In this document: piece by piece, positions 1 to 64,000 of the stretch
Layout of the letters: each line of letters starts with the position of its first letter
How positions within the stretch are numbered: position 1 is the stretch's first letter
Source: a virus
Virus record (IMG/VR): IMGVR_UViG_3300035698_016128
Span: 1-64,000 of that record
Strand: one strand, 5' to 3'
DNA length: 64,000 nucleotides
The notes under the pieces: model-generated
Seen by the model: the letters and a program-made list of their open reading frames with translations, nothing else
Told to the model about the DNA's origin: nothing
Database searches by the model: none
Program-made: the position numbers and the translations under genes

Positions 1-7
1 CTTTGGC

Positions 8-1453
8 ATGAGTTGGCTGACTGCAAGGAACTGCATCATCTGCGGTGATTCCACCGAGGACACATTCACCTACAGTACAGATAATAAGCGCAAAGAAATC
101 ATTGCAGAAGTAGCTGACATCCTGTACCTTCGCACGGCCCGAGCGTTCGCCGTTACTGAGCGCCGTGAACAGGATAAAGCCCTAGCCGTTGCTGAATCAG
201 TGTGCTTGATTCAATCAGCCGAACTATCCAGGGTTAAGGCAAGGGCCAAGGCCGCAAGGGATAGTGTGAAGGAAAAGAATAAAGAAATTGCCGAAGAAGT
301 AAGAGAACTTACCGAAGAAATAATTCTTAAAACCACCGAAACCCAAAGCGTAACAGTGATTGAACACAAGATAGCAATGGAACGTAGCTTTATTGAGGAT
401 AAGAAAAGAAGTATAGAGGGCATTGCAGAAGAAATAAAATGTTACGCCCCACTTACATTGATTGAACTTTCATTACAAAATGCCAAGGATGACAAAGGCA
501 TTGCAGAATTAGAAAAAAAATCTATTGAAAAAACTATAAGAAAATTAGATAAAGATGGTGCATGCCCAGTATGCAATACCAGTGTGGATGATATGGACCT
601 AGATTCCATCTTTGAACGTAAGAAGTTACTCGTTGAACAAATCAAATTAGCTGATGATGAAGTTAAAACATATACAAGAAAGCAATCTGCGCTAAACGCT
701 CTATTTGAACTCAAGGGTGATCTTAGAGATGATCTTAATAAACTAGAGAGAACGAAAGAAGCATTAAAACTTGAACTAGAGAGGGCAGGAAATATAAATA
801 AGAGTATTAAAATACTAAGACTCAAACGTAGTGGCCTCATGCTAGTTGTATCCACCTTAACCGATGATTCACTGGAAGCAGAAACAGAACTTGCCATAGC
901 AAGAGATAAACATAGCCATTCACTATTTGCAAAGCGCTCAGCAAACACCAAACTAGAAGGCGCAAAGTATTGGACAGAGCGCTACAGCCAGCGTGGGCTT
1001 GAGGCCGATTTCATTCAAGACCTTGTCACAGAACTTTCAAACTACACCAGTGAGTATATAAGCTGGTTGACGGACGGTAGTATTGGCGTTACTATAACCC
1101 CATATAAAGCCGTTGGTTCTAAAACGAAAAGTGAAATTGTCATTGATGTAACCGATGGCGGCAAAACAAAAGACTTCAGGCTATACAGTGGTGGACAGAA
1201 GAATAGGATCGAACGCGCCATCAACCTTGGTCTCATGAAGTTGGTCAGTGACCAAGTTGGCTTTAGGATGTTTGATGAAATTGGCAAGAGCCTCCCGGTC
1301 AAGGGGTACGAAAGAGTTGTGCAGTTGATGAAGGATATCTTCCTAGGCCAACAGATATTTCTAATCGCAAATGAACCAGAGATGCTAAAGCACTTTGACC
1401 ATACAATGATTGTTACACTCAAGGGCGGGAAATCGAAAGTGAGGGTCACGTAA
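8..1453 (+). CDS. Rad50/SbcC-like (T4 gp46-type) recombination ATPase, C-terminal part; probably begins left of the window
   Basis: Long coiled coil with a CPVC zinc hook, LYSGGQ ABC signature and RMFDE Walker B. No Walker A in the window, and the frame is open back to base 2. Confidence 0.88.
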   Translation: MSWLTARNCIICGDSTEDTFTYSTDNKRKEIIAEVADILYLRTARAFAVTERREQDKALAVAESVCLIQSAELSRVKARAKAARDSVKEKNKEIAEEVRELTEEIILKTTETQSVTVIEHKIAMERSFIEDKKRSIEGIAEEIKCYAPLTLIELSLQNAKDDKGIAELEKKSIEKTIRKLDKDGACPVCNTSVDDMDLDSIFERKKLLVEQIKLADDEVKTYTRKQSALNALFELKGDLRDDLNKLERTKEALKLELERAGNINKSIKILRLKRSGLMLVVSTLTDDSLEAETELAIARDKHSHSLFAKRSANTKLEGAKYWTERYSQRGLEADFIQDLVTELSNYTSEYISWLTDGSIGVTITPYKAVGSKTKSEIVIDVTDGGKTKDFRLYSGGQKNRIERAINLGLMKLVSDQVGFRMFDEIGKSLPVKGYERVVQLMKDIFLGQQIFLIANEPEMLKHFDHTMIVTLKGGKSKVRVT

Positions 1454-2391
1454 TGCCGAAAAAAAAGACATTGAAGAAAGCAGAACGAGTGGAAAGGTTA
1501 TTCGACTCCTTGAAAATCTACGACAAATATCGGCTAAAAGGCGGGTGCGTTGTTGGCATAGATCCAGGACGTGTAAGCCCCGGTATATCAATCATCGACG
1601 GCGAAGAACATGCGTCGTTTGGTTACAGAACCAGAACATCCGGCTTCAGTAAGGTCATGGAAGTTGAGATGTTTGTCAAGCGAACCCTGCGTGGGCGTAG
1701 AATCATGTGGGCCATGATGGAGGATTACGCATATCAATCAGAATGGAACCGGGAAGCAATGGGGGAGATGGGGGGTATCATTCTCAGATACTTCTGGCGT
1801 AGGCGCATACCTGTACTGATGGTTGCCCCTGTGCAGATAAAGAACTTCGTTGGAGCCAAGGCCAAAGAACATATCATGAAGGAGGTTTACAAGCAGTGGG
1901 GAATTGACACTGATAACTCCGATGCCGCCGATGCAGTTGTTTTAGCAAAAATTGGCAGGGCGGTATATAATATGGTGAAGTGGTATTCAATGGTAAGGGC
2001 AGACGGAATTGAATTAAGCGACAAAATGCAAAACGAGTTTGAAACAAATCCCGGCAAACACATTGGCATTGAAAGTAGACAGTCACAGTCAATCATCGTG
2101 AACCGTATTCTAATTTCTCGTGGGGGAAGTGCAAATGTCTTCGCGCAAGGCCGTAAGGAAGTCGAAGAAAAACTTGGAGCAAAAGCCAAAGAAGGAAGAA
2201 AAGGCACCTCCAATAAGAAAGGCACAGGAGGCAAATCACCAAGCAAGAAGAGGCTAGGAAGTACCGCCTTGCAATTGAGCAATCAGTGGTTGCCCTCACG
2301 AAGCTTCAAGCCCACACAAACATGCTGTTGGAGGCCGCTAAGACCGGCAAGAAGCCTGTTCATTTCCTTCGGGTATGGTATGGGGCCATGA
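1453..2391 (+). CDS. ruvC: RuvC-like Holliday junction resolvase (phage type) with a long basic tail that overlaps the next gene
   Basis: VVGIDPG, MMEDYAY and DNSDAADA acidic motifs fit the RNase H-like RuvC fold. The 3' end is uncertain (see the indel finding). Confidence 0.8.
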   Translation: MPKKKTLKKAERVERLFDSLKIYDKYRLKGGCVVGIDPGRVSPGISIIDGEEHASFGYRTRTSGFSKVMEVEMFVKRTLRGRRIMWAMMEDYAYQSEWNREAMGEMGGIILRYFWRRRIPVLMVAPVQIKNFVGAKAKEHIMKEVYKQWGIDTDNSDAADAVVLAKIGRAVYNMVKWYSMVRADGIELSDKMQNEFETNPGKHIGIESRQSQSIIVNRILISRGGSANVFAQGRKEVEEKLGAKAKEGRKGTSNKKGTGGKSPSKKRLGSTALQLSNQWLPSRSFKPTQTCCWRPLRPARSLFISFGYGMGP

Positions 2392-2831
2392 ACGGGCCAC
2401 CTTCCCTCATATACTGTAAGGAACGCAATAGCTGGCGTGACGTTGTGGTATGCCACTACAACTGTCCGGTATCAAGTGGGGCATGCCACAAGTTTCAATC
2501 AAGGCGATTCATCTGCAAACTGCTTGCCTGTGACGAAGAGAAACGAAGCAAGTGTGAGGACAAGGGCAATCACTGCTACGCCTTCAACGTTGTTGCCCCA
2601 TTCGTTGACGAATATATCAGGGCGTATGCTCCCGTGCGGAAAATGCAACTTGAGATTGAGGCCGATGGGAAGAAGATAAAAGTCAAGGAGAGTGGTAAGA
2701 AAGAATACCACATGAACGAAACTCTGTTGAAGGATTTGAAGGCAAGCAGGGAGGGTCCCAAATTCAGACGGAGAACTGCAATAAGAAAGGCAGAACGTAA
2801 GCCTACCAGAAAATCCATACGGAAGGCTTAA
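2286..2831 (+). CDS. Cys-rich hypothetical protein with a basic C-terminal tail; the true start may be ATG 2135 via a frameshift
   Basis: Open frame with multiple Cys/His. The GTG start lacks a clear SD, and the frame looks protein-like back to 2217. Confidence 0.6.
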   Translation: MVALTKLQAHTNMLLEAAKTGKKPVHFLRVWYGAMNGPPSLIYCKERNSWRDVVVCHYNCPVSSGACHKFQSRRFICKLLACDEEKRSKCEDKGNHCYAFNVVAPFVDEYIRAYAPVRKMQLEIEADGKKIKVKESGKKEYHMNETLLKDLKASREGPKFRRRTAIRKAERKPTRKSIRKA

Positions 2832-2833
2832 TC

Positions 2834-3259
2834 ATGCCACTCCATACTCCTGTGGAAATCCTCATGGTACGCTGTATCCGAGAGGAGGTTAAAGCCTACC
2901 TTTCGGAAAGCAATACCAAGGAATCAAGAAGGCGAAAGCGCAGGGCCAAGCTATGGCTATTCGACGATGAATACAGCGACCCCAACAACATATATTCAAT
3001 TCAAAATATTTGTAGCCATCTCAAAAGGAACGTAGAACGATTACGTTCGAGGATTCTTATAGCTGAACACTTCGAACTCACGCTTACTCAGTTTATTCAA
3101 TACTCAGAAACAGGCAAGCTGGATAAAATGATGGAGGAGCTTACAAATGGCAATAAATATGGACAAGCTAAGAAAAAAAGCCAAACAGTCAAAAGACCGA
3201 TTCGAATCCCGTACAAAAGGAATGCCAACGCACGAAAAAATAAAAAACAAAAAAAGTGA
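2834..3259 (+). CDS. Hypothetical phage protein (WLF...SIxxICxxL motif)
   Basis: Starts 2 nt after the previous stop. The motif resembles a small conserved bacterial/phage family, recalled from memory only. Confidence 0.65.
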   Translation: MPLHTPVEILMVRCIREEVKAYLSESNTKESRRRKRRAKLWLFDDEYSDPNNIYSIQNICSHLKRNVERLRSRILIAEHFELTLTQFIQYSETGKLDKMMEELTNGNKYGQAKKKSQTVKRPIRIPYKRNANARKNKKQKK

Positions 3260-3464
3260 GCTCCGGGACATCATCATCGGGTTCGGCGCATGGAAGGGCT
3301 GGCGGGTATCAGAAATGCTTGACGACCCCGAAGGCTTCAACTACGTTGCCAACTTCATCCTGGGTGAAAAACAGAACTTCCCCGATGAATTTAAAAATGA
3401 TATAATCATTGTATGTGGGCATTCTGGTTTCGAAATTACAGGGGACGAGGAAGCTGAGTACTAA
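3147..3464 (+). CDS. Hypothetical protein with an FGxWKG motif (DUF3820-like)
   Basis: GGAGGAG SD upstream; IIIGFGAWKGWRVSEM resembles the FGKYKG motif. Confidence 0.65.
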   Translation: MAINMDKLRKKAKQSKDRFESRTKGMPTHEKIKNKKSELRDIIIGFGAWKGWRVSEMLDDPEGFNYVANFILGEKQNFPDEFKNDIIIVCGHSGFEITGDEEAEY

Positions 3465-3482
3465 CAGTAGTAGGGAGACGAA

Positions 3483-3938
3483 ATGAATTACAAGCTAATC
3501 ATTGCGCTCATTACTTTCACCATTCTATTCTCAGTAAATATCTTTGCCGCCGACGATACAGAGATCACTATGGGGTGGTTAATACCGACTCACAAAGTTG
3601 CCAACGAAAATTGTGAGGAACTAGGGGTGGCTGTCACCTTTGAAGAAGCAATGACCTTCAGGTATGAAATCAAATGGAGGCTTAAGGGTGCCGAAGTCTG
3701 GACCCCCATGCCTTATGTCACAGGGGTGTTTGAGCGAAATATAGTGGTGCCGTGGGCTTCGACAATCGAAGTTGTTATCGGTGCGGCTACTCAGAGTGGC
3801 GCTATAGTTTGCTACACTGCCCCCGTTGAAATCATTGTACCGACCGACCCGCCTCCCGCCGCATGTCCAGGCATTACAACCGCATACATGAAAAATACGC
3901 CATTGTCAGAATGGCTCATAAATAATACGGATAAATAA
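3483..3938 (+). CDS. Putative secreted beta-rich protein
   Basis: AGGGAG SD; the N-terminus MNYKLIIALITFTILFSVNIFA looks like a Sec signal peptide. Confidence 0.7.
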   Translation: MNYKLIIALITFTILFSVNIFAADDTEITMGWLIPTHKVANENCEELGVAVTFEEAMTFRYEIKWRLKGAEVWTPMPYVTGVFERNIVVPWASTIEVVIGAATQSGAIVCYTAPVEIIVPTDPPPAACPGITTAYMKNTPLSEWLINNTDK

Positions 3939-4309
3939 TGACAAGCAAAATACTTAAGAAGAAGGTTCCTGGTCTCAAACATGCGAAGAAAGTACCAATA
4001 AAGAGAAGAACAGGTCGGCCAATCAAATCGTTCATGGGGGTTACCCCAAAATCAACAATCATAAGATTACAATACAACAGCGTCACCAATCAGTTGCTAC
4101 TCGAAGATGAAGATGGTGAGCCTATCAACCTGCCAATCACAAAATTAAGATTCGAAGTAAGCGCCACCGAGATAGGCATCCTACACTTAGAAGTTTCACC
4201 AGTTGATTTAAATATCATAACTCCAGAGAAAAGTGTCTTCGTTGGAGAAAAAGGTAAGGTAACCTCGATGAACTTAATGGAGTTCATCAAGAAAGGAGGC
4301 CGCAAATGA
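3938..4309 (+). CDS. Hypothetical protein with a Lys-rich N-terminal arm
   Basis: Start overlaps the previous stop (TAATG); open frame. Confidence 0.65.
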   Translation: MTSKILKKKVPGLKHAKKVPIKRRTGRPIKSFMGVTPKSTIIRLQYNSVTNQLLLEDEDGEPINLPITKLRFEVSATEIGILHLEVSPVDLNIITPEKSVFVGEKGKVTSMNLMEFIKKGGRK

Positions 4310-4692
4310 ACGGCGAAGTTGCTCACGGTATTCGCAGACGAGCCTACGCAGAAACAGAAGGTAACTACCCACGTGCAAGAGAGTATACCCGCGACGAGAA
4401 AGGCACCATATGGCTCGTTGGCGATTGCATGCGTGGGCTGTACTTGATGATGAAGAAGGAGTACACGCAACCACTTGACGAACATATACCGAGAGTGGCA
4501 ATGCCCACGGTCAAGGCCATACGTGAGGCCAAGCGCCTTGAGCATAAGCATCTCGGTGAACCCACGACCCCCTATTCGAAGCCCAAGAAGAAGGCTCCGC
4601 ATAAAAGGAGGAACCTCAGTGGCACTATTGAACAAGCAAAAAAATCTCGACGAAGAGGAATGCTTGGCAACCCTTTCAGACGGAAATCTTAG
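4306..4692 (+). CDS. Hypothetical basic protein
   Basis: GGAGG SD and an ATGA overlap with the previous gene. Confidence 0.65.
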   Translation: MNGEVAHGIRRRAYAETEGNYPRAREYTRDEKGTIWLVGDCMRGLYLMMKKEYTQPLDEHIPRVAMPTVKAIREAKRLEHKHLGEPTTPYSKPKKKAPHKRRNLSGTIEQAKKSRRRGMLGNPFRRKS

Positions 4693-4891
4693 CCTGAGCG
4701 CAAGAAAACTGCATCAGCAATTCAGACAGGCAAATGCTGGAGAGCTCCACAGATTCAGGGAGTGCCAAAGACAAGAACCGTGCAGAAGTTGCGATGTGCG
4801 AATGCGCGATTGGGATGAGTTGGATGAAGATCGGCAGATGGAGTTTCTCGATCAGGCCAGAACCGAAATGTATGGAAGTAAACACATGTAA
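4664..4891 (+). CDS. Small hypothetical protein (probable TTG start within the 4475-4891 ORF)
   Basis: GAGGA SD just upstream of TTG 4664; fills the gap before the terminator. Confidence 0.45.
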   Translation: MATLSDGNLSLSARKLHQQFRQANAGELHRFRECQRQEPCRSCDVRMRDWDELDEDRQMEFLDQARTEMYGSKHM

Positions 4892-4896
4892 TTAAA

Positions 4897-4934
4897 CGCC
4901 CCTGTAATGCCCTAGCAGGTTCTAGGGCGGGGCG
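4897..4934. other. GC-rich hairpin just after the last plus-strand gene
   Basis: GCCCTAG-caggtt-CTAGGGC inner stem and CGCCCC/GGGGCG outer stem. Confidence 0.6.
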
Positions 4935-4952
4935 GTACACCCCTGAACGTAG

Positions 4953-4996
4953 AAAACCCCCTGAAGGTACCAAAACGGGCCTTCTAGGGGGTTTTT
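4953..4996. terminator. Bidirectional rho-independent terminator between convergent transcription units
   Basis: AAAACCCCCTGAAGG ... CCTTCTAGGGGGTTTTTT inverted repeat with an A-tract and a T-tract on either side. Confidence 0.85.
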
Positions 4997-5017
4997 TATT
5001 TCCTATTCCTGAGTGAT

Positions 5018-5263
5018 TCAGGCTGGTTCGGGTTCTTCCTTCGGAAAGTAGCTGGCACCATCAGGCACCAAGGCTCTCAGGGCCATGATATCCTCAATGG
5101 TGGGGTCACTTTCCATCTGCCACGTCTGAATAATCTGAATGGTGGCAGGTACGCCGTACTTGGCGATCAATTCGATAATGAATGTGATAAGAGCGAGAGT
5201 AGGGTCCATCGGTGTTTCTCCCTTCATATTGCTGTCAAATTTTTTTAGTTCGTCGAGTATCAT
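5018..5263 (-). CDS. Small hydrophobic protein, possibly a spanin or lysis accessory (alternative start 5209)
   Basis: ATGA overlap with the lipoprotein gene; hydrophobic segment PTLALITFIIELIA. Confidence 0.55.
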   Translation of the reverse strand: MILDELKKFDSNMKGETPMDPTLALITFIIELIAKYGVPATIQIIQTWQMESDPTIEDIMALRALVPDGASYFPKEEPEPA

Positions 5264-5634
5264 TGATTACGCCTTGCGAGAAACTTGTCGACGAGCACGG
5301 CAATATCGCCAGCCAACACGGTAATCTCAATCATGGCGTACTCAAGCATCTCTTTGTCTTGAACATCACCGCTACGCTTATAAGCTGACAGGGCATCGAC
5401 TGCCACAATGTACGAAGAGCGATACAGCACATGAATCGCCTTGATCTCTTCCACATCATCGCTATTGATGTACCCTTCTGCGTACAGGTCGGCGCTGACC
5501 TTCATTGCGCTGTCAACCATGATAGCTGATGTTTTGATGGAACTGTACGTGTTCTTTGTGAACGTGGAACAGCCAGCCAGAAGCACGAACGCTACCAGCA
5601 CAGCAACCAATACAAACAGTTTGTTTTTCCTCAC
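5260..5634 (-). CDS. Lipoprotein, possibly spanin-like
   Basis: MRKNK n-region, hydrophobic h-region and LAGC lipobox, followed by a helical body. Confidence 0.8.
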   Translation of the reverse strand: MRKNKLFVLVAVLVAFVLLAGCSTFTKNTYSSIKTSAIMVDSAMKVSADLYAEGYINSDDVEEIKAIHVLYRSSYIVAVDALSAYKRSGDVQDKEMLEYAMIEITVLAGDIAVLVDKFLARRNQ

Positions 5635-5870
5635 GGGGATACCTCCTCTGTTTTGGGTTCAACGGTAAGCTCGGTAGTACCGGCTACCAAAATGGTTTCG
5701 AGATCTTTCTTCTTCACCATACCCACTCGCATGAACCACACGACGAGTAGTGCCAGTAGCGAGTTGACACCGACAATAACACCCTCGGGTATCACCACGC
5801 CGAAGCCTTGGATGATTTGGAAGACGGCAAGCAGGATCATCGAAACAATAGTTTTCTTTCCTTCAAACAT
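5631..5870 (-). CDS. Two-TM small membrane protein, holin-like
   Basis: GAGGAG SD before MFEGKKT; two hydrophobic segments and a charged C-terminus. Confidence 0.6.
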   Translation of the reverse strand: MFEGKKTIVSMILLAVFQIIQGFGVVIPEGVIVGVNSLLALLVVWFMRVGMVKKKDLETILVAGTTELTVEPKTEEVSP

Positions 5871-5881
5871 GGCGTTTCTCC

Positions 5882-6943
5882 TCAGATGAAGTTTACATGC
5901 TCTGGCGGGAAACTCATAGCCCAAAGCATTTGGTTGTAGGTCTCGAACTTACACGGCTTGCATTCTGCCAGCCTGATACGGTTCATTGCCTTCACATGCG
6001 AATTGCTTTCCCATGCCTGTTTGAAGGACTGCTTGGCAAGGTCGCCGAACCACTGCCCTTCCTTAACAATGTTCTGACAACAAATGGACAACCTGCTGTT
6101 TGCCAGAATGTTCGCTGTGAGAAGATGCCCAAGGCACACAGGGTACGGGCGCTTATACTCCGAAGCACCCTCCTCAAAGTAGTGACCGAGGTAGTGAATC
6201 TTAAACGCATCATCCTCATACATCGAAGTGGCAAGGGCCACAGCTTCGGTTACCCTGCCACGCTCGAAATCATCTTTGCCGTATTTTGACTTCGGAATAA
6301 AGATGGGTTTGACCTGCATGTAATCAACCCCGATATCTTTGAATGTCTTCGCGGCGGCAGATAACTCACTAAGGTTATCCTTATCAATGAGGTACGAGAC
6401 ACCAATCTTACAGCCAGCGCCATCCTTGATTTTCGCCTTGGCCTTGACCAGAAATGCAAGGTAGTGCAGGACAACGACAATATCGAGCTTGGTTCCGTGC
6501 ATGCGCTTGTAGGTAGTATCGGAAATCGCATCAATGCTGACTCGAACGAATGAGCAGTTGCCCACAATGTCAAAGGCATCATCCATAGTGCGGAACAGGG
6601 TGCCGTTGGTGATCAGGCCGACGTCCATGCCAAGGCGCTTGTAGTCCTCGAATGTGTTCAGGAGGTGCGGGTTGGTCAATGGCTCACCGCCCCCAGTAAA
6701 CAAAACAGCCTTCACACCATATTCCGATAACTCTTCCGGCAACCGCCGTAAAAGATCCTTCGGCAACATAGCCTCATTCTTCTGGCGAAACGACCGGCTG
6801 TTACAATGTGGACAATTCAGGTTGCAAAGCGAACTTGGCTCAACGCTTGCAGTCACAGGTGGAGGCATCGTGCCACTTGCAATAGAAACCATTTGTGGCG
6901 TGTGGGAAAGCACCTTATACGGATTAAAAGGCCCAAGTGACAT
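5882..6943 (-). CDS. Radical SAM protein with a SPASM/twitch domain
   Basis: CNLNCPHC cluster motif, FTGGGEP, VRVSIDA, and C-terminal C...CC...CxxC. Confidence 0.92.
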   Translation of the reverse strand: MSLGPFNPYKVLSHTPQMVSIASGTMPPPVTASVEPSSLCNLNCPHCNSRSFRQKNEAMLPKDLLRRLPEELSEYGVKAVLFTGGGEPLTNPHLLNTFEDYKRLGMDVGLITNGTLFRTMDDAFDIVGNCSFVRVSIDAISDTTYKRMHGTKLDIVVVLHYLAFLVKAKAKIKDGAGCKIGVSYLIDKDNLSELSAAAKTFKDIGVDYMQVKPIFIPKSKYGKDDFERGRVTEAVALATSMYEDDAFKIHYLGHYFEEGASEYKRPYPVCLGHLLTANILANSRLSICCQNIVKEGQWFGDLAKQSFKQAWESNSHVKAMNRIRLAECKPCKFETYNQMLWAMSFPPEHVNFI

Positions 6944-6982
6944 ACGTTTCTCCCATGCTGTTTGTGATTGATAGATAGTTAT

Positions 6983-7012
6983 ATACTACCACAACCCGCT
7001 TTAATTCATCAA
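6983..7012 (-). promoter_or_regulatory. Candidate sigma70 promoter for the last radical SAM gene and the lysis-like genes
   Basis: TTGATG-18 nt-TAGTAT with an extended -10 TGTG, in an AT-rich intergenic gap. Confidence 0.5.
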
Positions 7013-7030
7013 GCAAATGAAAATTTAATA

Positions 7031-7231
7031 TTATTTTTCAGGACTTTTAAAGAAGAAGCAACTAGAATAATAAACTCTTACTGATGTACATGACGCTCTA
7101 TACTGGAGTAATTCATCTACCTTATCATGAACTATAATGGAAGCTGATACAGAATCATCTATACAAGCGCCCTTATTGGTATCGCACTTCGAAAATATAG
7201 ATTCAAATTGATTCATTATCATTCGCCCCAC
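7031..7231 (-). CDS. Possible small hypothetical protein or gene remnant
   Basis: Fills the gap on the coding strand; no recognisable motif. Confidence 0.25.
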   Translation of the reverse strand: MGRMIMNQFESIFSKCDTNKGACIDDSVSASIIVHDKVDELLQYRASCTSVRVYYSSCFFFKSPEK

Positions 7232-7782
7232 TCATACCCAAGATATTCAATCACTTCAGGAATATATATCGCCCTGACACGCTCTATCAGTTCAATATCA
7301 TCTCCGTAATATACTCTATAGTCTTTATCCCTGGAATAGACAGTGTTTATATGCGGAAGGGGAGTGGTTGGAATCGAAACTATAGAGCAAATTTTATCAT
7401 AATCTTCCTGTATTGTTTCCATCTTGCCAAGGTAGTTGACCGCCAACTTACCTTCATGCATAAAAAATATACTGTAATCATCCACTCCAGGCTTCCTGTA
7501 CTTGAAGGCATAATCCCTTAATGATAAATCCTGTGGAATTTGCTTTAGCCTCTTAACTGCAAACCAAATGGAAACAAAATGATCCCATGGGTTTCTCACA
7601 AACACAAACTTGAAATAATTATTCCAACATTCAATTCCTAAATATTCCATAGCGACATGAACTGGCATGTGGTCCCAATTGCTCAAACTACAGCCAGAAG
7701 ATTTAAGAGCCACAGCAATGCTCCGCGATGCACACTTGGAATTCCTCAAGAACATAATTTTCTTTTCATGACTGAAGACCAT
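7219..7782 (-). CDS. Sulfotransferase (Sulfotransfer_2-like)
   Basis: FLRNSKCASRSI (5'-PSB-like) and FVFVRNPWDHFVS (3'-PB-like) motifs. Confidence 0.85.
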   Translation of the reverse strand: MVFSHEKKIMFLRNSKCASRSIAVALKSSGCSLSNWDHMPVHVAMEYLGIECWNNYFKFVFVRNPWDHFVSIWFAVKRLKQIPQDLSLRDYAFKYRKPGVDDYSIFFMHEGKLAVNYLGKMETIQEDYDKICSIVSIPTTPLPHINTVYSRDKDYRVYYGDDIELIERVRAIYIPEVIEYLGYEWGE

Positions 7783-7783
7783 A

Positions 7784-8875
7784 TTAGCTCCCGTTAATTA
7801 TTGTAATGATTGATCTGGGGATTCCGTCGCCAGCCTGATTAACAGAAGGGGATATTGTATAGTTATAATCTGACAACATATCCTTAAGCTTGGACATTGT
7901 CGGGTAATACTTCTTATCGCCTGTGACGATTTTTTCATTCGTGCCGCTAGGGTGAATGCCAATCTCTATCTTAAGAGCGCCACCCGGTTTTAAAATACTC
8001 ACGAACCTTTTTATCTGCGCCTCTTGGTTGTTTAAATAATGAAATAGGCCCAACATTAAAATATGAGAAAAGAGACCTAGCCCATTTATATCATCATTTA
8101 TGTCCATTGTATAAAATCTTGCACTCTTGCAGAAGTAAATTGAGGTCTGTATTGCATTGGCAATATCAACGATTCTTCCAACATTCTCTATACCAATAGC
8201 CTCAGCGCCCCTTCTATCACATTCAACCGCAAAGAGACCAGTGTTACAGCCAATGTCTAACACATTGCACCCTGTCATGTCTTCTGGCAAGGCTAAGGCC
8301 GCAAGCTTCCTGTTACTTCTGGAAGAAGATTGTCTAGGCAGAAACTCATACTCCTGATACCATACATACGCAGGGACTACTCTCTTTATCGCCTCCTTCT
8401 TAATGATATCCTTGATGGCATCACACAGCCCGTCTAAGCCAATATCTCCAACCTCCGCGACGCTTTCGTTCAGAGTTATCCTAGTCATAAACCCAGGCAA
8501 TTTCTCAACGAAGCACACATTGGAATGCTTGGATAAAATATTTTGGTATTCAGGCTTTGTCCACAGATAGCCTTCCGTTATCACAGAGGAGTATAGATTG
8601 ACAGCAGTTTGAATTTCAGAATCAACAGCCTTATGCATTATCATTTTATCAGCATGAGGTAGCTCGTTAAGTATCGCCCCCAAATGCGAGTTATAGTTCT
8701 CACCATATCTCTCTCCAAGCACAATTAATCCCTTTCGGATAGCCTGCACTTGAACCCAATCAGTTTCGATGAGAATGGAATTCGGAAGAACACCGTTTAG
8801 ATGCTTAGACAATGTAGTCTTGCCAGCATTAGAAGCGCCCTTGACTACGATTAAATTATAAATATTCTTCTGCAT
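7784..8875 (-). CDS. Fusion of a P-loop kinase-like domain and a class I SAM-dependent methyltransferase
   Basis: N-terminal GASNAGKTT Walker A; C-terminal VLDIGCNTG motif I and LKPGG. Confidence 0.85.
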   Translation of the reverse strand: MQKNIYNLIVVKGASNAGKTTLSKHLNGVLPNSILIETDWVQVQAIRKGLIVLGERYGENYNSHLGAILNELPHADKMIMHKAVDSEIQTAVNLYSSVITEGYLWTKPEYQNILSKHSNVCFVEKLPGFMTRITLNESVAEVGDIGLDGLCDAIKDIIKKEAIKRVVPAYVWYQEYEFLPRQSSSRSNRKLAALALPEDMTGCNVLDIGCNTGLFAVECDRRGAEAIGIENVGRIVDIANAIQTSIYFCKSARFYTMDINDDINGLGLFSHILMLGLFHYLNNQEAQIKRFVSILKPGGALKIEIGIHPSGTNEKIVTGDKKYYPTMSKLKDMLSDYNYTISPSVNQAGDGIPRSIITIINGS

Positions 8876-8883
8876 TGTTTCCC

Positions 8884-10467
8884 CTAGCGTATTAAGGTGT
8901 GTTCAATTAGGTCTTTCCAAAACCTGCTATTCTTATATACATCAATGTGTTCATCATAATATTGTAAGTATCTTTTATGGCTAATGGTTGACAACATATA
9001 ATGTGCTATCGCTTGCCATGGGTAGCTTCGAATAACGTTTTGAAAATATTCTTCAGCAACATCTAGCTTGCCCATTCTCACATTTGCATTTTCTATAAAA
9101 TTAACCATGATGTTCATGTAGTATGCGTACTCTTCTATCTCCACAGGGTTAATACCCGGAGCCCGTATGTTGCACCGAGATGCCACATGGTCAGAGTAAC
9201 TATCATCCACAAAGTAATCGTTCTCCTTACATATTTCAAAAAGCCTACTTCCTGCAATTGGTATCGCTATGAATATGTATGCCCAATCAATATTCAGTTC
9301 AATTAAAAAATTAAGAGTCTCAGTTCTATGCTCATCGAGTTCTCCTGGAATCCCAATCACAATGAATACATGGATTCTCATTTTATATTTTCTTAATATT
9401 GAAACCACTTCTTTTATCTTCCTGGTAGTCAACGGCTTATCAATGACCTTTCTCAAAACATGATCTGAGCCAGACTCGATGGCAAGCACAACCACCTTAA
9501 CCCCTGCATCACTTAGTGCCATAGCGATATCATCATCTATCTTATACGCAGCAAGTCCGTTTGGAAATTCAACATGAATGCCTTTCTCTTTTATTAACTG
9601 CAATATCCTTATAGCTCTTTCTTTATTATATAGGAAATGATCATCTTCAACAATCAACAGGGTCATACCATAGTTGGTAATATAGTGATCTATTGTTTCG
9701 GCAACACGCTCGAACGACATCATTCTGACCTTCTTGCCATGGAGCCTACCGTTGGCGCAGAATACACAGTTGAAGGGACACCCCCTTGATGTGTGTATGC
9801 TCACTTCGACCTTCTTGATTGATGGGTCTTTCTCTATATAAGATCTTCCATTGTATTTTCTTATATTTATATATGAAAAATCTATTAATGGGATATCATC
9901 AATCTCATATACCATATCGTATTGGGGAATTTGTTCCTGAGCCAACGACGCCTTGGTTATCCATGCAGGACTGATAGAGGGCAGGTCTTCTATTTCAACA
10001 TCTGCCTTAAGCATCTTCCGTACTGGCATCTCGCCTTCCCCAAAACATATTGCATCAATGTCAGGGTACTCTTCAAATAACTCTTTATATAGATTTGTTG
10101 CCAACCCACCACCAACAATAATTGGAACATCAAAATATTTCTTTATCCTACTGACCATACTCATGTGGGGGAAGCTAGTATTGAACAGAGCAGATATGCA
10201 TACGTAATCAGGTTCGAACATCAACATAGCCATTACAATAGAATCAAAGACTACGCCATGCAGAGTTCCACAATGTAGATTTTCAAGGATTATCTTATTA
10301 CAATCAAAAATTTCAAACTCGCACGAATCACTCTTGCCCACATACGATATTACTGATAACGCACCATATGGCGGAGTGAGGAAATACTTCTTTTGGCCAG
10401 GACCCTTTGGCACATAGCTATCAAAGGAGCCATGAGGTGGGATTATAAATAGAATTTTTTTAGCCAA
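8884..10467 (-). CDS. Cobalamin-binding (class B) radical SAM protein
   Basis: PPYGALSV and IIVGGGLAT B12-domain motifs, GEGE, TSRGCPFNCVFC, EDDHF, IESGS. Confidence 0.92.
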   Translation of the reverse strand: MAKKILFIIPPHGSFDSYVPKGPGQKKYFLTPPYGALSVISYVGKSDSCEFEIFDCNKIILENLHCGTLHGVVFDSIVMAMLMFEPDYVCISALFNTSFPHMSMVSRIKKYFDVPIIVGGGLATNLYKELFEEYPDIDAICFGEGEMPVRKMLKADVEIEDLPSISPAWITKASLAQEQIPQYDMVYEIDDIPLIDFSYINIRKYNGRSYIEKDPSIKKVEVSIHTSRGCPFNCVFCANGRLHGKKVRMMSFERVAETIDHYITNYGMTLLIVEDDHFLYNKERAIRILQLIKEKGIHVEFPNGLAAYKIDDDIAMALSDAGVKVVVLAIESGSDHVLRKVIDKPLTTRKIKEVVSILRKYKMRIHVFIVIGIPGELDEHRTETLNFLIELNIDWAYIFIAIPIAGSRLFEICKENDYFVDDSYSDHVASRCNIRAPGINPVEIEEYAYYMNIMVNFIENANVRMGKLDVAEEYFQNVIRSYPWQAIAHYMLSTISHKRYLQYYDEHIDVYKNSRFWKDLIEHTLIR

Positions 10468-11737
10468 GGAGACTCACCCACCCTTTCAGTAATTTATCAT
10501 CTGGAAAATAACTTAGGTACTGCCGGGGACTGCCCTTGCTATGCGAACGCCATTGCAAATTTGAATTAAATAACTCTACTATATCATCATCTTTGTTTTT
10601 TTCAAATACCTTACCGTAATCGCCCAGTGATTCAATAAAAATCTTATAACCACATTCCTTATTATTGTCTAATGCCTTCCAACTTCGCTTTCGTTTTTGC
10701 CCAAGCATTAAGTTATGAAATGTGCTGTTCCAAGAAGAAATCATCTTGCCTGTATCATACAGCCTGATAATATACTTCTGCATTAACTCAATTATACTTG
10801 GTATCTTACTCTTCTCCTTATAAAGAAATTCGATATTGTGTACGTATTCCTCTTCGTTGTTACAAACAAACCTAACCAAACTTTGGAATAGTATATACTC
10901 TTCTGCCGGATTCTTCATGACAATCGGAATGATCCCTGCGGCTATTGCCTCACCCAATACCTGTTCGCAGGTTCCAAAATGATTTGGATTAAGTGGGTAG
11001 CCAAACACATCAATGATTGCAAGGTATGATTTAATATCTTTTATTACACCAGTGAATTCAAACTTAGATTCAAGCCCACGCTCTCTTACTTGTTGTTTAA
11101 TCTTCTCAGCATCACACCCGCCACCTATTATAATAAATTTAACATCCGGTATATTAATCTTGCTACAGATATCAATAAAATTTGGATGTAACTTTGAGTA
11201 ATCCAAAGTCCCTATACAACCAATATTAAACCCATCATGCGAAACTGGCTTTACATCAAGATACTCATCAACATTGCCAGTAGTCCATATTTGCCCCAAC
11301 CTTCCCTTTAACCTTTCCGGTAGCCCTATTATCTCTTTAGCCTTAAGGCTTATGGGCGAAGCAAAAACAAACATATCTGAAAACTCTATAAGCTTCTCAG
11401 AGAATACATATGGGGCATTCAGCCCAGACACGTGAGACCAAAAACACATGCGGCACTCTGGTATATCCGCAGTGGTAAGGAATTTGAATAATAGAGGATG
11501 ATTCCAAAAATGAATAATGACTATATCAGAATTTTTTATATGCTTATATATGCCAGAATAATTGTCGTTCATATTCTCATGAACTATCTTAGAATCATAC
11601 TCTTCATAATAATTATAATTCAGACACAAAATAGTATGCATATTTGTGTCATCCTTATTAATCCAATTCATTAGAACAGTGCCTATGCCACCGCCAAGAT
11701 GAACAGTAATGTGCAAAACCTTATTCGCACGTTGCAT
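10460..11737 (-). CDS. GT-B fold (GT4-like) glycosyltransferase
   Basis: VLHITVHLGGGIG N-terminus, IIIGGG, and FGTCEQVLGEAIAAG (Ex7E-like region). Confidence 0.8.
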   Translation of the reverse strand: MQRANKVLHITVHLGGGIGTVLMNWINKDDTNMHTILCLNYNYYEEYDSKIVHENMNDNYSGIYKHIKNSDIVIIHFWNHPLLFKFLTTADIPECRMCFWSHVSGLNAPYVFSEKLIEFSDMFVFASPISLKAKEIIGLPERLKGRLGQIWTTGNVDEYLDVKPVSHDGFNIGCIGTLDYSKLHPNFIDICSKINIPDVKFIIIGGGCDAEKIKQQVRERGLESKFEFTGVIKDIKSYLAIIDVFGYPLNPNHFGTCEQVLGEAIAAGIIPIVMKNPAEEYILFQSLVRFVCNNEEEYVHNIEFLYKEKSKIPSIIELMQKYIIRLYDTGKMISSWNSTFHNLMLGQKRKRSWKALDNNKECGYKIFIESLGDYGKVFEKNKDDDIVELFNSNLQWRSHSKGSPRQYLSYFPDDKLLKGWVSLLG

Positions 11738-12434
11738 GTAAGTCCACCCATCCCAGAGCTAATTCCTGATTGTCAATTCCCTTCAACTCTTTATATTTCA
11801 TGTAACGTGTGAGCGCCTCGTCAATGCCCAACCATTTGTCAGCAGGAAGGTAAACGCCAAATGGCCCCGAAGAGAACTTGGTGAACATAAAGTCTGTGCC
11901 TTTACATCTGTCCTCATGCATAGCCTGATTCACTAACTGAAAACGATTATAACCAGCCACATGAAGGTAGCTGAATATCTCATAGTAATCAAAGCGGGAT
12001 AACTCGAATGATACAAACTTTGGTCGAAAACTTTTAATATCGGCGAGCAATTGTTTGGCAACTATTATATCGTTGCCCTCTATGTCCACCTTCATATAGT
12101 ATGGTTCGCCAAAACGATATAATTCCTTCAGGGATATCGCCCGGATTAACACTTCGATTGCCGTACTGCCATCCCATGTAACTTTGTTTTTTATGCAACT
12201 GCTCCAATCTGTATTTTGAGGGTGAATGTAAAATGCCACATGCCCTTGGTTATTGGAAATTGCGTTGTTCAATAGCACGAGCCTTTCACTCAATATCTCT
12301 TTTGCGAACCTTATCCTTCCAAAATTTGCGAGATTAGGATTTGCCTCAACAGCAATTACCTTAAATCCCTTATGAAGATAATACGCAGTGTCATCGCCGT
12401 TATGGAACCCTAAATCAAAAATATATTCGCTCAT
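11721..12434 (-). CDS. FkbM-family methyltransferase
   Basis: IFDLGFHNGD, VIAVEANP and MKVDIEG motifs. Confidence 0.88.
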   Translation of the reverse strand: MSEYIFDLGFHNGDDTAYYLHKGFKVIAVEANPNLANFGRIRFAKEILSERLVLLNNAISNNQGHVAFYIHPQNTDWSSCIKNKVTWDGSTAIEVLIRAISLKELYRFGEPYYMKVDIEGNDIIVAKQLLADIKSFRPKFVSFELSRFDYYEIFSYLHVAGYNRFQLVNQAMHEDRCKGTDFMFTKFSSGPFGVYLPADKWLGIDEALTRYMKYKELKGIDNQELALGWVDLHATCE

Positions 12435-13381
12435 ATATTCAACACCGCCCCTCTGAAACCAATATTTAAAAGCTTTTCCCTGAGTACATTCTTGTGCGCC
12501 ATTGCCGTTATGACCACAGTGGCACTATCGTCAAGCGATGCAAGCACACTCTCATCGTTAACCTTCAACCCATTTACCGTAAGCGTTTGCTTATAAGGAT
12601 TATTATCAACTAAAATCTTATTTGGGAAATCAGAAAATAATTTATTAATAAACATAAACTCTCTTCCAATTCCCCAAAAACATACCTGCCTATCTTTTGA
12701 TAAAGTGTTGACTGCCTTCTCTATCTTACGAACCCCATGATCCAAATACCATTTGATGCTATTTCTGAGCCGAAAATATTTACGATCAATGGCTGGTAAT
12801 TTACAATCGGTATTTCTCTGTAGCAACACAGTCATAACAGGCATCTGCATTGCCTCGCTCATGATGGGCATGCTCCCGCCCTGCTCAACCTTCACCATCC
12901 CAAAACCATTCAGCCTCGCAAGGTACAATAGATGAAGTAAATCAAAGTGATGAATATGCTCTCTTATTATTACCCAATATGGTTTGAAGAAATCGTACTC
13001 AATATACCTTGAGGCATCAGGTGCGCCTATGCAGACATATTCATTGTCCTTATTGAAGAATGTTTCCAAAACATCTGAATGCTCAATCATCTGGTCAAAC
13101 ACACCTACTGATTTAGAATTTCCAATGAAATTTTTTATCTGCTCCTCTCTGACATGATCCATTCTCTTCTCAGAGGCATTCTGATTACAACTGGTATACT
13201 CATGCAGATAATATTCTTGAAGCTCATTGAGTTCTTCATTTATGAGATCATTAAATACATGCCCGCAGCGATCGCAACATACCAACCGCACCACATTGTA
13301 CAATAGTGAACCGTCAAACCTATCGCATGGTATCACGCATATGGTAGTAATGCTCTTTTCCTTGCATATTGGACAATTCAT
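12431..13381 (-). CDS. Methyltransferase-like protein (Zn-binding N-terminus, Rossmann-like C-terminus) lacking the SAM-binding core
   Basis: CPIC...CDRCG, MIEH, APDA...EHIHHF and WGIG...LVDNN are present; there is no LDxGxG motif I. Start placed at the ATGA overlap at 13381. Confidence 0.7.
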   Translation of the reverse strand: MNCPICKEKSITTICVIPCDRFDGSLLYNVVRLVCCDRCGHVFNDLINEELNELQEYYLHEYTSCNQNASEKRMDHVREEQIKNFIGNSKSVGVFDQMIEHSDVLETFFNKDNEYVCIGAPDASRYIEYDFFKPYWVIIREHIHHFDLLHLLYLARLNGFGMVKVEQGGSMPIMSEAMQMPVMTVLLQRNTDCKLPAIDRKYFRLRNSIKWYLDHGVRKIEKAVNTLSKDRQVCFWGIGREFMFINKLFSDFPNKILVDNNPYKQTLTVNGLKVNDESVLASLDDSATVVITAMAHKNVLREKLLNIGFRGAVLNI

Positions 13382-14346
13382 ATTTTCTCCAGAAGTCTTC
13401 CTGCAAGGGCATCTATATTCTCGGGTTGACCAGCAACTAACTGATTGCAACTCGAACACGGATTAAGAAGGTACCTGTTCCCAGCAAGCATCACTCGGCG
13501 CATACGCCTGAAGCGTTCGCTATTCCATACTTCCTTGACGCTCTTGCCAAGCACGTCCCCAATAACAAGCTTCCTGTTCCAATCAAGAAAACAGGCGCTC
13601 ACCTTGCCGTCGTGATTTATGCAGAAGGAGTAGAATATATAAGGACATACGTCTACACTTGTAAGCGGTTGCCCATACACTCCAACATCAGAATTAACTT
13701 TCACATCGTTCATCTCAAAATCATTCCAGCAATTCATGACATGCTCTATCGCAATGCCATCGGAAATAGGTTTGAATATATGAATGAACTTCTGCTGGTC
13801 TTCTTCGGAAATGACATCGCCATTTATCTTAATAAATATAGTACAATTCCCTCGGTTCTCGTAGAGATGCTGTATGTTATCCACATAACGCTGAAAATCA
13901 ATTGTAACGCCACTGAAGCGCTTGTACTGGTCAGCGGTCACCCCGTTGACGGAAACGTTAATACGGTCTATTCCTGCCCCTATCAGGTCCATATTTAACA
14001 CAGGGTTGAACAAACTTCCGTTCGTGGTGGTGTCAATGTCATCGGCCACACCTTTATCCTTAGCCTCCTTCACCATATCTGCAAAGCGGGGATTGAGAAG
14101 AGGCTCGCCAAAGGCATAAAGCCTCAGCGTTTTAATTGGAGTATCAAACTCTTGTATATCGCGCATGATCTTCTGATACAGCCGCCACTCCATGATACCC
14201 TTGCTCGGCATCTTCTTACCAAACTGAAAGCAGAACTTACACTTGAAGTTGCATACAGAGGCAGGGTCCACATTTATTACAAACGGGGTAGCCAACGGCA
14301 ACGCAGGACCAAGCGGCACTTTGCCTTCTTCGCGTATTCTTTTCAT
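13378..14346 (-). CDS. Radical SAM protein with a SPASM/twitch domain
   Basis: DPASVCNFKCKFC, FGEPLLNP, CPYIF...VSACFLDW...CSSC; ATGA-coupled start at 14346. Confidence 0.92.
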   Translation of the reverse strand: MKRIREEGKVPLGPALPLATPFVINVDPASVCNFKCKFCFQFGKKMPSKGIMEWRLYQKIMRDIQEFDTPIKTLRLYAFGEPLLNPRFADMVKEAKDKGVADDIDTTTNGSLFNPVLNMDLIGAGIDRINVSVNGVTADQYKRFSGVTIDFQRYVDNIQHLYENRGNCTIFIKINGDVISEEDQQKFIHIFKPISDGIAIEHVMNCWNDFEMNDVKVNSDVGVYGQPLTSVDVCPYIFYSFCINHDGKVSACFLDWNRKLVIGDVLGKSVKEVWNSERFRRMRRVMLAGNRYLLNPCSSCNQLVAGQPENIDALAGRLLEKI

Positions 14347-14993
14347 ATTATTTCTGGTAACTCCCAATTGGGCTTCAGGAAGGCTTCTTTTTTATTGTAC
14401 CTGCCGGGTTGAAAGAAGTTACCGAATATAAATAAATCAGGAAGTAAGACTATATCATCAGGGAATTGCCCCCTCAACCTGACAGCATAACGACCATCAT
14501 CCCATTTATGATTATTGCCAAATCTATTTTGTTTTAAAATTTCTCCTTTCACAATATACATTCCCATTCCAATATTACATACTCGAACATCTTCAATAGA
14601 AGAGATTCGTATTGGCGTCCACGGATGCGGTTCCGAATCGTCACCAGTCGGAATGCTATCGCCTCTGTAAACAGAGAACATTATTATTTTGGCAGTCTGC
14701 TCTCTTATTACATCGAAGAATTCTGGCTCATACATATCATCATCACCCATGAAACCATAATAATCATCATCAATGATTTCTTGGGTATCAGCAAAATCAT
14801 CTATTTTTTTATAGCACATGTCCGTAGGCAATAATTCATCAGTACGAACAGGGTGTATCCAATCTCTATCAAAGCGTGCTTCTGAATCGTGCCCTATGAC
14901 AGGATGCCACTCGATACCCATGGGCTCCAAATAATGAATTAGAGTCGGTATAAGATGCGTTCTAAAGAACGGAGTGATTATGTGTATTTTCAT
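14343..14993 (-). CDS. GT-A fold glycosyltransferase-like protein (paralog B)
   Basis: IHIITPFFR N-terminus and YYGFMGDDD DxD motif; tandem paralog of 15005-15658. Confidence 0.75.
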   Translation of the reverse strand: MKIHIITPFFRTHLIPTLIHYLEPMGIEWHPVIGHDSEARFDRDWIHPVRTDELLPTDMCYKKIDDFADTQEIIDDDYYGFMGDDDMYEPEFFDVIREQTAKIIMFSVYRGDSIPTGDDSEPHPWTPIRISSIEDVRVCNIGMGMYIVKGEILKQNRFGNNHKWDDGRYAVRLRGQFPDDIVLLPDLFIFGNFFQPGRYNKKEAFLKPNWELPEII

Positions 14994-15004
14994 ATGATAG
15001 TTTC

Positions 15005-15658
15005 CTAACCTATGATTTGTGGCAATTCCCATGTGGGTTTTAAAAATGCTTCCTTGTTGGTAAATCTTCCTAATTGAAAATAATTAAAAAATGAATACAT
15101 ATCTGGTAAAAGATGTATTTCATTTGGATATGTATTTCTCAGGCGCTCTATATAATGCCCATCGTTACAGGTTGCCGAATTACCGAATCTATGCTTTTTA
15201 AAAATCTCACCTTTGATTATATATTGCGATAAATGAATGTGGCCTGTTCGTATATCTTTTAATCCACTAATCTTAAGAGTGGAGCATGGGTGCTTCGTAG
15301 GCGCATTATCTCTTGGAACGCTATCGCCTCTGTACAATGAGCAAACAATTATCTTGGCAGTCTGTTCTCTTATTACATCAAAAAATCCTGGCTCATACAT
15401 ATCATCGTCACACATAAAGCAATAGTAATCGCCGTCAATGATTTCCTGAGTGTCGGCAAAATCATTAATTTTACGATAGCACATGTCCGTAGGCAATAAT
15501 TCAATAACCTTAACCGGGTGAATCCAATCTCTATCGAATGGAATATCTTCCTTCGGCGCAACTACGGGGTGCCACTCGATACCCATAGGTTCTAAATGTT
15601 GAATAAGGGTATTCACCAAGTGTGTCCTGTAGAAAGGAGTGATTATGTGAATCTTCAT
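15005..15658 (-). CDS. GT-A fold glycosyltransferase-like protein (paralog A)
   Basis: IHIITPFYR and YYCFMCDDD DxD motif. Confidence 0.75.
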   Translation of the reverse strand: MKIHIITPFYRTHLVNTLIQHLEPMGIEWHPVVAPKEDIPFDRDWIHPVKVIELLPTDMCYRKINDFADTQEIIDGDYYCFMCDDDMYEPGFFDVIREQTAKIIVCSLYRGDSVPRDNAPTKHPCSTLKISGLKDIRTGHIHLSQYIIKGEIFKKHRFGNSATCNDGHYIERLRNTYPNEIHLLPDMYSFFNYFQLGRFTNKEAFLKPTWELPQIIG

Positions 15659-15660
15659 TA

Positions 15661-16398
15661 TTACCCTCTTTTATTAAAGGCATTATCGTGATACACATAT
15701 GTGACAGGCTCCATATAAGGCAGAAGGCCGAACTTCTTTCTTATCAGGCCGCACCACCAACTGTCGCTACCATAATGGTTACTGTGTTCTCCAATTTTAA
15801 TGTGATTGATAAGTTCTCGCCACATGACACAGCACGAGAAATTATTATAGCAACACTCAACGGGGGTAGTGGGAATGCGGGGGTCAGTGTATGGGACATG
15901 CAGGAAGTCATGAAGTTTTTCTCTGGAATTTTCCTTTTTCTTTCCAGCCCAGTAAACAGTTTTATTTGCATACAACACGAGGGGGGTTATAGAACTATAC
16001 GTAGGATTTGCCTTCAATCCATCCACAAGCTTCTGTAGCCAATCTGGGTTTTCCTCTGGTATGTACGCATCATCGTTGAATAGGCAAATGAATTGCCCAT
16101 CGGATACCCTGAAGGCCCGCATGATATTTGCACCATACAGCAATTGGGCATCTCCAAAAACAACTTTTATCTTTTCTGATTGGATACTTTCGAGGTATGC
16201 CTTTAGCTCGTCATTGGGGCTGGCATCATCAGAAATGCATATTTCAAAATCAGGGTAGGATGTATAATTCAAGATACTCTCTATACATCTCTTTGCTTCA
16301 TTTGGAAGATTGAAGGTGGGAATTAAAATTGAGACCTTACCAGCGACACCAGACTTAGCTACGTCAACTTCTTCAAACATTACAACCTCCTTATACAT
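15661..16398 (-). CDS. GT2-family glycosyltransferase
   Basis: VSILIPTFN, ISDDAS, ICLFNDD and SDSWWC motifs. Confidence 0.9.
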   Translation of the reverse strand: MYKEVVMFEEVDVAKSGVAGKVSILIPTFNLPNEAKRCIESILNYTSYPDFEICISDDASPNDELKAYLESIQSEKIKVVFGDAQLLYGANIMRAFRVSDGQFICLFNDDAYIPEENPDWLQKLVDGLKANPTYSSITPLVLYANKTVYWAGKKKENSREKLHDFLHVPYTDPRIPTTPVECCYNNFSCCVMWRELINHIKIGEHSNHYGSDSWWCGLIRKKFGLLPYMEPVTYVYHDNAFNKRG

Positions 16399-16410
16399 TT
16401 GAGGTTTATT

Positions 16411-17352
16411 CTACGCCTTATTACTATTGGCGTATTTCTTTACCTGCCGGAGGATGACCCGGATGCCGGTTTCCTCTTCAACCTTCGTTCGCATTGAGTC
16501 AACAAGCGCCTGACTGCTGGCACCGTATGGGTTGAGAGTTGCCTCCTTGCACCCAAGTTTGCCAAGCTTCGCAAGCAATTCTATGTTGACATTCGTTATA
16601 GCATCATTGAACGCAAAACTCAAACCATGTTCGCTCAACGCAGTGGCGATACTTATGGCCCGTTGGCGGTCAAAACAGAAGGCTTCATCCCCAAAATAAA
16701 AACTCTTAATGCCATATGCCTTGACCACGTTGATGACTTCGTTCATGATGCGCTTCACACCGAATGTCTTCAGCCCCGGACAAAGCCACGTGTTGCGGTA
16801 GGGGCTTCCACGGGTGGACATAATCATCACAGCCTTCTTCTCATTGAGCTTCCGGTTGTAGCTTCCCATGTCCACAAGGTGACGGCTCGGAAGGGGCAGT
16901 TCATTCAGGTTCCGTACTTCAGCTTTGTACACGTTCTTTGCTTCCGAAGTGCGGTTGTGAAAAGAGTCCTGCAGGAACAGGCGCATTGCATTCTCAGCTT
17001 CTCCGCGGATGACCACATCAAACAGATCGTCGTTGGCAAATGTGGGAACATCCTTGCTTGGGCCTGAGCCACAAACAATGATGCTACAGTTTTTATTTAC
17101 CTCACGACACTGCTGTGCAATTTCTCTTGCAAGGGCGAGCCGCTTCCTGTCCACGTACATCACGTACAGAACGCAGTGACCGAAGCTCCACATGTTTCGC
17201 TCGATGCCATTGAGGTCGTTGACTCTGACCTTCAGGCCATGCTTCTCAAGCCGGGGGGCAAGCTGGAGCAGAAACATAGGGGGATCAAGTCGCCTACGGA
17301 ATACATTTGAAAATGGCAGATTGATAAGTTCTACTCTCATGGCGTGCCTCAC
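16411..17352 (-). CDS. Degenerate cobalamin-binding radical SAM homolog (cluster motif lost, barrel truncated)
   Basis: PPMFLLQLA, RGEAE, LPLPSRHL and FYFGDEAF align with class B radical SAM landmarks, but STRGSPYRNTWLC replaces TSRGCPxxCxFC. Confidence 0.8.
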   Translation of the reverse strand: MRHAMRVELINLPFSNVFRRRLDPPMFLLQLAPRLEKHGLKVRVNDLNGIERNMWSFGHCVLYVMYVDRKRLALAREIAQQCREVNKNCSIIVCGSGPSKDVPTFANDDLFDVVIRGEAENAMRLFLQDSFHNRTSEAKNVYKAEVRNLNELPLPSRHLVDMGSYNRKLNEKKAVMIMSTRGSPYRNTWLCPGLKTFGVKRIMNEVINVVKAYGIKSFYFGDEAFCFDRQRAISIATALSEHGLSFAFNDAITNVNIELLAKLGKLGCKEATLNPYGASSQALVDSMRTKVEEETGIRVILRQVKKYANSNKA

Positions 17353-17633
17353 ACATTTACGATTTTTTGTGCTCCTTTTCTCTTCGTACTCTTGCCAAGA
17401 ATCTTGGCAGTTTCCTTAGCCGCACCAACGAAGCTCACATTTACGACATCCCCCAAACGCAACACAACATCTTCCCTCATGTTAATTGCATTCTTCTTTA
17501 TGGCACCACTTGGCAAAGTAAGATCATAGGTACCATCCGCATTCTTGGAATATATGGTAGCATCCGTGATGTTATCAATCTGTTCACTCTTCGAAACTTC
17601 ACGGATAAGTCCTAACAGGTTAGTCTGTGGCAT
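17349..17633 (-). CDS. Small tail-associated protein (OB-fold-like)
   Basis: ATIYSKNADGTYDLTL...LGDVVNV pattern; coupled to its neighbours. Confidence 0.55.
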   Translation of the reverse strand: MPQTNLLGLIREVSKSEQIDNITDATIYSKNADGTYDLTLPSGAIKKNAINMREDVVLRLGDVVNVSFVGAAKETAKILGKSTKRKGAQKIVNV

Positions 17634-17944
17634 TATTCGCCCTCCTCATGTTGTTCAATGCCAACAAAGGAGAAAACACCTTGCCGTGAAATATTGATCC
17701 TATGCTTCGTTATGATATGATTGCCTGCAATATTTAGGGCGCTTTCGTTTACTGAAGCCACAGAAGCAATGTCTGTGCTGTCCTTAAATGGCGCACGCAC
17801 TTCCCGCCCCCTCACCTTGTACCACTTGCTGTCGATGAAGTGCTTCCCACGCTGTACGGCAATATGCTCGGTGACAATGAGCGGATCACTGATCTCTGAG
17901 GCTTCCTTATCGCCAAGGCCACGAATACAAATAATATCAATCAT
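17633..17944 (-). CDS. Small tail-tip-associated protein
   Basis: DIICIRGLGDK...ISDPLI motif resembles a prophage tail-region family recalled from memory; GGGGA SD. Confidence 0.55.
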   Translation of the reverse strand: MIDIICIRGLGDKEASEISDPLIVTEHIAVQRGKHFIDSKWYKVRGREVRAPFKDSTDIASVASVNESALNIAGNHIITKHRINISRQGVFSFVGIEQHEEGE

Positions 17945-17959
17945 GACATCCCCTGATAA

Positions 17960-18385
17960 TTATTCGGGAGGTAGATTCTTCCCCTTGCCCGTAGACGGAT
18001 TAAGCCTATAGCCAATACCGCAACTCGGGCACCTGTAGATAAACTCCTTGCCGCCACAACAAGGCTTCTTCTTTACGAGGTCAATTTTACACCTGCTGCA
18101 CTTGACTCCAATAGAACCACCGGCCTCTCCAGCTTCTTGAGGTTGCTCAGTCTCCCCCCCAATAACATCCATCTTTTCTGGAACCTTACTGAACATTCTT
18201 TGAATGCCACCCCACATGGCATTACACCAATGCGAAACAGAAACTACATTCTCGAGATCAATGGCTGGGATATTCTCCCTATCCTTTATTTCGAAGGAGA
18301 TGCTACTCAAATAGTTTCCTGTGAACTCAAACTTGACTTTGAAAAAATCATCCTCAATGTTCCTCACAACCTTTTCATCGGCCAT
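17960..18385 (-). CDS. Hypothetical protein with a C-terminal Zn-ribbon (CxxC..CCG..CPxCG)
   Basis: CSRC...PCCGG...RCPSCG; AGGAG SD. Confidence 0.7.
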   Translation of the reverse strand: MADEKVVRNIEDDFFKVKFEFTGNYLSSISFEIKDRENIPAIDLENVVSVSHWCNAMWGGIQRMFSKVPEKMDVIGGETEQPQEAGEAGGSIGVKCSRCKIDLVKKKPCCGGKEFIYRCPSCGIGYRLNPSTGKGKNLPPE

Positions 18386-18406
18386 ACCTTAACTCCTTTT
18401 TATAAT

Positions 18407-20431
18407 TTACGATAATATACCCTCAACTTCGCCAACAAAAAATGCGGAAGTTCTAAGATCAGGGACATATTCCCAAGTATACAACGGTTCACCAACTGGC
18501 GCAAGTGCGCCGCCAGTTAAAATCCAATTTGTATATGATAGGACATATGTATTATTCCTGCTAGTGGCAATAGCAAAACCAGGATTGCCAGCATCAAAAG
18601 ACAATAAGCATGCCACTTCATTATTTATATCAAGCGGGTCAGGTAGCCCTTCAGCTAATGACAGATGTGTACCCAAGGCATTTGTACATTGAAAATGATC
18701 AGACCCCCACTTATAAAAATAAGACATACCTGCTTCAGTTTTCAATATTGAACTTTGTAAAACCCAAGATCCATTATCCGGATTTTCTCCAGTTGGTGTT
18801 CCAGGCTCAGAAAATGAAAACCCATGAGCTTGTATTTGTGAATATGTAACTGTATGTTCCCAATCAAAAGCATCAATATAAAAATCATATCTTGTTCTCG
18901 TTATTTTATTGGCGTATTTGTCATCGCCCATTACAACTTCTTGTTTTGAAGCTGTGAAGTTATTAGTCGAAGCTTTATTATCACAATAGGTTCCAAAATT
19001 CAACCAATACCAGCCAGCGTGCCTATTAGTCCACCCTTCAGAGTTTTCTATTGTTCGTATTGGGCTTCCTACCGAATAATCATTCGATAAAGCATTCACA
19101 GAAGCACGATATATATCTATACCGGGAGACCATATAGCCGTTCCACTTTGGGTTGATGGGGCGGAAACGGTATACTGTTGAGTCTCACCATATGGAGCAG
19201 TACATTCCTCACAATCTAAAAGAGCAACATCGGCTGTACACCCCGTACCAGATTTATAATGTGTTTGCTTATACCCATTGCTCCCTCTATAGCCAACGAA
19301 ATACACCTGCGGGGTTCCAGTTTTTTCTAAATACATACCAAAAGGAATAGGCCCGCCAAACTCTTGACACCCAGTTACGTTTACTGCCCCAGGAGTGATT
19401 GTAAATGTAATATTTGAATCACATACTGCTGGATCAGTAAAACATGGGTCTGTTCTAGGTGGCGTGTTTATACATACATCATACGGATGTGTTTCGTAAC
19501 AAGTATGAGGTACTTCTACCCACGAGGTACAAACAAAATCATGATACAGCCCGCAGTAAAGACTACCACATTCCTCAATAGTGCTACAATTATGTCCCGG
19601 CCAACCATCACAATATCCAGCGGCACACTTTGTTATATAATAATCAATTGCTTCTGGTTGCCATTCATCGCCAAAACAACTTCTAGGATCGCTTGTATAA
19701 ACGCAGCTATTGGTAAAAACATAATCATTTGGTTTTGGTATTGTCGAAGTAACTGGGTCGCCATCATACGGATAGGAATCGCCATCACAATTTGTGGCCC
19801 TATAGTGATCGTCATCGACCTGCTGATACAACCCATAATAATATATATTCTCAACAGTCAAGCTGTATGTAATCTCATTTACATTAACAATGACAAAAGC
19901 ATATTTACCAGCAATGTATTCACCATCGTACGAATTCATCTGTAAGGTGACACCTATACGAAAAGGGTAGCCATCAGCAAAGTCAATAGAAAGACATGTA
20001 TTTACTCCATTCCAATTAGAAACACTTCCACCATATTCATTTATATATATCTGTCTAATGGCATATTCTATATCTTTACTTTTATATTGTTCGTTGAATC
20101 TTATTCTTAAATCGCCACTTTCATAATATGCCATACAGAAAAACGAATGGCACTTCTTAGCACCGTCCGCATGCCCAACAACTCGTGTAGGATTTACATA
20201 TTCATCAACCTCTATTAATACAAGATCGCCAACTGCATACACAGAACGAGGCGAACTGGGATCAACACCGCTATTACAATTATAGACCCAAGGAAGTATA
20301 AACTCTTCTGCATCATCCTCTCCAGGTCTGGTGAACGATACAGTAACGCTGATTTCTTCACTGACTTCGATCACATTAGCTGTGCGAAATAAAACCTTAC
20401 ACACATTATCATATGGATTTACAAGCGCCAT
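18407..20431 (-). CDS. Cys-rich tail-tip protein, candidate receptor-binding protein
   Basis: N-terminal OB-like segment (YNCN...VGDLVLIE...VVGHADGAKKC); dense Cys in the central region; tail-tip position. Confidence 0.6.
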   Translation of the reverse strand: MALVNPYDNVCKVLFRTANVIEVSEEISVTVSFTRPGEDDAEEFILPWVYNCNSGVDPSSPRSVYAVGDLVLIEVDEYVNPTRVVGHADGAKKCHSFFCMAYYESGDLRIRFNEQYKSKDIEYAIRQIYINEYGGSVSNWNGVNTCLSIDFADGYPFRIGVTLQMNSYDGEYIAGKYAFVIVNVNEITYSLTVENIYYYGLYQQVDDDHYRATNCDGDSYPYDGDPVTSTIPKPNDYVFTNSCVYTSDPRSCFGDEWQPEAIDYYITKCAAGYCDGWPGHNCSTIEECGSLYCGLYHDFVCTSWVEVPHTCYETHPYDVCINTPPRTDPCFTDPAVCDSNITFTITPGAVNVTGCQEFGGPIPFGMYLEKTGTPQVYFVGYRGSNGYKQTHYKSGTGCTADVALLDCEECTAPYGETQQYTVSAPSTQSGTAIWSPGIDIYRASVNALSNDYSVGSPIRTIENSEGWTNRHAGWYWLNFGTYCDNKASTNNFTASKQEVVMGDDKYANKITRTRYDFYIDAFDWEHTVTYSQIQAHGFSFSEPGTPTGENPDNGSWVLQSSILKTEAGMSYFYKWGSDHFQCTNALGTHLSLAEGLPDPLDINNEVACLLSFDAGNPGFAIATSRNNTYVLSYTNWILTGGALAPVGEPLYTWEYVPDLRTSAFFVGEVEGILS

Positions 20432-20435
20432 TTCT

Positions 20436-21326
20436 CTACTCCTGTTTATAGTATGGCCCTATAAAATACGTTTCGTCATCAATACTTGGCTCATCAACTG
20501 ATTCAGAAGTTATTGGATTTTCAAAATCATTGTATGTTTCATTTGGGAAATGTGTACCCTTTTTTATAATCATTACATCGTCACCGTATTGCCAATCATA
20601 GTCATCAGTGGAGAACAAACTTGCCGTAATAAGAATCAGTCCATCCACTGCTGTACTATCTGCATCCCTTGAATAAAATCTAACACTATATTTAGGAGGA
20701 TTGGTTTGTATTTTTGAAAGTACAGTACCGCCAGTGAATCCAGTAGTCTGATATAGTACCTCGCCAAGCTCTTTTTGTGCTGTCACGCCCCCGCAACTTA
20801 CATCCCGGAAATATCCAAAAACCTTATACACCTGCCCAGGAACTAAGCCAGAATTCCTATGGATTGATTCGTTACCTGCGGCGTGACCACCATCCGAACC
20901 GCCAATGCCACAGCCGAAACAATATTCGTCATTCCTATAATCACCAACAGGGTATACGGCAACATCTCTATCGCCAGTTCGCTCATGTATATATTCAGTT
21001 CTGGTGTAGCCATACCACCAATTGAAACTCGTAAGTTCTATTTTCTGTAAAACGCATTCATCAGGGTTTGACCATGTAATGTCTATGGTGCATGAGCCTG
21101 TGTCTTCCCAGAGCAAATCATCTACAGCATATTCACACCCGCACTCTTCCCCCTCAGGACACATACCGACACTGGCAATCTCCCCCTGCACGCAGTTTGC
21201 ATCAAGCTCGCACATGAACACGGTGATTTCCTCACCCGTGCCGCTCGTGCCGCTGGTCTTAAACTCATATGATACAGAATCATCCGCAACCTCAAGCGGA
21301 CACATTCCAATTTCATACCTTGACAT
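20436..21326 (-). CDS. Tail-tip protein with a Cys/acidic N-terminus
   Basis: Position in the tail cluster; GGGGA SD; C-terminal OB-like segment. Confidence 0.6.
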   Translation of the reverse strand: MSRYEIGMCPLEVADDSVSYEFKTSGTSGTGEEITVFMCELDANCVQGEIASVGMCPEGEECGCEYAVDDLLWEDTGSCTIDITWSNPDECVLQKIELTSFNWWYGYTRTEYIHERTGDRDVAVYPVGDYRNDEYCFGCGIGGSDGGHAAGNESIHRNSGLVPGQVYKVFGYFRDVSCGGVTAQKELGEVLYQTTGFTGGTVLSKIQTNPPKYSVRFYSRDADSTAVDGLILITASLFSTDDYDWQYGDDVMIIKKGTHFPNETYNDFENPITSESVDEPSIDDETYFIGPYYKQE

Positions 21327-21328
21327 TG

Positions 21329-22117
21329 CTAATCCCCGCTTGAAACTATGAAGCTGTCATTATCAAGGAGATCACCGTCAGTAGGTGTATACTGTGGATG
21401 GGTACCTTTAATTTCATGCGAGCCTGCGCCAAGTAATCCTATATAAAGCTCACCGGTCGGGCCTGTTTGCCCACGGGCAATGCCATCCACCAAAACGGTT
21501 ACGCCCTCAATAACTTCCCCCGTCTTAAAATTCTTAAACAAGAGTGTAACGTCGTTGCCACCCTCTTCACAATCGTTGCTGAACTCAACCGAGACACTAG
21601 CTGAAGCGTCTTTACATTCGCCACGACCGACGGCAAAGAAAAGAACTTTGCCCAGCTCAGGGGAAGTAAATTTCCAACGATCAAAAGAAGTAGTATATGT
21701 CAACCGCAATACACCAAAACCACTACCCCTTTCTTCAGTCGCCAAGAGCTGATTCGTTCCGCTTTCATTTCGAACTACCCCAAGATCATCTCCAACCCAC
21801 TCACGCCCTCCCATAGATTTAACAGGATATGCAGTTGTAGCTGACCAGTTTGAAAATTCAATAAGCTCTTTAACAATTGTATCTCCAACACCCTTATTAT
21901 CAACTGTAGGATTACCAAGCGTAGCCCCGGCAGTATACGAATTTCCTTTCGGAGCATACACTCTAGCAAATACGATATCCCCAGGAGCGAAGCAGGTACG
22001 GCCCATATTATATTCAGAATCAAGCGTTACAGATATTTGACACTCTGCCGCTTCTGAAACATTCTCACAAGATGTCGCAATAGGTATTGAGAGTGAACCC
22101 TTAGCACGCTCTGCCAT
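21329..22117 (-). CDS. Tail-tip protein (paralogous domain family, copy 3)
   Basis: Shares YP...W.GD...GV..(I/L)TY with the two upstream genes; C-terminal prealbumin/PEGA-like segment. Confidence 0.65.
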   Translation of the reverse strand: MAERAKGSLSIPIATSCENVSEAAECQISVTLDSEYNMGRTCFAPGDIVFARVYAPKGNSYTAGATLGNPTVDNKGVGDTIVKELIEFSNWSATTAYPVKSMGGREWVGDDLGVVRNESGTNQLLATEERGSGFGVLRLTYTTSFDRWKFTSPELGKVLFFAVGRGECKDASASVSVEFSNDCEEGGNDVTLLFKNFKTGEVIEGVTVLVDGIARGQTGPTGELYIGLLGAGSHEIKGTHPQYTPTDGDLLDNDSFIVSSGD

Positions 22118-23247
22118 TACTCATTCTCCTCTGCGTAAAGCACAGCGCCACCACTTTCAGCTATCAGAACGCCATAGCTTGTGTATTGTGTGACGTAGGT
22201 TATGTGCAAGACACCGAACCCCTCGACTGCGGCATTTATAGTACTGAACCCTGATGTCCAAGAAATTGCACCAAGATCATCGCCGTGCCAAACAGCGCTT
22301 GTGATTGAATGAATGGGGTAAGCCGTTGCACCCTGCCCATCACTGAAGAAGATAGTTTCAGTCTTAACCTCAGTGTATACTCCATTGTGAAAAAAAGAGC
22401 CAATGGTTGTGTCAAACGTGTAATCTAAATCTGTTGGCGAAGCAAACACCTTGACGGCAAACTCCTGGCCTGCGGCAACACAGGAAGATTCACTGTCCAA
22501 TTCAATGTTGATTGATTGCGACTGCGTATCAATGCCATCCTGGAAACCAATGACCCTGACACGGTTGTACCCTACTGCGTTCTCGATGCGCTCATTCGTT
22601 TGAAGAATGTTATCAATGTCGGTGAACTCAACAACAGGGTCTAGGAAATCAGTGCTGTAAGTCTTGTAGTCAATTATAAGGTTTCCATCAGGGCCACTAC
22701 GAACACGCCCACCGGGAACAGATGCGAGCTTGCTAATGATCTTTATTGGGGTGTCATTCTCGACGCTGAAATTATTGCTGTACACACTGAAATCGTCAAT
22801 CAGGAATTGAACAGTTATCCCAGTGCCTATCAGAAGATAATCAACGATAGCACTTGCCTGCCTCACCACAGCAGGCAGTTGCCAATAGTTACCGCTGGTC
22901 GCCGTGTCAGAAATAGGTGAAGTGTATGGCATATCAAGAAGAGCGGCCTTCGACCTACCCCATACCGTAAAGCTCACACCCTGAGCAACGACTGAACTTG
23001 TGCGCTTCTCCAGAAGGAATTTGTAATCAACCCCATTAATCGTTATGGTAATACGCTCAGTCCCCCAATTTGTTTCAGGATTGCATACGGTGTTGAACAG
23101 TTCCCATGCATTCGTCTTGAACGCCATGGTGCACTCGTTGACATATGAGTCTTCACTCATACCAATATCAACAGATTCGACGTAACTCGAAATAGAAACG
23201 CCATCAATCTTGATACTGACTGTGTACGTAACTTCATTCTCGTACAT
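22117..23247 (-). CDS. Tail hub-like protein with the paralogous C-terminal domain (copy 2)
   Basis: N-terminal hub-like region (FTVWGRSKAALLD, VRSGPDGNLII) plus the shared domain. Confidence 0.6.
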   Translation of the reverse strand: MYENEVTYTVSIKIDGVSISSYVESVDIGMSEDSYVNECTMAFKTNAWELFNTVCNPETNWGTERITITINGVDYKFLLEKRTSSVVAQGVSFTVWGRSKAALLDMPYTSPISDTATSGNYWQLPAVVRQASAIVDYLLIGTGITVQFLIDDFSVYSNNFSVENDTPIKIISKLASVPGGRVRSGPDGNLIIDYKTYSTDFLDPVVEFTDIDNILQTNERIENAVGYNRVRVIGFQDGIDTQSQSINIELDSESSCVAAGQEFAVKVFASPTDLDYTFDTTIGSFFHNGVYTEVKTETIFFSDGQGATAYPIHSITSAVWHGDDLGAISWTSGFSTINAAVEGFGVLHITYVTQYTSYGVLIAESGGAVLYAEENE

Positions 23248-23264
23248 AATGTGGTGTCCTATTA

Positions 23265-23888
23265 TTAAACGTCATTATCAAGAACTTCATGTACATAAGC
23301 GACCACCTTGCCAGCTTCAGGCGAGTTACAAACGTAGGTTTCAAACCTGGAAGTATATGTGATAGAAATGACCCCATACGTAACACCGCATTCTGCCCCC
23401 CCATCAGGGCTCCCAGAGCACGAAGGGCATACAAGGGTGTTCCTACCCTGCGAATACTGAACGGACGCTATAGGACAAGGGCTATCGCCTGACCAGCTAA
23501 TTGAACCAACACTGTAGATTGGGTAATTCGTGCTGCCTTCCCCTTCCGAAATTACGACTTCCTCAGTCTTCGTCACGTACCCGTAACCTGCATGATATAC
23601 GTATGAGACAATGTCCCTATCCGCTGTCACATCTTCACTGTTAGAGTATGTATTTCCGTTTGCGCCGTTGTATTGGTAAATGGTGCCGTTTGTAATGGAT
23701 ATTGTAGAATCATCTTTCATTGTAAGGGGCGAGAAAAAGATTCGAAGATAGATATCCTGATTCGAAAGGAAGCAGGTGTCACTATTGAGATTGTCGTCAA
23801 GCTCCAACTTGATTGAATCAGTCGGTGCAGTTGCGCACGATTCTACAACAGTGATCGTAAGAGATCCAGTGGTTCTCGTTTCAGCCAT
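23265..23888 (-). CDS. Tail-tip protein (paralogous domain family, copy 1)
   Basis: GSLTI...LELD...TCF and YPIYS...WSGD...GVISITY motifs shared with neighbours; AGGAG SD. Confidence 0.65.
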   Translation of the reverse strand: MAETRTTGSLTITVVESCATAPTDSIKLELDDNLNSDTCFLSNQDIYLRIFFSPLTMKDDSTISITNGTIYQYNGANGNTYSNSEDVTADRDIVSYVYHAGYGYVTKTEEVVISEGEGSTNYPIYSVGSISWSGDSPCPIASVQYSQGRNTLVCPSCSGSPDGGAECGVTYGVISITYTSRFETYVCNSPEAGKVVAYVHEVLDNDV

Positions 23889-23900
23889 GAGAATGTCTCC

Positions 23901-26900
23901 TTATGAAAAGATAATCTTGTAAATCCTAGGTTTGCCAAGCAACGCATTGCGAAGCGTCACTTCGATATCCACTGGATTATAATTAAGCACATCATACCTT
24001 ATTACCTCGACCTGATCAATCGCGCTCATAAGGTTATACGATAATGCGAAGTCTCTGTTAATCACACCAGCTATAGGAATGATCATGATTGAATCCGCAG
24101 TAACCTCAATGCTATACCGCACGCCCCATTCTGTACCGATCGTAGACTCAATCTCATTAAGCAGAATTGTTATCCTGTCAACATCTGTCATGCCAACCGG
24201 CACAGTTCCTATATCATTAAGCAATATTATGATGTTGCTAATGTATTCACGTGCCACAGGAATAGTGCCAATGTCATTCAAGAATACTGAAACCCCATCA
24301 ACATACTCCATCATTGAATTAACCATGACGAAGTCTGGCTGTACCAAGATAGGTATATTTATAATATCAGTGTCATAAACAAGAGTATTAAGTGGATACT
24401 TAATAGTCCAATCCCGATTAAGAAGCAGTTTCCACAGAAGCCCTGTATCATCAACGAACCGCTCTGTTATGGGCCAATTAAGAATGGTATCTTTTTTAAA
24501 CTGAGCGATAATATCCCAACTGATTGTATTATCAGTTGCGAGATTAATACTCCATAATAATGTTTTCTCAGAATCAACATCAAGCACGAGGCGATTCCGA
24601 AGAATGAAATCACTTGCCAATGGTATTTGCCACAAGAGAATCGTATCAACGCTATGGTACGCCTCAAAAATCATATTTCGTAATATAGAATCCTGGCTAC
24701 GGTACGAAGTTAAAGGCATTTGTAGAATACTATCTTGATCTTTTGTCACCGTAAGAGGCCAAGATAAAATAAAATCTCTAGGCGGAGGTACTGGAGGTAC
24801 TGGCGCTGTATACTCTTCAGCATTAACTATAAGACCGAGAAGATGAGTATCATCCTCGGCATTTGTTGTAATAGCAGATAAATTATATGCATCATCAGAA
24901 GTATATACAGACCTATCGGCATCTTCTATAAACCGAGCAGTGTTTGGAGAGTTTGCGAGGAAGTTCCAAAAAATACCGCCGCCCAACACATCAGTAGACT
25001 TAAAGGCAACCCAATATGTTTCCCCGGCAGTAAGCTCTGGTTGATTTTCTAACCACATGAAGCGAATAAAATCATTCATATATGATGTACTATTACAGCC
25101 CCAATCACTATTTAAAAGACCGCTTGTGCCATTGGAAACAACTGTTCCAACTCCATTCTCCCCAACTACATTTCTTATCTCAGCATAGACACTATTATTC
25201 GTTCCAATATGTACTCCACTAATACCAGCTGGAGTAGAAACACTATGCAACTTAAAGACATTACCCTCTGTCTCAGCGTCTGGCATCTTAATCTTCTGGA
25301 AAATATACCTTTCCGTAGCATCATAGAATGTTCTTACTCTTTCATTACCAAAATTTGTCAATCCCTTTAGAGACTGATGGTTGATAATTGTCTTGACATC
25401 TTCAGTCGGTATAACCCAAGTCCTGTGTTGAAAGTCAGCATCCCCATAGTCCCAACTCAGCCCATCACCATCTATTGCGGTACTTGGTTCATCGTTTGAA
25501 TATCCGCCTGGAGCAAGATAATTACCAAGCTGACCACTTCCCTTGGATGTGTACCCACCAACAGACCAATAATTATTTGTATCATAACCATCTGCATACA
25601 AAACTATCCAATACTTTGTATTTGCTACAACATTTAAACCTTCACTACTAAAATCTAAATCCCTGACTTCCCACCTAGTACCAGCCCAAAACGTATCACT
25701 TTCTGCACTTGTAGTATCAGCAATTACTCCAACATCTTTTACCAAAGTCCCTATTTTGCACGTGCTTCCTTCGTCTACATTGTGAACCTTACAACGCAAT
25801 TCACCAGGAGACCCCAATGGCATTCCCTGAAGTTCAATACGATCGAGAACACCACTAACTGTTGGAATTATGGCAAATGCACGATATATATTCGTTGTTG
25901 CATAACCAATCTTATCATTAGAAGCACCATACCGCCCAATGTACCAACTTGACTGATCAGCTATGCATTTTATTGTCGTAGATGGAATAGAATCAAGCGG
26001 CTCTCCATGAAAGGAATAGACCGCTGGAGAATAGTTGACACTGTCTGTTCTGACTCTGTCAGTATTGACTGTAAAGAGATCACCAGCAGTATTTTGATCA
26101 TATGATACTTTAACATCATAAGCAGCATTAAATGTATCTGTCTCAAATAAAACATAATAATCTGTATTTGGTTCTAATACAGGTCTATCTTCTACTTTAT
26201 CCCAACGAAAAATAGCCGGAGGTGCTTCTAGATTATCGCCGAAGAAATTCATCGCTACTTCAGCATTGCGACAAACAACCTCTTCGCCAAAATTGGTGCT
26301 ATCTGTTTCGACCTTGAAAAATTTAGGGTAAACAAAATTATAGGCATATTCTATTTCAAAATGCATAGACCAAACAAAATCTTCTATGCGCCAATATTTT
26401 CCATCATCAGGCGTTGTTATTTTAAAGGCAATATTTCTTTCATCAGTATTGTGGCCCCAATTAACATAATCAGTACCAGGATCCTTACAACTGCTATGAC
26501 TAAGCATGGTCTCGGTAGTATCGTGCGTAGTTAAAATCTGTAAGGCAGGTTGTTCATCGGTAAGTGCGGTCCAGGTAGTTCCAGAATTTCCAGTTCGAAA
26601 CATATTATAAGTATTACCACCGGATAAGCCACTATTCATTCCAATATCTATTTGAGTATAACTTGCAATATAATAACATTCAGTTCCAGATGGAGTACCG
26701 CCAATCGCATCACAAACAATATAATACTTTACTCTAGGAATTAATGAAATTGCATCAGAAGAAAAGTCTACTTCTATCCATTCATAATCAGCATCATCAA
26801 CACTCGCAGCCGTAACTGTCTCAACAGATGATAATAGCGTTTCTGGCTTTGAAAAATTAGTATATGGAGCACTCCTATGTGCACTATAGATACTTACAGA

Positions 26901-27644
26901 TATATCTTGTGGTGTACCAACTTTTTTAAGCCTAAATTTAACCTTATTTAATACAGAACCTTCCATCCCAACCTGAAAGGGCCAACAGATACCCTCGTAC
27001 CCCACACCACCAGCTAGGTTATAAGTTGTTTTTTCATCACCATCAGTGCGCTCGGTAATGGTTGTATAAGCGACTAAATCAGGAGCAGGATCGACCCACT
27101 CTATATGCAACTCTGCTATTTCACTTGCGGAATCATATTCATACGCCGACCAATCATGGTCGTAATCAGTATTATTCGGAAGACCTACGCTTAAAACCTT
27201 GATAATTAAAGCCTCGCCAGCAAAACCTGCACGATCCACAATTTCCTGAATAATAGATGTTATATCTGAAGAATCTTCAACTGCACCATCTGAATAGGTT
27301 CCAGGATTCCAATTTACACTTGCTGTAGTAGTGGCGAGTGCTTTCCACGCTGAAGAACTTGCGGGGGCAGAAGGATTATCCTCATCAACGCCCCATACTT
27401 TAAGGTAATCTTCCCCACCGCCAGATTCACGAGTAGAATTAGCTGTAACACGAATGAACGCAGAGGAAATGACAGCACCCTGCGGAATATCCACACTATT
27501 AAACCTGACTCCAACCTGTTTATAGGTGCCACCAACCACAGCAACGGATATTGCTGTAGCAGAATTATCAAAAAATGTTCCCTCGGAGAGATCCCCGCAC
27601 CAATCATCTCCACCAGCAGCCGGGTAAAAGATTCCACTACCCAT
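23901..27644 (-). CDS. Large modular tail or receptor-binding protein (about four beta-sandwich-like repeats, Pro linker, short-repeat C-terminus)
   Basis: VRFNSVDIPQGAVISSA N-domain; four modules ending in (Y/K)Y(Y/W)(I/V)V-like strands; PVPPVPPP linker; ILxW repeats. Confidence 0.7.
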   Translation of the reverse strand: MGSGIFYPAAGGDDWCGDLSEGTFFDNSATAISVAVVGGTYKQVGVRFNSVDIPQGAVISSAFIRVTANSTRESGGGEDYLKVWGVDEDNPSAPASSSAWKALATTTASVNWNPGTYSDGAVEDSSDITSIIQEIVDRAGFAGEALIIKVLSVGLPNNTDYDHDWSAYEYDSASEIAELHIEWVDPAPDLVAYTTITERTDGDEKTTYNLAGGVGYEGICWPFQVGMEGSVLNKVKFRLKKVGTPQDISVSIYSAHRSAPYTNFSKPETLLSSVETVTAASVDDADYEWIEVDFSSDAISLIPRVKYYIVCDAIGGTPSGTECYYIASYTQIDIGMNSGLSGGNTYNMFRTGNSGTTWTALTDEQPALQILTTHDTTETMLSHSSCKDPGTDYVNWGHNTDERNIAFKITTPDDGKYWRIEDFVWSMHFEIEYAYNFVYPKFFKVETDSTNFGEEVVCRNAEVAMNFFGDNLEAPPAIFRWDKVEDRPVLEPNTDYYVLFETDTFNAAYDVKVSYDQNTAGDLFTVNTDRVRTDSVNYSPAVYSFHGEPLDSIPSTTIKCIADQSSWYIGRYGASNDKIGYATTNIYRAFAIIPTVSGVLDRIELQGMPLGSPGELRCKVHNVDEGSTCKIGTLVKDVGVIADTTSAESDTFWAGTRWEVRDLDFSSEGLNVVANTKYWIVLYADGYDTNNYWSVGGYTSKGSGQLGNYLAPGGYSNDEPSTAIDGDGLSWDYGDADFQHRTWVIPTEDVKTIINHQSLKGLTNFGNERVRTFYDATERYIFQKIKMPDAETEGNVFKLHSVSTPAGISGVHIGTNNSVYAEIRNVVGENGVGTVVSNGTSGLLNSDWGCNSTSYMNDFIRFMWLENQPELTAGETYWVAFKSTDVLGGGIFWNFLANSPNTARFIEDADRSVYTSDDAYNLSAITTNAEDDTHLLGLIVNAEEYTAPVPPVPPPRDFILSWPLTVTKDQDSILQMPLTSYRSQDSILRNMIFEAYHSVDTILLWQIPLASDFILRNRLVLDVDSEKTLLWSINLATDNTISWDIIAQFKKDTILNWPITERFVDDTGLLWKLLLNRDWTIKYPLNTLVYDTDIINIPILVQPDFVMVNSMMEYVDGVSVFLNDIGTIPVAREYISNIIILLNDIGTVPVGMTDVDRITILLNEIESTIGTEWGVRYSIEVTADSIMIIPIAGVINRDFALSYNLMSAIDQVEVIRYDVLNYNPVDIEVTLRNALLGKPRIYKIIFS

Positions 27645-27669
27645 TTCGTTCTACCTTTAAACAAGCAAT

Positions 27670-27697
27670 GGGACGTAGCCACCCGTGGCTACGCCCC
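27670..27697 (-). terminator. Hairpin downstream of the 330-aa tail gene (terminator or stabilising stem)
   Basis: CGTAGCCA-cccg-TGGCTACG perfect stem with GGG/CCC extension; weak U-tract. Confidence 0.55.
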
Positions 27698-27707
27698 GTT
27701 TAACCGC

Positions 27708-28700
27708 TTATGCAGATTCACCACTGACACGAATCTCAGGGTTGTTGCTGCTGTAGCTGGCTGTTCCAGCGTCAACGATTTCCTTGGCCCACATCGCCTT
27801 AGCCGCGTGGTGAGTCGAAAAGTTGAGCTTCTCGGCCTCTACCCAACTTCCGGTAAGCGCCCCCGCTTCCAACTGGAAGTAGTAGCCCTGCGAACCGGAA
27901 ACATTCGGATTGGAAGGCTTGAACTCTGCCGTTTTATCCTGGGCAGTTGCGATCGAACCCGTAACCGTTCCGGTGCACTTGAAGTTGGCATCACCGGATT
28001 CGATTTCGATTTCCCAATCGTCCTCGATGGTTCCCTGATTGTAAGTATGAATCTTCGAAGCATCGTAGGTATTGTCCGTACCTGTTGCAACGAAGGAATC
28101 AACCGAGCTGGTGGTATCGCTCAAGTCTTCATACCCTGCAAAGTACACAGGCGCTTCAGTGGCGTAAGCCGAGTAGCTGTACGTCAGGCCGGAAGCCAAC
28201 ACGATTGTTGCTGTGGCATCCACATACGACACGCTTGAAACCTCAACGAATTCCTCGTTGGTGCCGTCGGACAGCCAAGCATAGTCCCCGTTGGAAATGC
28301 CAAGGCCATCATCCTCGAACAGAACGGTCACGGATGTTTCGTCGGCGCTCGCCGATGCATTGAGTCGCCCGCAACCAAGCCAGCCAGTGTAGTCATCGGC
28401 TTCGGCCTGTGTGTCGGTATTGGTCCCCACCTTGATATAAATGGAATCGGCGGCAGGCGTCTGCTTCTTGACCCACAGCTTGTGGTTGTACAGAACTTCG
28501 TCCCCATCATCATGAAGCTTGGAGAAGAACTTTCTGTAGCGAGTGAGACCAGCGACACGCTCAGCCTGCGTGACGTTGGGAAACAAGTTTGTAGGCACAT
28601 TGCTTACAATCTCGTTCGTACTCATCCGGCCACCATTCGCAAGCCCATCATTTACGGTAGCTGATTTGTAAAGCTTGAGATCCGTTGCTTCGATTGCCAT
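27708..28700 (-). CDS. Tail-associated structural protein
   Basis: DLKLYKS...NGGRM...NLFPNV..AER..G.TRYRKFF N-terminus resembles Mu-like siphovirus tail proteins (from memory); GC-rich codon style like the capsid gene; AGGAGG SD. Confidence 0.7.
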   Translation of the reverse strand: MAIEATDLKLYKSATVNDGLANGGRMSTNEIVSNVPTNLFPNVTQAERVAGLTRYRKFFSKLHDDGDEVLYNHKLWVKKQTPAADSIYIKVGTNTDTQAEADDYTGWLGCGRLNASASADETSVTVLFEDDGLGISNGDYAWLSDGTNEEFVEVSSVSYVDATATIVLASGLTYSYSAYATEAPVYFAGYEDLSDTTSSVDSFVATGTDNTYDASKIHTYNQGTIEDDWEIEIESGDANFKCTGTVTGSIATAQDKTAEFKPSNPNVSGSQGYYFQLEAGALTGSWVEAEKLNFSTHHAAKAMWAKEIVDAGTASYSSNNPEIRVSGESA

Positions 28701-28728
28701 TGTCTTTCCTCCTTATTGAGTTTTCAGC

Positions 28729-29085
28729 TTATTTCTCTATTGTAATCAACCAACGATTTCTTCTATATTCACCAAGGATATCAAATAGCAAATGGTAAAT
28801 ATTTGAAAGCCTGTGGACAAACATCATCAATAGCCCCGCCAATATAACCGAGAATACTGTAATGTCAAAATGGATTAAACAACTCACCGCTATGATAAAT
28901 GCCGATACCCACACGCTCAAGCAATACTTGCACTCAAGCAACGAACTGAAAAAGGGAACCCTTCTACGTATGAAGAAATTACGAATCGGAGCAAACATCG
29001 TCGATGCCCCGATAATCTCCGTTATAGCCTCACATACAATAGGCAGAAAGAAAACAAAAAGAAACCCCCAAATAATCTCTTGCAT
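28729..29085 (-). CDS. DUF1360-like membrane protein
   Basis: Three hydrophobic segments and the LLECKYCLSVWV motif. Confidence 0.65.
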   Translation of the reverse strand: MQEIIWGFLFVFFLPIVCEAITEIIGASTMFAPIRNFFIRRRVPFFSSLLECKYCLSVWVSAFIIAVSCLIHFDITVFSVILAGLLMMFVHRLSNIYHLLFDILGEYRRNRWLITIEK

Positions 29086-29094
29086 GTCGGCCCC

Positions 29095-29238
29095 CTACTT
29101 TTTAACAACGTACTTGCGCCCACACTTTGGGCAACGATGCCACTCACCATCCTTCGGCCTCTTTCTTCCGCAACACGCTTGCCTTACCATCTTCATCAAA
29201 GGCACGTTACATTCCACGCAAGAACTTCTGTTACCCAT
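29095..29238 (-). CDS. 47-aa Zn-ribbon protein, absent from the ORF track
   Basis: MGNRSSCVECNVPLMKMVRQACCGRKRPKDGEWHRCPKCGRKYVVKK; GAGGAG upstream; exactly fills the gap between genes. Confidence 0.75.
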   Translation of the reverse strand: MGNRSSCVECNVPLMKMVRQACCGRKRPKDGEWHRCPKCGRKYVVKK

Positions 29239-29242
29239 GAGA

Positions 29243-29665
29243 TTACATCTCCTCTGCTTCAATCACGTAGTCTGTCACGTTACCGCCATAGACATCACTG
29301 AAGTTTGTAATCGAAACTATGTATGAAGGAATGTATCTATAAATCGTCTCACCGTTTACAGTGGTTGTCTCAAGAAGCTCATGCACAGTGCGTGTCATTT
29401 CGTCACGTTCTGATATTGGAATGAAATCAATCAGCACGACATTGTGTTCAGCCGCCGCAGCATTCTTAATATCCTCAATGTCTGATTGGGCAATGCCCCT
29501 GATGCTGAATTTATATTTCGCACTGGAAACATCCTGGCTTAACAGCGAACCCCCGGTAGTACGCCCGAAGCTTCCCATTTTCATTTTCTCTTTAGAGTAT
29601 GTTTCAGGATTCACAAGAAGAGTGTACCCTGCTATGCTTATATTTGCTGTGTATTCCAGTGACAT
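29243..29665 (-). CDS. Distal tail protein-like
   Basis: Size and position after the tape measure; LLVNPETY...RTTGG pattern; AGGGAG SD. Confidence 0.55.
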   Translation of the reverse strand: MSLEYTANISIAGYTLLVNPETYSKEKMKMGSFGRTTGGSLLSQDVSSAKYKFSIRGIAQSDIEDIKNAAAAEHNVVLIDFIPISERDEMTRTVHELLETTTVNGETIYRYIPSYIVSITNFSDVYGGNVTDYVIEAEEM

Positions 29666-29675
29666 TTCTCGCTCC

Positions 29676-30827
29676 CTAGAATTGATATAAAATAACCGGG
29701 TCTTCGTACATGTACCACGGCGCTGAATCCTGAATAATCAAATCGCCATCATTGTAGTGTGACGGAGTATTAATTCTGACATCGTTCATTGCGAAAATCA
29801 TTCTGTAATTCCCGTAAGCAACCGATATACTCATATGCCTTTTGGTATTGGCCTCATACTGCAACACATGTGAAATTGAATCTTCCGTCCATGTTATCAC
29901 CCCGTATGCCGAACCCCCTCCTAAGATAAACTTTTGAACCTTTCCGTCATACCCAAAATTTGGTGTCTGGATTGAATTGTGGATTTGAATATAAAACTGC
30001 CTGAGTTCTTCATTGCAATGTTCAGAATACACCGAAACATCCGTAAGGTCAATTATTGGATTATCGTCAGTGATACTCGTTGATGGTAAATCAATGGCGT
30101 TTGTTGAGTCAGCGCCTATCATGGTCATGTGCGTATTGATTGTATCGAATACTCGAAAGTTAAAAGTCGCTTCGCTCAAAAACATGCCTGAGTATGCAAA
30201 AAGCGTGCCATCCCTATCGCTAACAGTGGTCATGCTATTGCCAAACTCGCGGAACCCACCAACCTTGTTTCTATGGCACATTACAATCTCTCTTGCGCCA
30301 TCAGCAACCACTCCGTATACCAAGTCCTTTACGGCGTGCGCCCTTGCGGTCGTGCCTTCCTGCGCCCGTGTACACCCTGACGCAATATTAGAACTGACAG
30401 CGCCAACAGAAATGAATTCATCATTTACGATAAGAGCTTCAACGCCATCAAACAGAGTTGCAGAATCGCCATTTATCTCCACGGTAGTACTGTCGGCTGT
30501 GACGGCGGTATCAACGTAGCCTATGACAATACCCCAAGGCTTTGCCGTGTTCTCTTTAAATTTGTAACCCGAAATACTCGTTCGCTTACCGAGAAGAACG
30601 CCAGCAAGCTGAGACCAAGCTTCGTTCTGGAAGGTTAACTCGGATATAACAGCACCGCCAGAAATATCATAATCAGAAAGTCTTCCACTGGAATGCCCTT
30701 TCATCATTTCGTTGTAGTGTCTGTATTCCATATTACGCTGAACACGTTCGTTGCTTATGTCAACAACATAAGAACGATCAAGATTCGGAACGTTGAAAGC
30801 GCCTTCTATGTCGAACCAAAACTTCAT
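29676..30827 (-). CDS. Second tail-tube-like protein with an inserted TRAQEGTTARAH domain
   Basis: GGAVISEL, FAYSGMFLSEATF and YGVITW mirror the tube protein's GGDINFEV, FTYNGCKVNTL and DGTVTIEF. Confidence 0.6.
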   Translation of the reverse strand: MKFWFDIEGAFNVPNLDRSYVVDISNERVQRNMEYRHYNEMMKGHSSGRLSDYDISGGAVISELTFQNEAWSQLAGVLLGKRTSISGYKFKENTAKPWGIVIGYVDTAVTADSTTVEINGDSATLFDGVEALIVNDEFISVGAVSSNIASGCTRAQEGTTARAHAVKDLVYGVVADGAREIVMCHRNKVGGFREFGNSMTTVSDRDGTLFAYSGMFLSEATFNFRVFDTINTHMTMIGADSTNAIDLPSTSITDDNPIIDLTDVSVYSEHCNEELRQFYIQIHNSIQTPNFGYDGKVQKFILGGGSAYGVITWTEDSISHVLQYEANTKRHMSISVAYGNYRMIFAMNDVRINTPSHYNDGDLIIQDSAPWYMYEDPVILYQF

Positions 30828-33800
30828 TACAACCTCGTGAGATTTTCACGTTCAAGGTGATCCTTAAGGGTAGTTACTACCCCAACATCGCCATACAGAG
30901 GGTAAGTCTTAGCACCTCTGTCACCAGCATTGATTGTTAATTCGAACATGGCCTTTCCACCACCAGAAGCCTCGCGAGTGATACCGGGGTCAGTTTCGGT
31001 ATCACCTTCACCAACAACGCCCCCCAATTGGTACTTATTACGCTCAGAAACGGCCCCTGTGGCCCTTCCAAGGGCTTCCATGCCCCTTCGGCTCACTACG
31101 AAGCTACCACGCGGTAAAGACGTCTGTATGTTGTCTACCCCGGACGGCCCTGTGAACGTAGAGATAGGCAGTCCATTTGTCATGGCAACAGCGTTACCAG
31201 CATTCAGCGCTTGGAGTTTCGAAAGGTTCTGTGAAACATACTCGGGCGACACAAGACCCTCACCAGCGCTCACCTTCGTCGTAGCGGCGAATCCTGAAAG
31301 CCCACCAAACTGCCTCTTCTCTTCAGTCACAATCCTTGTAATATCTTCGCGCACCTTAATGACATGCTCCTTACCTGTAAGAAGCCCAAGGCTACTGGCA
31401 ATATTCCTAATCTTCTCATCAAGCAAATCCATCTGCGTCTTAGCTGCTGTAAAAACAGTACCGAGTTCATCAGCAATATTACTGAAGTCAACATTGGCAA
31501 CTTTGTTTGTGACAATGGCAATGGCCTGATCGACAGAATGAAGAGCTTCCTCAACTTTTTTGAATTTACCAGCTAACTGCGCCTGCAGATTTCCCTGCTG
31601 TTCAATGGCAGAACTCTGCGCCTCTGCCTGCTTTGCCGAAAGAGCTTTCGTCTTCCCTACGCTCTCGGCAAACAACCGTCGTTGGGACGAATAGAAATTG
31701 GCATCTGTTATCAAATCCCGCGCACGAGCAATCTCTAAAGCTTCGCCCTGCTTGGAATATGATGTCTCAGTAAGACGCTGAGCCTTCTCCAACGCCTCTC
31801 TTTCAGATTCAAACGCAGCAACTCTTTGCTCAGCAGTCTTGCTACTATTCTCGCCAAGGCTTCGGTACTGATCGGCCTGACTTGTGAGTAAACTGATACT
31901 CTCACGAATAGCCGTTTGTTCCTGCCTGTTAAGCTGAGTGGCATTAGCAAGCGCTTCGTTTGCTTTGCGTCGTGTTTCGGTCGTCTCCTTTAAATTCTTT
32001 GCAACGAGCGCTTCTGCCTTATATACTTTCTCCTGTGCTTTTTCGATTTTATCAAGATCAGCACCAGAATCAACAAGGTCATCATAGCTCTGCCGTGCGT
32101 CCTTGACCTTATCCCGAAGATCAACCAGATTTTCAGTAAGCTTCTTTGTTTCCGCTGCAAACTTCAGGCCGGAAGAAACGCCAAGGTCGAACATACCGGC
32201 AAGCCGCCTGACACTCTCAACGCCGTTGAGTTGTATATTTGTAAGTTCAAGATTCATCTCACGTAATGATTCCGTAACCGTATAAATCTCATTTGATACT
32301 GATTGCAACTCCTGTGTTAATTTCTTCTGTGCTTCAAGCGCAGTCTCGCCAGAACGCTTCCACCACTCTTCGAATTCGGGTAGCGTTGTCTGATTCGCAT
32401 GCGCGAGAAGTTCATTTAATACTTCAGTATAAGAAGCAAGATTCGACCAAGCCGTTCCAATCTCGGCAGTAGAAGCCGTGGCACTTGTTTTTAACTCCTC
32501 ATGCTTTACTTTTGCACCAGCAACCATCATACCGTATTTTTCTATTGCAGCCTCATTTGCAAGCGCACCCTCATATACATTATTAAGCCCCTCGACAGCG
32601 GCCTTAGTTGAATCTACAAGATTACGCCTCATGACATCATCAAGTCGCTCAGTGGCGGCGGCAGTGTTGCCAATTCCCGTTGCGAGTGCATTGTAAATTT
32701 CTATGCCATAGCGGACATTGGCGACGTAACCAACAAAGGAAGAAGCGAGCTCAACATTCTCCTCCTGCTTATCAAGCAGGCGTTCATATGCGCCAAGCCA
32801 TGCATCAACTGCGCCCTTAGCTTCTTTGAGAAGCTTATTAAGCTCCTTCTGTTTCTCTTCACCTAGATCTGCGTATTCAAGATTTTCAAACTGCGCAAGC
32901 GCATTCTCCCTGTACTGCCGTAAGATATCAACATTGATCGCCCGCTCCCTACCTAGGATAGCTGTGCGTCCAATCAATGTTTCGTTAATATGCTGAGCAA
33001 TAATCTGCATCTCACCCATTGCGCCGACGTAGTCTTCTAAGCCGCCAAGCTTGGCACCAAAGAGTTGCTCGTTAGTCGCAATGAGTTCGCTTGCTATAAT
33101 ATGGTAGCCAATGAGATCGCCAGTAATATTCTCAACGCCTTTTTCTGTTTCATTCATCCCTGCTCGCATTTTAGCAAATGATTGGCGAGTATCATCGGTA
33201 GTAGCCGTAAGCCTCTTCCATATATAAATACCTCCAGCGACTATAGCCGCTAGCACGAGAAGCGCAGCACCGACCCAACCAAGCGACACGACAAGACCAG
33301 CCCAAACAACCTTGGCGACCCAAATGAGGACATTGGCAAAATTCTGCAACACAGTAATGAATCTGAGAAGGCTTGCGGATAAGCCTGTAAATAGACCAGT
33401 AAGACCCGCTGTCTCAAATAACTTTATAGCCGCCGCCGCTCTAATAACAGCGCCCTGTAAAATTTTAAAATGAAGAATGACCATGCCGATGACTTTTATT
33501 AACATATACATACCAGCAACAGCGGCAACGATTTGAAGTATATCCCCAAGCTTGCCAGTTGACCCAAGGGCGTTATTCAAACGCTCAAAGCCCTGTACAA
33601 GAAAGTTAACTCCCTTGACCAACTCAACTACAATATGAACAGGGATAGCAAACAGATTCTTTACAAGAAGGACTAGTGCCTGATTCGCTCTCGCAAACAC
33701 GGCGGCAGGAGCAGCAAGCATAATCTCTGCCATCTCACGAGCAGCACCTTCGGCGGAGTACTTAAGCCTATCCACATTTTTTACCAAAACATCGTAATTT

Positions 33801-35074
33801 ATAGCAAGCGCAATCATGGACTTAGAACCACGAAGACCCATTCTATCAAACACCACACCTAATTGTTCCACAGAGAGGTATCCGGATGGATCATTAAGCG
33901 CCTCGTTCAACTGCCGAAAGATATCTAAAATCTGTATAGGCTTTTCTGGATCAATATCTATATCAAAAGCTTCCGCAAATTTTCTAGGAGTTTTGGCTAT
34001 TCTGGAAATAAGACTCTGAAAAGAACGACCAGCAATACCAGCTTTTATCAAGTGATCGTTCAGGGTGGCGAGTATACCGACGAGTTCGGTAAAGGAAATA
34101 CCAACTGCCACGGATGTCGCCAAACTGTACTTAAGCCCATCAACCATCTCGTTCATTTCAATCTGGTGCCTGTCAAATGCTTTCACAAGCACATCGTTAA
34201 TGGCTACAAATTTTTCAGTCAAAGTTATATTATCAGTAAGAGCTCCAGATAATTTTGTGGATGCACCAACGAAAACAATCGTGCCATCTGAAGCTCTCTT
34301 GATAGAATCTTTCATGTTGTTGTAGACACCGGCAATAAGCTTCGTAACAGTCGTCACATCAGACTCAGTACCGACCATCACATCCATACTCGTTGTGAGA
34401 GCAGCGATTGCCTCCTCAGCACTCAAGCCAGCGCTACCCAACTGGTACAGAACCTCATTGACTTGCTTTGCAGTTTGCCCTGTCCTAACCATCTCACTGT
34501 TCACAGCGCCATAAGCCTGCTCTAGAGCTTCTGACAGCGCAATCACTTCAGGATACAAGACACGCACAGAACGTGCGAACTCGTTATCAACATTAACGGC
34601 CTGACCTATGAGGTCAACGAATTTATACATGGGGCCAAAGATAAGTCCAAAGCCAGCGACCCACGCCGCCTGACTGATCAGCATGGCTTTGAACCCTTGG
34701 GTAGTCGTACGGGCGGTAGCCTTTGCTACGTCGCCCATCTTCGCAATCGACTTGCTTCCCTTCTTTGCGGCAGCACTTGTCTTCGTCATGGCTCCGGTAA
34801 GCCCAGTGACAGAACCTTGGAGTTTAACAACCTTCTTATCGAGATTTGCGTGCGACGTGCCAAGTGTCTTTAAGGTAGTTGCGAGTTTCTTTGCTGCGGC
34901 GGCTTCAGCATTGGCGGCTTCAGCCGTTTTCTTCATGCCAGTTGCCGAGGTTGTAGAAGCCTTGTTGAGAATTTCAGCTTCCTTCACCAAGCCAGCGGCG
35001 GCATCTCGAACGGCGCGAATCTCTTTTACGGCATCCTGCACTGCCTTAATTTTTAGAAGTAATTCTTTTTCCAT
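30827..35074 (-). CDS. Tape measure protein
   Basis: 1415 aa, Ala/Lys-rich helical; TP901-type core (YQLGSAGL, GIKAG..GRSF); hydrophobic middle; follows the chaperone genes. Confidence 0.93.
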   Translation of the reverse strand: MEKELLLKIKAVQDAVKEIRAVRDAAAGLVKEAEILNKASTTSATGMKKTAEAANAEAAAAKKLATTLKTLGTSHANLDKKVVKLQGSVTGLTGAMTKTSAAAKKGSKSIAKMGDVAKATARTTTQGFKAMLISQAAWVAGFGLIFGPMYKFVDLIGQAVNVDNEFARSVRVLYPEVIALSEALEQAYGAVNSEMVRTGQTAKQVNEVLYQLGSAGLSAEEAIAALTTSMDVMVGTESDVTTVTKLIAGVYNNMKDSIKRASDGTIVFVGASTKLSGALTDNITLTEKFVAINDVLVKAFDRHQIEMNEMVDGLKYSLATSVAVGISFTELVGILATLNDHLIKAGIAGRSFQSLISRIAKTPRKFAEAFDIDIDPEKPIQILDIFRQLNEALNDPSGYLSVEQLGVVFDRMGLRGSKSMIALAINYDVLVKNVDRLKYSAEGAAREMAEIMLAAPAAVFARANQALVLLVKNLFAIPVHIVVELVKGVNFLVQGFERLNNALGSTGKLGDILQIVAAVAGMYMLIKVIGMVILHFKILQGAVIRAAAAIKLFETAGLTGLFTGLSASLLRFITVLQNFANVLIWVAKVVWAGLVVSLGWVGAALLVLAAIVAGGIYIWKRLTATTDDTRQSFAKMRAGMNETEKGVENITGDLIGYHIIASELIATNEQLFGAKLGGLEDYVGAMGEMQIIAQHINETLIGRTAILGRERAINVDILRQYRENALAQFENLEYADLGEEKQKELNKLLKEAKGAVDAWLGAYERLLDKQEENVELASSFVGYVANVRYGIEIYNALATGIGNTAAATERLDDVMRRNLVDSTKAAVEGLNNVYEGALANEAAIEKYGMMVAGAKVKHEELKTSATASTAEIGTAWSNLASYTEVLNELLAHANQTTLPEFEEWWKRSGETALEAQKKLTQELQSVSNEIYTVTESLREMNLELTNIQLNGVESVRRLAGMFDLGVSSGLKFAAETKKLTENLVDLRDKVKDARQSYDDLVDSGADLDKIEKAQEKVYKAEALVAKNLKETTETRRKANEALANATQLNRQEQTAIRESISLLTSQADQYRSLGENSSKTAEQRVAAFESEREALEKAQRLTETSYSKQGEALEIARARDLITDANFYSSQRRLFAESVGKTKALSAKQAEAQSSAIEQQGNLQAQLAGKFKKVEEALHSVDQAIAIVTNKVANVDFSNIADELGTVFTAAKTQMDLLDEKIRNIASSLGLLTGKEHVIKVREDITRIVTEEKRQFGGLSGFAATTKVSAGEGLVSPEYVSQNLSKLQALNAGNAVAMTNGLPISTFTGPSGVDNIQTSLPRGSFVVSRRGMEALGRATGAVSERNKYQLGGVVGEGDTETDPGITREASGGGKAMFELTINAGDRGAKTYPLYGDVGVVTTLKDHLERENLTRL

Positions 35075-35098
35075 TCTTTCCCGCCCCGAATGCGTCTG

Positions 35099-35593
35099 TT
35101 ATCGCTTCGCTGTGTGCGGACGGGACTTGAACCCCTTCCCACCGGAAGGTTGACTATGAGAAATACTCTGTGGTCGCTTGTCTTCGTATTCTGATCTGAC
35201 TTGCTGTTGCTCCGTGACGACTAAACCTCTGACTTCAAAGTAATAGTTCGTCTCATCAAGCAACCCACCACCACACGGCGTACTGCCACTTTCCTCAGAC
35301 CAGTTTACAAGCTTTACAAGATAAACCGTGTTAGGGTCTATCCTTCTCATCGGGCAACGCCAAACACGATACTTCTTTCCGATTACAAGCTCAAAGATCG
35401 GCTTCAAGACCTTTTTGCATTCGGGGCATAGAGCCTTACCAGTTTCCTTACTTATTGCTTGATCACCGTACTTTACCTGTCCGTGCCTAGCGCACTCCCC
35501 AATGACTTCGCCACCACAATTCCTCGTCTTGTCAAGTCCCTTGCTCTTACACACTTCACAATCATACGAAGCACTGGATTTGTTGTGTTCCAA
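35099..35593 (-). CDS. Tail assembly chaperone extension (gpT-like), probably reached by -1 frameshift; Cys-rich
   Basis: The -1 frame relative to the chaperone is open from about 35680 and reads DLRLAIRWAAFLEHNK. There is only a TTG without a clear SD. Confidence 0.65.
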   Translation of the reverse strand: MEHNKSSASYDCEVCKSKGLDKTRNCGGEVIGECARHGQVKYGDQAISKETGKALCPECKKVLKPIFELVIGKKYRVWRCPMRRIDPNTVYLVKLVNWSEESGSTPCGGGLLDETNYYFEVRGLVVTEQQQVRSEYEDKRPQSISHSQPSGGKGFKSRPHTAKR

Positions 35594-35613
35594 GAATGCG
35601 GCCCACCGAATTG

Positions 35614-36039
35614 CTAATCGGAGGTCCGCTTCTTCTCTTCCCCCAACTTCGACTCTCCCCGGATATACTCTGCCAGCTCAATGCGGGCGCTCGGGGGGAT
35701 CTTGTCGATGTTTGTCAGCATGATACGGCGATGCTCATGGATGGTAGTGCCACCGGGTTCTTCGAATGCAACGACTTCACCGCCGTCGAAAACAAAGTTG
35801 TCCCAGCCCTGAAGACCGATGACGAGAGTTTCAAGCGCCTGCGAGCCGGTTACAATCCGTTCCTTACGCTCATCCCCTGTGCCGTCGATTTGGTACAGGT
35901 CATTCTGAATCTCCGCATACTCGATTGAGGAGAGAAAGCGAACCTTCCAGATAACCTGATCATCAGGTGCATCATCCTTCTGGCTCCTCAGAATGAACTC
36001 ATGCTTCTGCCCTGCTTTTACACCTAGAATCTTACCCAT
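35614..36039 (-). CDS. Tail assembly chaperone (gpG-like)
   Basis: GGAGG SD before ATG 36039; lies between the tube and tape measure genes; ETLVIGLQGWDNF motif. Confidence 0.75.
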   Translation of the reverse strand: MGKILGVKAGQKHEFILRSQKDDAPDDQVIWKVRFLSSIEYAEIQNDLYQIDGTGDERKERIVTGSQALETLVIGLQGWDNFVFDGGEVVAFEEPGGTTIHEHRRIMLTNIDKIPPSARIELAEYIRGESKLGEEKKRTSD

Positions 36040-36270
36040 GGCTTCGAACCTCCGTTTGTCGAATGCGACTTCGCCAACCCATTTGACGAGCCATTTATAC
36101 ATTTTCCAGAAAAGCTTCCAGTACCACACGTGAAGCCTTCCCTTCCTAGTTCCAAGCATAGAATAACATAGTAGGCATCCAAAGATCAAGGATATACATA
36201 CTATGATAAAAGGCATATAAAATAAGATACGTATAGCTAATAGAACCCTATTCATTTCTTAGCCCCTGAC

Positions 36271-36302
36271 AAAAAGGTGGGGAGGCCCGTTAAGGCCTCC
36301 CC
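36271..36302 (-). terminator. Rho-independent terminator after the tail tube gene
   Basis: GGGGAGGCC-TTAACG-GGCCTCCCC followed by ACCTTTTT on the minus strand. Confidence 0.8.
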
Positions 36303-36336
36303 GGATGAAGAAAGCGCGAGGGGGTGCGCGGTGTGC

Positions 36337-38340
36337 TTACAGGTACGACGTGTTGTTGACCAGCGTGATACGAAGCTCGGGAATGTCATTCGTATCATCA
36401 TACAGAGCAACGTAGGGCATATCGACCGTGATGATCCCCTCATCAGCGATGGTGGGGGTAGCGCCGTTAAACTCGATGTTCGGCTGGCGGATGGCCAGAC
36501 TGAACTGCGAGCTGCTGTTTCCGAGTGCGGCGTAATCATCGTTGTCGATATACTCGTCGCTTGTGAAGGTCATGACCAAGTTGCCAGACGTGCCATTGAC
36601 GAAGCGCCGGTACAGGTCCAGGTCATCAAACTCGATGGTAACCGTACCGTCGACCGTTCTGCGCTGTTCAGGCAGGCTCGCCCTGACCTTGCTCCCAAGG
36701 TGGTACTTGTCAGCGTACAGGTTGTTGTTCAAGGTGCCGTTCCACCCCATGATAGGCTGAGCATCACCATCGATGGTCAACGCCCCATCAAAGCCAGCGA
36801 ACGGGTCCAACGACGCATAGGTTGCACCGGATTCCTCTTCCTTGTAGGTATAGAGAACCCACTTGTCGCCGATGATCAAGGCGGCAGTATCGGGAAAGAA
36901 AATGGTGAAGCCGGTATCAACGTTTGCGGCAACACGTGCTTCTGTGGCAGTCGTTGCGCTGGTGGTATAAGTGTCCCCATACGTAGCGCCATCATCAACA
37001 CTGAACTTGATGGTCGCCGTGCCAGGAATGCCACCGAGAACGATTTCCGCCAGAACTTCCGTTGCCACACCAGAATCGGTACCGATGTAATCACCCCACG
37101 TAACCGGAGACGAAACCACATCATCCGTGTCAAACAGGAACAGCGTAGTCTCCGTGGTTGACTTGATGGAGGTTGGGCCTGCCGTAACGAGGTAACTTGA
37201 ATCGGCATCCATTTCCGTGTAGTCTGACATCGTGCAGACGATGTAACTCAGGTCATCCAGGAAATCCACAAGTCCACCAACCGTATGCACAGGATACACC
37301 CGACCATCATCAGGATCTTGCCACGGAATGCTGATGTCCAGCACGAGATCTTCAGTCGCAGTCGCGCTGTTGATAATAAGCTGGTGATTTGTGTTGTCAA
37401 TCTCCAACGTACAGGTTGCGCCCTCACCCGAATATCGGATTTCAAAGGCATCCTTCGCACATCCAGTGTTTGAAGAGTTCGGCGTAGCCCTCGACGCAGT
37501 GGTTCCACCGGAACCCATCAGGCCAAGAACACCGCCCAGGATTTCCCCGGTGTCAGCGGTCAACGCCAGCGTGTTCACCTTACAGCCATTGTAGGTGAAG
37601 GCCGCCACATCCCTGCCGAACTCCCAGGTCATACCGGGGGGCAGTGTGGGCGAGGCATCAATCTGATGCGAATACACACCCCAACCAAAGCAGATCAGAA
37701 TGTTTTTGGTCGCGGTACTCTGGATGAGTTCCACAGCCGCCACAGCCTCAAGCTGATTGGTGTTGTCGGCTGCGCTCGCATAGTCAGCCGCCTGAAGATC
37801 TTCGAGAACACCGCTTGCAGCGTAGCTGGAAGGACTGTAGGCCGCAAGCCCCGTACCGGCTTCGTTGATGGCATCCATGAGTTCCTGAATGGTGTCAGCG
37901 GTGGAATCACCAAGGGCAATGTCCACGCCAGCGCCAGTACCGCCAGTGATGACCACGGCGAAGTTGGTTGCCAATCCGGTAAGGCCAACCGTAACGGTAA
38001 GCTCTGCGCTGGTTGAAGCCGCATCCGTAACCAGAAGGGCAAACGCACTGTCCACCCGTGATGTCTCGACAGACCCAAGGGCATGCTTGAAGATCTGCCC
38101 GTAGCCATCTGCCGATACCTCGAAGTTGATATCTCCACCAGCCGATTCAACGCCACTGATCCGCTTGTGAACAGCACGGTCAGAGCGCATAGCCTCAGAG
38201 ATTAACGACCCGAGTTCACTCACCATCGTTTCTCCGGTGAACTCGATGAAAAACTTGGGCGTCGGTTGCTTCTTTCCCCAGATTCCTTCCTGAGAAAAAC
38301 CCAACTGCCCCCTTGCACCAGTTGCAGGCCCAGTTGACAT
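36337..38340 (-). CDS. Major tail tube protein (non-contractile type) with two large insertions
   Basis: GQLGFSQE..WG, GGDINFEV, YNGCKVNTL and DGTVTIEFDD core motifs; no sheath gene seen; AGGAGG SD. Confidence 0.82.
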   Translation of the reverse strand: MSTGPATGARGQLGFSQEGIWGKKQPTPKFFIEFTGETMVSELGSLISEAMRSDRAVHKRISGVESAGGDINFEVSADGYGQIFKHALGSVETSRVDSAFALLVTDAASTSAELTVTVGLTGLATNFAVVITGGTGAGVDIALGDSTADTIQELMDAINEAGTGLAAYSPSSYAASGVLEDLQAADYASAADNTNQLEAVAAVELIQSTATKNILICFGWGVYSHQIDASPTLPPGMTWEFGRDVAAFTYNGCKVNTLALTADTGEILGGVLGLMGSGGTTASRATPNSSNTGCAKDAFEIRYSGEGATCTLEIDNTNHQLIINSATATEDLVLDISIPWQDPDDGRVYPVHTVGGLVDFLDDLSYIVCTMSDYTEMDADSSYLVTAGPTSIKSTTETTLFLFDTDDVVSSPVTWGDYIGTDSGVATEVLAEIVLGGIPGTATIKFSVDDGATYGDTYTTSATTATEARVAANVDTGFTIFFPDTAALIIGDKWVLYTYKEEESGATYASLDPFAGFDGALTIDGDAQPIMGWNGTLNNNLYADKYHLGSKVRASLPEQRRTVDGTVTIEFDDLDLYRRFVNGTSGNLVMTFTSDEYIDNDDYAALGNSSSQFSLAIRQPNIEFNGATPTIADEGIITVDMPYVALYDDTNDIPELRITLVNNTSYL

Positions 38341-38374
38341 TGTTTATACCTCCTTCTATTTAAGGATTACCCCT

Positions 38375-38863
38375 TCAGTCAGCACTCACTACTTGGTGGA
38401 GTTTATGTAGCCTCACTCTTACAGTCCCAGCCGCGATTACTTTCTGCCCTATAACCTGCGGTGCGTATTCCGACGATAAAACTTCGCAACCAAGCTGGGG
38501 ACAGAAGCCATTGACAGTAACGTGTTGCATGAACATTTGGGCGATCCGCCAAACCACTCTCATAACATCACGCTTCCTCGTCCTCTCATTTTGTTCTTCA
38601 TGATAATAAACAAGGGCCACATCAATGTCAACCGTGTAACGTGTGCTTGTCCTACCACTCCACGCTCGGCTTATAGTAGTGAACCCCTCTATGTCAATCG
38701 CGACAGATTGATTCTTTGGCATGATGTTGGTGCTTTCTGCATAAATCTCTGTGAGACGCACCCCAAGCTCATCCTTCTGGTACAACCGCAAGAGCTCCGT
38801 AATATTCGCCCTTGCGTTGTCCATCAGATTCTCAAGGCTACCAAGATCTATGTCGCGAGCCAT
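38375..38863 (-). CDS. Tail terminator/completion protein
   Basis: Size, position before the tube gene, and an alpha/beta pattern. Confidence 0.6.
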   Translation of the reverse strand: MARDIDLGSLENLMDNARANITELLRLYQKDELGVRLTEIYAESTNIMPKNQSVAIDIEGFTTISRAWSGRTSTRYTVDIDVALVYYHEEQNERTRKRDVMRVVWRIAQMFMQHVTVNGFCPQLGCEVLSSEYAPQVIGQKVIAAGTVRVRLHKLHQVVSAD

Positions 38864-38873
38864 CTCTTATTCC

Positions 38874-39380
38874 TTACTGCCCGATTGCTGCTGTGACACT
38901 TCTTATTACAGCGCCAAAAAAACTCTTTGCCATAAGGTCGCCCTGTTCCCTGTTGAAAGCAATCAACTCACGTCCGTATTTCTGCTTGAGCAACTTGGCA
39001 AAGTATATTGGGTAACGATTTTTAAAATAAGTCTCATCCACTCCGTAAAGCAAGGTCACTGCCTTTGGTGCTCTGATGATCTTGTTAATATTCCCTTCCG
39101 CGTTAGAACCAGAAGTAACCGCTTTTCTCAATGCGCCAGACTGCACCCCGAATGTGTAACCGCCCTTCCTCTTGTTCCAAGCAGAGTTACTTGGCAATCC
39201 GCTAAAAGACTGAAACCTATGTGCCATTACGGCAGGAATAACACTCTGGATAACCTGCATTTCAGCACTCAGATCTTGCAGAACCTTAAGCATTGAATCT
39301 AGCGCTCTGTCTAATTCAAGTCCTCCCTGTATTTCGAATGTAAATGAGATCACATTAGTTCCTTGTGTACCCTGTGTCAT
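38874..39380 (-). CDS. Neck/virion morphogenesis protein (Mu gpG / HK97 gp10-like)
   Basis: Position; ELDRAL...SGALRKAV pattern. Confidence 0.6.
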   Translation of the reverse strand: MTQGTQGTNVISFTFEIQGGLELDRALDSMLKVLQDLSAEMQVIQSVIPAVMAHRFQSFSGLPSNSAWNKRKGGYTFGVQSGALRKAVTSGSNAEGNINKIIRAPKAVTLLYGVDETYFKNRYPIYFAKLLKQKYGRELIAFNREQGDLMAKSFFGAVIRSVTAAIGQ

Positions 39381-40119
39381 CCGTCACATCTTCATCCAAA
39401 TCTAACTTGCCCTCTTCAATCCCAGAAATACCAAGCTCGTTGAACAGGGTTGTTCTGCTTCTCCATGTTGGTGCACCAGCTATTGATTCCTTCACGTACC
39501 ACGCAAGGAAATCATCAACAGCCTGAATACCTTCTTCGTGCCATGCCACCTCTACAGGCGCTTGCTGATCAAAGATAGTACCAGCTAAGCAAGCGGTGTA
39601 GATATAATAAGCGGCGAGGCGTGTGGCCGCAAACTCTAAGCCTCCAGGAATATCAACCGCAAGATCGGCTTCCCACGGGATATTCGTAGAGTCCCCAAAT
39701 ACTGCACCAAGGCGATTGTTGATGTAATTTGACGCATCATCAATAAATGCGTTTGCGTCATCGACGCTGACATCGGAATCGCTTATAAAATGCACACTAT
39801 CCGTATCTTGGGGTATACCGGACCAGAAAGAGGGAGTAATTGTGAACTGAGTGCACGTGAACGCAACACCCGTACTCCCGGCCCCTAAATAGCCAACGTC
39901 CTCGCCGCTAACTTCGAAGTTGGTAGCGTCAGAAAAGGTTACCACGATTCGTTCATGACCTGAGTACGAATCAAGATAGCTCACATCGCTGAGCCTTGCG
40001 GTGCCAAGGTTCCCGGTATCATAACCGAGCTCCTGGTATGCCTCAGAAGTCTTGATCTTCTTATTGGCGGTTCTCAGAAGTCTTTTGACATTCTCAAGGG
40101 TGCAATAATCGCGAGCCAT
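39355..40119 (-). CDS. Head-tail connector (adaptor) protein with an insertion
   Basis: YCTLENVKRLL N-terminus; FIDDASNYINNRL...RLAAYYIY pattern. Confidence 0.7.
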   Translation of the reverse strand: MARDYCTLENVKRLLRTANKKIKTSEAYQELGYDTGNLGTARLSDVSYLDSYSGHERIVVTFSDATNFEVSGEDVGYLGAGSTGVAFTCTQFTITPSFWSGIPQDTDSVHFISDSDVSVDDANAFIDDASNYINNRLGAVFGDSTNIPWEADLAVDIPGGLEFAATRLAAYYIYTACLAGTIFDQQAPVEVAWHEEGIQAVDDFLAWYVKESIAGAPTWRSRTTLFNELGISGIEEGKLDLDEDVTDDTGYTRN

Positions 40120-40153
40120 ATTCTAGACCTCTCCTTCCAATCAGAAACGCGGG

Positions 40154-40399
40154 CTACTCGTCGTCATCCTCTTCCTCTTCCACAGCCCGTTTCTTCTTGG
40201 CCTTTTTCTTGCGCTTCTTTGCGGTCACCTCTTCCTGCTCTTCTTCGTCGTCAGCCCCCTCAAACTCCTCCACGTACCCGCCCTTGATTTCGGCCTCCGC
40301 GATTTCTTTCGGAAGATCAACAACATCTCCCATTTCCGGATAAAAATAGTCCTCACCGTTGTAGAGCTTGAGATCTTCTTTCGCAACGATTACCTTCAT
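40154..40399 (-). CDS. Small head-associated protein with acidic/basic tail
   Basis: GAGGGG SD before MKVIV; GDVVDLPKEIAE motif. Confidence 0.6.
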   Translation of the reverse strand: MKVIVAKEDLKLYNGEDYFYPEMGDVVDLPKEIAEAEIKGGYVEEFEGADDEEEQEEVTAKKRKKKAKKKRAVEEEEDDDE

Positions 40400-40458
40400 G
40401 GTATTTCCCCTCGTACCTTCTATGGGTTTCCGCGCATACGCTATTCGCAAATCGCGAA

Positions 40459-40647
40459 TTAAGCCGTCTGGTCACCTACGACCACATACACCGTTCCGTC
40501 AGCCGAAAGCTGAAGCTTGCCATCGGAATCGAGGTACATACGCCCCTGAGTGACCGTGGGCGTGCTGGCCTGAACGTCCAAATCCAGATACTTGCGCACC
40601 CGGACTTTGTCCAACTTCGTTGTTCCCCAAAAGTAACGATCCGCCAT
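40459..40647 (-). CDS. Small virion protein
   Basis: AGGAGG SD; GC-rich codon style; G..YLDSDGKL repeat-like motif. Confidence 0.65.
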   Translation of the reverse strand: MADRYFWGTTKLDKVRVRKYLDLDVQASTPTVTQGRMYLDSDGKLQLSADGTVYVVVGDQTA

Positions 40648-40671
40648 GATGGTTCCTCCTTTGCAGGATTC

Positions 40672-40709
40672 CCGGTTAAGCCGGTATCAGGGGGGCCGTT
40701 AAGCCCCCC
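40672..40709 (-). other. Two stem-loops after the capsid gene, without a U-tract
   Basis: GGGGGGC-TTAACG-GCCCCCC and CCGG-CTTAA-CCGG. Confidence 0.6.
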
Positions 40710-40732
40710 CAATCCATAGCACCTCCACGCCG

Positions 40733-41659
40733 TTAGGCGCTCACACAGTTGGTGAAGATCCAGCCAGCAGAGAGCGTGGTGATCTTCGGTGAATAAACCT
40801 TGTTGACCTTGATGAACTCGCCTTCCCTGTCCTCATCCCGCCAGCGAGCAACCTTCTGCATTTTCGACACGAAGGTGCGCCCGAGGGTGAGGGGGTTGCG
40901 GGGATCGACGAAAGCCACGACCGCATTGTCGTTGATGACGTAGTCGTAACTCGCGTCAACGCCTTCATCGGCTTCGTTGACCAGCGCATCGGTGATAATG
41001 ACCTTCATGTTCCGCAGGGTGGGCGGAAGAGGGTCGCCGGTGATGGCCTGCGTGGTGTGGTACTTCAGAATTTCCATCATCTTGTCATCCTGCCCAACGG
41101 CTTCCGCGATCTGCGTGTTGAAGGAGATCAGATTCGGACGCTTCCCGATGGCCTTGGAAATGTTCAGGATGGAGGTGGAGAGATCACCCAGGATATCGGG
41201 GTTAGTTCCGTCCACCCACGCGGTCGTGGTGGTAAGCACGGTTCTGTACCCGGACTGGTTCAGGCCGGAGGAGCCGATGATCAGGAGCCACAGATCCAAT
41301 TCTTCCGAAAGCATGATCTTTTCGGTCAGGAACTCGGTGGCATCCATCTTCGGCTGTACCGGCGCATCCGCGTACTGCACGGCCCTGTCGGTCACGATGT
41401 CCTTGATGGCCCGCTCGTAACAGGAATACGTACCCTCGTCGTAACTGAGGGTCGCCTCTTCAGTCGACGCGCCATCCGCCTTCTTGGGCGCTCCCTTGAA
41501 GAAACCGTCCCGGTTGAAGATCCGGTATTTCCCGGTTTCTTTCGCAACCCGAAAATCGGGCAGGAAGTTCTTGGCGGTAAACTCGTTGTTGGTGTACTTG
41601 ATGGAAAGCTGAGTCAACACCTGATCGTTGTGAATGTATCCTTTTTGGACGTTAAACAT
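40733..41659 (-). CDS. Major capsid protein (HK97 fold, Mu gpT/lambda E-like)
   Basis: DQVLTQLSIKY.N..F.A...P, GKY..F, TEFLTEKI patterns; follows the protease and decoration genes; strong codon bias. Confidence 0.88.
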   Translation of the reverse strand: MFNVQKGYIHNDQVLTQLSIKYTNNEFTAKNFLPDFRVAKETGKYRIFNRDGFFKGAPKKADGASTEEATLSYDEGTYSCYERAIKDIVTDRAVQYADAPVQPKMDATEFLTEKIMLSEELDLWLLIIGSSGLNQSGYRTVLTTTTAWVDGTNPDILGDLSTSILNISKAIGKRPNLISFNTQIAEAVGQDDKMMEILKYHTTQAITGDPLPPTLRNMKVIITDALVNEADEGVDASYDYVINDNAVVAFVDPRNPLTLGRTFVSKMQKVARWRDEDREGEFIKVNKVYSPKITTLSAGWIFTNCVSA

Positions 41660-41738
41660 TGTTTTTTTTCCTCCTTCTCATTCCTTCAGGTTAAAGCAAC
41701 ACCAACGGAGATAGCGGGTCACCCCGCCCTATCATCCG

Positions 41739-42173
41739 TTACGCATTCGCCACAGCTCCCGGCCATCCGCACAGCACAGGCACCAGTTCGCCAGCCGCAT
41801 CCGCGGTCTCCAGGGCGATACCAATGACACCATACATGGTCCCACCATCCGCAAGCGCCTTGGACTGGCACGAACCCGCCGTGGTACCGGAGGCATACAC
41901 GGCTTCACCACGGGTAATGCCGTTGGAATCGCTGATGACCTTCTTGATCGGGCCGAAGCACATCACCGTCACCTCTTCGGTGATAGCCGCGTCTGCGAGG
42001 GCGATACCGATAACGGGCGTGGTAGTGGAGGTGGTGTGCTTGAGGACCTGGGGCCATGCGGTGCCGAGCTCAACGACCATGTTCTTCGAAATCGCGGCCT
42101 CGGCGTTGAAAGAGTGGATGAACCCATCCATCTGGTCACCCTTCGTGTATTTGTTGCTGGTCTGATCCGCCAT
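41739..42173 (-). CDS. Capsid decoration/cement protein (DUF2190-like)
   Basis: AEAAI....V, VIGIALADAA...VTV and GIALETA.AAGELVPV motifs. Confidence 0.8.
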   Translation of the reverse strand: MADQTSNKYTKGDQMDGFIHSFNAEAAISKNMVVELGTAWPQVLKHTTSTTTPVIGIALADAAITEEVTVMCFGPIKKVISDSNGITRGEAVYASGTTAGSCQSKALADGGTMYGVIGIALETADAAGELVPVLCGWPGAVANA

Positions 42174-42247
42174 TTTTTCTGTACCTCCTATTCCGTTTGA
42201 AATTCATTTAAGAACATTTGCCAGAGGGCCGGTGTTCCCGGTGGCCC

Positions 42248-42922
42248 TTAGACGGTGAGCTTCCCATCGTTGGACAACTTGATCATTGCCTCGCCGTAGG
42301 AGAGCTTGTTCTCAGCCGCATACTTCTCGATGTCCTCAACGGTCATCGAACCGTCAGAGCCGGTCTTCTTCACGTGCTGGCTCGTCTTTTCTTCCAGATC
42401 GATACGGCTTTCCTTGGGAATGCTTTCCAGAACGCGGGTGAGAATGTCCTGGAGGGAAAGCTTCGTTTCCTTGGGTTCCTTACCCTCAACGGGCTCGGAC
42501 AGGGTCACGGTCACATGGCCTTCGGACGGCGCGGCAAGCATAACCTGCTTGACGGTCTTGGTCAGGGCGGGCCACATGCCCTTCTCTTCCAGTTCCTTCA
42601 CGAAGGAATCGACGTCCTGCTCATACAGCCGTCGGGTATCACCCTCACGGCCCTTCAGCAGGGCGGTCACGGAATCGGTCAGGGTCTTGATCTCGCCGGA
42701 GAGCTTGGTGTTTTCCTCCTGCAAATTTTTGACGGTTTCATCGCCGGTACTCTTGGAAGCCTCAAGCTCTTTCGCCTTCTCTTCGAGAGTGACGATCTGC
42801 GCCTGAATGGCATCGGCGAATTTCTTGGCCTCGGGGTCGACCTTCTTATCGTCCTTCGGCTCGGTCAGCGTGGTAAGCTGGCCCTTCAGTTTGTTGAGTT
42901 CCTCGAGGATTTGATTCAGCAT
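42248..42922 (-). CDS. Nested in-frame scaffolding protein (Mu gpZ-like)
   Basis: Internal AAGGAGG (42934-42940) upstream of in-frame ATG 42922 (MLNQILEEL), at the protease/coiled-coil boundary. Confidence 0.6.
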   Translation of the reverse strand: MLNQILEELNKLKGQLTTLTEPKDDKKVDPEAKKFADAIQAQIVTLEEKAKELEASKSTGDETVKNLQEENTKLSGEIKTLTDSVTALLKGREGDTRRLYEQDVDSFVKELEEKGMWPALTKTVKQVMLAAPSEGHVTVTLSEPVEGKEPKETKLSLQDILTRVLESIPKESRIDLEEKTSQHVKKTGSDGSMTVEDIEKYAAENKLSYGEAMIKLSNDGKLTV

Positions 42923-44032
42923 TTCGTTTTTGTCCTCCTTTCCAGAGTTGTCTTCCTTCCCGCCATCGGTCTGTTCCGGTGACAGAATGATTTCACCTTC
43001 TTCACTGAGAATGGCGGGTGCCATGCCCTTGATAAAAGGCCGGTTTGTGAGGCCACCACCGAGAATCGTCGGTCCGAACTTCTTCCCAGTGGCGCGATCA
43101 GTGTAGTTGTCCACATACTCAGTACTGAAATACATGAACTCCTTGCTTTGCAGGCTGTCAAAGCCCCGCTTGGTAAGTTCCACGGTCGCCCAAAGCCCGT
43201 CTTCCTTCTCGTAAAGCTTCTTCAGCCACGAGGCCGCACCCCAGTCCGGGCGGTGCTTGAAGTCATAGGCGATGTGATCCTGCGGAACTCCTTCTTCGAA
43301 ATTCTTGATAAAGGTCTCGAACGTCTTAGGCGTGAACTCCAGAGTTCCATATTCGGGATGCTTGAACTTCCCGATTTTGAGAACCTGAATTTCGAACACC
43401 TTGGTTTCATCTGAGAACTCGATCTCTTCAGTCAGCGCTACCACACTGTCAGAAATGGTAAAGCCGATCTGGCTAGGGACGTCGAACTTCCGAGTAAACT
43501 CCTCGATGCTCTCCGCCTTGCGGTTCTTCGAAAGGCACGCTTCAAACTTCGGCTTGATTCTCGCCAGAACGTTCCCCGGCGCTCTCTTGCCCATGCGTGC
43601 ACCATTCGCCAACCGCCATGCCGCCATGACACCGTCGCCGTTGATGGAACCATCTTGGCACCGATAAGGAAAGCGTTTTTCCTCAGGCCAGAAATAGTGA
43701 CTGTCCGGAAGCTCGGCACGCTTCGAAGGCGGTGTCCAAACCGAAACCAGCGCCCCACCGTCATCCGACATCGACATGAGTTCGGCAAGCTCATGCTCAT
43801 CGTCATCGGTCATCGCTTCCATGTCCTCGATCGAAAGCGCCATGAACAGGCCGTCCATGACTTCCAACTTCCGTTTGAGGTCTTCGTCTTCCAGCTTCCC
43901 GCGCTTATCGGCTTCGACGAGGGGCATGCCATGCTTCTTCATGAAACTTTCCGTGCAAATGGCATAAGCAGAACCTTCGCTCTTCCCCTCCGCCTTCAAC
44001 GCAGTGACGCTTTCTTTCCATTCCGTCAGCAT
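42248..44032 (-). CDS. Prohead protease/scaffold (Mu gpI-like) with an N-terminal extension
   Basis: YDFKH, AASW, YFSTEY and GGGLTNRPFIKGM motifs; coiled-coil C-terminus; AAGGAGG SD. Confidence 0.88.
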   Translation of the reverse strand: MLTEWKESVTALKAEGKSEGSAYAICTESFMKKHGMPLVEADKRGKLEDEDLKRKLEVMDGLFMALSIEDMEAMTDDDEHELAELMSMSDDGGALVSVWTPPSKRAELPDSHYFWPEEKRFPYRCQDGSINGDGVMAAWRLANGARMGKRAPGNVLARIKPKFEACLSKNRKAESIEEFTRKFDVPSQIGFTISDSVVALTEEIEFSDETKVFEIQVLKIGKFKHPEYGTLEFTPKTFETFIKNFEEGVPQDHIAYDFKHRPDWGAASWLKKLYEKEDGLWATVELTKRGFDSLQSKEFMYFSTEYVDNYTDRATGKKFGPTILGGGLTNRPFIKGMAPAILSEEGEIILSPEQTDGGKEDNSGKEDKNEMLNQILEELNKLKGQLTTLTEPKDDKKVDPEAKKFADAIQAQIVTLEEKAKELEASKSTGDETVKNLQEENTKLSGEIKTLTDSVTALLKGREGDTRRLYEQDVDSFVKELEEKGMWPALTKTVKQVMLAAPSEGHVTVTLSEPVEGKEPKETKLSLQDILTRVLESIPKESRIDLEEKTSQHVKKTGSDGSMTVEDIEKYAAENKLSYGEAMIKLSNDGKLTV

Positions 44033-44092
44033 TTTTTACCTCCTTTGATTCTGGACACTTTTATATCCTAACGACTAATGGATATCACAACC

Positions 44093-44530
44093 CTATCCAG
44101 TTGTCAATAGGTTTTTAAAAGGGTCCACGAAAAAAGTTCCCCGTATGAGGCGTACTTTTACGTAAGCATTGTGAGCAATCGCATCAGAAATACTACGCAC
44201 CCTACTACCGCCACCGCTTGCTCCCATTGACTGCCACTTGTTCAAACATACCTCAACGTGCGTTGCCCTTCTGGCTTCGTTAAGCCCGAACACAAGACAA
44301 CCAGCATACGGCACCGGCACCGTCTCAGCATAGAACATGCGCATAATTGCATCAGCAGTAAGGTCGATCTTCCGTGAGACAAGCCCCACTGACTTCAGCC
44401 CCTCAAGCACATAGCCGCTGCAATCAAAAGAAGATGGATCATCGCCACCCCATGTGTAGAATGTGCCTATGAAGTGTCTGAGGTATGAAATAAACTCTCC
44501 CCTCAACTCTTCCACATCAAGAAGTGTCAT
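44093..44530 (-). CDS. NlpC/P60 cell-wall peptidase, possibly the endolysin
   Basis: YTWGGDDPSSFDCSG catalytic Cys motif and THVEVC His. Confidence 0.88.
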   Translation of the reverse strand: MTLLDVEELRGEFISYLRHFIGTFYTWGGDDPSSFDCSGYVLEGLKSVGLVSRKIDLTADAIMRMFYAETVPVPYAGCLVFGLNEARRATHVEVCLNKWQSMGASGGGSRVRSISDAIAHNAYVKVRLIRGTFFVDPFKNLLTTG

Positions 44531-44542
44531 GCCAGTATCTCC

Positions 44543-44917
44543 TTAAAATTCGCTATCATCTTGGTCTGACAATAGCGGTAGTCTGCGGGCCGTTGCTATC
44601 TGGTCTAGACGTTTCCGGACATAAGTTATATCCTTGGTTATCTGTAACATCTGTGGCCCCATGACATCCTTCCTCACAAAGACCTCATGGCTCAATTTCT
44701 TATGAGATTCCAAATCTGTCTTCACAGTATTGAGCTCCTTTTCAAACCTAACACAGTCCTCCCTTGATGTGACCGCGATCTCTGCCTTGAGAGCCTCGCT
44801 CTGTGTAAGGCAATACTTTGGCTTAATTACAAACCTGTTTGCTAAGAGCGTTAATACTCCAACCACAAACCCGCTAAGCGATGCCACAATCAGGGGGTGC
44901 GCCCAGTCCCAAGCCAT
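44543..44917 (-). CDS. Single-TM coiled-coil membrane protein (holin or lysis accessory-like)
   Basis: AGGGAG SD before MAWDW; N-terminal TM followed by a coiled coil. Confidence 0.6.
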   Translation of the reverse strand: MAWDWAHPLIVASLSGFVVGVLTLLANRFVIKPKYCLTQSEALKAEIAVTSREDCVRFEKELNTVKTDLESHKKLSHEVFVRKDVMGPQMLQITKDITYVRKRLDQIATARRLPLLSDQDDSEF

Positions 44918-44948
44918 TGAAATCTCCCTATATGAAAAAAAAACAGAT

Positions 44949-46274
44949 TTATTCTTTCTTGGTTCTCTCATCGTCTCGCGCCCAAACTGAGTGCGAACCA
45001 CGATACCCTGTTTTATCGTAACGCCACGCCTCAACAGATTTCATTGGCTCACCTATAAGCCCTTTTCTGAAATGCCAAGCATCGACATTACATAGACACG
45101 GATTCCTCCTTATTAAAACGCCATTGGTTGGCACAACACCTTCGTACATTTTTTCCCACCGCTGGTGTTTGTGGCCTACCTGTATTTCCCGATACGTGCT
45201 CTGGCTCCAGACCTCACGTGCCTCTGTGCTGAATGTGATTGCAAGCTGGTTCGGGTTCTTCTCAGCCCCATGGTCAAAGCCGAGCAGGGTGCCGCCATAC
45301 ATGCGGAACTTGCGTGGCATCATGCGAAGGTCGGACGTAACCCTAGGGTCTAGATGAAACCGTTGTTCCAAAGCGGCGATGAGCGAGAAAGAACTCGTTA
45401 TGTCATGATTCCCAGGGATGTATATGAGTTCGATATCATTACAAATCTCCAGCGCTCTCTCCACCATGTAAACAAGACATTTCAGAGCCGCCGTATAAAC
45501 CTTGGCGTAGCGAGTATCAACGTCAAGAAAGTGTTCACCCATGGCGGTCGTCATGCGGACAGAATCAAAATGCATGAAGTCATTACCGATAGGCATGAGC
45601 AGTTTCGTGATGGGATACAGGCGTAACTCTTCAATCATGTCATCAACGGAATTCTTGACGCGGTTGTATGCGATGTTCAAATCATAGTCAGCGCCGACCT
45701 CAGCATTCCACGCATACATTCCAATATGCGCATCCCAAAGCCCCCACGCCACCATATAGCCGTCTTTTTCAAGTTTAGGCACCTTGGTAAGCTTCGGCTT
45801 CGGCATGGGCCTAACGTGGTCCCTGACGAAACCAAGTATTGCGTGCTCCATCTCTTCCGTCATAATCCTCTTGAAGGAACACTTGCTCTGTATAAGCTGT
45901 ACCTTCTGATGACCTTCGCCATCCTTCAGCTTGTAAAAACCCTGCCACGTATTCGGTTTGTAGTACTGAGGAATCCATCTCTTCGGGTCAAGCTTGCAGA
46001 GATCCATCAGCTCTTCAACTGTTGCGGGCCTATCAAGCTTGAGAAGCTCGACGGTGCCGTCAATCTCCGTCCTGTCAATCACCCTTCCTACTCCGCGGTC
46101 AAGGGGCGGCTCGCCTTTAATACCGCCAGTGGGTTGATACTTCTGAATGTACCTTTGGGCCGTTGCAGAACCAATACCAAAGTGCCGTGCAATCTCCCGC
46201 ACAGAAGCTCCGTCGTTTCGCATCTCCACGATTCGCACAATCTGTTCGTCTGGCAGTTTTGGTTTAGGCGGCAT
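44949..46274 (-). CDS. HTH domain fused to a calcineurin-like metallophosphoesterase
   Basis: N-terminal GASVREIARHFGIGSATAQRY HTH; DAHIG, GNDFMH, PGNHD, FDHG and GHKH metal-binding motifs. Confidence 0.85.
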   Translation of the reverse strand: MPPKPKLPDEQIVRIVEMRNDGASVREIARHFGIGSATAQRYIQKYQPTGGIKGEPPLDRGVGRVIDRTEIDGTVELLKLDRPATVEELMDLCKLDPKRWIPQYYKPNTWQGFYKLKDGEGHQKVQLIQSKCSFKRIMTEEMEHAILGFVRDHVRPMPKPKLTKVPKLEKDGYMVAWGLWDAHIGMYAWNAEVGADYDLNIAYNRVKNSVDDMIEELRLYPITKLLMPIGNDFMHFDSVRMTTAMGEHFLDVDTRYAKVYTAALKCLVYMVERALEICNDIELIYIPGNHDITSSFSLIAALEQRFHLDPRVTSDLRMMPRKFRMYGGTLLGFDHGAEKNPNQLAITFSTEAREVWSQSTYREIQVGHKHQRWEKMYEGVVPTNGVLIRRNPCLCNVDAWHFRKGLIGEPMKSVEAWRYDKTGYRGSHSVWARDDERTKKE

Positions 46275-46347
46275 TTAAATCCCCTTCCACATTAAGATTA
46301 ACTCTTTAGGTAGAATACGTACAAGATCTACCTCACGCTACTGTCTA

Positions 46348-46749
46348 TCAATAAAGGCCAAAAATGAAAATCAAAAGCTCCTCAATGGCATCGAGAATTT
46401 CAGTATAATCACCGCCACCCCCGGTACCAGTAAAGAAGTCATCAGCAACGACCACATAACTTTCGCTTTTGCCCCAAAGAAAATACGTGACGTTCGTTAC
46501 TGATACAAGCCACGTGCCTAATGTGTCTGGTGTATATGTAACCTCATAATACCCTGAATCTACAAATTTCTCAATGATCCCGAAATTAATATCCGCAAGA
46601 CTAGTTGAGTCAGTACGCTCGACACCATTCGAATCATAAATGGCAACAACGAAATCACCCTGAGACAACCCGCCAACTAGCGCCCCAGTATCAGGATGAT
46701 TCACACTGAATTCATCTGAACATGTCTGATCAATTAAGGTGTAATTCAT
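46348..46749 (-). CDS. Hypothetical beta-rich (Ig-like) virion-type protein
   Basis: GYYEVTYTPDTLGTWLVSV pattern. Confidence 0.6.
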   Translation of the reverse strand: MNYTLIDQTCSDEFSVNHPDTGALVGGLSQGDFVVAIYDSNGVERTDSTSLADINFGIIEKFVDSGYYEVTYTPDTLGTWLVSVTNVTYFLWGKSESYVVVADDFFTGTGGGGDYTEILDAIEELLIFIFGLY

Positions 46750-46809
46750 TTTGCCACTCTCTTAACTGTCTTTCTCAAACATACAGGTTAAACAACTCCG
46801 CATCAAACC

Positions 46810-48420
46810 TTATTCATAGATAATAGTTGCATTTGAGTTCTGAACAGTTATCGCCAAGGTCAGCCCGTTACTAAAAGGTAAATTTTGGAAATCCAAAGAC
46901 TGCGGCTCTACTTTCTTTTCCAAAGTGCCGGATGACCAAATCTTTGTACCGCTTGCCGCCGTGTTGTCATAGAGAGTGATGATACTACCAGCCACTATCC
47001 CGCCTAATATCATCCCCCTTAAAATACCGGCCCCATTCTTCAACACCAACTCGGCAATGTCTCCTTCCTGGTATTTATACTTCGGAGTGGTCTCCAAATC
47101 ACCAAATCTGAATACCGAAGCCGCAAGTATCTCAAATTGATTATCAACAGCCGAAGTGGTATTTATGTTCTCCATTTTAATCGGTAATGAGTTTGTTGCC
47201 ACCAACGATTCAGTTGTAGATGATATTTTATGAAGTAGCTTTCCATTGACAAAGAACATCACTGCCCTTTCCCAATACCAGATTGTAAAATCTCCCATGG
47301 CAGTGGACATAGGCAGGGCTGATCCGTAATCACCGTTGAAGCTTCCAGAAGCAACGATGTTATCTACGGTAGCCTTCCTTGAGCCTACACCGAAGGTAGC
47401 TCCGCCTACTTGGAAGAAAAAACCATTGTCGTCATCATAAGCACCCATTCTTCGGATATTACCATCAACAGGAGCCGTGACCAATCGCCCAGTAAACTTC
47501 ATCTCGTTGGCGGTTCCAGCCACGTGCCTCGACCTATCTACTGTCTCATATGAGGCAGTACTATCTGTCGCAGCGCTTGTAGACAAAGTTATCTCACCAT
47601 TCTGTGTAACTGCTCCGCCACCCTCTGATGTCTCCCCCCAAAAGTTTGTGTCCTTGACTGTTCCACTGAAACTCGTTCCCAATGTTCTTACTGGATTCAC
47701 CACCTTCAGTTTCCCAAAAGGAGTTACCTTCGCCCTGATGCTACTTATGGGGTCATAAAGAGCAGAAGACGTTTTGGCTCTACCATCTTCTGTCAATTCA
47801 CTTGCCATTGGCACAGCAATCGGGCAAAGAACTCCCTGGAGTCTGAAATATGTAGTAGCCGATGGCCCTGCGTTGGTTACCCGTATTCTCCAGTAAGACT
47901 GCGTCGCCTGAATTGTTTCGCCCCTGCCACCCTTTGTAGCGATGTAATCAAACTCATAAGAGATATCCCAATTGGTAGCATCAGGACTTTGTTCGATATA
48001 AATTATACAGTTCTGATCTGTCTTAAGGCTCCATTGCAAGCCAACTACCCCAAGGGTTGACGAAGCCACGCCGGTAAAGGTCTCCGCACTATCAAGATTA
48101 ACGACACTCGAATTATTAGTATCCGCATAGACAGATTGAACAGCGGAAACACCAAGGTGATACCCACCATCTGCATCAAAGTGTGAATCAATAATGTTTC
48201 CATTCGAATCAACCAGACTGGTCTCCGTTACCCCTCCGCCGGTACCAACTAAGTTCACCGACATAGGGTTTTCTGAATCTATGAAGTTTCCGTTCTCATC
48301 GACTAGACTGGTCTCCGTTACCCCTCCGCCGGTACCAACTAAGTTCACCGACATAGGGTTTTCTGAATCTATGAAGTTTCCGTTCTCATCGACTAGCCGT
48401 ACCAACTTAGGATATGCCAT
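46810..48420 (-). CDS. Multi-domain virion-type protein with a duplicated N-terminal 30-aa unit
   Basis: GGGAGG SD; beta-rich; C-terminal KNGAGIL...TLYDNTAASG...F..GLT domain typical of phage structural proteins (from memory). Confidence 0.7.
   Translation of the reverse strand: MAYPKLVRLVDENGNFIDSENPMSVNLVGTGGGVTETSLVDENGNFIDSENPMSVNLVGTGGGVTETSLVDSNGNIIDSHFDADGGYHLGVSAVQSVYADTNNSSVVNLDSAETFTGVASSTLGVVGLQWSLKTDQNCIIYIEQSPDATNWDISYEFDYIATKGGRGETIQATQSYWRIRVTNAGPSATTYFRLQGVLCPIAVPMASELTEDGRAKTSSALYDPISSIRAKVTPFGKLKVVNPVRTLGTSFSGTVKDTNFWGETSEGGGAVTQNGEITLSTSAATDSTASYETVDRSRHVAGTANEMKFTGRLVTAPVDGNIRRMGAYDDDNGFFFQVGGATFGVGSRKATVDNIVASGSFNGDYGSALPMSTAMGDFTIWYWERAVMFFVNGKLLHKISSTTESLVATNSLPIKMENINTTSAVDNQFEILAASVFRFGDLETTPKYKYQEGDIAELVLKNGAGILRGMILGGIVAGSIITLYDNTAASGTKIWSSGTLEKKVEPQSLDFQNLPFSNGLTLAITVQNSNATIIYE
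48215..48396. repeat. Exact 90-bp tandem duplication (2 copies)
   Basis: 48215-48304 equals 48305-48394 base for base; encodes LVDENGNFIDSENPMSVNLVGTGGGVTETS twice. Confidence 0.95.
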
Positions 48421-48479
48421 TATATGTTTCCTCCCTCTAATGTTTGCGAATGATGATCAGCCCTCATGAACACCCCTAA

Positions 48480-48938
48480 TTAGTCGTACACCAAAAGCCC
48501 CAACTCCAAGTATACCGTTCCAGTTGCATTAACAGAGTCGTTATTGAGAATGTACAGATACAGCTTGTTGTCCTGGATGGTATCGAGATTACGGGCCAGC
48601 AGGAAACCAAAATCGCTATCTATTTCCTGCAAGTTGACATTGACGAGCGTAACAAGCTCGCCTATCGAATTGACCTTGGTGATGTCGTCCACGTTGAGGA
48701 TGGCGATATCGAAATCAGTGGAGTCACATTCGACATTCAAACTGCAAATTCTCACGACCGCTGCATCGCCAGCCAAATCGCCATCAGCATCCGATTGCAT
48801 ACCCGGGATTGGCAATGCAATAAGTTCCGTGCATGCCACGCCAGCGCCTACGCCTGTGGAATCCGAATACATGACCATGGTTGCTCTCGGGTAGTTCTTA
48901 CCTGCTATGACGTTGATTACGGTTGCGGTAACAGACAT
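48480..48938 (-). CDS. Hypothetical beta-rich protein
   Basis: AAGGAG SD; open frame. Confidence 0.65.
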   Translation of the reverse strand: MSVTATVINVIAGKNYPRATMVMYSDSTGVGAGVACTELIALPIPGMQSDADGDLAGDAAVVRICSLNVECDSTDFDIAILNVDDITKVNSIGELVTLVNVNLQEIDSDFGFLLARNLDTIQDNKLYLYILNNDSVNATGTVYLELGLLVYD

Positions 48939-49008
48939 GGTTGATTCTCCTTTGAGTTAATGAAATTCCAATATAAACAACTTCAGCCTATTTAATTATC
49001 TACGCCCC

Positions 49009-49347
49009 TTATTGAGTAATCTCTGGGATATCCGCCAACCTGTCGTTCTTTTCCTGAATAACGATATCCACTCTATCCTGCGCAGTTAATCCTCCTTCTC
49101 GATACACATTTAGCAATTCCCGAATCAACTCCAAATCATGCAAAGATAAATTATTCTTTAGCTGTTGAACCCGTGTAATATCTGCGATAAGCAGATCACG
49201 TTTAGCGATTAAATCAGCCTTAGTCATTACAGTTGAAGATGACCACATCGTATAGGTCAACCCATCAACGCTTGGCTGATAATACATTCCCGCAAAACAC
49301 GGAGACACAAACGATAAAACTAACAAAATCGAAAATAAAGTTCTCAT
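49009..49347 (-). CDS. Small protein with a signal peptide and coiled coil
   Basis: MRTLFSILLVLSFVSPCFA N-terminus; AAGGAG SD. Confidence 0.7.
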   Translation of the reverse strand: MRTLFSILLVLSFVSPCFAGMYYQPSVDGLTYTMWSSSTVMTKADLIAKRDLLIADITRVQQLKNNLSLHDLELIRELLNVYREGGLTAQDRVDIVIQEKNDRLADIPEITQ

Positions 49348-49364
49348 CTTAACTTCTCCTTATT

Positions 49365-52300
49365 TTATGTATCAGATAAATATACAAGAGAGAGCACTCC
49401 ATATATTGCATATAGTGTGGAATTTGATGTGTAGTTCATCACCGCCGGTCTTATGGCAAAAGCATCAGTTGTTGCATCAATATACACTGGAATAGAAACA
49501 GACTCCCAACCAGATCCCTCATGGTTCGTGCATGATCTGCCCCCAAGTTGTGTGCCAGACACATTAATTATGCCAATGCAAATCATATCAGAATCGTCAC
49601 TATTATCATAAGTAAGCGTGAGCGTTCCTCTGTAAATTCCAGCCGTGGTGATTGTAAATACATCGCCGGTCTCAGTAACCCCATTAGCAGCATCAAGGGT
49701 CCATAAAGGTGGTGAAGAGGTTGTAATATGATACCAAACCTTTGAAGAGCTCAGGGTAATATTATTATTTGCACCATTCCCAAACGTTGCAAATGCATGG
49801 CCCTTCTCTGTAACCAATACTTGCCCTGTAATTTCGAGTTCGTCGTTCGTGTCATCCCATATTAAACCGGCATCCCCGCCAAAAGCAGACCCACCATTGT
49901 TGTACTGAATCTGTCCGTCAGTGCCCGCCACTCCGCCAGCGTTATCATCTACGTAACCCTGAGTTACAAACTTATCGTTATCTGCAACTCCAGCAGTAAC
50001 AGAAGCGATTCCATTAAGAAGCCCAAGTTCAGTAGTTGAAATTGTAGCAGACTCGATAATAGCACCAGCACTGGAGACCATCACAAGGTCATTGCCTAAT
50101 GCAGCGCTGGAGTTAGTTCCCCCTTCAGCAATAGCAATATCTGTACCGTTCCATGTTGAAGAAGTGATAGTGCCGAGTACGGCAGATCCGGCAGCAAGCG
50201 CACCCACAATAGTAAGGGCGTCGGTTGCCTTAACGTATGTTAATCCAGCATCACCACCGAAGGAACCAGAATCATTAAACTGTACCTGAGTATCCGCCCC
50301 GCCAGGAGAAGTGGAGCCGCCAGCACTATCGTCCACATATCCCTGGGTTACGAACTTATCGTTATCACCCGCCCCTGTTGAAACAGAAGCAATTCCATTG
50401 AGCAAGCCAAGCTCGGTGGTTGAAATCGTAGCAGACTCAATAATGGCACCAGCACTGGAAATCATCACAAGATCGTTTGCTAATGCTGCGCCCGAATTCG
50501 TACCGCCATCTGCAATAGGTACATCTGTTCCATCTGCACGATAAATGTATTTTGCTCCTATGGTTACTGCCGTAGGAAGATCGGTTCCAAATGCTGGAAC
50601 ACCAGCTCCTGTGGTGGCAAGAATCGAAGAGTTTCCGGTAGCCAGCCCTGCCACTACGTTGGCCCCATTGCTGTAAAGCAACTCAGAAGCACCGTAGGTA
50701 TCAGCAAAGGTTGCGGTAGACCAAGACATGGTACCATCCGCATCAGATTGAAGAACTTGGTTTGCAGTGCCGTTTGCGAGGCTAGTGCCTGTCCCACCAT
50801 CAAGTAGGGGAATGTCTGTTCCGTCTGCACGATAGAGATATTTTGTTCCGATAGTTACTGCTGTAGGGATGTCCGTTCCAATTGCAGGAATTCCGCCTGC
50901 GCCTGTCACTAGAACTCCACTGTTAGCTGTAGCAAGCCCACCTACAATGTTCGCCGTACCTGACCAAAGAATTTCATTTACCGTTGTTGTGGCAGGATAG
51001 GTGGCTGTTGACCACGCCGGAGCTGTGCTTGATCCAGACTGAAGCATTTGCAGGGCTGTTGCGGTAGCCGCAAGCACTTCCATTGAATCAGCATCAGTAT
51101 ATACGATTCCACCGTCACTTGCGGTTAAGTTTTTTGCCGACCCACCGTAGGTAAGACCAACCACATCCCCAGTCCAGGTTGAGGAAGTGACAGTACCGAG
51201 TACAGCGGACCCCGCAGAGAGTGCGCCGACTAAAGTAAGAGCATCGGTCGCCTTGACATATGTTAATCCAGCATCTCCGCCAAAGGACCCACCATCATTA
51301 AACTGCACTTGGGTATCCGCCCCACCGGGAGAAGTAGAACCAGCATTATCATCTACATACCCTTGAGTTACAAACTTGTCATTATCACCTGCCCCGGTAG
51401 AAACAGAAGCTATACCGTTGAGTAGGCCAAGCTCGGTTGTTGAAATTGTAGCGGATTCAATAACGGCACCGGCACTGGAAACCATTACAAGGTCGTTTGC
51501 CAATGCTGCACTCGAATTCGTTCCACCATCTGCAACAGGTACATCTGTACCATCTGCACGATAAAGATATTTAGTTCCTATGGTCACGGCTGTCGGAATA
51601 TCTGTTTCAATAGAAGGAATGTTCCCGGCTGAGGTAACAAGTACACCTGATGCACCAGCAGCGATACCGCCTACAACATTAGCAGACGAACCGAACAGGA
51701 TCTCATTCACACCAACAGCCGTAGGGTATGTAGCCGTTGACCATGTAGGAGCAGTGCTTGAACCTGACCTAAGTATTTGCCCTGCCGTTGCAGTTGCGGC
51801 GAGTACTTCCAATGAATCAGCATCCGAATATATTATTCCACCATCACTTGCGGTCAAGCCCTTATTCGTTCCACCATCAGCCAGCGGTACATCTGTTCCA
51901 CCCGCACGGTAAATATAACCGGCCCCAATGGTCACTGCCGTAGGAAGGTCCGTTCCCAATGAGGGAACACCGCTTCCATCCGTTGCCAGAATCGAAGAAT
52001 TTCCAGTAGCCAGTCCCGCTACTATATTGGCACCGTTACTGTAGAGAAGTTCACTTGCGCCGTAAGTATCAGCAAAGGTAGAAGTGGACCAAGACATGGT
52101 ACCATCTGCATCGGACTGAAGAACTTGATTTGCAGTACCATTTGCAAGAGATGTTCCCGTACCACCATCTAACATTGGAATATCTGTCCCCCCTGTACGG
52201 TAAATATAACCAGTTCCGATGGTTACCCCCGTGGGGATGTCGGTCGCTATTGAGGGAACTCCCGCAGCACTCGTTATCAGAATCCCACTGTTAGCCGTAG

Positions 52301-55300
52301 TAAGGCCAGCCACAATGTTCGCCGTACCTGACCAAAGAATTTCATTTACCGTAGTGGTGGCAGGATACGTTGCGGTAGACCATGCAGGTGCGGTACTTGA
52401 CCCCGACCGTAATATTTGTCCCGCTGTTGCGGTCGCCGCCAATACCTCCATTGAATCAGCATCAGTATATACGATTCCACCGTCACTTGCAGTCAAATTC
52501 TTTGCTGATCCGCCGTAGGTAAGACCAACTACATCCCCAGTCCATGTCGAGGAAGTGACAGTACCGAGTACAGCAGAGCCAGCAGAAAACGCACCGACTA
52601 AAGTAAGGGCATCGGTAGCCTTGACGTATGTTAATCCGGCATCTCCACCGAAGGATCCACCATCATTAAACTGAACTTGAGTATCGGCACCACCAGGAGG
52701 TGTAGCCGTAACGCTATCATCTACGTAACCCTGAGTTACAAACTTATCGTTATCTGCTACTCCTGCGGTAACAGAGGCGATTCCATTAAGGAGTCCAAGT
52801 TCAGTCGTTGTGATTGTAGCAGACTCGATAATAGCACCGGCACTAGAAATCATTGCAAAATCATTTGTTAATGCAGCGCTTGAGTTTGTACCACCATCAG
52901 CCACAGGAACATCCGTTCCGCCTGCTCGGTATAGGTACGCCGCGCCAATGGTGACCGCCGTAGGAAGGTCAGTTCCCCACGCTGGAACACCAGCTCCTGT
53001 GGTAGCAAGAATCGAAGAGTTTCCGGTAGTAAGGCCAGCCACTACGTTCGCACCATTGCTATAGAGAAGTTCGCTCGCCCCGTAGGTATCAGCAAAGGTT
53101 GCGGTAGACCAGGACGCAGTGCCATCAGCATCAGAGTTGAGAACCTGATTTGCTGTACCGTTTGCAAGAGATGTTCCCGTACCGCCGTCCAACAACGGAA
53201 TGTCAGTGCCGTCTGTACGATAGATGTATTTGGCTCCTATGGTAACTGCTGTAGGGATGTCCGTTGCTATGGAAGGCACTCCGGCGGCACTCGTTATTAA
53301 AACCCCACTGTTAGCTGTAGCAAGACCAGCCACGATGTTTGCTGTACTAGACCATAAGATTTGATTCACCGTAGTGGTAGCCGGGTAAGTGGCTGTTGAC
53401 CATGCAGGTGCGGTACTTGTGCCAGACTGAAGCATTTGCAGGGCTGTTGCTGTTCCTGCCAGCACCTCCATTGAATCAGCATCAGTATATACGATTCCAC
53501 CGTCACTTGCGGTTAAGTTTTTTGCCGACCCACCGTAGGTAAGACCAACCACATCCCCAGTCCAGGTTGAGGAAGTGACAGTGCCAAGAACAGCGCCCGT
53601 AGAAGTAAATGGACCTGCGATGGTAAGGGCATCGGTTGCCTTGATGAAGGTCATCCCGGCATCACCAGCAAAAGACCCGGCATCGTTGAACTGTACCTGA
53701 GTGGTCGCACCACCAGGAGGCGTAGCCGTAGCGCTATCATCAACGTATCCCTGGGTTACAAGCGCCGCGTTGTCTCCGGCACCCGTGGAAACAGAGGTCA
53801 TGCCGTTAAGAAGCCCAAGTTCAGTCGTTGAAATTGTAGCAGACTCGATAATAGCACCGGCACTAGAAACCATAACAAGGGAGTTCGACAGGGCCGCACT
53901 GGAGTTTGTCCCACCATCTGCGACAGGTACATCGGTTCCGCTGGCACGATAAAGATACGCAGAGCCAATGGTCACCGCAGTCGGAAGATCGGTTCCCCAG
54001 GCCGGAATACCAGCCCCCGTGGTTGCCAGAATTGAGGAGTTCCCGGTAGTCAGCCCTGCTACTGCGTTGGCCCCATTGCTGTAAAGCAACTCACTTGCCC
54101 CGTAGGTATCGGCAAAAGTTGATGTAGACCAAGAGGGAGCCGCGCTCGTTCCTGACCTAAGCATTTGACCAGCGGTTGCTGTACCTGCCAGCACTTCCAT
54201 GGAATCAGCATCAGTATATACGATTCCGCCATCACTTGCAGTTAAGCTCTTGGCTGTACCGCCCTTTGTCAAAGCCAAGGGGTCTACAAGACCGATAGTG
54301 ATTGTGCCATCCCCATCATCGGCAATATCAATCTCAGAAGCAGTACCCGTTACCCAAGAGTTAAGATCAGTAGAAGTTACATCGCTCGAACCATTCGAAG
54401 CCATTAACCTAGAGGCTGTAAGCACAGAAAGAGTAAGAACATCAGTAGCTTTATCGTACACCATACCAGCATCGCCACCGAAGATTCCACCATCATTAAA
54501 CTGTACCTGCGTATCAGCCCCGCCAGGAGAAGTAGGGCCAACATTATCATCTACATATCCTTGAGTTACAAATTTATCGTTATCAGCCGCCCCAGTTGTA
54601 ACAGAAGCTATACCGTTGAGTAAGCCAAGTTCAGTCGTTGTGATTGTAGCGGATTCAACAATTGCCCCGCCACTAGAAATCATTGCAAAATTATTGTTTA
54701 ACGCCGTGCTTGAATTAGTACCGCCATCAGCAACGGGAATGTCTGTGCCGCCTGCGCGGTAGAGGTACGCCGTGCCTATAGTGACTGCCGTGGGAAGATC
54801 AGTACCCCATGAGGGGACTCCACTTCCGTTCGTCGCCAGAATCGAAGAGTTACCTGTAGCCAACCCCTCCACAGTATTCGCGGTATTGCTATAAAGCAAT
54901 TCACTTGCACCGTAGGTATCAGCATGGGTCGCCGTGCTCCATGCTCCTGCTACCGCACCGTCAGAGCGCCACATTTCCCCTGCGGAACCTGCGGAAGATA
55001 TGAAATATTGACTTACATCAGTTCCAGCGAGCAGAAGTGCGCCAACAGAAATATTGAAATTCTGTGGGGAAACAAGGTTGCCGGTACCAGTAGCAATCAC
55101 ACCATCCGTCTTATTATGGGTAAATGACAACCACTGATCGGTAGCAACATCGTCCGCGGTGGCCGAGTGCAGGAATATAGTAGTATCTGGCGACAACGTA
55201 TCGTGCCCATACTTCTCATCGTACGCTTGCCCATCAACGAAGATAATATTCCTATTTCCCTTTCCATCTGAATAGCCTGGATAAATATAGGCTCCCTCAT

Positions 55301-55679
55301 CCTCAACCACCTTTATCGAAAGATAATTATAGTTCCCATCCCAAAGACGGAAAAGGGTTCGTTGGTAAAACCCCCCATTGCTCCATTGGGCGTTCGACGT
55401 CCCATCAATATAAAGTTCTGTTCCATATGTTCCAGCGGCGAAGAGTATTACTCCGCTACTATTGTATAAAGTATCGGGATATGCCCAAGATACCGTACCT
55501 GCTCCATTTGTTTCCAGAGTTTGGTTAGCGCTCCCATGTGTTCCGTCTATATAGAGATCGCCCTCAAGATAAGTATCGCCCTTAATGATATGCTTATCAT
55601 CATAGTCTGTACCGGCGTAGGCAATGCCCGTTATCAGCAAAGCAATCATTACGATTACTAATTTTGTATTGAGCCTCAT
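49365..55679 (-). CDS. 2104-aa Gly/Thr/Ala/Ser-rich repeat fibre/adhesin-like protein with a signal-peptide-like N-terminus
   Basis: Six VTQGYVDD + Q(V/I)Q(F/Y)N.GG.FGGDAG units, many DGGT repeats; N-terminus MRLNTKLVIVMIALLITGIAYA; ATGA-coupled start. Confidence 0.85.
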   Translation of the reverse strand: MRLNTKLVIVMIALLITGIAYAGTDYDDKHIIKGDTYLEGDLYIDGTHGSANQTLETNGAGTVSWAYPDTLYNSSGVILFAAGTYGTELYIDGTSNAQWSNGGFYQRTLFRLWDGNYNYLSIKVVEDEGAYIYPGYSDGKGNRNIIFVDGQAYDEKYGHDTLSPDTTIFLHSATADDVATDQWLSFTHNKTDGVIATGTGNLVSPQNFNISVGALLLAGTDVSQYFISSAGSAGEMWRSDGAVAGAWSTATHADTYGASELLYSNTANTVEGLATGNSSILATNGSGVPSWGTDLPTAVTIGTAYLYRAGGTDIPVADGGTNSSTALNNNFAMISSGGAIVESATITTTELGLLNGIASVTTGAADNDKFVTQGYVDDNVGPTSPGGADTQVQFNDGGIFGGDAGMVYDKATDVLTLSVLTASRLMASNGSSDVTSTDLNSWVTGTASEIDIADDGDGTITIGLVDPLALTKGGTAKSLTASDGGIVYTDADSMEVLAGTATAGQMLRSGTSAAPSWSTSTFADTYGASELLYSNGANAVAGLTTGNSSILATTGAGIPAWGTDLPTAVTIGSAYLYRASGTDVPVADGGTNSSAALSNSLVMVSSAGAIIESATISTTELGLLNGMTSVSTGAGDNAALVTQGYVDDSATATPPGGATTQVQFNDAGSFAGDAGMTFIKATDALTIAGPFTSTGAVLGTVTSSTWTGDVVGLTYGGSAKNLTASDGGIVYTDADSMEVLAGTATALQMLQSGTSTAPAWSTATYPATTTVNQILWSSTANIVAGLATANSGVLITSAAGVPSIATDIPTAVTIGAKYIYRTDGTDIPLLDGGTGTSLANGTANQVLNSDADGTASWSTATFADTYGASELLYSNGANVVAGLTTGNSSILATTGAGVPAWGTDLPTAVTIGAAYLYRAGGTDVPVADGGTNSSAALTNDFAMISSAGAIIESATITTTELGLLNGIASVTAGVADNDKFVTQGYVDDSVTATPPGGADTQVQFNDGGSFGGDAGLTYVKATDALTLVGAFSAGSAVLGTVTSSTWTGDVVGLTYGGSAKNLTASDGGIVYTDADSMEVLAATATAGQILRSGSSTAPAWSTATYPATTTVNEILWSGTANIVAGLTTANSGILITSAAGVPSIATDIPTGVTIGTGYIYRTGGTDIPMLDGGTGTSLANGTANQVLQSDADGTMSWSTSTFADTYGASELLYSNGANIVAGLATGNSSILATDGSGVPSLGTDLPTAVTIGAGYIYRAGGTDVPLADGGTNKGLTASDGGIIYSDADSLEVLAATATAGQILRSGSSTAPTWSTATYPTAVGVNEILFGSSANVVGGIAAGASGVLVTSAGNIPSIETDIPTAVTIGTKYLYRADGTDVPVADGGTNSSAALANDLVMVSSAGAVIESATISTTELGLLNGIASVSTGAGDNDKFVTQGYVDDNAGSTSPGGADTQVQFNDGGSFGGDAGLTYVKATDALTLVGALSAGSAVLGTVTSSTWTGDVVGLTYGGSAKNLTASDGGIVYTDADSMEVLAATATALQMLQSGSSTAPAWSTATYPATTTVNEILWSGTANIVGGLATANSGVLVTGAGGIPAIGTDIPTAVTIGTKYLYRADGTDIPLLDGGTGTSLANGTANQVLQSDADGTMSWSTATFADTYGASELLYSNGANVVAGLATGNSSILATTGAGVPAFGTDLPTAVTIGAKYIYRADGTDVPIADGGTNSGAALANDLVMISSAGAIIESATISTTELGLLNGIASVSTGAGDNDKFVTQGYVDDSAGGSTSPGGADTQVQFNDSGSFGGDAGLTYVKATDALTIVGALAAGSAVLGTITSSTWNGTDIAIAEGGTNSSAALGNDLVMVSSAGAIIESATISTTELGLLNGIASVTAGVADNDKFVTQGYVDDNAGGVAGTDGQIQYNNGGSAFGGDAGLIWDDTNDELEITGQVLVTEKGHAFATFGNGANNNITLSSSKVWYHITTSSPPLWTLDAANGVTETGDVFTITTAGIYRGTLTLTYDNSDDSDMICIGIINVSGTQLGGRSCTNHEGSGWESVSIPVYIDATTDAFAIRPAVMNYTSNSTLYAIYGVLSLVYLSDT
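49880..54950. repeat. Imperfect long-period modular repeats inside the fibre gene
   Basis: Recurring modules at DNA level; for example 51079-51194 is identical to 53467-53582. Boundaries approximate. Confidence 0.9.
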
Positions 55680-56005
55680 AACAATTTCCTCGTAAAAGTT
55701 ATTGTCCAGGAATTCGAAGTAGTTGACTGAAGAATGACATTGCCACCGGAAATTACCACGGCAAATGCTAAGTCAGAGGTATCATTCAAGTCATTGGTTG
55801 CACGTTCCGATTTTGCAACCTCGTCAGAACTGTTCCAATTCGCATGGACATAGCCAGTCCTCATATTGTCGCCATTCTGCGCAACGTAATCCCAATGACA
55901 TGCCGTAGCCAACAGCTTCGAGAAACTATCGACAGTCTGCGCCGAACCAGAAACCGTCACTGATGTTTTCGCAGGGTATGTCGTCGTGATGTTATCGCGT
56001 AGCAT
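55676..56005 (-). CDS. Small beta-rich protein resembling a fibre C-terminal domain
   Basis: TNDLNDTSDLAFAVVISGGNVIL...WTITFTRKLL resembles phage fibre-tip domains (from memory). Confidence 0.6.
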   Translation of the reverse strand: MLRDNITTTYPAKTSVTVSGSAQTVDSFSKLLATACHWDYVAQNGDNMRTGYVHANWNSSDEVAKSERATNDLNDTSDLAFAVVISGGNVILQSTTSNSWTITFTRKLL

Positions 56006-56013
56006 AACAGCGC

Positions 56014-56271
56014 CTACAGCCTTAAGATTGAAGTTGTGAACCCGCCAAGCGTAGTGCCGTCATAAATCATTGTGAGAATCTTACTCAGAAACCCATCGCT
56101 TATTGTTACCGTATTAATCTTGCCATCAAGCACACCACCGGAATGCCGAACGATAGCCACAGCATTCTTTGTAACTATATTGGTTACAGGCTGATAGGAA
56201 TAAAGAGTCTTCTTGGGGTCCTCATTATCTATCGGCCTTCTTGTGAGTGAGCTATTCCCGCCTCCAGGCAT
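56014..56271 (-). CDS. Hypothetical protein
   Basis: AAGGAG SD; starts 3 nt after the portal stop. Confidence 0.6.
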   Translation of the reverse strand: MPGGGNSSLTRRPIDNEDPKKTLYSYQPVTNIVTKNAVAIVRHSGGVLDGKINTVTISDGFLSKILTMIYDGTTLGGFTTSILRL

Positions 56272-56274
56272 GAT

Positions 56275-58371
56275 TTACTCCTTCGCTTTCTTCGCTGGCT
56301 TTCTGCCAGTCTTCTTTGATGCGTCCAGCATACTGCGTAGCTTCTTGCCTTCCGGTTCAGAAAGCTTCTTTGTGATAGCCTCATTTAGAATTTCCAAATG
56401 AAAGTCCATCATGTACCGAAGGGCTCGGACGATTTCTTCCGGCCCCATGAGTTCGAAGTTGGGGATGTACTCAAGACCACTTGACCAGATCTTTAACCGC
56501 ATCAGGCCAGCCTTAACCGCCATAAGCCCATCAGGACTCTCAGTAGCTATGCGCATAAGCCCCATACGAATATGGTCAACCTCGCGAATCTTTCCATCCT
56601 CATCGGGTTCCGGTCTGTATATATCAAGATATGAAAAGTCTTGCCCCTCTGTTGGGAAAACACCGATATCAGCCTCAGCAAGCTTTGCCTTCAGACTCTC
56701 CGCACGGTCACCGCCGGGGCGCAACACTTTCCGATCAGCCTCACGCGTCCCAGGGAAGCTTTTACGTGTTGCACGCCTAGTGGGGTTCCCCTTCACCGGA
56801 ACACGCTCAGAACCGGGTTTCTGTGCGTCTAAGGGGGGTGTTTGCGCCCCATCACCTTCTTCAGAAGCATTCGGGGGCGCAACTTCCGTCATTACTTCAT
56901 CAAATTGCTGAACCGGCACGTTAAGAACAGTTGCCAACTCCTCAAGCGACGGAATGACATTCGGGCGAAGACCACCCTGAACCATGTTGTCCATGTTGCG
57001 AATCATTTCGATGAAAATTTCCTTCAGGGCAATCTTCCTGTTCCAATCGAGACTGTCGAGCATCAACCTTGCCGGTGCACGCTCTTCAGGCGGGAAGTTC
57101 CCCTGAATCAAAATCGGTAGCAACTGCTCGTCAACCGTTGCCTCAATGTCGTTGACCAGCCCGAGCTCTGACTGTAGAAACAGATCAGCGTGCAGGCTTG
57201 CCATGCTATAACCACCGCCACCGCTTGTCTCATTCGTCACGGCTTTTTCGGGAATCCAAAGAGCGCGAAGGATGCCGACGTCCATGTGGTTAATGGCCTG
57301 AATAAACATTTCCCCGCGCTTGTCATCGGAGAGGTATTCAACCTTCCACATATTCTCCTTGCCGCTTTTTGATTCCTCATACGGCAGAACACCAATGGTG
57401 TTTGAAAGCAGGGACGAGCCAAGGTCCAGAGCCAACTGCATATTGTTTATGCGCTGACCACTTTCTGTCTGGGAATCGCCCGGAGGTGCCGTAGTAAGAA
57501 TGGGCGGAGAGCCACGACGCTCGAAATACATGAGCATGAACTGATACAGGACTTCCTTCCAGTACCAGAACTTATATGCGGCCACGAGTCGGCTATTCCC
57601 AAACGGGTTACCGAACTCTTCATCATGGGTAAAGAAGAAACACTTATCCTTGTTCAGCCGGACTTCCTTACCATAGGCGCTTTGAATGATACCATTGAAG
57701 TTCTCTTTATCGTCAAGCAGTACTTCTATACTGCTAGGGTGATGCGCCTTGAATTTCTTGTAGACAAGAGCCTTTCCGTCGTAGTACACCTTCTTGTCTT
57801 TGGCCTTTGATTTCTTCTCGACCTTTACATCCTCAATCATAAAAACTTTCTCATGAGAAGCAAAGCCGTATTCGACCGCCGTAAGCGTCGACTTGATCAG
57901 CCTGCGCCAAACCTTCCGCAGTGCATTCTCAAGAAAGAACTTGACCTTATCGTCATCACACTCGATACGCCACGGCAGGGCAATGATTGGCAATTTGATA
58001 AATGCCAAACCAGCACTGACCATGGAATCATTCTTCATGAGATCGAATGTGTCAACGGTAATTGTCTCGGGATTGTACACCCCGTGCGACCCCTCGACGT
58101 TTGCTATGGCAGGGTTGTCATAGCGCGAAATCTCCTTCAAATCAATCTTGGCAGGAGACTTCTTCTTCTGGCGCTTGCTACCACTGACCTTTACGTCCCC
58201 GGTCTTGAGGTAAGTTGTAAAATCATCTTGCAACTTACGGTCAAAGAAGGCTTTCGTAAAATCAGCAATCTCCCTCGCACCCTCCCTGTTTAACGGGGTC
58301 TTCCCTGTGGGCGGAGCCAACCGAATGCCGCTCGTTCTTGTTTTCTTTGGTATTCTTTTTTTATCAGCCAT
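56275..58371 (-). CDS. Portal protein (Mu gp29/DUF935-like) with a C-terminal extra domain
   Basis: AVEYGFASHEKV, FFFTH..EFGNPFG.SRL, FERRGSP and GGYSMASLH..LF motifs; follows TerL. Confidence 0.88.
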   Translation of the reverse strand: MADKKRIPKKTRTSGIRLAPPTGKTPLNREGAREIADFTKAFFDRKLQDDFTTYLKTGDVKVSGSKRQKKKSPAKIDLKEISRYDNPAIANVEGSHGVYNPETITVDTFDLMKNDSMVSAGLAFIKLPIIALPWRIECDDDKVKFFLENALRKVWRRLIKSTLTAVEYGFASHEKVFMIEDVKVEKKSKAKDKKVYYDGKALVYKKFKAHHPSSIEVLLDDKENFNGIIQSAYGKEVRLNKDKCFFFTHDEEFGNPFGNSRLVAAYKFWYWKEVLYQFMLMYFERRGSPPILTTAPPGDSQTESGQRINNMQLALDLGSSLLSNTIGVLPYEESKSGKENMWKVEYLSDDKRGEMFIQAINHMDVGILRALWIPEKAVTNETSGGGGYSMASLHADLFLQSELGLVNDIEATVDEQLLPILIQGNFPPEERAPARLMLDSLDWNRKIALKEIFIEMIRNMDNMVQGGLRPNVIPSLEELATVLNVPVQQFDEVMTEVAPPNASEEGDGAQTPPLDAQKPGSERVPVKGNPTRRATRKSFPGTREADRKVLRPGGDRAESLKAKLAEADIGVFPTEGQDFSYLDIYRPEPDEDGKIREVDHIRMGLMRIATESPDGLMAVKAGLMRLKIWSSGLEYIPNFELMGPEEIVRALRYMMDFHLEILNEAITKKLSEPEGKKLRSMLDASKKTGRKPAKKAKE

Positions 58372-60211
58372 TCTCACGTCTCGAAGTTGGGTTAGGAAAC
58401 TTTAGCCCAAAGCTAATCATTCGTGAACCGTCAAGTGGCTGAACCATCCCACCACGTGACGGCACGAACAATCTCTTATCAGGGCGGACAATTGAAATTG
58501 GCACCGTACCCCTATCTTCTTGAGTCTCATCACGAAAATTCACTGGGTAACAAGTCCTGGGCTTACTCCTGATATACATGCCCATCATGGCTACTGCCCA
58601 AAAGATGTCTCCGTGATGATCCTTATTTTTTTCAGCATCAACACGTATATTACCGTGGTCTGTCACTGAGCGTTTAATCGAATGAAACTGGTTCTTGAAA
58701 TCACGCTGATCAGGAAATGCCAAACATTGGTTCTCCATCAGCATGCGAACCGTTGATGCGCTTTCGTCCTTCCAAGTGCCGGTAAAATTAACCGCATCGA
58801 CAACACTTGGGTACCTTGAAAACAAATTCTCACAAAGGTGCATGCCCATGCCTGTCTCATCAATGCCAAGCTTTCTCACATTACCTTTGCGTATGGCGTA
58901 ATCTATTTCAGCTTCCATCTCTCTGAAAGGTTCATTCCTGAATGAGCGCCTGAACCGTATTATCGCCATATCATCGTTTATTTCCTCGGCCAGAATAAAC
59001 TCAGCCGTATGATGCCTACGCCCAACATCGAACCCGCCAATCAACCGCCCCTTGATATGCCCAAAGCGTACTGCATCCAACACACCCTCAATATTATCAT
59101 AAAACCGAAATGAAATGCCAGGATACTTTTCCTCAATCGGCAACTTCCTCAAATCAAGTGCATTTTCGTCATCTTCATTGAATATGTCGTCAGTGACATG
59201 ACGATACACGCATTGATTGATGAGACTCATTGGAATGTAGGCAACGCTCTCATCTATGTGGTGGCATTCGTATTCCTGACAGAATGATTCGATGTCCATA
59301 CCAATAAAGATATGGCGAAGCTTCTGACCACCATAAGTCTTCACCCTCTCTATTGTCTTCATTAACGGCGCTTTAACCTGAGCCTCTTCAAACAATCCTT
59401 CGCCAACGAACTCAGGGCAATCCCACCAGAACACTCGGTAGAAGCTGTACAAGCTTCGGAACTCTTCGTTGTTCATCACTTCCCAGTGAATGCCGTTCTT
59501 ACCAAGCGGGGTACTTCCAATTGTAATGCCCCCATGCCCACGGGAGATAATAGGCATAGCGGCTACATAAATTTTATCACCATATGTGTAATGTGCGGCC
59601 TCATCCAAAATGATCTTGGTGTTACCACCCTTACCACGTGGCTCCCGCTGTGCATGCGATATGATGCGGGTTCGTCCACGCCTATGGCCCGTTGTTGATT
59701 CGAATTCAAGGCTCTTTTTATTATCAACGATTAACCGCTTCTGAAACCCAAGTGGCATTGACTCAAAAAGTTCGCGTGCATAGACAATCTTCTCGTTGGC
59801 TTCTTCCTGATTGATAGAAATGAATATTTCAGTGTGCCTGTCCATCAGGTGTGCCTCGGCCACACCCTCTGTGGCAAACACATACGAGAACCCTGTCTGC
59901 CGGGACTTATCAATATGCTTGAATGGGTTTGGGTCAATGAGATAATCAATCTGGTATTGATACAGGGACGTTGGCGCACCGTTGGTCTCGGTAAGCCCCT
60001 CAACGAACCCCGGCTTTGTGGCAAGCCATTTGCCAAGGTCTTCCCTTGTAGGTTCTTTTTTAACAATAATCAAGGGGCTCTTCATAGGAATGCGCTTTAC
60101 CTTTACAGATAGCGCGGCCTTCTTCTTTACTGGCTTGCGCACAGGCTTCTTCTCGGCCTCGTCCATGAACTCACCAAGCGAAACCGTCTTCTTCTTAGTC
60201 GCCACGTACAT
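58364..60211 (-). CDS. terL: Terminase large subunit (Mu gp28-like)
   Basis: KSRQTGFS Walker A, IILDEAAH Walker B, STPLGKNG motif III, GFDVG, GIDETGMG and HGDIFWA nuclease motifs. Confidence 0.93.
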   Translation of the reverse strand: MYVATKKKTVSLGEFMDEAEKKPVRKPVKKKAALSVKVKRIPMKSPLIIVKKEPTREDLGKWLATKPGFVEGLTETNGAPTSLYQYQIDYLIDPNPFKHIDKSRQTGFSYVFATEGVAEAHLMDRHTEIFISINQEEANEKIVYARELFESMPLGFQKRLIVDNKKSLEFESTTGHRRGRTRIISHAQREPRGKGGNTKIILDEAAHYTYGDKIYVAAMPIISRGHGGITIGSTPLGKNGIHWEVMNNEEFRSLYSFYRVFWWDCPEFVGEGLFEEAQVKAPLMKTIERVKTYGGQKLRHIFIGMDIESFCQEYECHHIDESVAYIPMSLINQCVYRHVTDDIFNEDDENALDLRKLPIEEKYPGISFRFYDNIEGVLDAVRFGHIKGRLIGGFDVGRRHHTAEFILAEEINDDMAIIRFRRSFRNEPFREMEAEIDYAIRKGNVRKLGIDETGMGMHLCENLFSRYPSVVDAVNFTGTWKDESASTVRMLMENQCLAFPDQRDFKNQFHSIKRSVTDHGNIRVDAEKNKDHHGDIFWAVAMMGMYIRSKPRTCYPVNFRDETQEDRGTVPISIVRPDKRLFVPSRGGMVQPLDGSRMISFGLKFPNPTSRRENG

Positions 60212-60701
60212 CCCCCATATTAACTACCTTATCGCCCTTTGTAGGCTTGAGCTTCTTCTTCTTGTGCAGACTACCGGAGAGACTATCCTGATACCTGTCG
60301 GAAATGGTATCAAGCGAACCAGTTGCGGTCTTGGAAGTAACATCCCCAGGAGTATCGAGCCGTTGCTCGTGCTGGAGCTTTGCCACGATGTCCACAAGCT
60401 TCTTCGTGGACACCTCTTCCAAATCACCCTCGACAGCACGAACCTGTAACTCCTCATACAGCGTAGGCAACAGCCTTGCCACCTGTATGCGACGGAAGTC
60501 CTGGTCGACACCTTCGATCTGATTAATTGCCGAATCAATAGCCTCAATAAAATCAGGACGCCGGGTCCACTTGCCAACGGCATTCTGCGAAACGCCAAGG
60601 CGTTCGGCTATCTCAGCCTTTGAAAGATTAGTTTGTGCAAGGTATTTCACAGCTTTCTTCTGCTTTGCACTTAGCGAAGTAGGGAATTCAATCTCGGGCA
60701 T
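60195..60701 (-). CDS. terS: Terminase small subunit-like HTH protein
   Basis: LSAKQKKAV...SKAEIAERLGVSQNAVGKW HTH; AAGGAGG SD before ATG 60701; overlaps the TerL start. Confidence 0.75.
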   Translation of the reverse strand: MPEIEFPTSLSAKQKKAVKYLAQTNLSKAEIAERLGVSQNAVGKWTRRPDFIEAIDSAINQIEGVDQDFRRIQVARLLPTLYEELQVRAVEGDLEEVSTKKLVDIVAKLQHEQRLDTPGDVTSKTATGSLDTISDRYQDSLSGSLHKKKKLKPTKGDKVVNMGDVRGD

Positions 60702-60722
60702 GGTATTCCTCCTTATGAGACA

Positions 60723-60752
60723 AAAATACAATAGTTTGGTATACAAAGTCAA
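60723..60752 (-). promoter_or_regulatory. Candidate promoter of the morphogenesis operon
   Basis: TTGACT-18 nt-TATTTT upstream of terS. Confidence 0.45.
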
Positions 60753-60772
60753 CATGTCACAAACATGTCACA
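60751..60772. repeat. Tandem 11-bp direct repeat, candidate operator
   Basis: AACATGTCACA twice, each containing the ACATGT palindrome, abutting the -35 element. Confidence 0.8.
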
Positions 60773-60797
60773 AAAAAAAACGGGCCAAAAGGCCCGT
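60772..60797 (-). terminator. Rho-independent terminator after the exonuclease gene
   Basis: ACGGGCC-TTTT-GGCCCG followed by a 9-nt T-run on the minus strand. Confidence 0.88.
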
Positions 60798-60841
60798 CTC
60801 AAGTGCGTTCTATTATTGGTAATCATTTTTCTCTTGTAATA

Positions 60842-61813
60842 CTACCGCCCTTTCTTCTGCGGTACCCGCCTCGCCCCCACGCCATACACTGATCCGCTAT
60901 TGCCAAGGAATTTCATTGGCCTCATGCTGGCAATCGAAACCCGTTCGACATTGCGAAGAAAACTGATCATCTTGTATTTGCGCACCACAGCTCTTAACTT
61001 GCTACGCTTATGTGTGAAATGAAACATGCTTCCGATAACGCCTTCACCAGTACGCAACTTAACAAGCTTGCGGTTACGCATATAATCTTCGTACTTATCA
61101 TCCGCTAACTCGCCCAAGGTACCACCACGTATCATAGCCGTCGCTGTCTTGGGGCCAATGCCTTTGACACCTGGGATGTTATCAACCTTGTCACCATCAA
61201 GAGCCAAGTAATCAATATGCTCATTTGGCTCAAACCCGAAACGCTTTCTAAACCGTGCTCTGTTCATGACTACATCACCACGGCAATGCATCTGCACCGT
61301 ACACTTGGCTGTAGCCTCAATGAGTTGAAAGAAGTCCTTATCCTCGGAAACAATCACCACCTTATCATCTGGCCCCTTGCACCGCTTCTTGCATAGCTTG
61401 ACGGCACGGGCCACAACATCATCAGCCTCCCATGCAAGACTGCTGTATATAACCGTAATGCTCATATTGGAAAGGAACTCCATCAGCATCAGGAATCCGT
61501 CACCAACCTCATCGTCTAAGGTTCGCCCTTCCTTGTAGGTAGGCAACAGCTTGGCCCGTTCAGAAATCACCGGCGGGAGCCCCCTAGACGGCGCTACGCC
61601 CCTTTTCATGCTTGCATATAGGTGAGCGCTAGGGTCAAAGGCAATGACCGTGTGACAGGGCTGATACATGGCATTGATGCGAATGATGGTTCTCATTACA
61701 CCGTAGGCAATACCGGTCTTAACGGGTTCGCCATCAATGACCATGGAAAGCTTCGAATGCACGTGCTTACTTTTGTGCAGAGCCAGATTCCCATCTATTA
61801 CCACGAAGTTCAT
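60842..61813 (-). CDS. 5'-3' exonuclease / flap endonuclease (T4 RNase H / T5 D15-like)
   Basis: VVIDGN, WEADDV, SEDKDFFQL and GDKVDNIPGVKGIGPKTA (H3TH) motifs. Confidence 0.92.
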   Translation of the reverse strand: MNFVVIDGNLALHKSKHVHSKLSMVIDGEPVKTGIAYGVMRTIIRINAMYQPCHTVIAFDPSAHLYASMKRGVAPSRGLPPVISERAKLLPTYKEGRTLDDEVGDGFLMLMEFLSNMSITVIYSSLAWEADDVVARAVKLCKKRCKGPDDKVVIVSEDKDFFQLIEATAKCTVQMHCRGDVVMNRARFRKRFGFEPNEHIDYLALDGDKVDNIPGVKGIGPKTATAMIRGGTLGELADDKYEDYMRNRKLVKLRTGEGVIGSMFHFTHKRSKLRAVVRKYKMISFLRNVERVSIASMRPMKFLGNSGSVYGVGARRVPQKKGR

Positions 61814-61821
61814 ACCGCCTC

Positions 61822-62100
61822 CTACAGACGAGTTGATTTCAACGTTACATTCTTGAACCCATGCATCGCCATGATTGCAAGATGAGACATTCCTATCGAC
61901 CGAGCCTTCAGTCCACCAAGCTCACGCCTTGCAGTGGCGAGAGCAGTCGTTTTTGTTTTGTCATAATAAAAGCACAGTTCCTTCCTGACCTGTGTGCTAC
62001 CGTCGACTTCCTGCGCCATTATCAAACTCTTCTTGGCAATGCGTACACAGTCACATACCTTCAACTTGCCTTCCGGTGTAAGGACTACGAATTGCGCCAT
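61822..62100 (-). CDS. Hypothetical protein
   Basis: GGAGG SD; coupled to its neighbour. Confidence 0.55.
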   Translation of the reverse strand: MAQFVVLTPEGKLKVCDCVRIAKKSLIMAQEVDGSTQVRKELCFYYDKTKTTALATARRELGGLKARSIGMSHLAIMAMHGFKNVTLKSTRL

Positions 62101-62309
62101 TACATTCCTCCATTTCGTATGTTGATATCTGCTTGCAACGCCTTCCTCATGAAACTTACCCTACCAGCGTAACCTATCTCTGGTCGTACCTTGGTACCGC
62201 CTGACCTATTGCATAAATCCTCGTCATAATTCGAACACTTTCCAGTTATGCAACGACAACTCATAAAATCTGTTCTCACGAACCGGCAACGCATAGGCTT
62301 GCGTTTCAT
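62100..62309 (-). CDS. Small Cys-rich hypothetical protein
   Basis: GGAG SD; C..CRC...C...C. Confidence 0.5.
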   Translation of the reverse strand: MKRKPMRCRFVRTDFMSCRCITGKCSNYDEDLCNRSGGTKVRPEIGYAGRVSFMRKALQADINIRNGGM

Positions 62310-62329
62310 ATAGTCGTCTCCGCTAGTAA

Positions 62330-62635
62330 CTACCCATTCACCGCAATCGGCTTCTCACAGCGCTCCTCGCTACAGCCATCAGTCCCATAATATACCAGAG
62401 GGGTATCCATTGCTTCTTCATATGCGTCAGCCGCATCGTGTTCTTTCCGTTCAGTGTCTCCGGTCTTATAAATTAAAATGAGCGCACGGCAATGACCACA
62501 TACAAATGCGCCATCGTCGGCACTCATGAAGCTCGCATCATAGAAAAGTCCAAACCCACAATCAGGGCATATTGGGTTCTTCATACGCTTCTTCTCAAAA
62601 GCTTCATTTTGTTTTTTCTTTTTGAAAGGCCACAT
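62330..62635 (-). CDS. Zn-ribbon protein
   Basis: CPDCG...CGHC; GGAGG SD. Confidence 0.65.
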   Translation of the reverse strand: MWPFKKKKQNEAFEKKRMKNPICPDCGFGLFYDASFMSADDGAFVCGHCRALILIYKTGDTERKEHDAADAYEEAMDTPLVYYGTDGCSEERCEKPIAVNG

Positions 62636-62636
62636 G

Positions 62637-62879
62637 CTAACCTCCCCGCCTCTTCAGCTTCTCGCGTATTGCTTCCAACGAACCAACCACAACCGACCCA
62701 AGTGACTCCTCAGCACATACCTCCTCCAACGTCACCTTTGGTCCAGTGTAAACGCTATTAAAAGATTTACCAATTGCCGTCATAGCCTCACTGAATTCAT
62801 TTACTGAAAAGGTGGTATTCGCCATGGCTTCAGAGAATGCCTCCAGGTTGATACTTAAGCCCTCTGGTAGCAGTGCCAT
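62637..62879 (-). CDS. Hypothetical protein
   Basis: AAGGGG SD before MALLPEG; internal repeat EAFSEAM / NEFSEAM. Confidence 0.55.
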   Translation of the reverse strand: MALLPEGLSINLEAFSEAMANTTFSVNEFSEAMTAIGKSFNSVYTGPKVTLEEVCAEESLGSVVVGSLEAIREKLKRRGG

Positions 62880-63258
62880 TCTTGCGCCCCTTACGGTATG
62901 CGTTAAACTCATGCAGTGGCATTGCGCCACAGTCTAGCCTAAGCATCTTACTTTGCTTTTCACGCTTCAGAATATTGTCCCAATTCATATAGCGCCAGAT
63001 CAACTCTCTTATGTTCGGTATTTCTTTTGATTCAGGGTAGTGCTTCCGCATGCTCCTATCAAACGCCCTTCCCTTGATCGGGCCACGCAACGGAACGCCA
63101 TAGTGCTTCAGGAATGCCTTGTTAAACCGCGTAGAGTACCTCTCAACACTCTTGTGGACTTTGATTGCATCATGGACTAGCCCGAAACCGTATGCCATCT
63201 CAACACGGAGTCTAAACACATATCGCTTAGCCATTCCCTCAAGTGTCTTTCCGCCCAT
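62830..63258 (-). CDS. Hypothetical basic protein
   Basis: AGGAGG SD; downstream of a strong promoter match. Confidence 0.65.
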   Translation of the reverse strand: MGGKTLEGMAKRYVFRLRVEMAYGFGLVHDAIKVHKSVERYSTRFNKAFLKHYGVPLRGPIKGRAFDRSMRKHYPESKEIPNIRELIWRYMNWDNILKREKQSKMLRLDCGAMPLHEFNAYRKGRKNGTATRGLKYQPGGIL

Positions 63259-63311
63259 GAAGCCCTCCTAGTATCACCCCCAAACTCATACAATCAATTC
63301 ATCCAGTTCAC

Positions 63312-63340
63312 AGTATACAACAAGGATTACCTTATTACAA
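63312..63340 (-). promoter_or_regulatory. Sigma70-type promoter (early or middle)
   Basis: TTGTAA-17 nt-TATACT in the intergenic gap. Confidence 0.7.
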
Positions 63341-63341
63341 A

Positions 63342-63731
63342 CTAATGCAGAGGGTCACCCGGTTGCCATAACACTCGCCTGCTCATGACTTCCCTTATTT
63401 TTTGGCTACGCAGGAACTTCTGAAGCAAATCCATGATGAGGCCAACAGCCAGATCCTTATTCGTGCAATTGTGGTCCCAACCAAAGGTCTCGGTATCGGT
63501 ATTGAAGCCAATATCAACTTCGTAAAGCTCCTTGTACTTTGCGGCCCGAATGTCCTTGCCTCTATCAAGCTGAGTTTCAAGGAAGGCACTCAGGAACTTT
63601 ATAGCGGCCTCTTCGTCGGCAAGGTTTGTGTAGAAGCAGGTATCGCGGAACTCTTCATCAACCACAGCCACATCAATCAGCATCCAAATATTCATATCCA
63701 CATCATCAGGACTACCAGTGTCCGTTTCCAT
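63342..63731 (-). CDS. Hypothetical acidic protein
   Basis: GGGGAG SD; open frame. Confidence 0.6.
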   Translation of the reverse strand: METDTGSPDDVDMNIWMLIDVAVVDEEFRDTCFYTNLADEEAAIKFLSAFLETQLDRGKDIRAAKYKELYEVDIGFNTDTETFGWDHNCTNKDLAVGLIMDLLQKFLRSQKIREVMSRRVLWQPGDPLH

Positions 63732-63741
63732 ATTTCTCCCC

Positions 63742-63999
63742 CTACGGCAAATTGTTGATTGCGTCCTGGGCTTCCATAAGGACTAAATCTCTGTCGAGTG
63801 GCACTTCTGAGAACCACGATATCGACGCGTCCTTCTTATCACCGGCATTGCACATGACATAATACCACACGTACCCCGGAGGCGCATACTCAAGCAGGGT
63901 CCACATGCCGTCAGCGGTTCTGAACCCAAAGGAGGAATCGCCTTCGCGTATGATCGTATTGATTGGCACGTATGGCGAAAGCTCTGCCTCCGTAAACAT
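63742..63999 (-). CDS. Hypothetical protein, possibly truncated by the window edge
   Basis: Open frame reaching the right end of the window. Confidence 0.5.
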   Translation of the reverse strand: MFTEAELSPYVPINTIIREGDSSFGFRTADGMWTLLEYAPPGYVWYYVMCNAGDKKDASISWFSEVPLDRDLVLMEAQDAINNLP

Positions 64000-64000
64000 C

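Follow-up and report, generated by a model that had tools for sequence, protein, structure and literature searches.

A probable glycan-synthesis and tailoring island behind the tail genes of an uncultured salt-lake phage

Results and Discussion

The minus-strand region 5882-17352 is, in our confident assessment, a glycan-synthesis and tailoring island. Its product is almost certainly a methylated deoxy-sugar decoration, which is probably also sulfated, and we tentatively infer that it is attached to one or more of the virion proteins as the particle assembles. The window, that is the whole 64,000-nucleotide stretch analysed here, makes up the opening 64 kb of the 124-kb IMG/VR record IMGVR_UViG_3300035698_016128, which comes from an uncultured, siphovirus-type salt-lake phage; the carrier is apparently a large, lytic tailed phage.

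Twelve tightly packed genes occupy the region, in which three genes are degenerate (16411-17340, 12431-13381 and 7031-7216). The intact genes specify a GT2, two GT-A-fold paralogues, a GT4, an FkbM methyltransferase, a P-loop/methyltransferase fusion and a sulfotransferase, together with radical SAM enzymes, two with SPASM/twitch-type C-terminal domains and one of cobalamin type. Gene identities come from Pfam, NCBIfam and PHROGs searches, which returned the sugar and tailoring classes that the original prediction had placed on the structural-gene strand, a kinase excepted. Hydropathy analysis found no transmembrane segment in any island enzyme, all of which are soluble, and Pfam and NCBIfam detected no flippase, polymerase, lipid-carrier or initiating phosphoglycosyltransferase gene among them.

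A conserved core with swapped accessories

Seven cassette loci were compared: the window; L025, L027 and L031, which are IMG/VR contigs from other metagenomes with the same gene order after the same tail genes; and L028, L029 and L033, in which the core has other flanking genes. The GT-A-like transferase, the twitch radical SAM enzyme and the GT4 were present in 7/7 loci, a TcaB9-like methyltransferase in 6/7, and a MycE-type sugar O-methyltransferase in five, plus a remnant in the window. This lineage further has a GT2 and a radical-SAM pseudoenzyme that is conserved, and the window phage has its own FkbM, cobalamin radical SAM, P-loop/methyltransferase fusion, sulfotransferase and second radical SAM genes. 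Both core methyltransferases (TcaB9-type and MycE-type) have decayed in the window phage, and its product should therefore differ from that of its relatives. The accessories of the relatives are glycan decorators, L025 carrying a polysaccharide pyruvyl transferase and two sulfotransferases. G004, a complete phage genome with terminal repeats, has a GDP-mannose 4,6-dehydratase and an epimerase/reductase inside its cassette, and a more distant relative has, at the same position, a different glycan island with a GT9 (heptosyltransferase-like), a teichoic-acid-type TagF-like enzyme and GT2s.

The recurrence of this gene order in three contigs from other metagenomes disposes of an assembly chimera with host LPS genes. 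L025, L027 and L031 also keep a glycosyltransferase and radical SAM cassette behind their tail genes, the check on related phages that had been proposed. The view that the cluster is wired into the virion genes holds for this lineage and fails for L028, where the core lies between primase and terminase; in L033 it adjoins an RNA ligase. The core proteins had no match in 50,697 GenBank phage records. The twitch radical SAM gene adjoins a methyltransferase and a GT4 gene both in phages and in a bacterial locus, L051, where the three stand side by side in an NDP-6-deoxyhexose cluster with a nucleotidyltransferase, a 4,6-dehydratase, a 3,5-epimerase, a TylCIII-type methyltransferase and a reductase; further neighbours are a CmcI-type rhamnosyl O-methyltransferase and a GT2-GT9 fusion. 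The island is horizontally mobile.

Position and operon structure

The same strand carries, upstream of the island, the genes for terminase, portal, major head protein, tape measure and tail proteins; the island sits at the distal end of this virion operon, between tail and lysis genes. Directly upstream of the cluster is a gene for a small conserved protein of 94 aa (17349-17633, minus strand), which belongs to the flank and is not an enzyme. It had been taken for the last tail gene, of which only a plausible OB-fold baseplate-type protein can be retained: it has no Pfam or PHROG match, and an Atlas search returned viral hypotheticals, with DUF2577 and a baseplate-protein fold as leads only. 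Orthologues in L025, L027 and L031 (48-61% identity) always lie just ahead of the pseudoenzyme gene. The presumed ATGA overlap of the first cluster gene with it, at 17349-17352, reads GTGA; the start used by the relatives corresponds to ATG 17340, 8 nt past the stop, with GAGG as ribosome-binding site. The other predicted ATGA overlaps are present (14343-14346, 13378-13381 and 12431-12434), and the remaining island junctions are 1-12 nt gaps or short overlaps. The sole real intergenic gap in the cluster is 6944-7030, ahead of the last radical SAM gene.

Across 4500-19000, promoter-like and terminator-like sites were no more frequent than in shuffled sequence. The one strong terminator is intrinsic and lies on the minus strand at 4952-4995 (hairpin -24.2 kcal/mol, z -4.3, then UUUUCU); it marks the end of the long leftward operon and faces convergent plus-strand genes. 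As predicted, no terminator was found from the tail genes through the cluster before that site. A weak sigma-70-like match in the spacer 6944-7030 was read by eye and is absent from the report of the promoter scan; the cluster may contain internal promoters. The operon ends in three small minus-strand genes (5018-5873) for a two-TM holin-like protein, a lipoprotein with a LAGC lipobox and an 81-aa protein, whose translations and hydropathy indicate probable lysis or envelope functions. A PHROG scan of the holin-like protein and the lipoprotein gave no match, and the lipoprotein and the 81-aa protein are kept behind the cassette in L025 and L031.

The enzymes of the island

All of the genes described below lie on the minus strand. 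The GT2-family glycosyltransferase (15661-16398; PF00535, E 1.6e-23) has orthologues of 47-50% identity in L025 and L031. It is followed by two tandem GT-A-fold paralogues, copy a (15005-15658), which has a DDD motif, and copy b (14343-14993), which is 64% identical to copy a; L027, L028 and L029 likewise have two copies. Copy a has no Pfam, PHROG or NCBIfam match and was assigned from its AF2 model (pLDDT 94) and Foldseek, the top matches being AvpGT, the WrtF fucosyltransferase and SpsA (E 1e-9 to 1e-6). The family is unnamed, comprises 434 clusters and is almost phage-only: a search of 185,579 prokaryote species genomes gave a single match, on a 1.75-kb contig, and there were none in GenBank phages. 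In several metagenome proteins GT-A-like and GT2-type domains are fused. The core GT4-family enzyme (GT-B fold; 10460-11737; PF00534, E 4e-15) shows 35-64% identity across all cassette loci and 38% in bacterial L051.

The first gene of the cluster encodes a B12-binding/radical-SAM-like pseudoenzyme (16411-17340), with weak B12-binding and AprD4/HpnJ-type matches, a truncated barrel and S-P-Y-R-x-T-W-x-C in place of CxxxCxxC. The Cys triad is missing too from the orthologues in L025, L027 and L031 (50-57% identity), and this common loss indicates that the gene is kept under selection. The core radical SAM enzyme (13378-14346; PF04055 and PF13186), with a SPASM/twitch-type auxiliary-cluster domain, is probably a sugar oxidase/dehydrogenase; its best solved relatives are BtrN (4e-13) and DesII, and CxxxCxxC and six further Cys are kept in at least 30 of 31 homologues. 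Two further radical SAM enzymes are accessory. The cobalamin-type (class B) enzyme (8884-10467; PF02310 and PF04055) has an intact CxxxCxxC, AprD4 as its best solved relative (4e-16) and P- and C-methyltransferase families as its best NCBIfam matches, all under cut-off; its L029 homologue carries an intein. The second SPASM-type enzyme (5882-6943; PF04055, E 2e-15) scores a sub-threshold 20.1 bits for PF13186 (cut-off 21.5 bits) and has an orthologue of 37% identity in L027. The GC of its gene is 0.50, compared with 0.36-0.45 in the inner genes.

By alignment and AF2/Foldseek, 12431-13381 is a homologue of the NDP-hexose C-3-methyltransferases (TcaB9/KijD1/MtmC/TylCIII type). The top 18 Foldseek matches of its model are exclusively MtmC, KijD1 and TcaB9 (E ~1e-13), hhalign against a bona fide Methyltransf_13/14 protein gave 95.9%, and the L025 orthologue carries Methyltransf_23/11. 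Approximately 80 residues of the SAM-binding core are gone relative to the 396-402-aa orthologues, and judged from its sequence the protein is probably not a working methyltransferase. The original prediction had recognised no nucleotide-sugar synthesis genes; there is indeed no canonical one in the window, but the 12431-13381 family acts on NDP-sugars.

The accessory FkbM-family methyltransferase (11721-12434; PF05050, E 4e-15) has a homologue in L033 at 47% identity and none in L025, L027 and L031. What had been called a kinase is simply a Walker-A P-loop domain fused to an accessory class I SAM methyltransferase (7784-8875; Methyltransf_23/25 at residues 188-303), and this N-terminal domain gives weak matches only, to PRK06762 and nicotinamide riboside kinase. 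The P-loop is also the sole basis for describing the glycan as phosphorylated. In L027 the orthologue of the fusion (48% identity) lies directly ahead of the second SPASM-type radical SAM gene. The accessory sulfotransferase (7219-7782) scores 28.9 bits for PF03567 (cut-off 22) and 1.7e-11 for a galactose-3-O-sulfotransferase PHROG, and has two distant copies in L025. Finally, alignment shows that 7031-7216, of 61 codons, is what is left of a ~188-aa MycE/TylE-type deoxysugar O-methyltransferase: both termini of the orthologues in L027, L028, L029, L031 and L033 are retained and the core is deleted. Profile matches of this family are to MycE (7.7e-24) and demethylmacrocin O-methyltransferase (1.2e-15).

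A proposed pathway

The solved relatives of the unusual enzymes (BtrN, DesII, AprD4, TcaB9, KijD1, MtmC, MycE and TylE) all act on sugars, and four island proteins are fold- or sequence-level relatives of antibiotic NDP-deoxysugar enzymes. TcaB9, KijD1, MtmC and TylCIII are C-3 methyltransferases, and DesII and BtrN carry out radical SAM sugar oxidation. By analogy, these relatives suggest keto-sugar formation, C-methylation and later O-methylation. They are, however, distant, with 11-15% identity for the TcaB9-type matches and scores under every NCBIfam cut-off; moreover, the island's TcaB9-like copy lacks the SAM-binding core and there is no aglycone pathway.

In the pathway that we propose, host nucleotide-sugars, probably of 6-deoxyhexose types, would be the input. 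A radical SAM enzyme would oxidise the sugar, possibly at the NDP-sugar stage, to yield the keto group that a TcaB9-type enzyme requires for C-methylation; in the window phage C-methylation has probably been lost, or taken over by the cobalamin radical SAM enzyme. Four transferases would build up a short oligosaccharide on the acceptor itself, in the cytoplasm and with no lipid carrier involved, and the methyltransferases and sulfotransferase would then decorate it. Some of the chemistry probably takes place on nucleotide-sugars before transfer, in addition to tailoring of the attached glycan.

The acceptor

A cytoplasmic, phage-specific acceptor is favoured by the lack of transmembrane segments and of flippase, polymerase or initiating phosphoglycosyltransferase, by the near confinement of the GT-A-like family to phage contigs, and by the failure to find a tyrosine integrase in five related records. 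A lack of transmembrane segments is also typical, however, of peripheral GT2 and GT4 enzymes whose substrates are lipid-linked intermediates. A virion-protein acceptor is favoured by how closely the island is joined to the tail genes. Against it are the cores without virion neighbours in L028 and L033, and the bacterial relatives, GT9, TagF-like enzyme and pyruvyl transferase, which are typical of cell-envelope polymers; no Ser/Thr-rich acceptor tract was identified in a virion protein. Were virion proteins the acceptor, the particle would gain a variable, negatively charged, methylated sugar coat.

It is also possible, though less likely, that the soluble transferases instead modify lipid- or wall-linked glycans of the host during infection (O-antigen, capsule, teichoic acid or S-layer glycan), whether to block superinfection or to keep progeny from sticking to debris. 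The radical SAM/methyltransferase/GT4 trio in the polysaccharide-type cluster of L051, the envelope-type enzymes of the relatives and the lipoprotein gene behind the cassette are consistent with this, and similar pelagimyophage islands have been read in this way (PMC7029224). However, the absence of integrase from the five records argues against lysogenic conversion, and a site at the end of the virion operon, ahead of a holin-like gene, gives the cell surface hardly any time to turn over. Moreover, Pfam and hydropathy found no Gtr-type or Wzx/Wzy-type membrane component, and the GT-A-like transferase of every cassette belongs to a family almost absent from bacterial genomes.

The transferases might also act on the phage DNA, where they would extend and tailor a sugar carried by hydroxymethyl-pyrimidines. 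A thymidylate-synthase-like gene lies at ~111.6 kb of the same genome and the GT-A-like protein is structurally closest to a nucleoside glycosyltransferase, but the cluster is ~95 kb from that gene region and the bacterial counterpart sits in an NDP-sugar/polysaccharide cluster. Sulfated or C-methylated DNA sugars are not known. Published phage DNA glycan hypermodification clusters have, like the island, several glycosyltransferases, related to LPS/teichoic-acid enzymes and including DDD-motif GT-A enzymes, and can lie close to structural genes; their anchor is either a C5-methyltransferase paired with a TET-like dioxygenase or a thymidylate-synthase-like enzyme (Pyle et al., bioRxiv 10.1101/2023.12.21.572611). 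By contrast, searches of four cassette-bearing contigs (G002, G004, G006 and G007), one of them complete, gave no thymidylate-synthase-like, C5-methyltransferase or TET/JBP match, the TET search having no positive control. With no recognised hydroxymethyl-base route in these contigs, DNA modification, an alternative in the original prediction, is very unlikely for the conserved core.

A diffusible aminoglycoside-like or nucleoside-type glycoside made during infection is more improbable still. BtrN, AprD4, DesII, MycE and TcaB9 all come from antibiotic pathways, in which GT4 enzymes also occur, but the solved relatives are whichever sugar-tailoring enzymes were crystallised, four transferases favour an oligosaccharide, and the window contains no cyclitol synthase, aminotransferase, PKS or NRPS by Pfam and NCBIfam, and no exporter. 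Least credible is a RiPP-type pathway in which SPASM-type enzymes cross-link or methylate a precursor peptide encoded by 7031-7216: radical SAM enzymes of class B or with a SPASM domain often serve as RiPP maturases, several RiPP families are among the weak NCBIfam matches and the 61-aa ORF contains Cys and precedes the second SPASM-type gene, but the first radical SAM enzyme resembles DesII and the twitch domain of BtrN, the neighbours are all sugar enzymes, and neither a RiPP recognition element nor a protease or transporter was detected. Against the ORF as a precursor stands its alignment to MycE-type orthologues, of which it joins the two ends.

Relation to known systems

The modification of virion proteins that we favour has a parallel in chlorovirus PBCV-1, in which A064R combines two rhamnosyltransferase domains with a 2-O-methyltransferase for capsid glycosylation. 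In PBCV-1 the major capsid protein receives its methylated glycan, which contains 6-deoxyhexose, from cytoplasmic machinery that uses no lipid carrier. Virus-encoded cytoplasmic machinery, a methylated deoxyhexose glycan and the lack of a lipid carrier are proposed from the genes here; PBCV-1, however, is a eukaryotic giant virus without radical SAM chemistry.

Virion glycosylation is described for mycobacteriophages Che8, Corndog and Myrna, whose soluble glycosyltransferases modify capsid and tail-tube proteins in the cytoplasm (Freeman et al. 2023, as cited in PMC12619734 and PMC11256854). According to these citing texts, the mycobacteriophage cassettes are smaller (~two transferases) and include neither a radical SAM enzyme nor a sulfotransferase or pseudoenzyme. 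They are unrelated in sequence to the island, in keeping with its lack of core matches in GenBank phages.

Tail-adjacent phage glycan islands are already known from the pelagimyophage literature. The host-recognition cluster islands of pelagimyophages and cyanomyophages are hypervariable, lie beside tail/tail-fibre genes and hold several glycosyltransferases and swappable radical SAM cassettes, with content varying among close relatives; their carriers are T4-like myoviruses, and the authors prefer modification of the host O-chain (Zaragoza-Solas et al. 2020, PMC7029224). Both are tail-adjacent blocks of aquatic phages that combine glycosyltransferases with radical SAM enzymes, swap accessories and have a predicted function. 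In contrast, the carrier here is a siphovirus-type salt-lake phage, and its island has a defined core module for which a bacterial counterpart and relatives of the enzymes have been identified.

Genome setting and layout of the cluster

The window opens a 124-kb IMG/VR virus record (estimated completeness 75%), of which it covers the initial 64 kb, and parts of the same sequence are present in contigs from several salt-lake metagenomes. Its minus strand forms one long virion operon, which encodes the large terminase (58364-60211), the portal (56275-58377), the head protease and major head protein (40733-41659), the tape measure (30827-35074) and tail proteins down to ~17349. Recombination genes on the plus strand (SbcC-like and RuvC-like; 1-4900) converge on this operon, which is closed by a strong hairpin and U-run at ~4952-4995 (-24.2 kcal/mol, z -4.3). 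No tyrosine integrase was found in the record or in four related records.

The stretch at 5882-17352 on the virion strand is occupied by 12 genes and one remnant. Pfam, NCBIfam and PHROGs bear out the classes first assigned from the sequence alone, namely glycosyltransferases, radical SAM (rSAM) enzymes, methyltransferases and a sulfotransferase. Neighbouring genes overlap or stand no more than 12 nt apart, the sole exception being an 87-nt spacer at 6944-7030. The original prediction joined the cluster to the last tail gene through an ATGA overlap at 17349-17352; the sequence there is GTGA, the likely start of the first cluster gene is the ATG at 17340, and the preceding gene encodes a 94-aa product that is not a proven tail protein. 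A consensus promoter and terminator scan returned site counts at chance level. Inner genes have a GC content of 36-45%, against 50% in the first gene, the last rSAM gene and the head genes, and this fits a swappable insert. In Logan contigs from four salt-lake DNA runs the stretch is covered only by pieces shorter than 600 nt at low depth, which do not bridge the junctions.

Radical SAM enzymes and a conserved pseudoenzyme

Three cluster proteins combine a PF04055 match (cut-off 29.5 bits) with an intact CxxxCxxC motif, which would hold the SAM-cleaving [4Fe-4S] cluster, and are thus predicted to be active rSAM enzymes. The first (13378-14346, minus strand; 60.1 bits, CNFKCKFC) retains this motif in 31/31 homologs. 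It belongs to the SPASM/twitch group (PF13186, 52.5 bits against a cut-off of 21.5), with six further conserved cysteines, and its C-terminal domain, which would bind one or two auxiliary clusters, matches the twitch domain of BtrN (4e-13); BtrN and DesII are its nearest solved relatives. Against the named NCBIfam equivalogs it scored below every cut-off, including that of N_Twi_rSAM (60.6 vs 170). The second (8884-10467, minus strand; 81.1 bits, CPFNCVFC) is of the cobalamin type, carrying a B12-binding domain (PF02310, 48.1 bits) in addition to PF04055. All of its scores to named NCBIfam families fall far under the cut-offs (best 125 vs 575), and its best solved relative is AprD4, a dehydratase rather than a methylase. 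The third (5882-6943, minus strand; 57.7 bits, CNLNCPHC) has a SPASM match just under the cut-off (20.1 vs 21.5 bits).

The first gene of the cluster (16411-17340, minus strand) encodes a B12/rSAM-like protein in which CxxxCxxC is replaced by S-P-Y-R-N-T-W-L-C. The cysteine triad is missing and PF04055 does not match, and it is therefore not counted as an rSAM enzyme. Since loss of the triad is common to three orthologs at 50-57% identity, we regard it as a maintained pseudoenzyme.

Variants of the cobalamin rSAM gene were also seen. One Logan contig of run X1 (depth ~2) joins 8552 to 10297 via 32 other letters; this single contig may represent a population variant without most of the gene. 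Elsewhere, the homolog at L029:12808-15282 (824 aa), in a relative's cassette, is split by an intein that contains an HNH endonuclease domain.

Glycosyltransferases

Two glycosyltransferases were assigned by Pfam, a GT2 enzyme at 15661-16398 (PF00535, 83.9 bits; cut-off 23.3) and a GT4 enzyme at 10460-11737 (PF00534, 56.2 bits; cut-off 26.4), both on the minus strand. Between them lie tandem paralogs (15005-15658 and 14343-14993, minus strand) that have no match in any sequence-family library. An AlphaFold (AF2) model built from 16 homologs reached a pLDDT of 94, and Foldseek aligned it with probability 1.00 to AvpGT, WrtF, SpsA and GlcAT, the best being AvpGT, the fucosyltransferase WrtF and SpsA. 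D84 and D85 are invariant within a DDD/DDN motif. The model thus predicts a GT-A glycosyltransferase fold with a DxD-type motif for both paralogs.

This GT-A-like family comprises 434 clusters at 50% identity. Neither it nor the first rSAM enzyme has a match among 50,697 GenBank phage records, and 185,579 prokaryote species genomes yielded a single GT-A-like member, carried by a MAG contig of 1.75 kb. Fusions to GT2-type or other transferase domains occur in several metagenome members; the extra domains of long fusions had been considered as acceptor-binding and turned out to be further transferase domains. Searched by sequence against the PDB, neither the GT-A profile nor the truncated methyltransferase nor the P-loop domain had a significant match.

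Methyltransferases, sulfotransferase and P-loop fusion

The protein at 12431-13381 (minus strand) consists of a Zn-ribbon and a C-terminal Rossmann-like domain and has no Pfam match. Its phage orthologs are ~80 residues longer and possess a class I SAM methyltransferase core, with matches to generic methyltransferase models only. The family profile matched a bona fide Methyltransf_13/14 C-methyltransferase at 95.9%, and the top 18 Foldseek matches of the model were all NDP-sugar C-3-methyltransferases (MtmC, KijD1, TcaB9; E ~1e-13). By the fold of its N- and C-terminal parts it is best described as a degenerate homolog of the NDP-hexose C-3-methyltransferases, rather than a functional member, as the SAM-binding core is gone.

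A 61-codon ORF at 7031-7216 (minus strand) fuses the N- and C-terminal ends of a protein whose full version (~188 aa) is intact in five other cassettes, and the profile of that family matches the deoxysugar O-methyltransferases MycE (7.7e-24) and a TylE-type enzyme. The ORF was also considered as a cysteine-rich RiPP precursor, an idea rejected on its identity as a methyltransferase remnant.

Three further minus-strand genes complete the tailoring set. An FkbM methyltransferase (11721-12434) was recognised by Pfam. The predicted sulfotransferase (7219-7782) matches PF03567 (28.9 bits, cut-off 22; model positions 6-208 of 252) and PHROG 3347 (1.7e-11), and inspection by eye suggests a putative PAPS-binding loop, N-S-K-C-A-S-R-S, near its N-terminus. 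The gene at 7784-8875 encodes a P-loop domain (Walker A GASNAGKT) fused to a class I methyltransferase. Of the kinase originally proposed, only the N-terminal P-loop domain stands; it matches only PRK06762 hypotheticals (E 2e-5) and nicotinamide riboside kinase (E 0.07).

A mobile core with changing accessories

Viral contigs searched with one protein at a time, namely the B12-rSAM enzyme, a 674-aa tail protein and the GT-A-like protein, yielded no match. Unlike these searches, an alignment query of the GT-A-like family retrieved 20 loci from IMG/VR, which were compared by tblastn and all-against-all clustering; homolog neighbourhoods were drawn from IMG/VR and GTDB loci only. The tail genes of the window are present in L025, L027 and L031, with L026 showing the layout of L027 over a shorter stretch. 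The order in L025, L027 and L031 is small proteins, pseudoenzyme, GT2, GT-A-like, rSAM, methyltransferase and GT4. The same core lies under other flanks in L028, L029 (with identical matches in L030) and L033 (likewise L032). The GT-A-like gene (often in two copies), the rSAM gene and GT4 occur in 7/7 loci, the TcaB9-like methyltransferase in six of the seven, and the MycE-like O-methyltransferase in five, plus the remnant in the window.

Around this core the accessories differ. L025 has two sulfotransferases and a polysaccharide pyruvyl transferase, L027 a GT9-like enzyme, an AdoMet decarboxylase and an HNH endonuclease, and L029 an intein-bearing B12-rSAM enzyme. The complete, terminally redundant contig G004 (L033) adds GDP-mannose 4,6-dehydratase, an epimerase/reductase, further GT4s and FkbM. 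One check proposed at the outset was whether related phages keep a GT+rSAM cassette behind their tail genes, and this holds for L025, L027 and L031; the flanks are others in L029 and L033, and in L028 the cassette sits between primase and large terminase. The placement in L028 shows the core to be a mobile module, and its position behind tail genes is therefore a property of the lineage of the window.

In G408, a more distant relative whose major head protein is 65% identical, a different glycan island lies behind the tail genes (L054:6792-15875; G408:C1:26792-35875). It encodes GT9, GT2, HNH, a TagF-like CDP-glycerol glycerophosphotransferase and two more GT2s, and none of the core genes was found in it.

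A bacterial counterpart

Homologs of the twitch rSAM enzyme number more than 1,200, cellular ones at ~50% identity among them, and a homolog is present in 5 of the 401 sampled genomes of one bacterial phylum. At L051, one such bacterial locus, the rSAM, TcaB9-like methyltransferase and GT4 genes are adjacent and arranged as in the phages. On their flanks are genes for a sugar-phosphate nucleotidyltransferase, a 4,6-dehydratase, a 3,5-epimerase, a canonical TylCIII-type C-methyltransferase and a reductase, as well as a CmcI-type rhamnosyl O-methyltransferase and a GT2-GT9 fusion. This gene set relates the phage module to part of a bacterial pathway for methylated 6-deoxyhexose glycans.

At L052, a second bacterial locus with an rSAM homolog, the longest ORF (2353-3960) combines PemK/MazF-like toxin and DegT-type sugar aminotransferase domains and may be two genes merged by ORF calling.

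Proposed pathway and acceptor

The enzyme folds and families, the intact motifs of the three rSAM enzymes, the decay of three genes and the division into core and accessories are direct observations, and we propose the following pathway alongside them. Host nucleotide-sugars would serve as donors. The twitch rSAM, whose nearest solved relatives are BtrN and DesII, would oxidise a sugar hydroxyl, supplying the sugar keto group that C-methylation by TcaB9-type enzymes depends on. GT4 and the other transferases would then assemble an oligosaccharide on a cytoplasmic acceptor, to be decorated by the O-methyltransferases and the sulfotransferase, and in relatives also by the pyruvyl transferase. 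Both core methyltransferases are broken in the window phage, and the FkbM and cobalamin rSAM genes lie exactly between the broken TcaB9-like gene and GT4; we read this arrangement as a probable replacement of methylation chemistry.

Our best guess for the acceptor, held tentatively and at slightly under even chances, is the virion proteins. This is based on the soluble enzymes (no transmembrane segments were found in any cluster enzyme), the absence of lipid-carrier machinery, the presence in each cassette of a phage-only transferase, the lytic lifestyle and, in the lineage of the window, coupling to tail and lysis genes. No initiating phosphoglycosyltransferase, no flippase or ABC transporter and no polymerase or ligase was found among the cluster genes, and a lipid-carrier (Wzx/Wzy or ABC) pathway is thus not represented among them.

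Remodelling of the host envelope is a serious rival, if the less probable of the two: the island's bacterial relatives, like several of its accessories, are enzymes of envelope type, and the core does not have virion genes as neighbours in every phage. Glycosylation of DNA is very unlikely. The genome of the window does contain a thymidylate-synthase-like gene at 111.6 kb, but this source of hydroxymethyl-pyrimidine is ~95 kb from the cluster, and four other cassette-bearing contigs (G002, the complete G004, G006 and G007) have no thymidylate-synthase-like, C5-methyltransferase or TET/JBP match, the TET search having had no positive control; a hydroxymethyl-pyrimidine source also occurs in G408. 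Small-molecule and RiPP readings would require scaffold genes or a precursor, which the cluster lacks.

With virion proteins as the acceptor, a bolder joint reading can be formulated, which we consider improbable as a whole. The twitch rSAM and TcaB9-like methyltransferase would form an undescribed route to branched-chain or keto sugars from ordinary host NDP-sugars, using radical oxidation instead of a 4,6-dehydratase. Together with the phage-only GT-A family, they would coat virion proteins in a fast-diversifying methylated, sulfated or pyruvylated glycan, a 'serotype locus' of the particles, and the conserved pseudoenzyme would be an adaptor recognising the acceptor protein of the lineage.

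Relation to known systems

The role we propose for the island is deduced from its genes, and islands of this kind are already known in marine myophages: pelagimyophages carry glycosyltransferases and swappable rSAM cassettes beside tail-fibre genes, with function untested there (PMC7029224). In mycobacteriophages virion glycosylation is established, according to two citing papers (PMC12619734, PMC11256854); among GenBank phage records no sequence homolog of the GT-A-like protein or the first rSAM enzyme was found. What is new here is a defined core with a counterpart in bacteria, the pairing of the rSAM and TcaB9-like enzymes, a GT-A family without a name, and the documented gene decay and accessory turnover.

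Several of these can be taken forward as testable units: a module of three constant genes and two near-constant methyltransferases, with its bacterial counterpart; a GT-A family of more than 400 clusters; and the pair of twitch rSAM and TcaB9-like methyltransferase. If the product is on the virion, tailed phages beyond the actinobacteriophages would possess complex, fast-evolving sugar coats made via radical chemistry. Such a coat would matter for how stable phages are in brine, how hosts and grazers recognise them and how particles are typed.

Other genes in and around the cassettes

Within the cassette of L027 are an S-adenosylmethionine decarboxylase (L027:9254-9793) and an HNH/AP2 homing-endonuclease-like gene (L027:10694-11311). 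In the head-gene region of the window, a 2104-aa protein (49365-55679) has faint fibre-type PHROG matches only. Upstream of the cluster, a 141-aa protein at 17960-18385 with a cysteine-rich, zinc-ribbon-like tail (CSRC...CCGG...CPSCG) is conserved in three relatives. Lastly, a lipoprotein at 5260-5634 with an LAGC lipobox and no family match may act as a spanin or block receptors; it is kept after the cassette in L025 and L031, together with an 81-aa gene.

Follow-up and report, generated by a model that had tools for sequence, protein, structure and literature searches.

The stretch of DNA analyzed here (the window, 64,000 nucleotides) is part of a 124-kb linear IMG/VR virus record that is ~75% complete, and the sequencing runs holding the phage are salt-lake metagenomes, with no RNA run listed among them. 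On the minus strand, positions 16411-17352 read as one uninterrupted ORF, with 0 stops and 0 frameshifts. An earlier account of this locus made from the letters alone (the sequence-only reading) had likewise described an intact ORF; its strand assignment is corrected here. The gene encodes a cluster-less relative of the radical SAM enzymes and is followed directly by a glycosyltransferase gene, and three small conserved ORFs separate it from the gene for a ~674-aa tail protein. An intact paralog is found elsewhere in the window. The coordinates of these features are collected in Table 1.

The sequence-only reading had placed the start of the gene at GTG 17352, which would give a protein of 313 aa. 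All of the homologous loci share the N-terminal sequence M-R-x-E-L-I-N(-L-P-F), and a GAGG Shine-Dalgarno sequence lies just ahead of ATG 17340, and for these reasons ATG 17340 is probably the true start; the protein would then have 309 aa, the GTG codon adding 4 residues. The Shine-Dalgarno sequence overlaps the TGA stop codon (17351-17349) of the upstream 94-aa ORF. The junction with that ORF, previously given as ATGA, reads GTGA in the sequence, and a start at ATG 17340 leaves a gap of 8 nt. Scanned with terminator and promoter consensus sequences, the stretch that separates the tail genes from the cluster-less gene yielded no convincing terminator on the minus strand. When a profile of the C-terminal part that intact relatives have and this protein lacks was run against the six-frame translation of the window, only the intact paralog was matched, so at that sensitivity the gene is not split. 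The residue numbers used below (C60, C82, C94, W189, C191, K195, D222, N249, D250, and N274) follow the 313-aa numbering.

Table 1. Positions of the cluster-less gene, its internal features, and the neighboring and reference genes in the window
Feature	Position	Strand	Basis or remark
GT2 glycosyltransferase, directly downstream	15661..16398	minus	Pfam PF00535, E 1.6e-23; synteny
Cluster-less class-B radical-SAM-fold CDS (probable start)	16411..17340	minus	Open ORF, homolog starts, AF2 model
Shortened radical-SAM-type barrel, residues 164-297	16450..16851	minus	Strands 1-5, four helices, net basic
Replaced ribose/SAM motif N-P-Y-G-A-S-S	16513..16533	minus	Relatives: G-[IV]-E-S-G-S
Replaced cluster motif S-P-Y-R-N-T-W-L-C	16780..16806	minus	Codons, BLASTP, family alignment
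N-terminal Rossmann-like ("B12-binding-like") domain, residues 1-145	16906..17340	minus	Model, structure alignment, conservation
GAGG Shine-Dalgarno sequence	17347..17350	minus	6 nt 5' of ATG 17340; read from sequence
Three small conserved ORFs (94, 103, and 141 aa)	17349..18385	minus	Between ~674-aa tail protein and cluster-less gene
Intact B12-domain radical SAM paralog (P0002), CPFNCVFC	8884..10467	minus	Reference sequence

A class-B fold without the canonical cluster site

Structure prediction of the protein alone, a check that the sequence-only reading had proposed, gave a class-B fold. The AF2 model has a pLDDT of 92.6 and a pTM of 0.89; it was built on a 50-sequence alignment and is biased toward the ancestral fold because that alignment included 32 intact relatives. 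In the model, an N-terminal Rossmann-like domain (strands at residues 2-7, 37-42, 58-62, 86-90, and 109-114) is packed on a barrel, and the two domains align with OxsB, TsrM, and TokK over residues 1-301. The Rossmann-like domain carries the family-invariant loops LLQLAP, RVNDLNG, Y-x-D, CGSGPSK, and RGE-x-E, and its landmark loops are common to the family and the intact relatives nearest in sequence. Strands 1-5 of the barrel and its four helices can be overlaid on the cores of radical SAM enzymes with Z scores of up to 24, and the sixth unit is absent. The observation that the barrel stops early is thus borne out, in that the model ends after strand 5 and the 32 intact relatives have 64-109 additional residues beyond the C terminus of the family.

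Structural comparisons consistently placed class-B radical SAM enzymes first. VIA-align gave Z scores of 24.1 for OxsB, 23.8 for AprD4, and 22.8 for TsrM over ~290 residues, followed by MgmA, TokK, and CysS at 19.5-19.6, and Foldseek, with E values of 1e-12 to TsrM, AprD4, and OxsB, ranked the same class at the top. Searched against solved structures, the sequence profile of the family matched AprD4 only (E 7e-9), and the AprD4 family NF033070 was the top NCBIfam match of the query, at 32.6 bits against a cut-off of 500. AprD4 (PDB 6FD2) is a radical SAM 1,2-diol dehydratase of apramycin biosynthesis that acts on a sugar substrate; it shares the Rossmann-like domain and the barrel over 294 residues, and its CX3CX3C motif matches the S-x3-N-x3-C spacing of the phage family. 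AprD4 (454 aa) has the complete barrel, a C-terminal part, and all three cysteines of the register, whereas the phage family retains a single one of these cysteines and lacks everything after strand 5. The same two-domain architecture and placement are found in OxsB, TsrM, TokK, CysS, and MgmA/QCMT (5UL4, 6WTF, 7KDY, 9N1B, and 9CCB; Z 19.5-24.1), but these class I cobalamin-dependent enzymes bind [4Fe-4S], SAM, and cobalamin and carry C-terminal capping domains, whereas the phage family has neither the cluster motif nor a C-terminal domain. AprD4 has the same N-terminal domain yet does not bind cobalamin (PMC12931638), and "B12 domain" is for that reason a label for a fold and not evidence of B12 binding.

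The loss of the cluster motif can be followed by comparison with the intact paralog at 8884-10467, which in Pfam scores 81 bits for Radical_SAM and 48 bits for B12-binding. BLASTP aligned the two proteins at 22% identity (E 2e-8) with RGSPYRNTWLCPG opposite RGCPFNCVFCANG, in agreement with the earlier statement that their landmarks line up, and it set LNPYGASS of the query opposite AIESGS of the paralog, as anticipated from the earlier remark that the ESGS motif reads YGASS. The query itself reaches 17.6 bits for Pfam B12-binding (PF02310), below the cut-off of 32.1, and has no match to Pfam Radical_SAM. Where its relatives have CxxxCxxC, the query reads RGSPYRNTWLC. The reported erasure of that motif holds in that S-P-Y-R-N-T-W-L-C occupies its place, with the amendment that one ligand position survives in another register: in the CX3CX3C spacing used by AprD4 and by a distant GT2-fused relative, positions 1 and 2 are Ser and Asn, and the third cysteine, C191, is kept and invariant. 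At most one of the three positions is a cysteine in any of the 18 family members.

The elements that bind SAM have been lost as well. ESGS has become N-x-x-G, with Asn the only family-invariant residue within the replaced ribose motif; the GxPGE-type motif of strand 5 has become G-I-R-V-I-L-R; and there is no strand 6. From the loss of two of three cysteines, of the ribose/SAM motif, and of everything past barrel strand 5, it follows that the canonical SAM-cleaving [4Fe-4S] site cannot assemble in the cluster-less protein, as the sequence-only reading had maintained. The protein derives from a class-B radical SAM enzyme (a Rossmann domain plus a partial TIM barrel) and still has the two-domain fold, which supports the descent from a B12-domain radical SAM enzyme proposed earlier. 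We file it as a derivative and not as a member of the superfamily since neither the cluster motif nor the SAM motifs are present and the Pfam threshold is missed. NCBIfam also contains a curated "pseudo-SAM/SPASM protein" family (TIGR04347) that is radical-SAM-like by name, with members of ~390 aa that are not known to carry the canonical cluster motif; it belongs to the SPASM branch and is not of the B12-domain type. This family matched the SPASM enzymes of the window and not the cluster-less protein, and there is no specific homology.

One loss followed by purifying selection

The family comprises 18 sequences of ~310 aa with 44-77% identity (47-77% with P0019 set aside), which come from contigs of phages and metagenomes. 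Sixteen homologs (285-328 aa, 47-75% identity), all of them on metagenome or viral contigs, emerged when 5.8 billion proteins were searched, and a HMMER search over 1.84 billion representatives added one more, P0019 (44%), the next matches being proteins of ~420-440 aa at ~30% identity. The signature RGSP[YF]-x3-W-[LMI]-C is invariant in the 17-sequence alignment, in which the three-cysteine motif occurs in none, and the loss of the motif is common to all 18 members, a point that the sequence-only reading had wished to see checked in homologs. Among the nearest 150 representatives, CxxxCxxC is present in 144; the six exceptions are two motifs interrupted by inteins (confirmed with Pfam), one CX5CX2C, two members of the family itself (one of them a 77-aa fragment), and one independent loss. 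None of 17 members passes the Pfam Radical_SAM threshold (PF04055, 29.5 bits), the best single match having an E value of 0.096, and none passes that of PF02310 (32.1 bits), for which 11 of the 17 give sub-threshold matches (best E 1.5e-4).

Beyond these sequences, relatives were sought in several further collections. Neither megablast with positions 14000-20000 nor tblastn with the protein found a match among GenBank phages, and a search for the signature pattern in one genome per species across 185,579 species found no relative. The nearest intact relative, P0020, was not found on the viral contigs searched. A search for longer forms found no fused family member, only distant intact relatives with glycosyltransferase fusions.

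In a maximum-likelihood tree, obtained with a quick search only, the 18 members form a single clade (SH-aLRT 100). Its stem measures 2.05 substitutions per site, against 0.1-0.5 for the branches within it, a shape that points to a single loss, a period of rapid change, and constraint thereafter. The length of the ORF is constant across the homologs. Nei-Gojobori counts were made for eleven coding sequences; in all 14 of the pairs listed, pS is at least 0.76 (saturated), against a pN of 0.12-0.36, which agrees with the purifying selection that the sequence-only reading had set as a check. Since dS is saturated, dN/dS is not expressible as a number. Overall, the motif was lost a single time, along the long stem, and purifying selection has since preserved the sequence that replaced it.

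The sequence-only reading had also raised the possibility of sequencing error in the motif, and across 16780-16806 there are 0 differences in contigs assembled from two salt-lake runs, X1 and X2. A decaying pseudogene, or an assembly or sequencing error confined to one contig, is excluded for practical purposes, given that the same replaced motif and length recur in 18 divergent sequences from many samples, that synonymous sites are saturated while 50-77% of the amino acids are kept, and that the independent contigs match. A protein in which essential ancestral residues have been lost while purifying selection continues is a pseudoenzyme, and judged from its sequence the cluster-less protein would be one.

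A fixed place between tail genes and a sugar cassette

Usable flanks were available for twelve related loci, and in these the homolog comes after a ~700-aa tail protein and small conserved ORFs. The three small ORFs of the window are syntenic in related phages, although L009 lacks those of 103 and 94 aa. For the 94-aa ORF, the predicted structure is an OB-fold of low confidence (pLDDT 64.7), with Z scores of 7-9 to generic OB-folds, including OB domains of phage spikes; these values are too weak for the ORF to be named an OB-fold or spike protein. All five of the IMG/VR contigs with a 376-aa tail protein also carry the cluster-less gene, and a search with that tail protein returned only contigs already known to carry the homolog.

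On the downstream side, the next enzyme gene is a glycosyltransferase in every locus with enough flank, and in most of them it is of the GT2 family. In L015 a GT9 gene lies next to the homolog, in L009 an inserted HNH endonuclease gene precedes the GT2 gene, and in L010 a small 138-aa ORF does so. Beyond the glycosyltransferase, the cassette varies among loci. That of the window encodes a GT2-like 217-aa protein, a SPASM radical SAM enzyme, a possible sugar C-methyltransferase, GT1 and FkbM proteins, the intact B12 radical SAM enzyme, a methyltransferase, a sulfotransferase, and a second SPASM enzyme; L002 has two sulfotransferases, and L009 has a GT11 enzyme and a GDP-mannose 4,6-dehydratase. 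Conservation in related phages does not extend to the intact paralog at 8884-10467, which is therefore not an obligate partner of the cluster-less protein. No membrane segments were found in any cassette protein, which disfavors a lipid-linked glycan and fits a soluble target.

These comparisons show that the cluster-less gene, lying after tail/baseplate genes and before a glycosyltransferase gene, always stands first in a sugar-tailoring cassette of soluble enzymes whose content varies. The synteny of the related loci agrees with the sequence-only reading, which had put the gene at the head of a tailoring cluster directly after the tail genes. Adjacency to a glycosyltransferase gene does not by itself show physical or functional coupling, and since the association of the gene with the tail module is as tight as that with the sugar cassette, a role in tail assembly fits the synteny equally well. 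Among the distant intact relatives, some are fused to GT1 or GT2 domains.

Possible roles of the cluster-less protein

The invariant residues of the family are concentrated on the former cofactor face. The C-terminal ends of the parallel strands form the ligand face of both domains, and 28 of the 80 residues there are invariant, compared with 38 of 229 elsewhere (OR 2.7, p 8.5e-4); the enrichment was scored from secondary-structure positions and not from coordinates, and part of it may reflect fold stability. The invariants that are specific to the family follow strand 1 (RGSP, W, C, and K, in the arrangement RGSP-x3-W-x-C-x3-K), strand 2 (F-G-D-E-x-F), strand 3 (F-x-F-N-D), and strand 4 (L-N). 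The old cluster loop has been replaced by a new invariant signature and has not simply drifted. The enrichment on the ligand face and the new signature in the cluster loop are the reasons why the evidence leans away from an inert scaffold.

Charge is distributed unevenly over the protein. The net charge of family members ranges from +1 to +17 and is modest in some of them (+1 to +6); the positive charge is located in the half-barrel and the C-terminal tail, and the barrel is net positive (+2 to +11) in all 18. The cluster-less protein of the window has a net charge of +14, the adjacent 674-aa tail protein one of -48, and the neighboring proteins are neutral or acidic. On the predicted structure, these features suggest a maintained binding or catalytic pocket that may serve an anionic ligand.

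On balance, we consider it probable, though far from assured, that the protein belongs to a tail-linked glycosylation cassette as a component that binds a ligand and does no radical chemistry. Between the Rossmann domain and the half-barrel lies a cleft that formerly would have held the cofactor, the cluster, and SAM and is now predicted to be lined, on a basic surface, with other invariant polar and aromatic residues; W189, C191, K195, D222, N249, D250, and N274 are candidates for lining the pocket. The cleft may bind an anionic ligand, such as a nucleotide-sugar, a sugar bearing phosphate or sulfate, or an acidic segment of a tail protein, and the protein may present this ligand to the adjacent glycosyltransferase or may itself catalyze a first, non-radical step. 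Since the downstream chemistry varies and the cluster-less protein and the upstream tail proteins are constant, a sugar that is added late and is specific to the phage would be a less likely ligand than the constant acceptor or an intermediate common to the early steps.

The invariant polar residues on the ligand face also make a new activity possible. In this case the old cluster and SAM pocket would have been rebuilt as a cofactor-independent or cobalamin-only active site, and the protein would be an enzyme performing the constant first step of the cassette, the priming of a tail protein or of a common sugar intermediate. We regard such an enzyme as a tentative alternative that deserves serious attention, and clearly as a less probable one than a ligand-binding component.

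The genomic position can instead be read from the tail side, with the protein as an assembly factor, a chaperone, or a minor virion component whose proximity to the sugar cassette is incidental. The gene always follows the ~674-aa tail protein and the 141-, 103-, and 94-aa ORFs, its Shine-Dalgarno sequence overlaps the stop codon upstream, every contig with the 376-aa tail protein has it, its conservation (50-77%) parallels that of the small tail-side ORFs, and a basic protein (+14) would sit beside a very acidic one (-48). An enzyme-type two-domain cleft with invariant polar residues would, however, be unusual in a structural protein, a glycosyltransferase lies downstream in all loci, and a search of PHROGs found no family and no similarity to virion proteins for the cluster-less protein. 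For these reasons we consider a purely tail-related function unlikely.

Slightly less likely still is a cobalamin protein, either a cluster-free polar methyl carrier or methyltransferase of the TsrM kind or a B12-holding subunit for an enzyme of the cassette. The Rossmann landmark loops (CGSGPSK and RGE-x-E) are kept and family-invariant, the cassettes are rich in methyltransferases, and 11 of 17 members show the sub-threshold PF02310 matches mentioned above; moreover, the invariant Y-x-D loop aligns with the positions of the lower-axial residues of TsrM (R69) and TokK (W76) (PMC12931638). Set against these points, PF02310 is below its cut-off in every member, the GG-x-H loop of the relatives has changed to GSGPSK, the canonical elements for SAM binding have been lost, most related cassettes contain no intact B12-radical-SAM partner, and AprD4, the solved relative closest by sequence, has the domain without binding cobalamin.

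Dph2 and ThiC carry a [4Fe-4S] cluster on a non-canonical set of cysteines, and the cluster-less protein could in principle still be a radical enzyme with such a cluster on C60, C82, C191, and the near-invariant C94, or with a cluster supplied in trans. Four cysteines are invariant or nearly so, and C191 is the third cysteine of the CX3CX3C register, but the topology of the model (not its coordinates) puts a long distance between the C191 loop and both C60 and C82, which are at the N-terminal side, or bottom, of the Rossmann sheet. With the ribose motif, the GxPGE-type motif of strand 5, strand 6, and the C-terminal cap all absent, and with no member reaching the Pfam Radical_SAM threshold, we regard a surviving radical mechanism as very improbable.

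In the literature on radical SAM pseudoenzymes and motif-less proteins, we found no description of a truncated, cluster-less class-B family and none in phages. What defines a radical SAM enzyme is its iron-sulfur and SAM site. Here, a lineage has dropped the cluster and SAM site together with a third of the barrel and yet has long been kept by purifying selection, which indicates that the class-B scaffold is reusable for other work; this work may be ligand binding, an adaptor function, or new catalysis. As a constant element at the junction of tail genes and a phage-variable sugar cassette, the gene is a practical marker for such cassettes in metagenomes, and it is the obvious first target for asking whether uncultured salt-lake phages glycosylate their tails.

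Gene junction and upstream neighbors

The sequence at the junction between the gene encoding the 309-aa radical SAM-fold protein and the conserved 94-aa open reading frame (ORF), at positions 17349-17352 of the window, is GTGA and not ATGA. Comparison with homologs supports ATG 17340 as the probable start codon; from this start, the two genes would not overlap and would be separated by an 8-nt gap. The predicted structure of the 94-aa product is a small OB-fold barrel (pLDDT 64.7), and its structural matches are generic OB-folds of IF1 and eIF1A (Z about 9), with phage or pyocin spike OB domains also matching (Z about 7). This modeled fold weakly suggests that the protein could be a piece of the baseplate hub or spike. 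The 674-aa tail protein contains 25 cysteines, carries a net charge of about -48, and is conserved only in part among related phages, with identities of 23-28% over 180-300 residues at most loci, 29% over 691 residues at locus L002, and 68% at locus L008. Such partial conservation is as expected for a receptor-binding protein.

Features of the window and of L009, a locus of a related phage
Feature	Location	Strand	Remarks
Candidate class I or sugar C-methyltransferase (Methyltransf_23/14)	window 12431-13459	-	Protein-language-model features, score 0.88
Candidate viral GT2-cluster-like protein	window 15005-15658	-	Protein-language-model features, score 0.98
Conserved 94-aa ORF	window 17352-17633	-	Directly upstream of studied gene
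674-aa tail protein	window 18407-20431	-	Just upstream of studied gene
HNH/AP2-type homing-endonuclease gene	L009:2470-3093	+	Inserted between studied-gene homolog and GT2
Sugar cassette of related phage	L009:3101-8659	+	Gene content unlike window's cassette

Distant intact relatives

In two distant B12-domain radical SAM proteins, P0042 and P0109, loss of the CxxxCxxC motif is only apparent: inteins sit exactly within the motif of otherwise intact proteins. Pfam detected Intein_splicing and Hint domains, and an HNH endonuclease inside one of the pair. Two other intact B12-domain radical SAM enzymes are naturally fused to glycosyltransferases, P0169 (918 aa) with GT4/GT1 and P0170 (1394 aa) with GT2 and TPR; P0170 also shares the CX3CX3C motif of the radical SAM 1,2-diol dehydratase AprD4.

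Sugar cassettes

Neither candidate cassette protein of the window has a Pfam match, and their GT2-like and methyltransferase-like assignments are leads only. Among the related loci compared, L009 is the sole one in which a mobile gene splits the homolog from its GT2 neighbor. Its cassette encodes two GT2 proteins, a methyltransferase, a GT11 protein (fucosyltransferase type), GDP-mannose 4,6-dehydratase, and an intact radical SAM enzyme of the B12 type, short at 363 aa. This gene content points to a fucose-type sugar.
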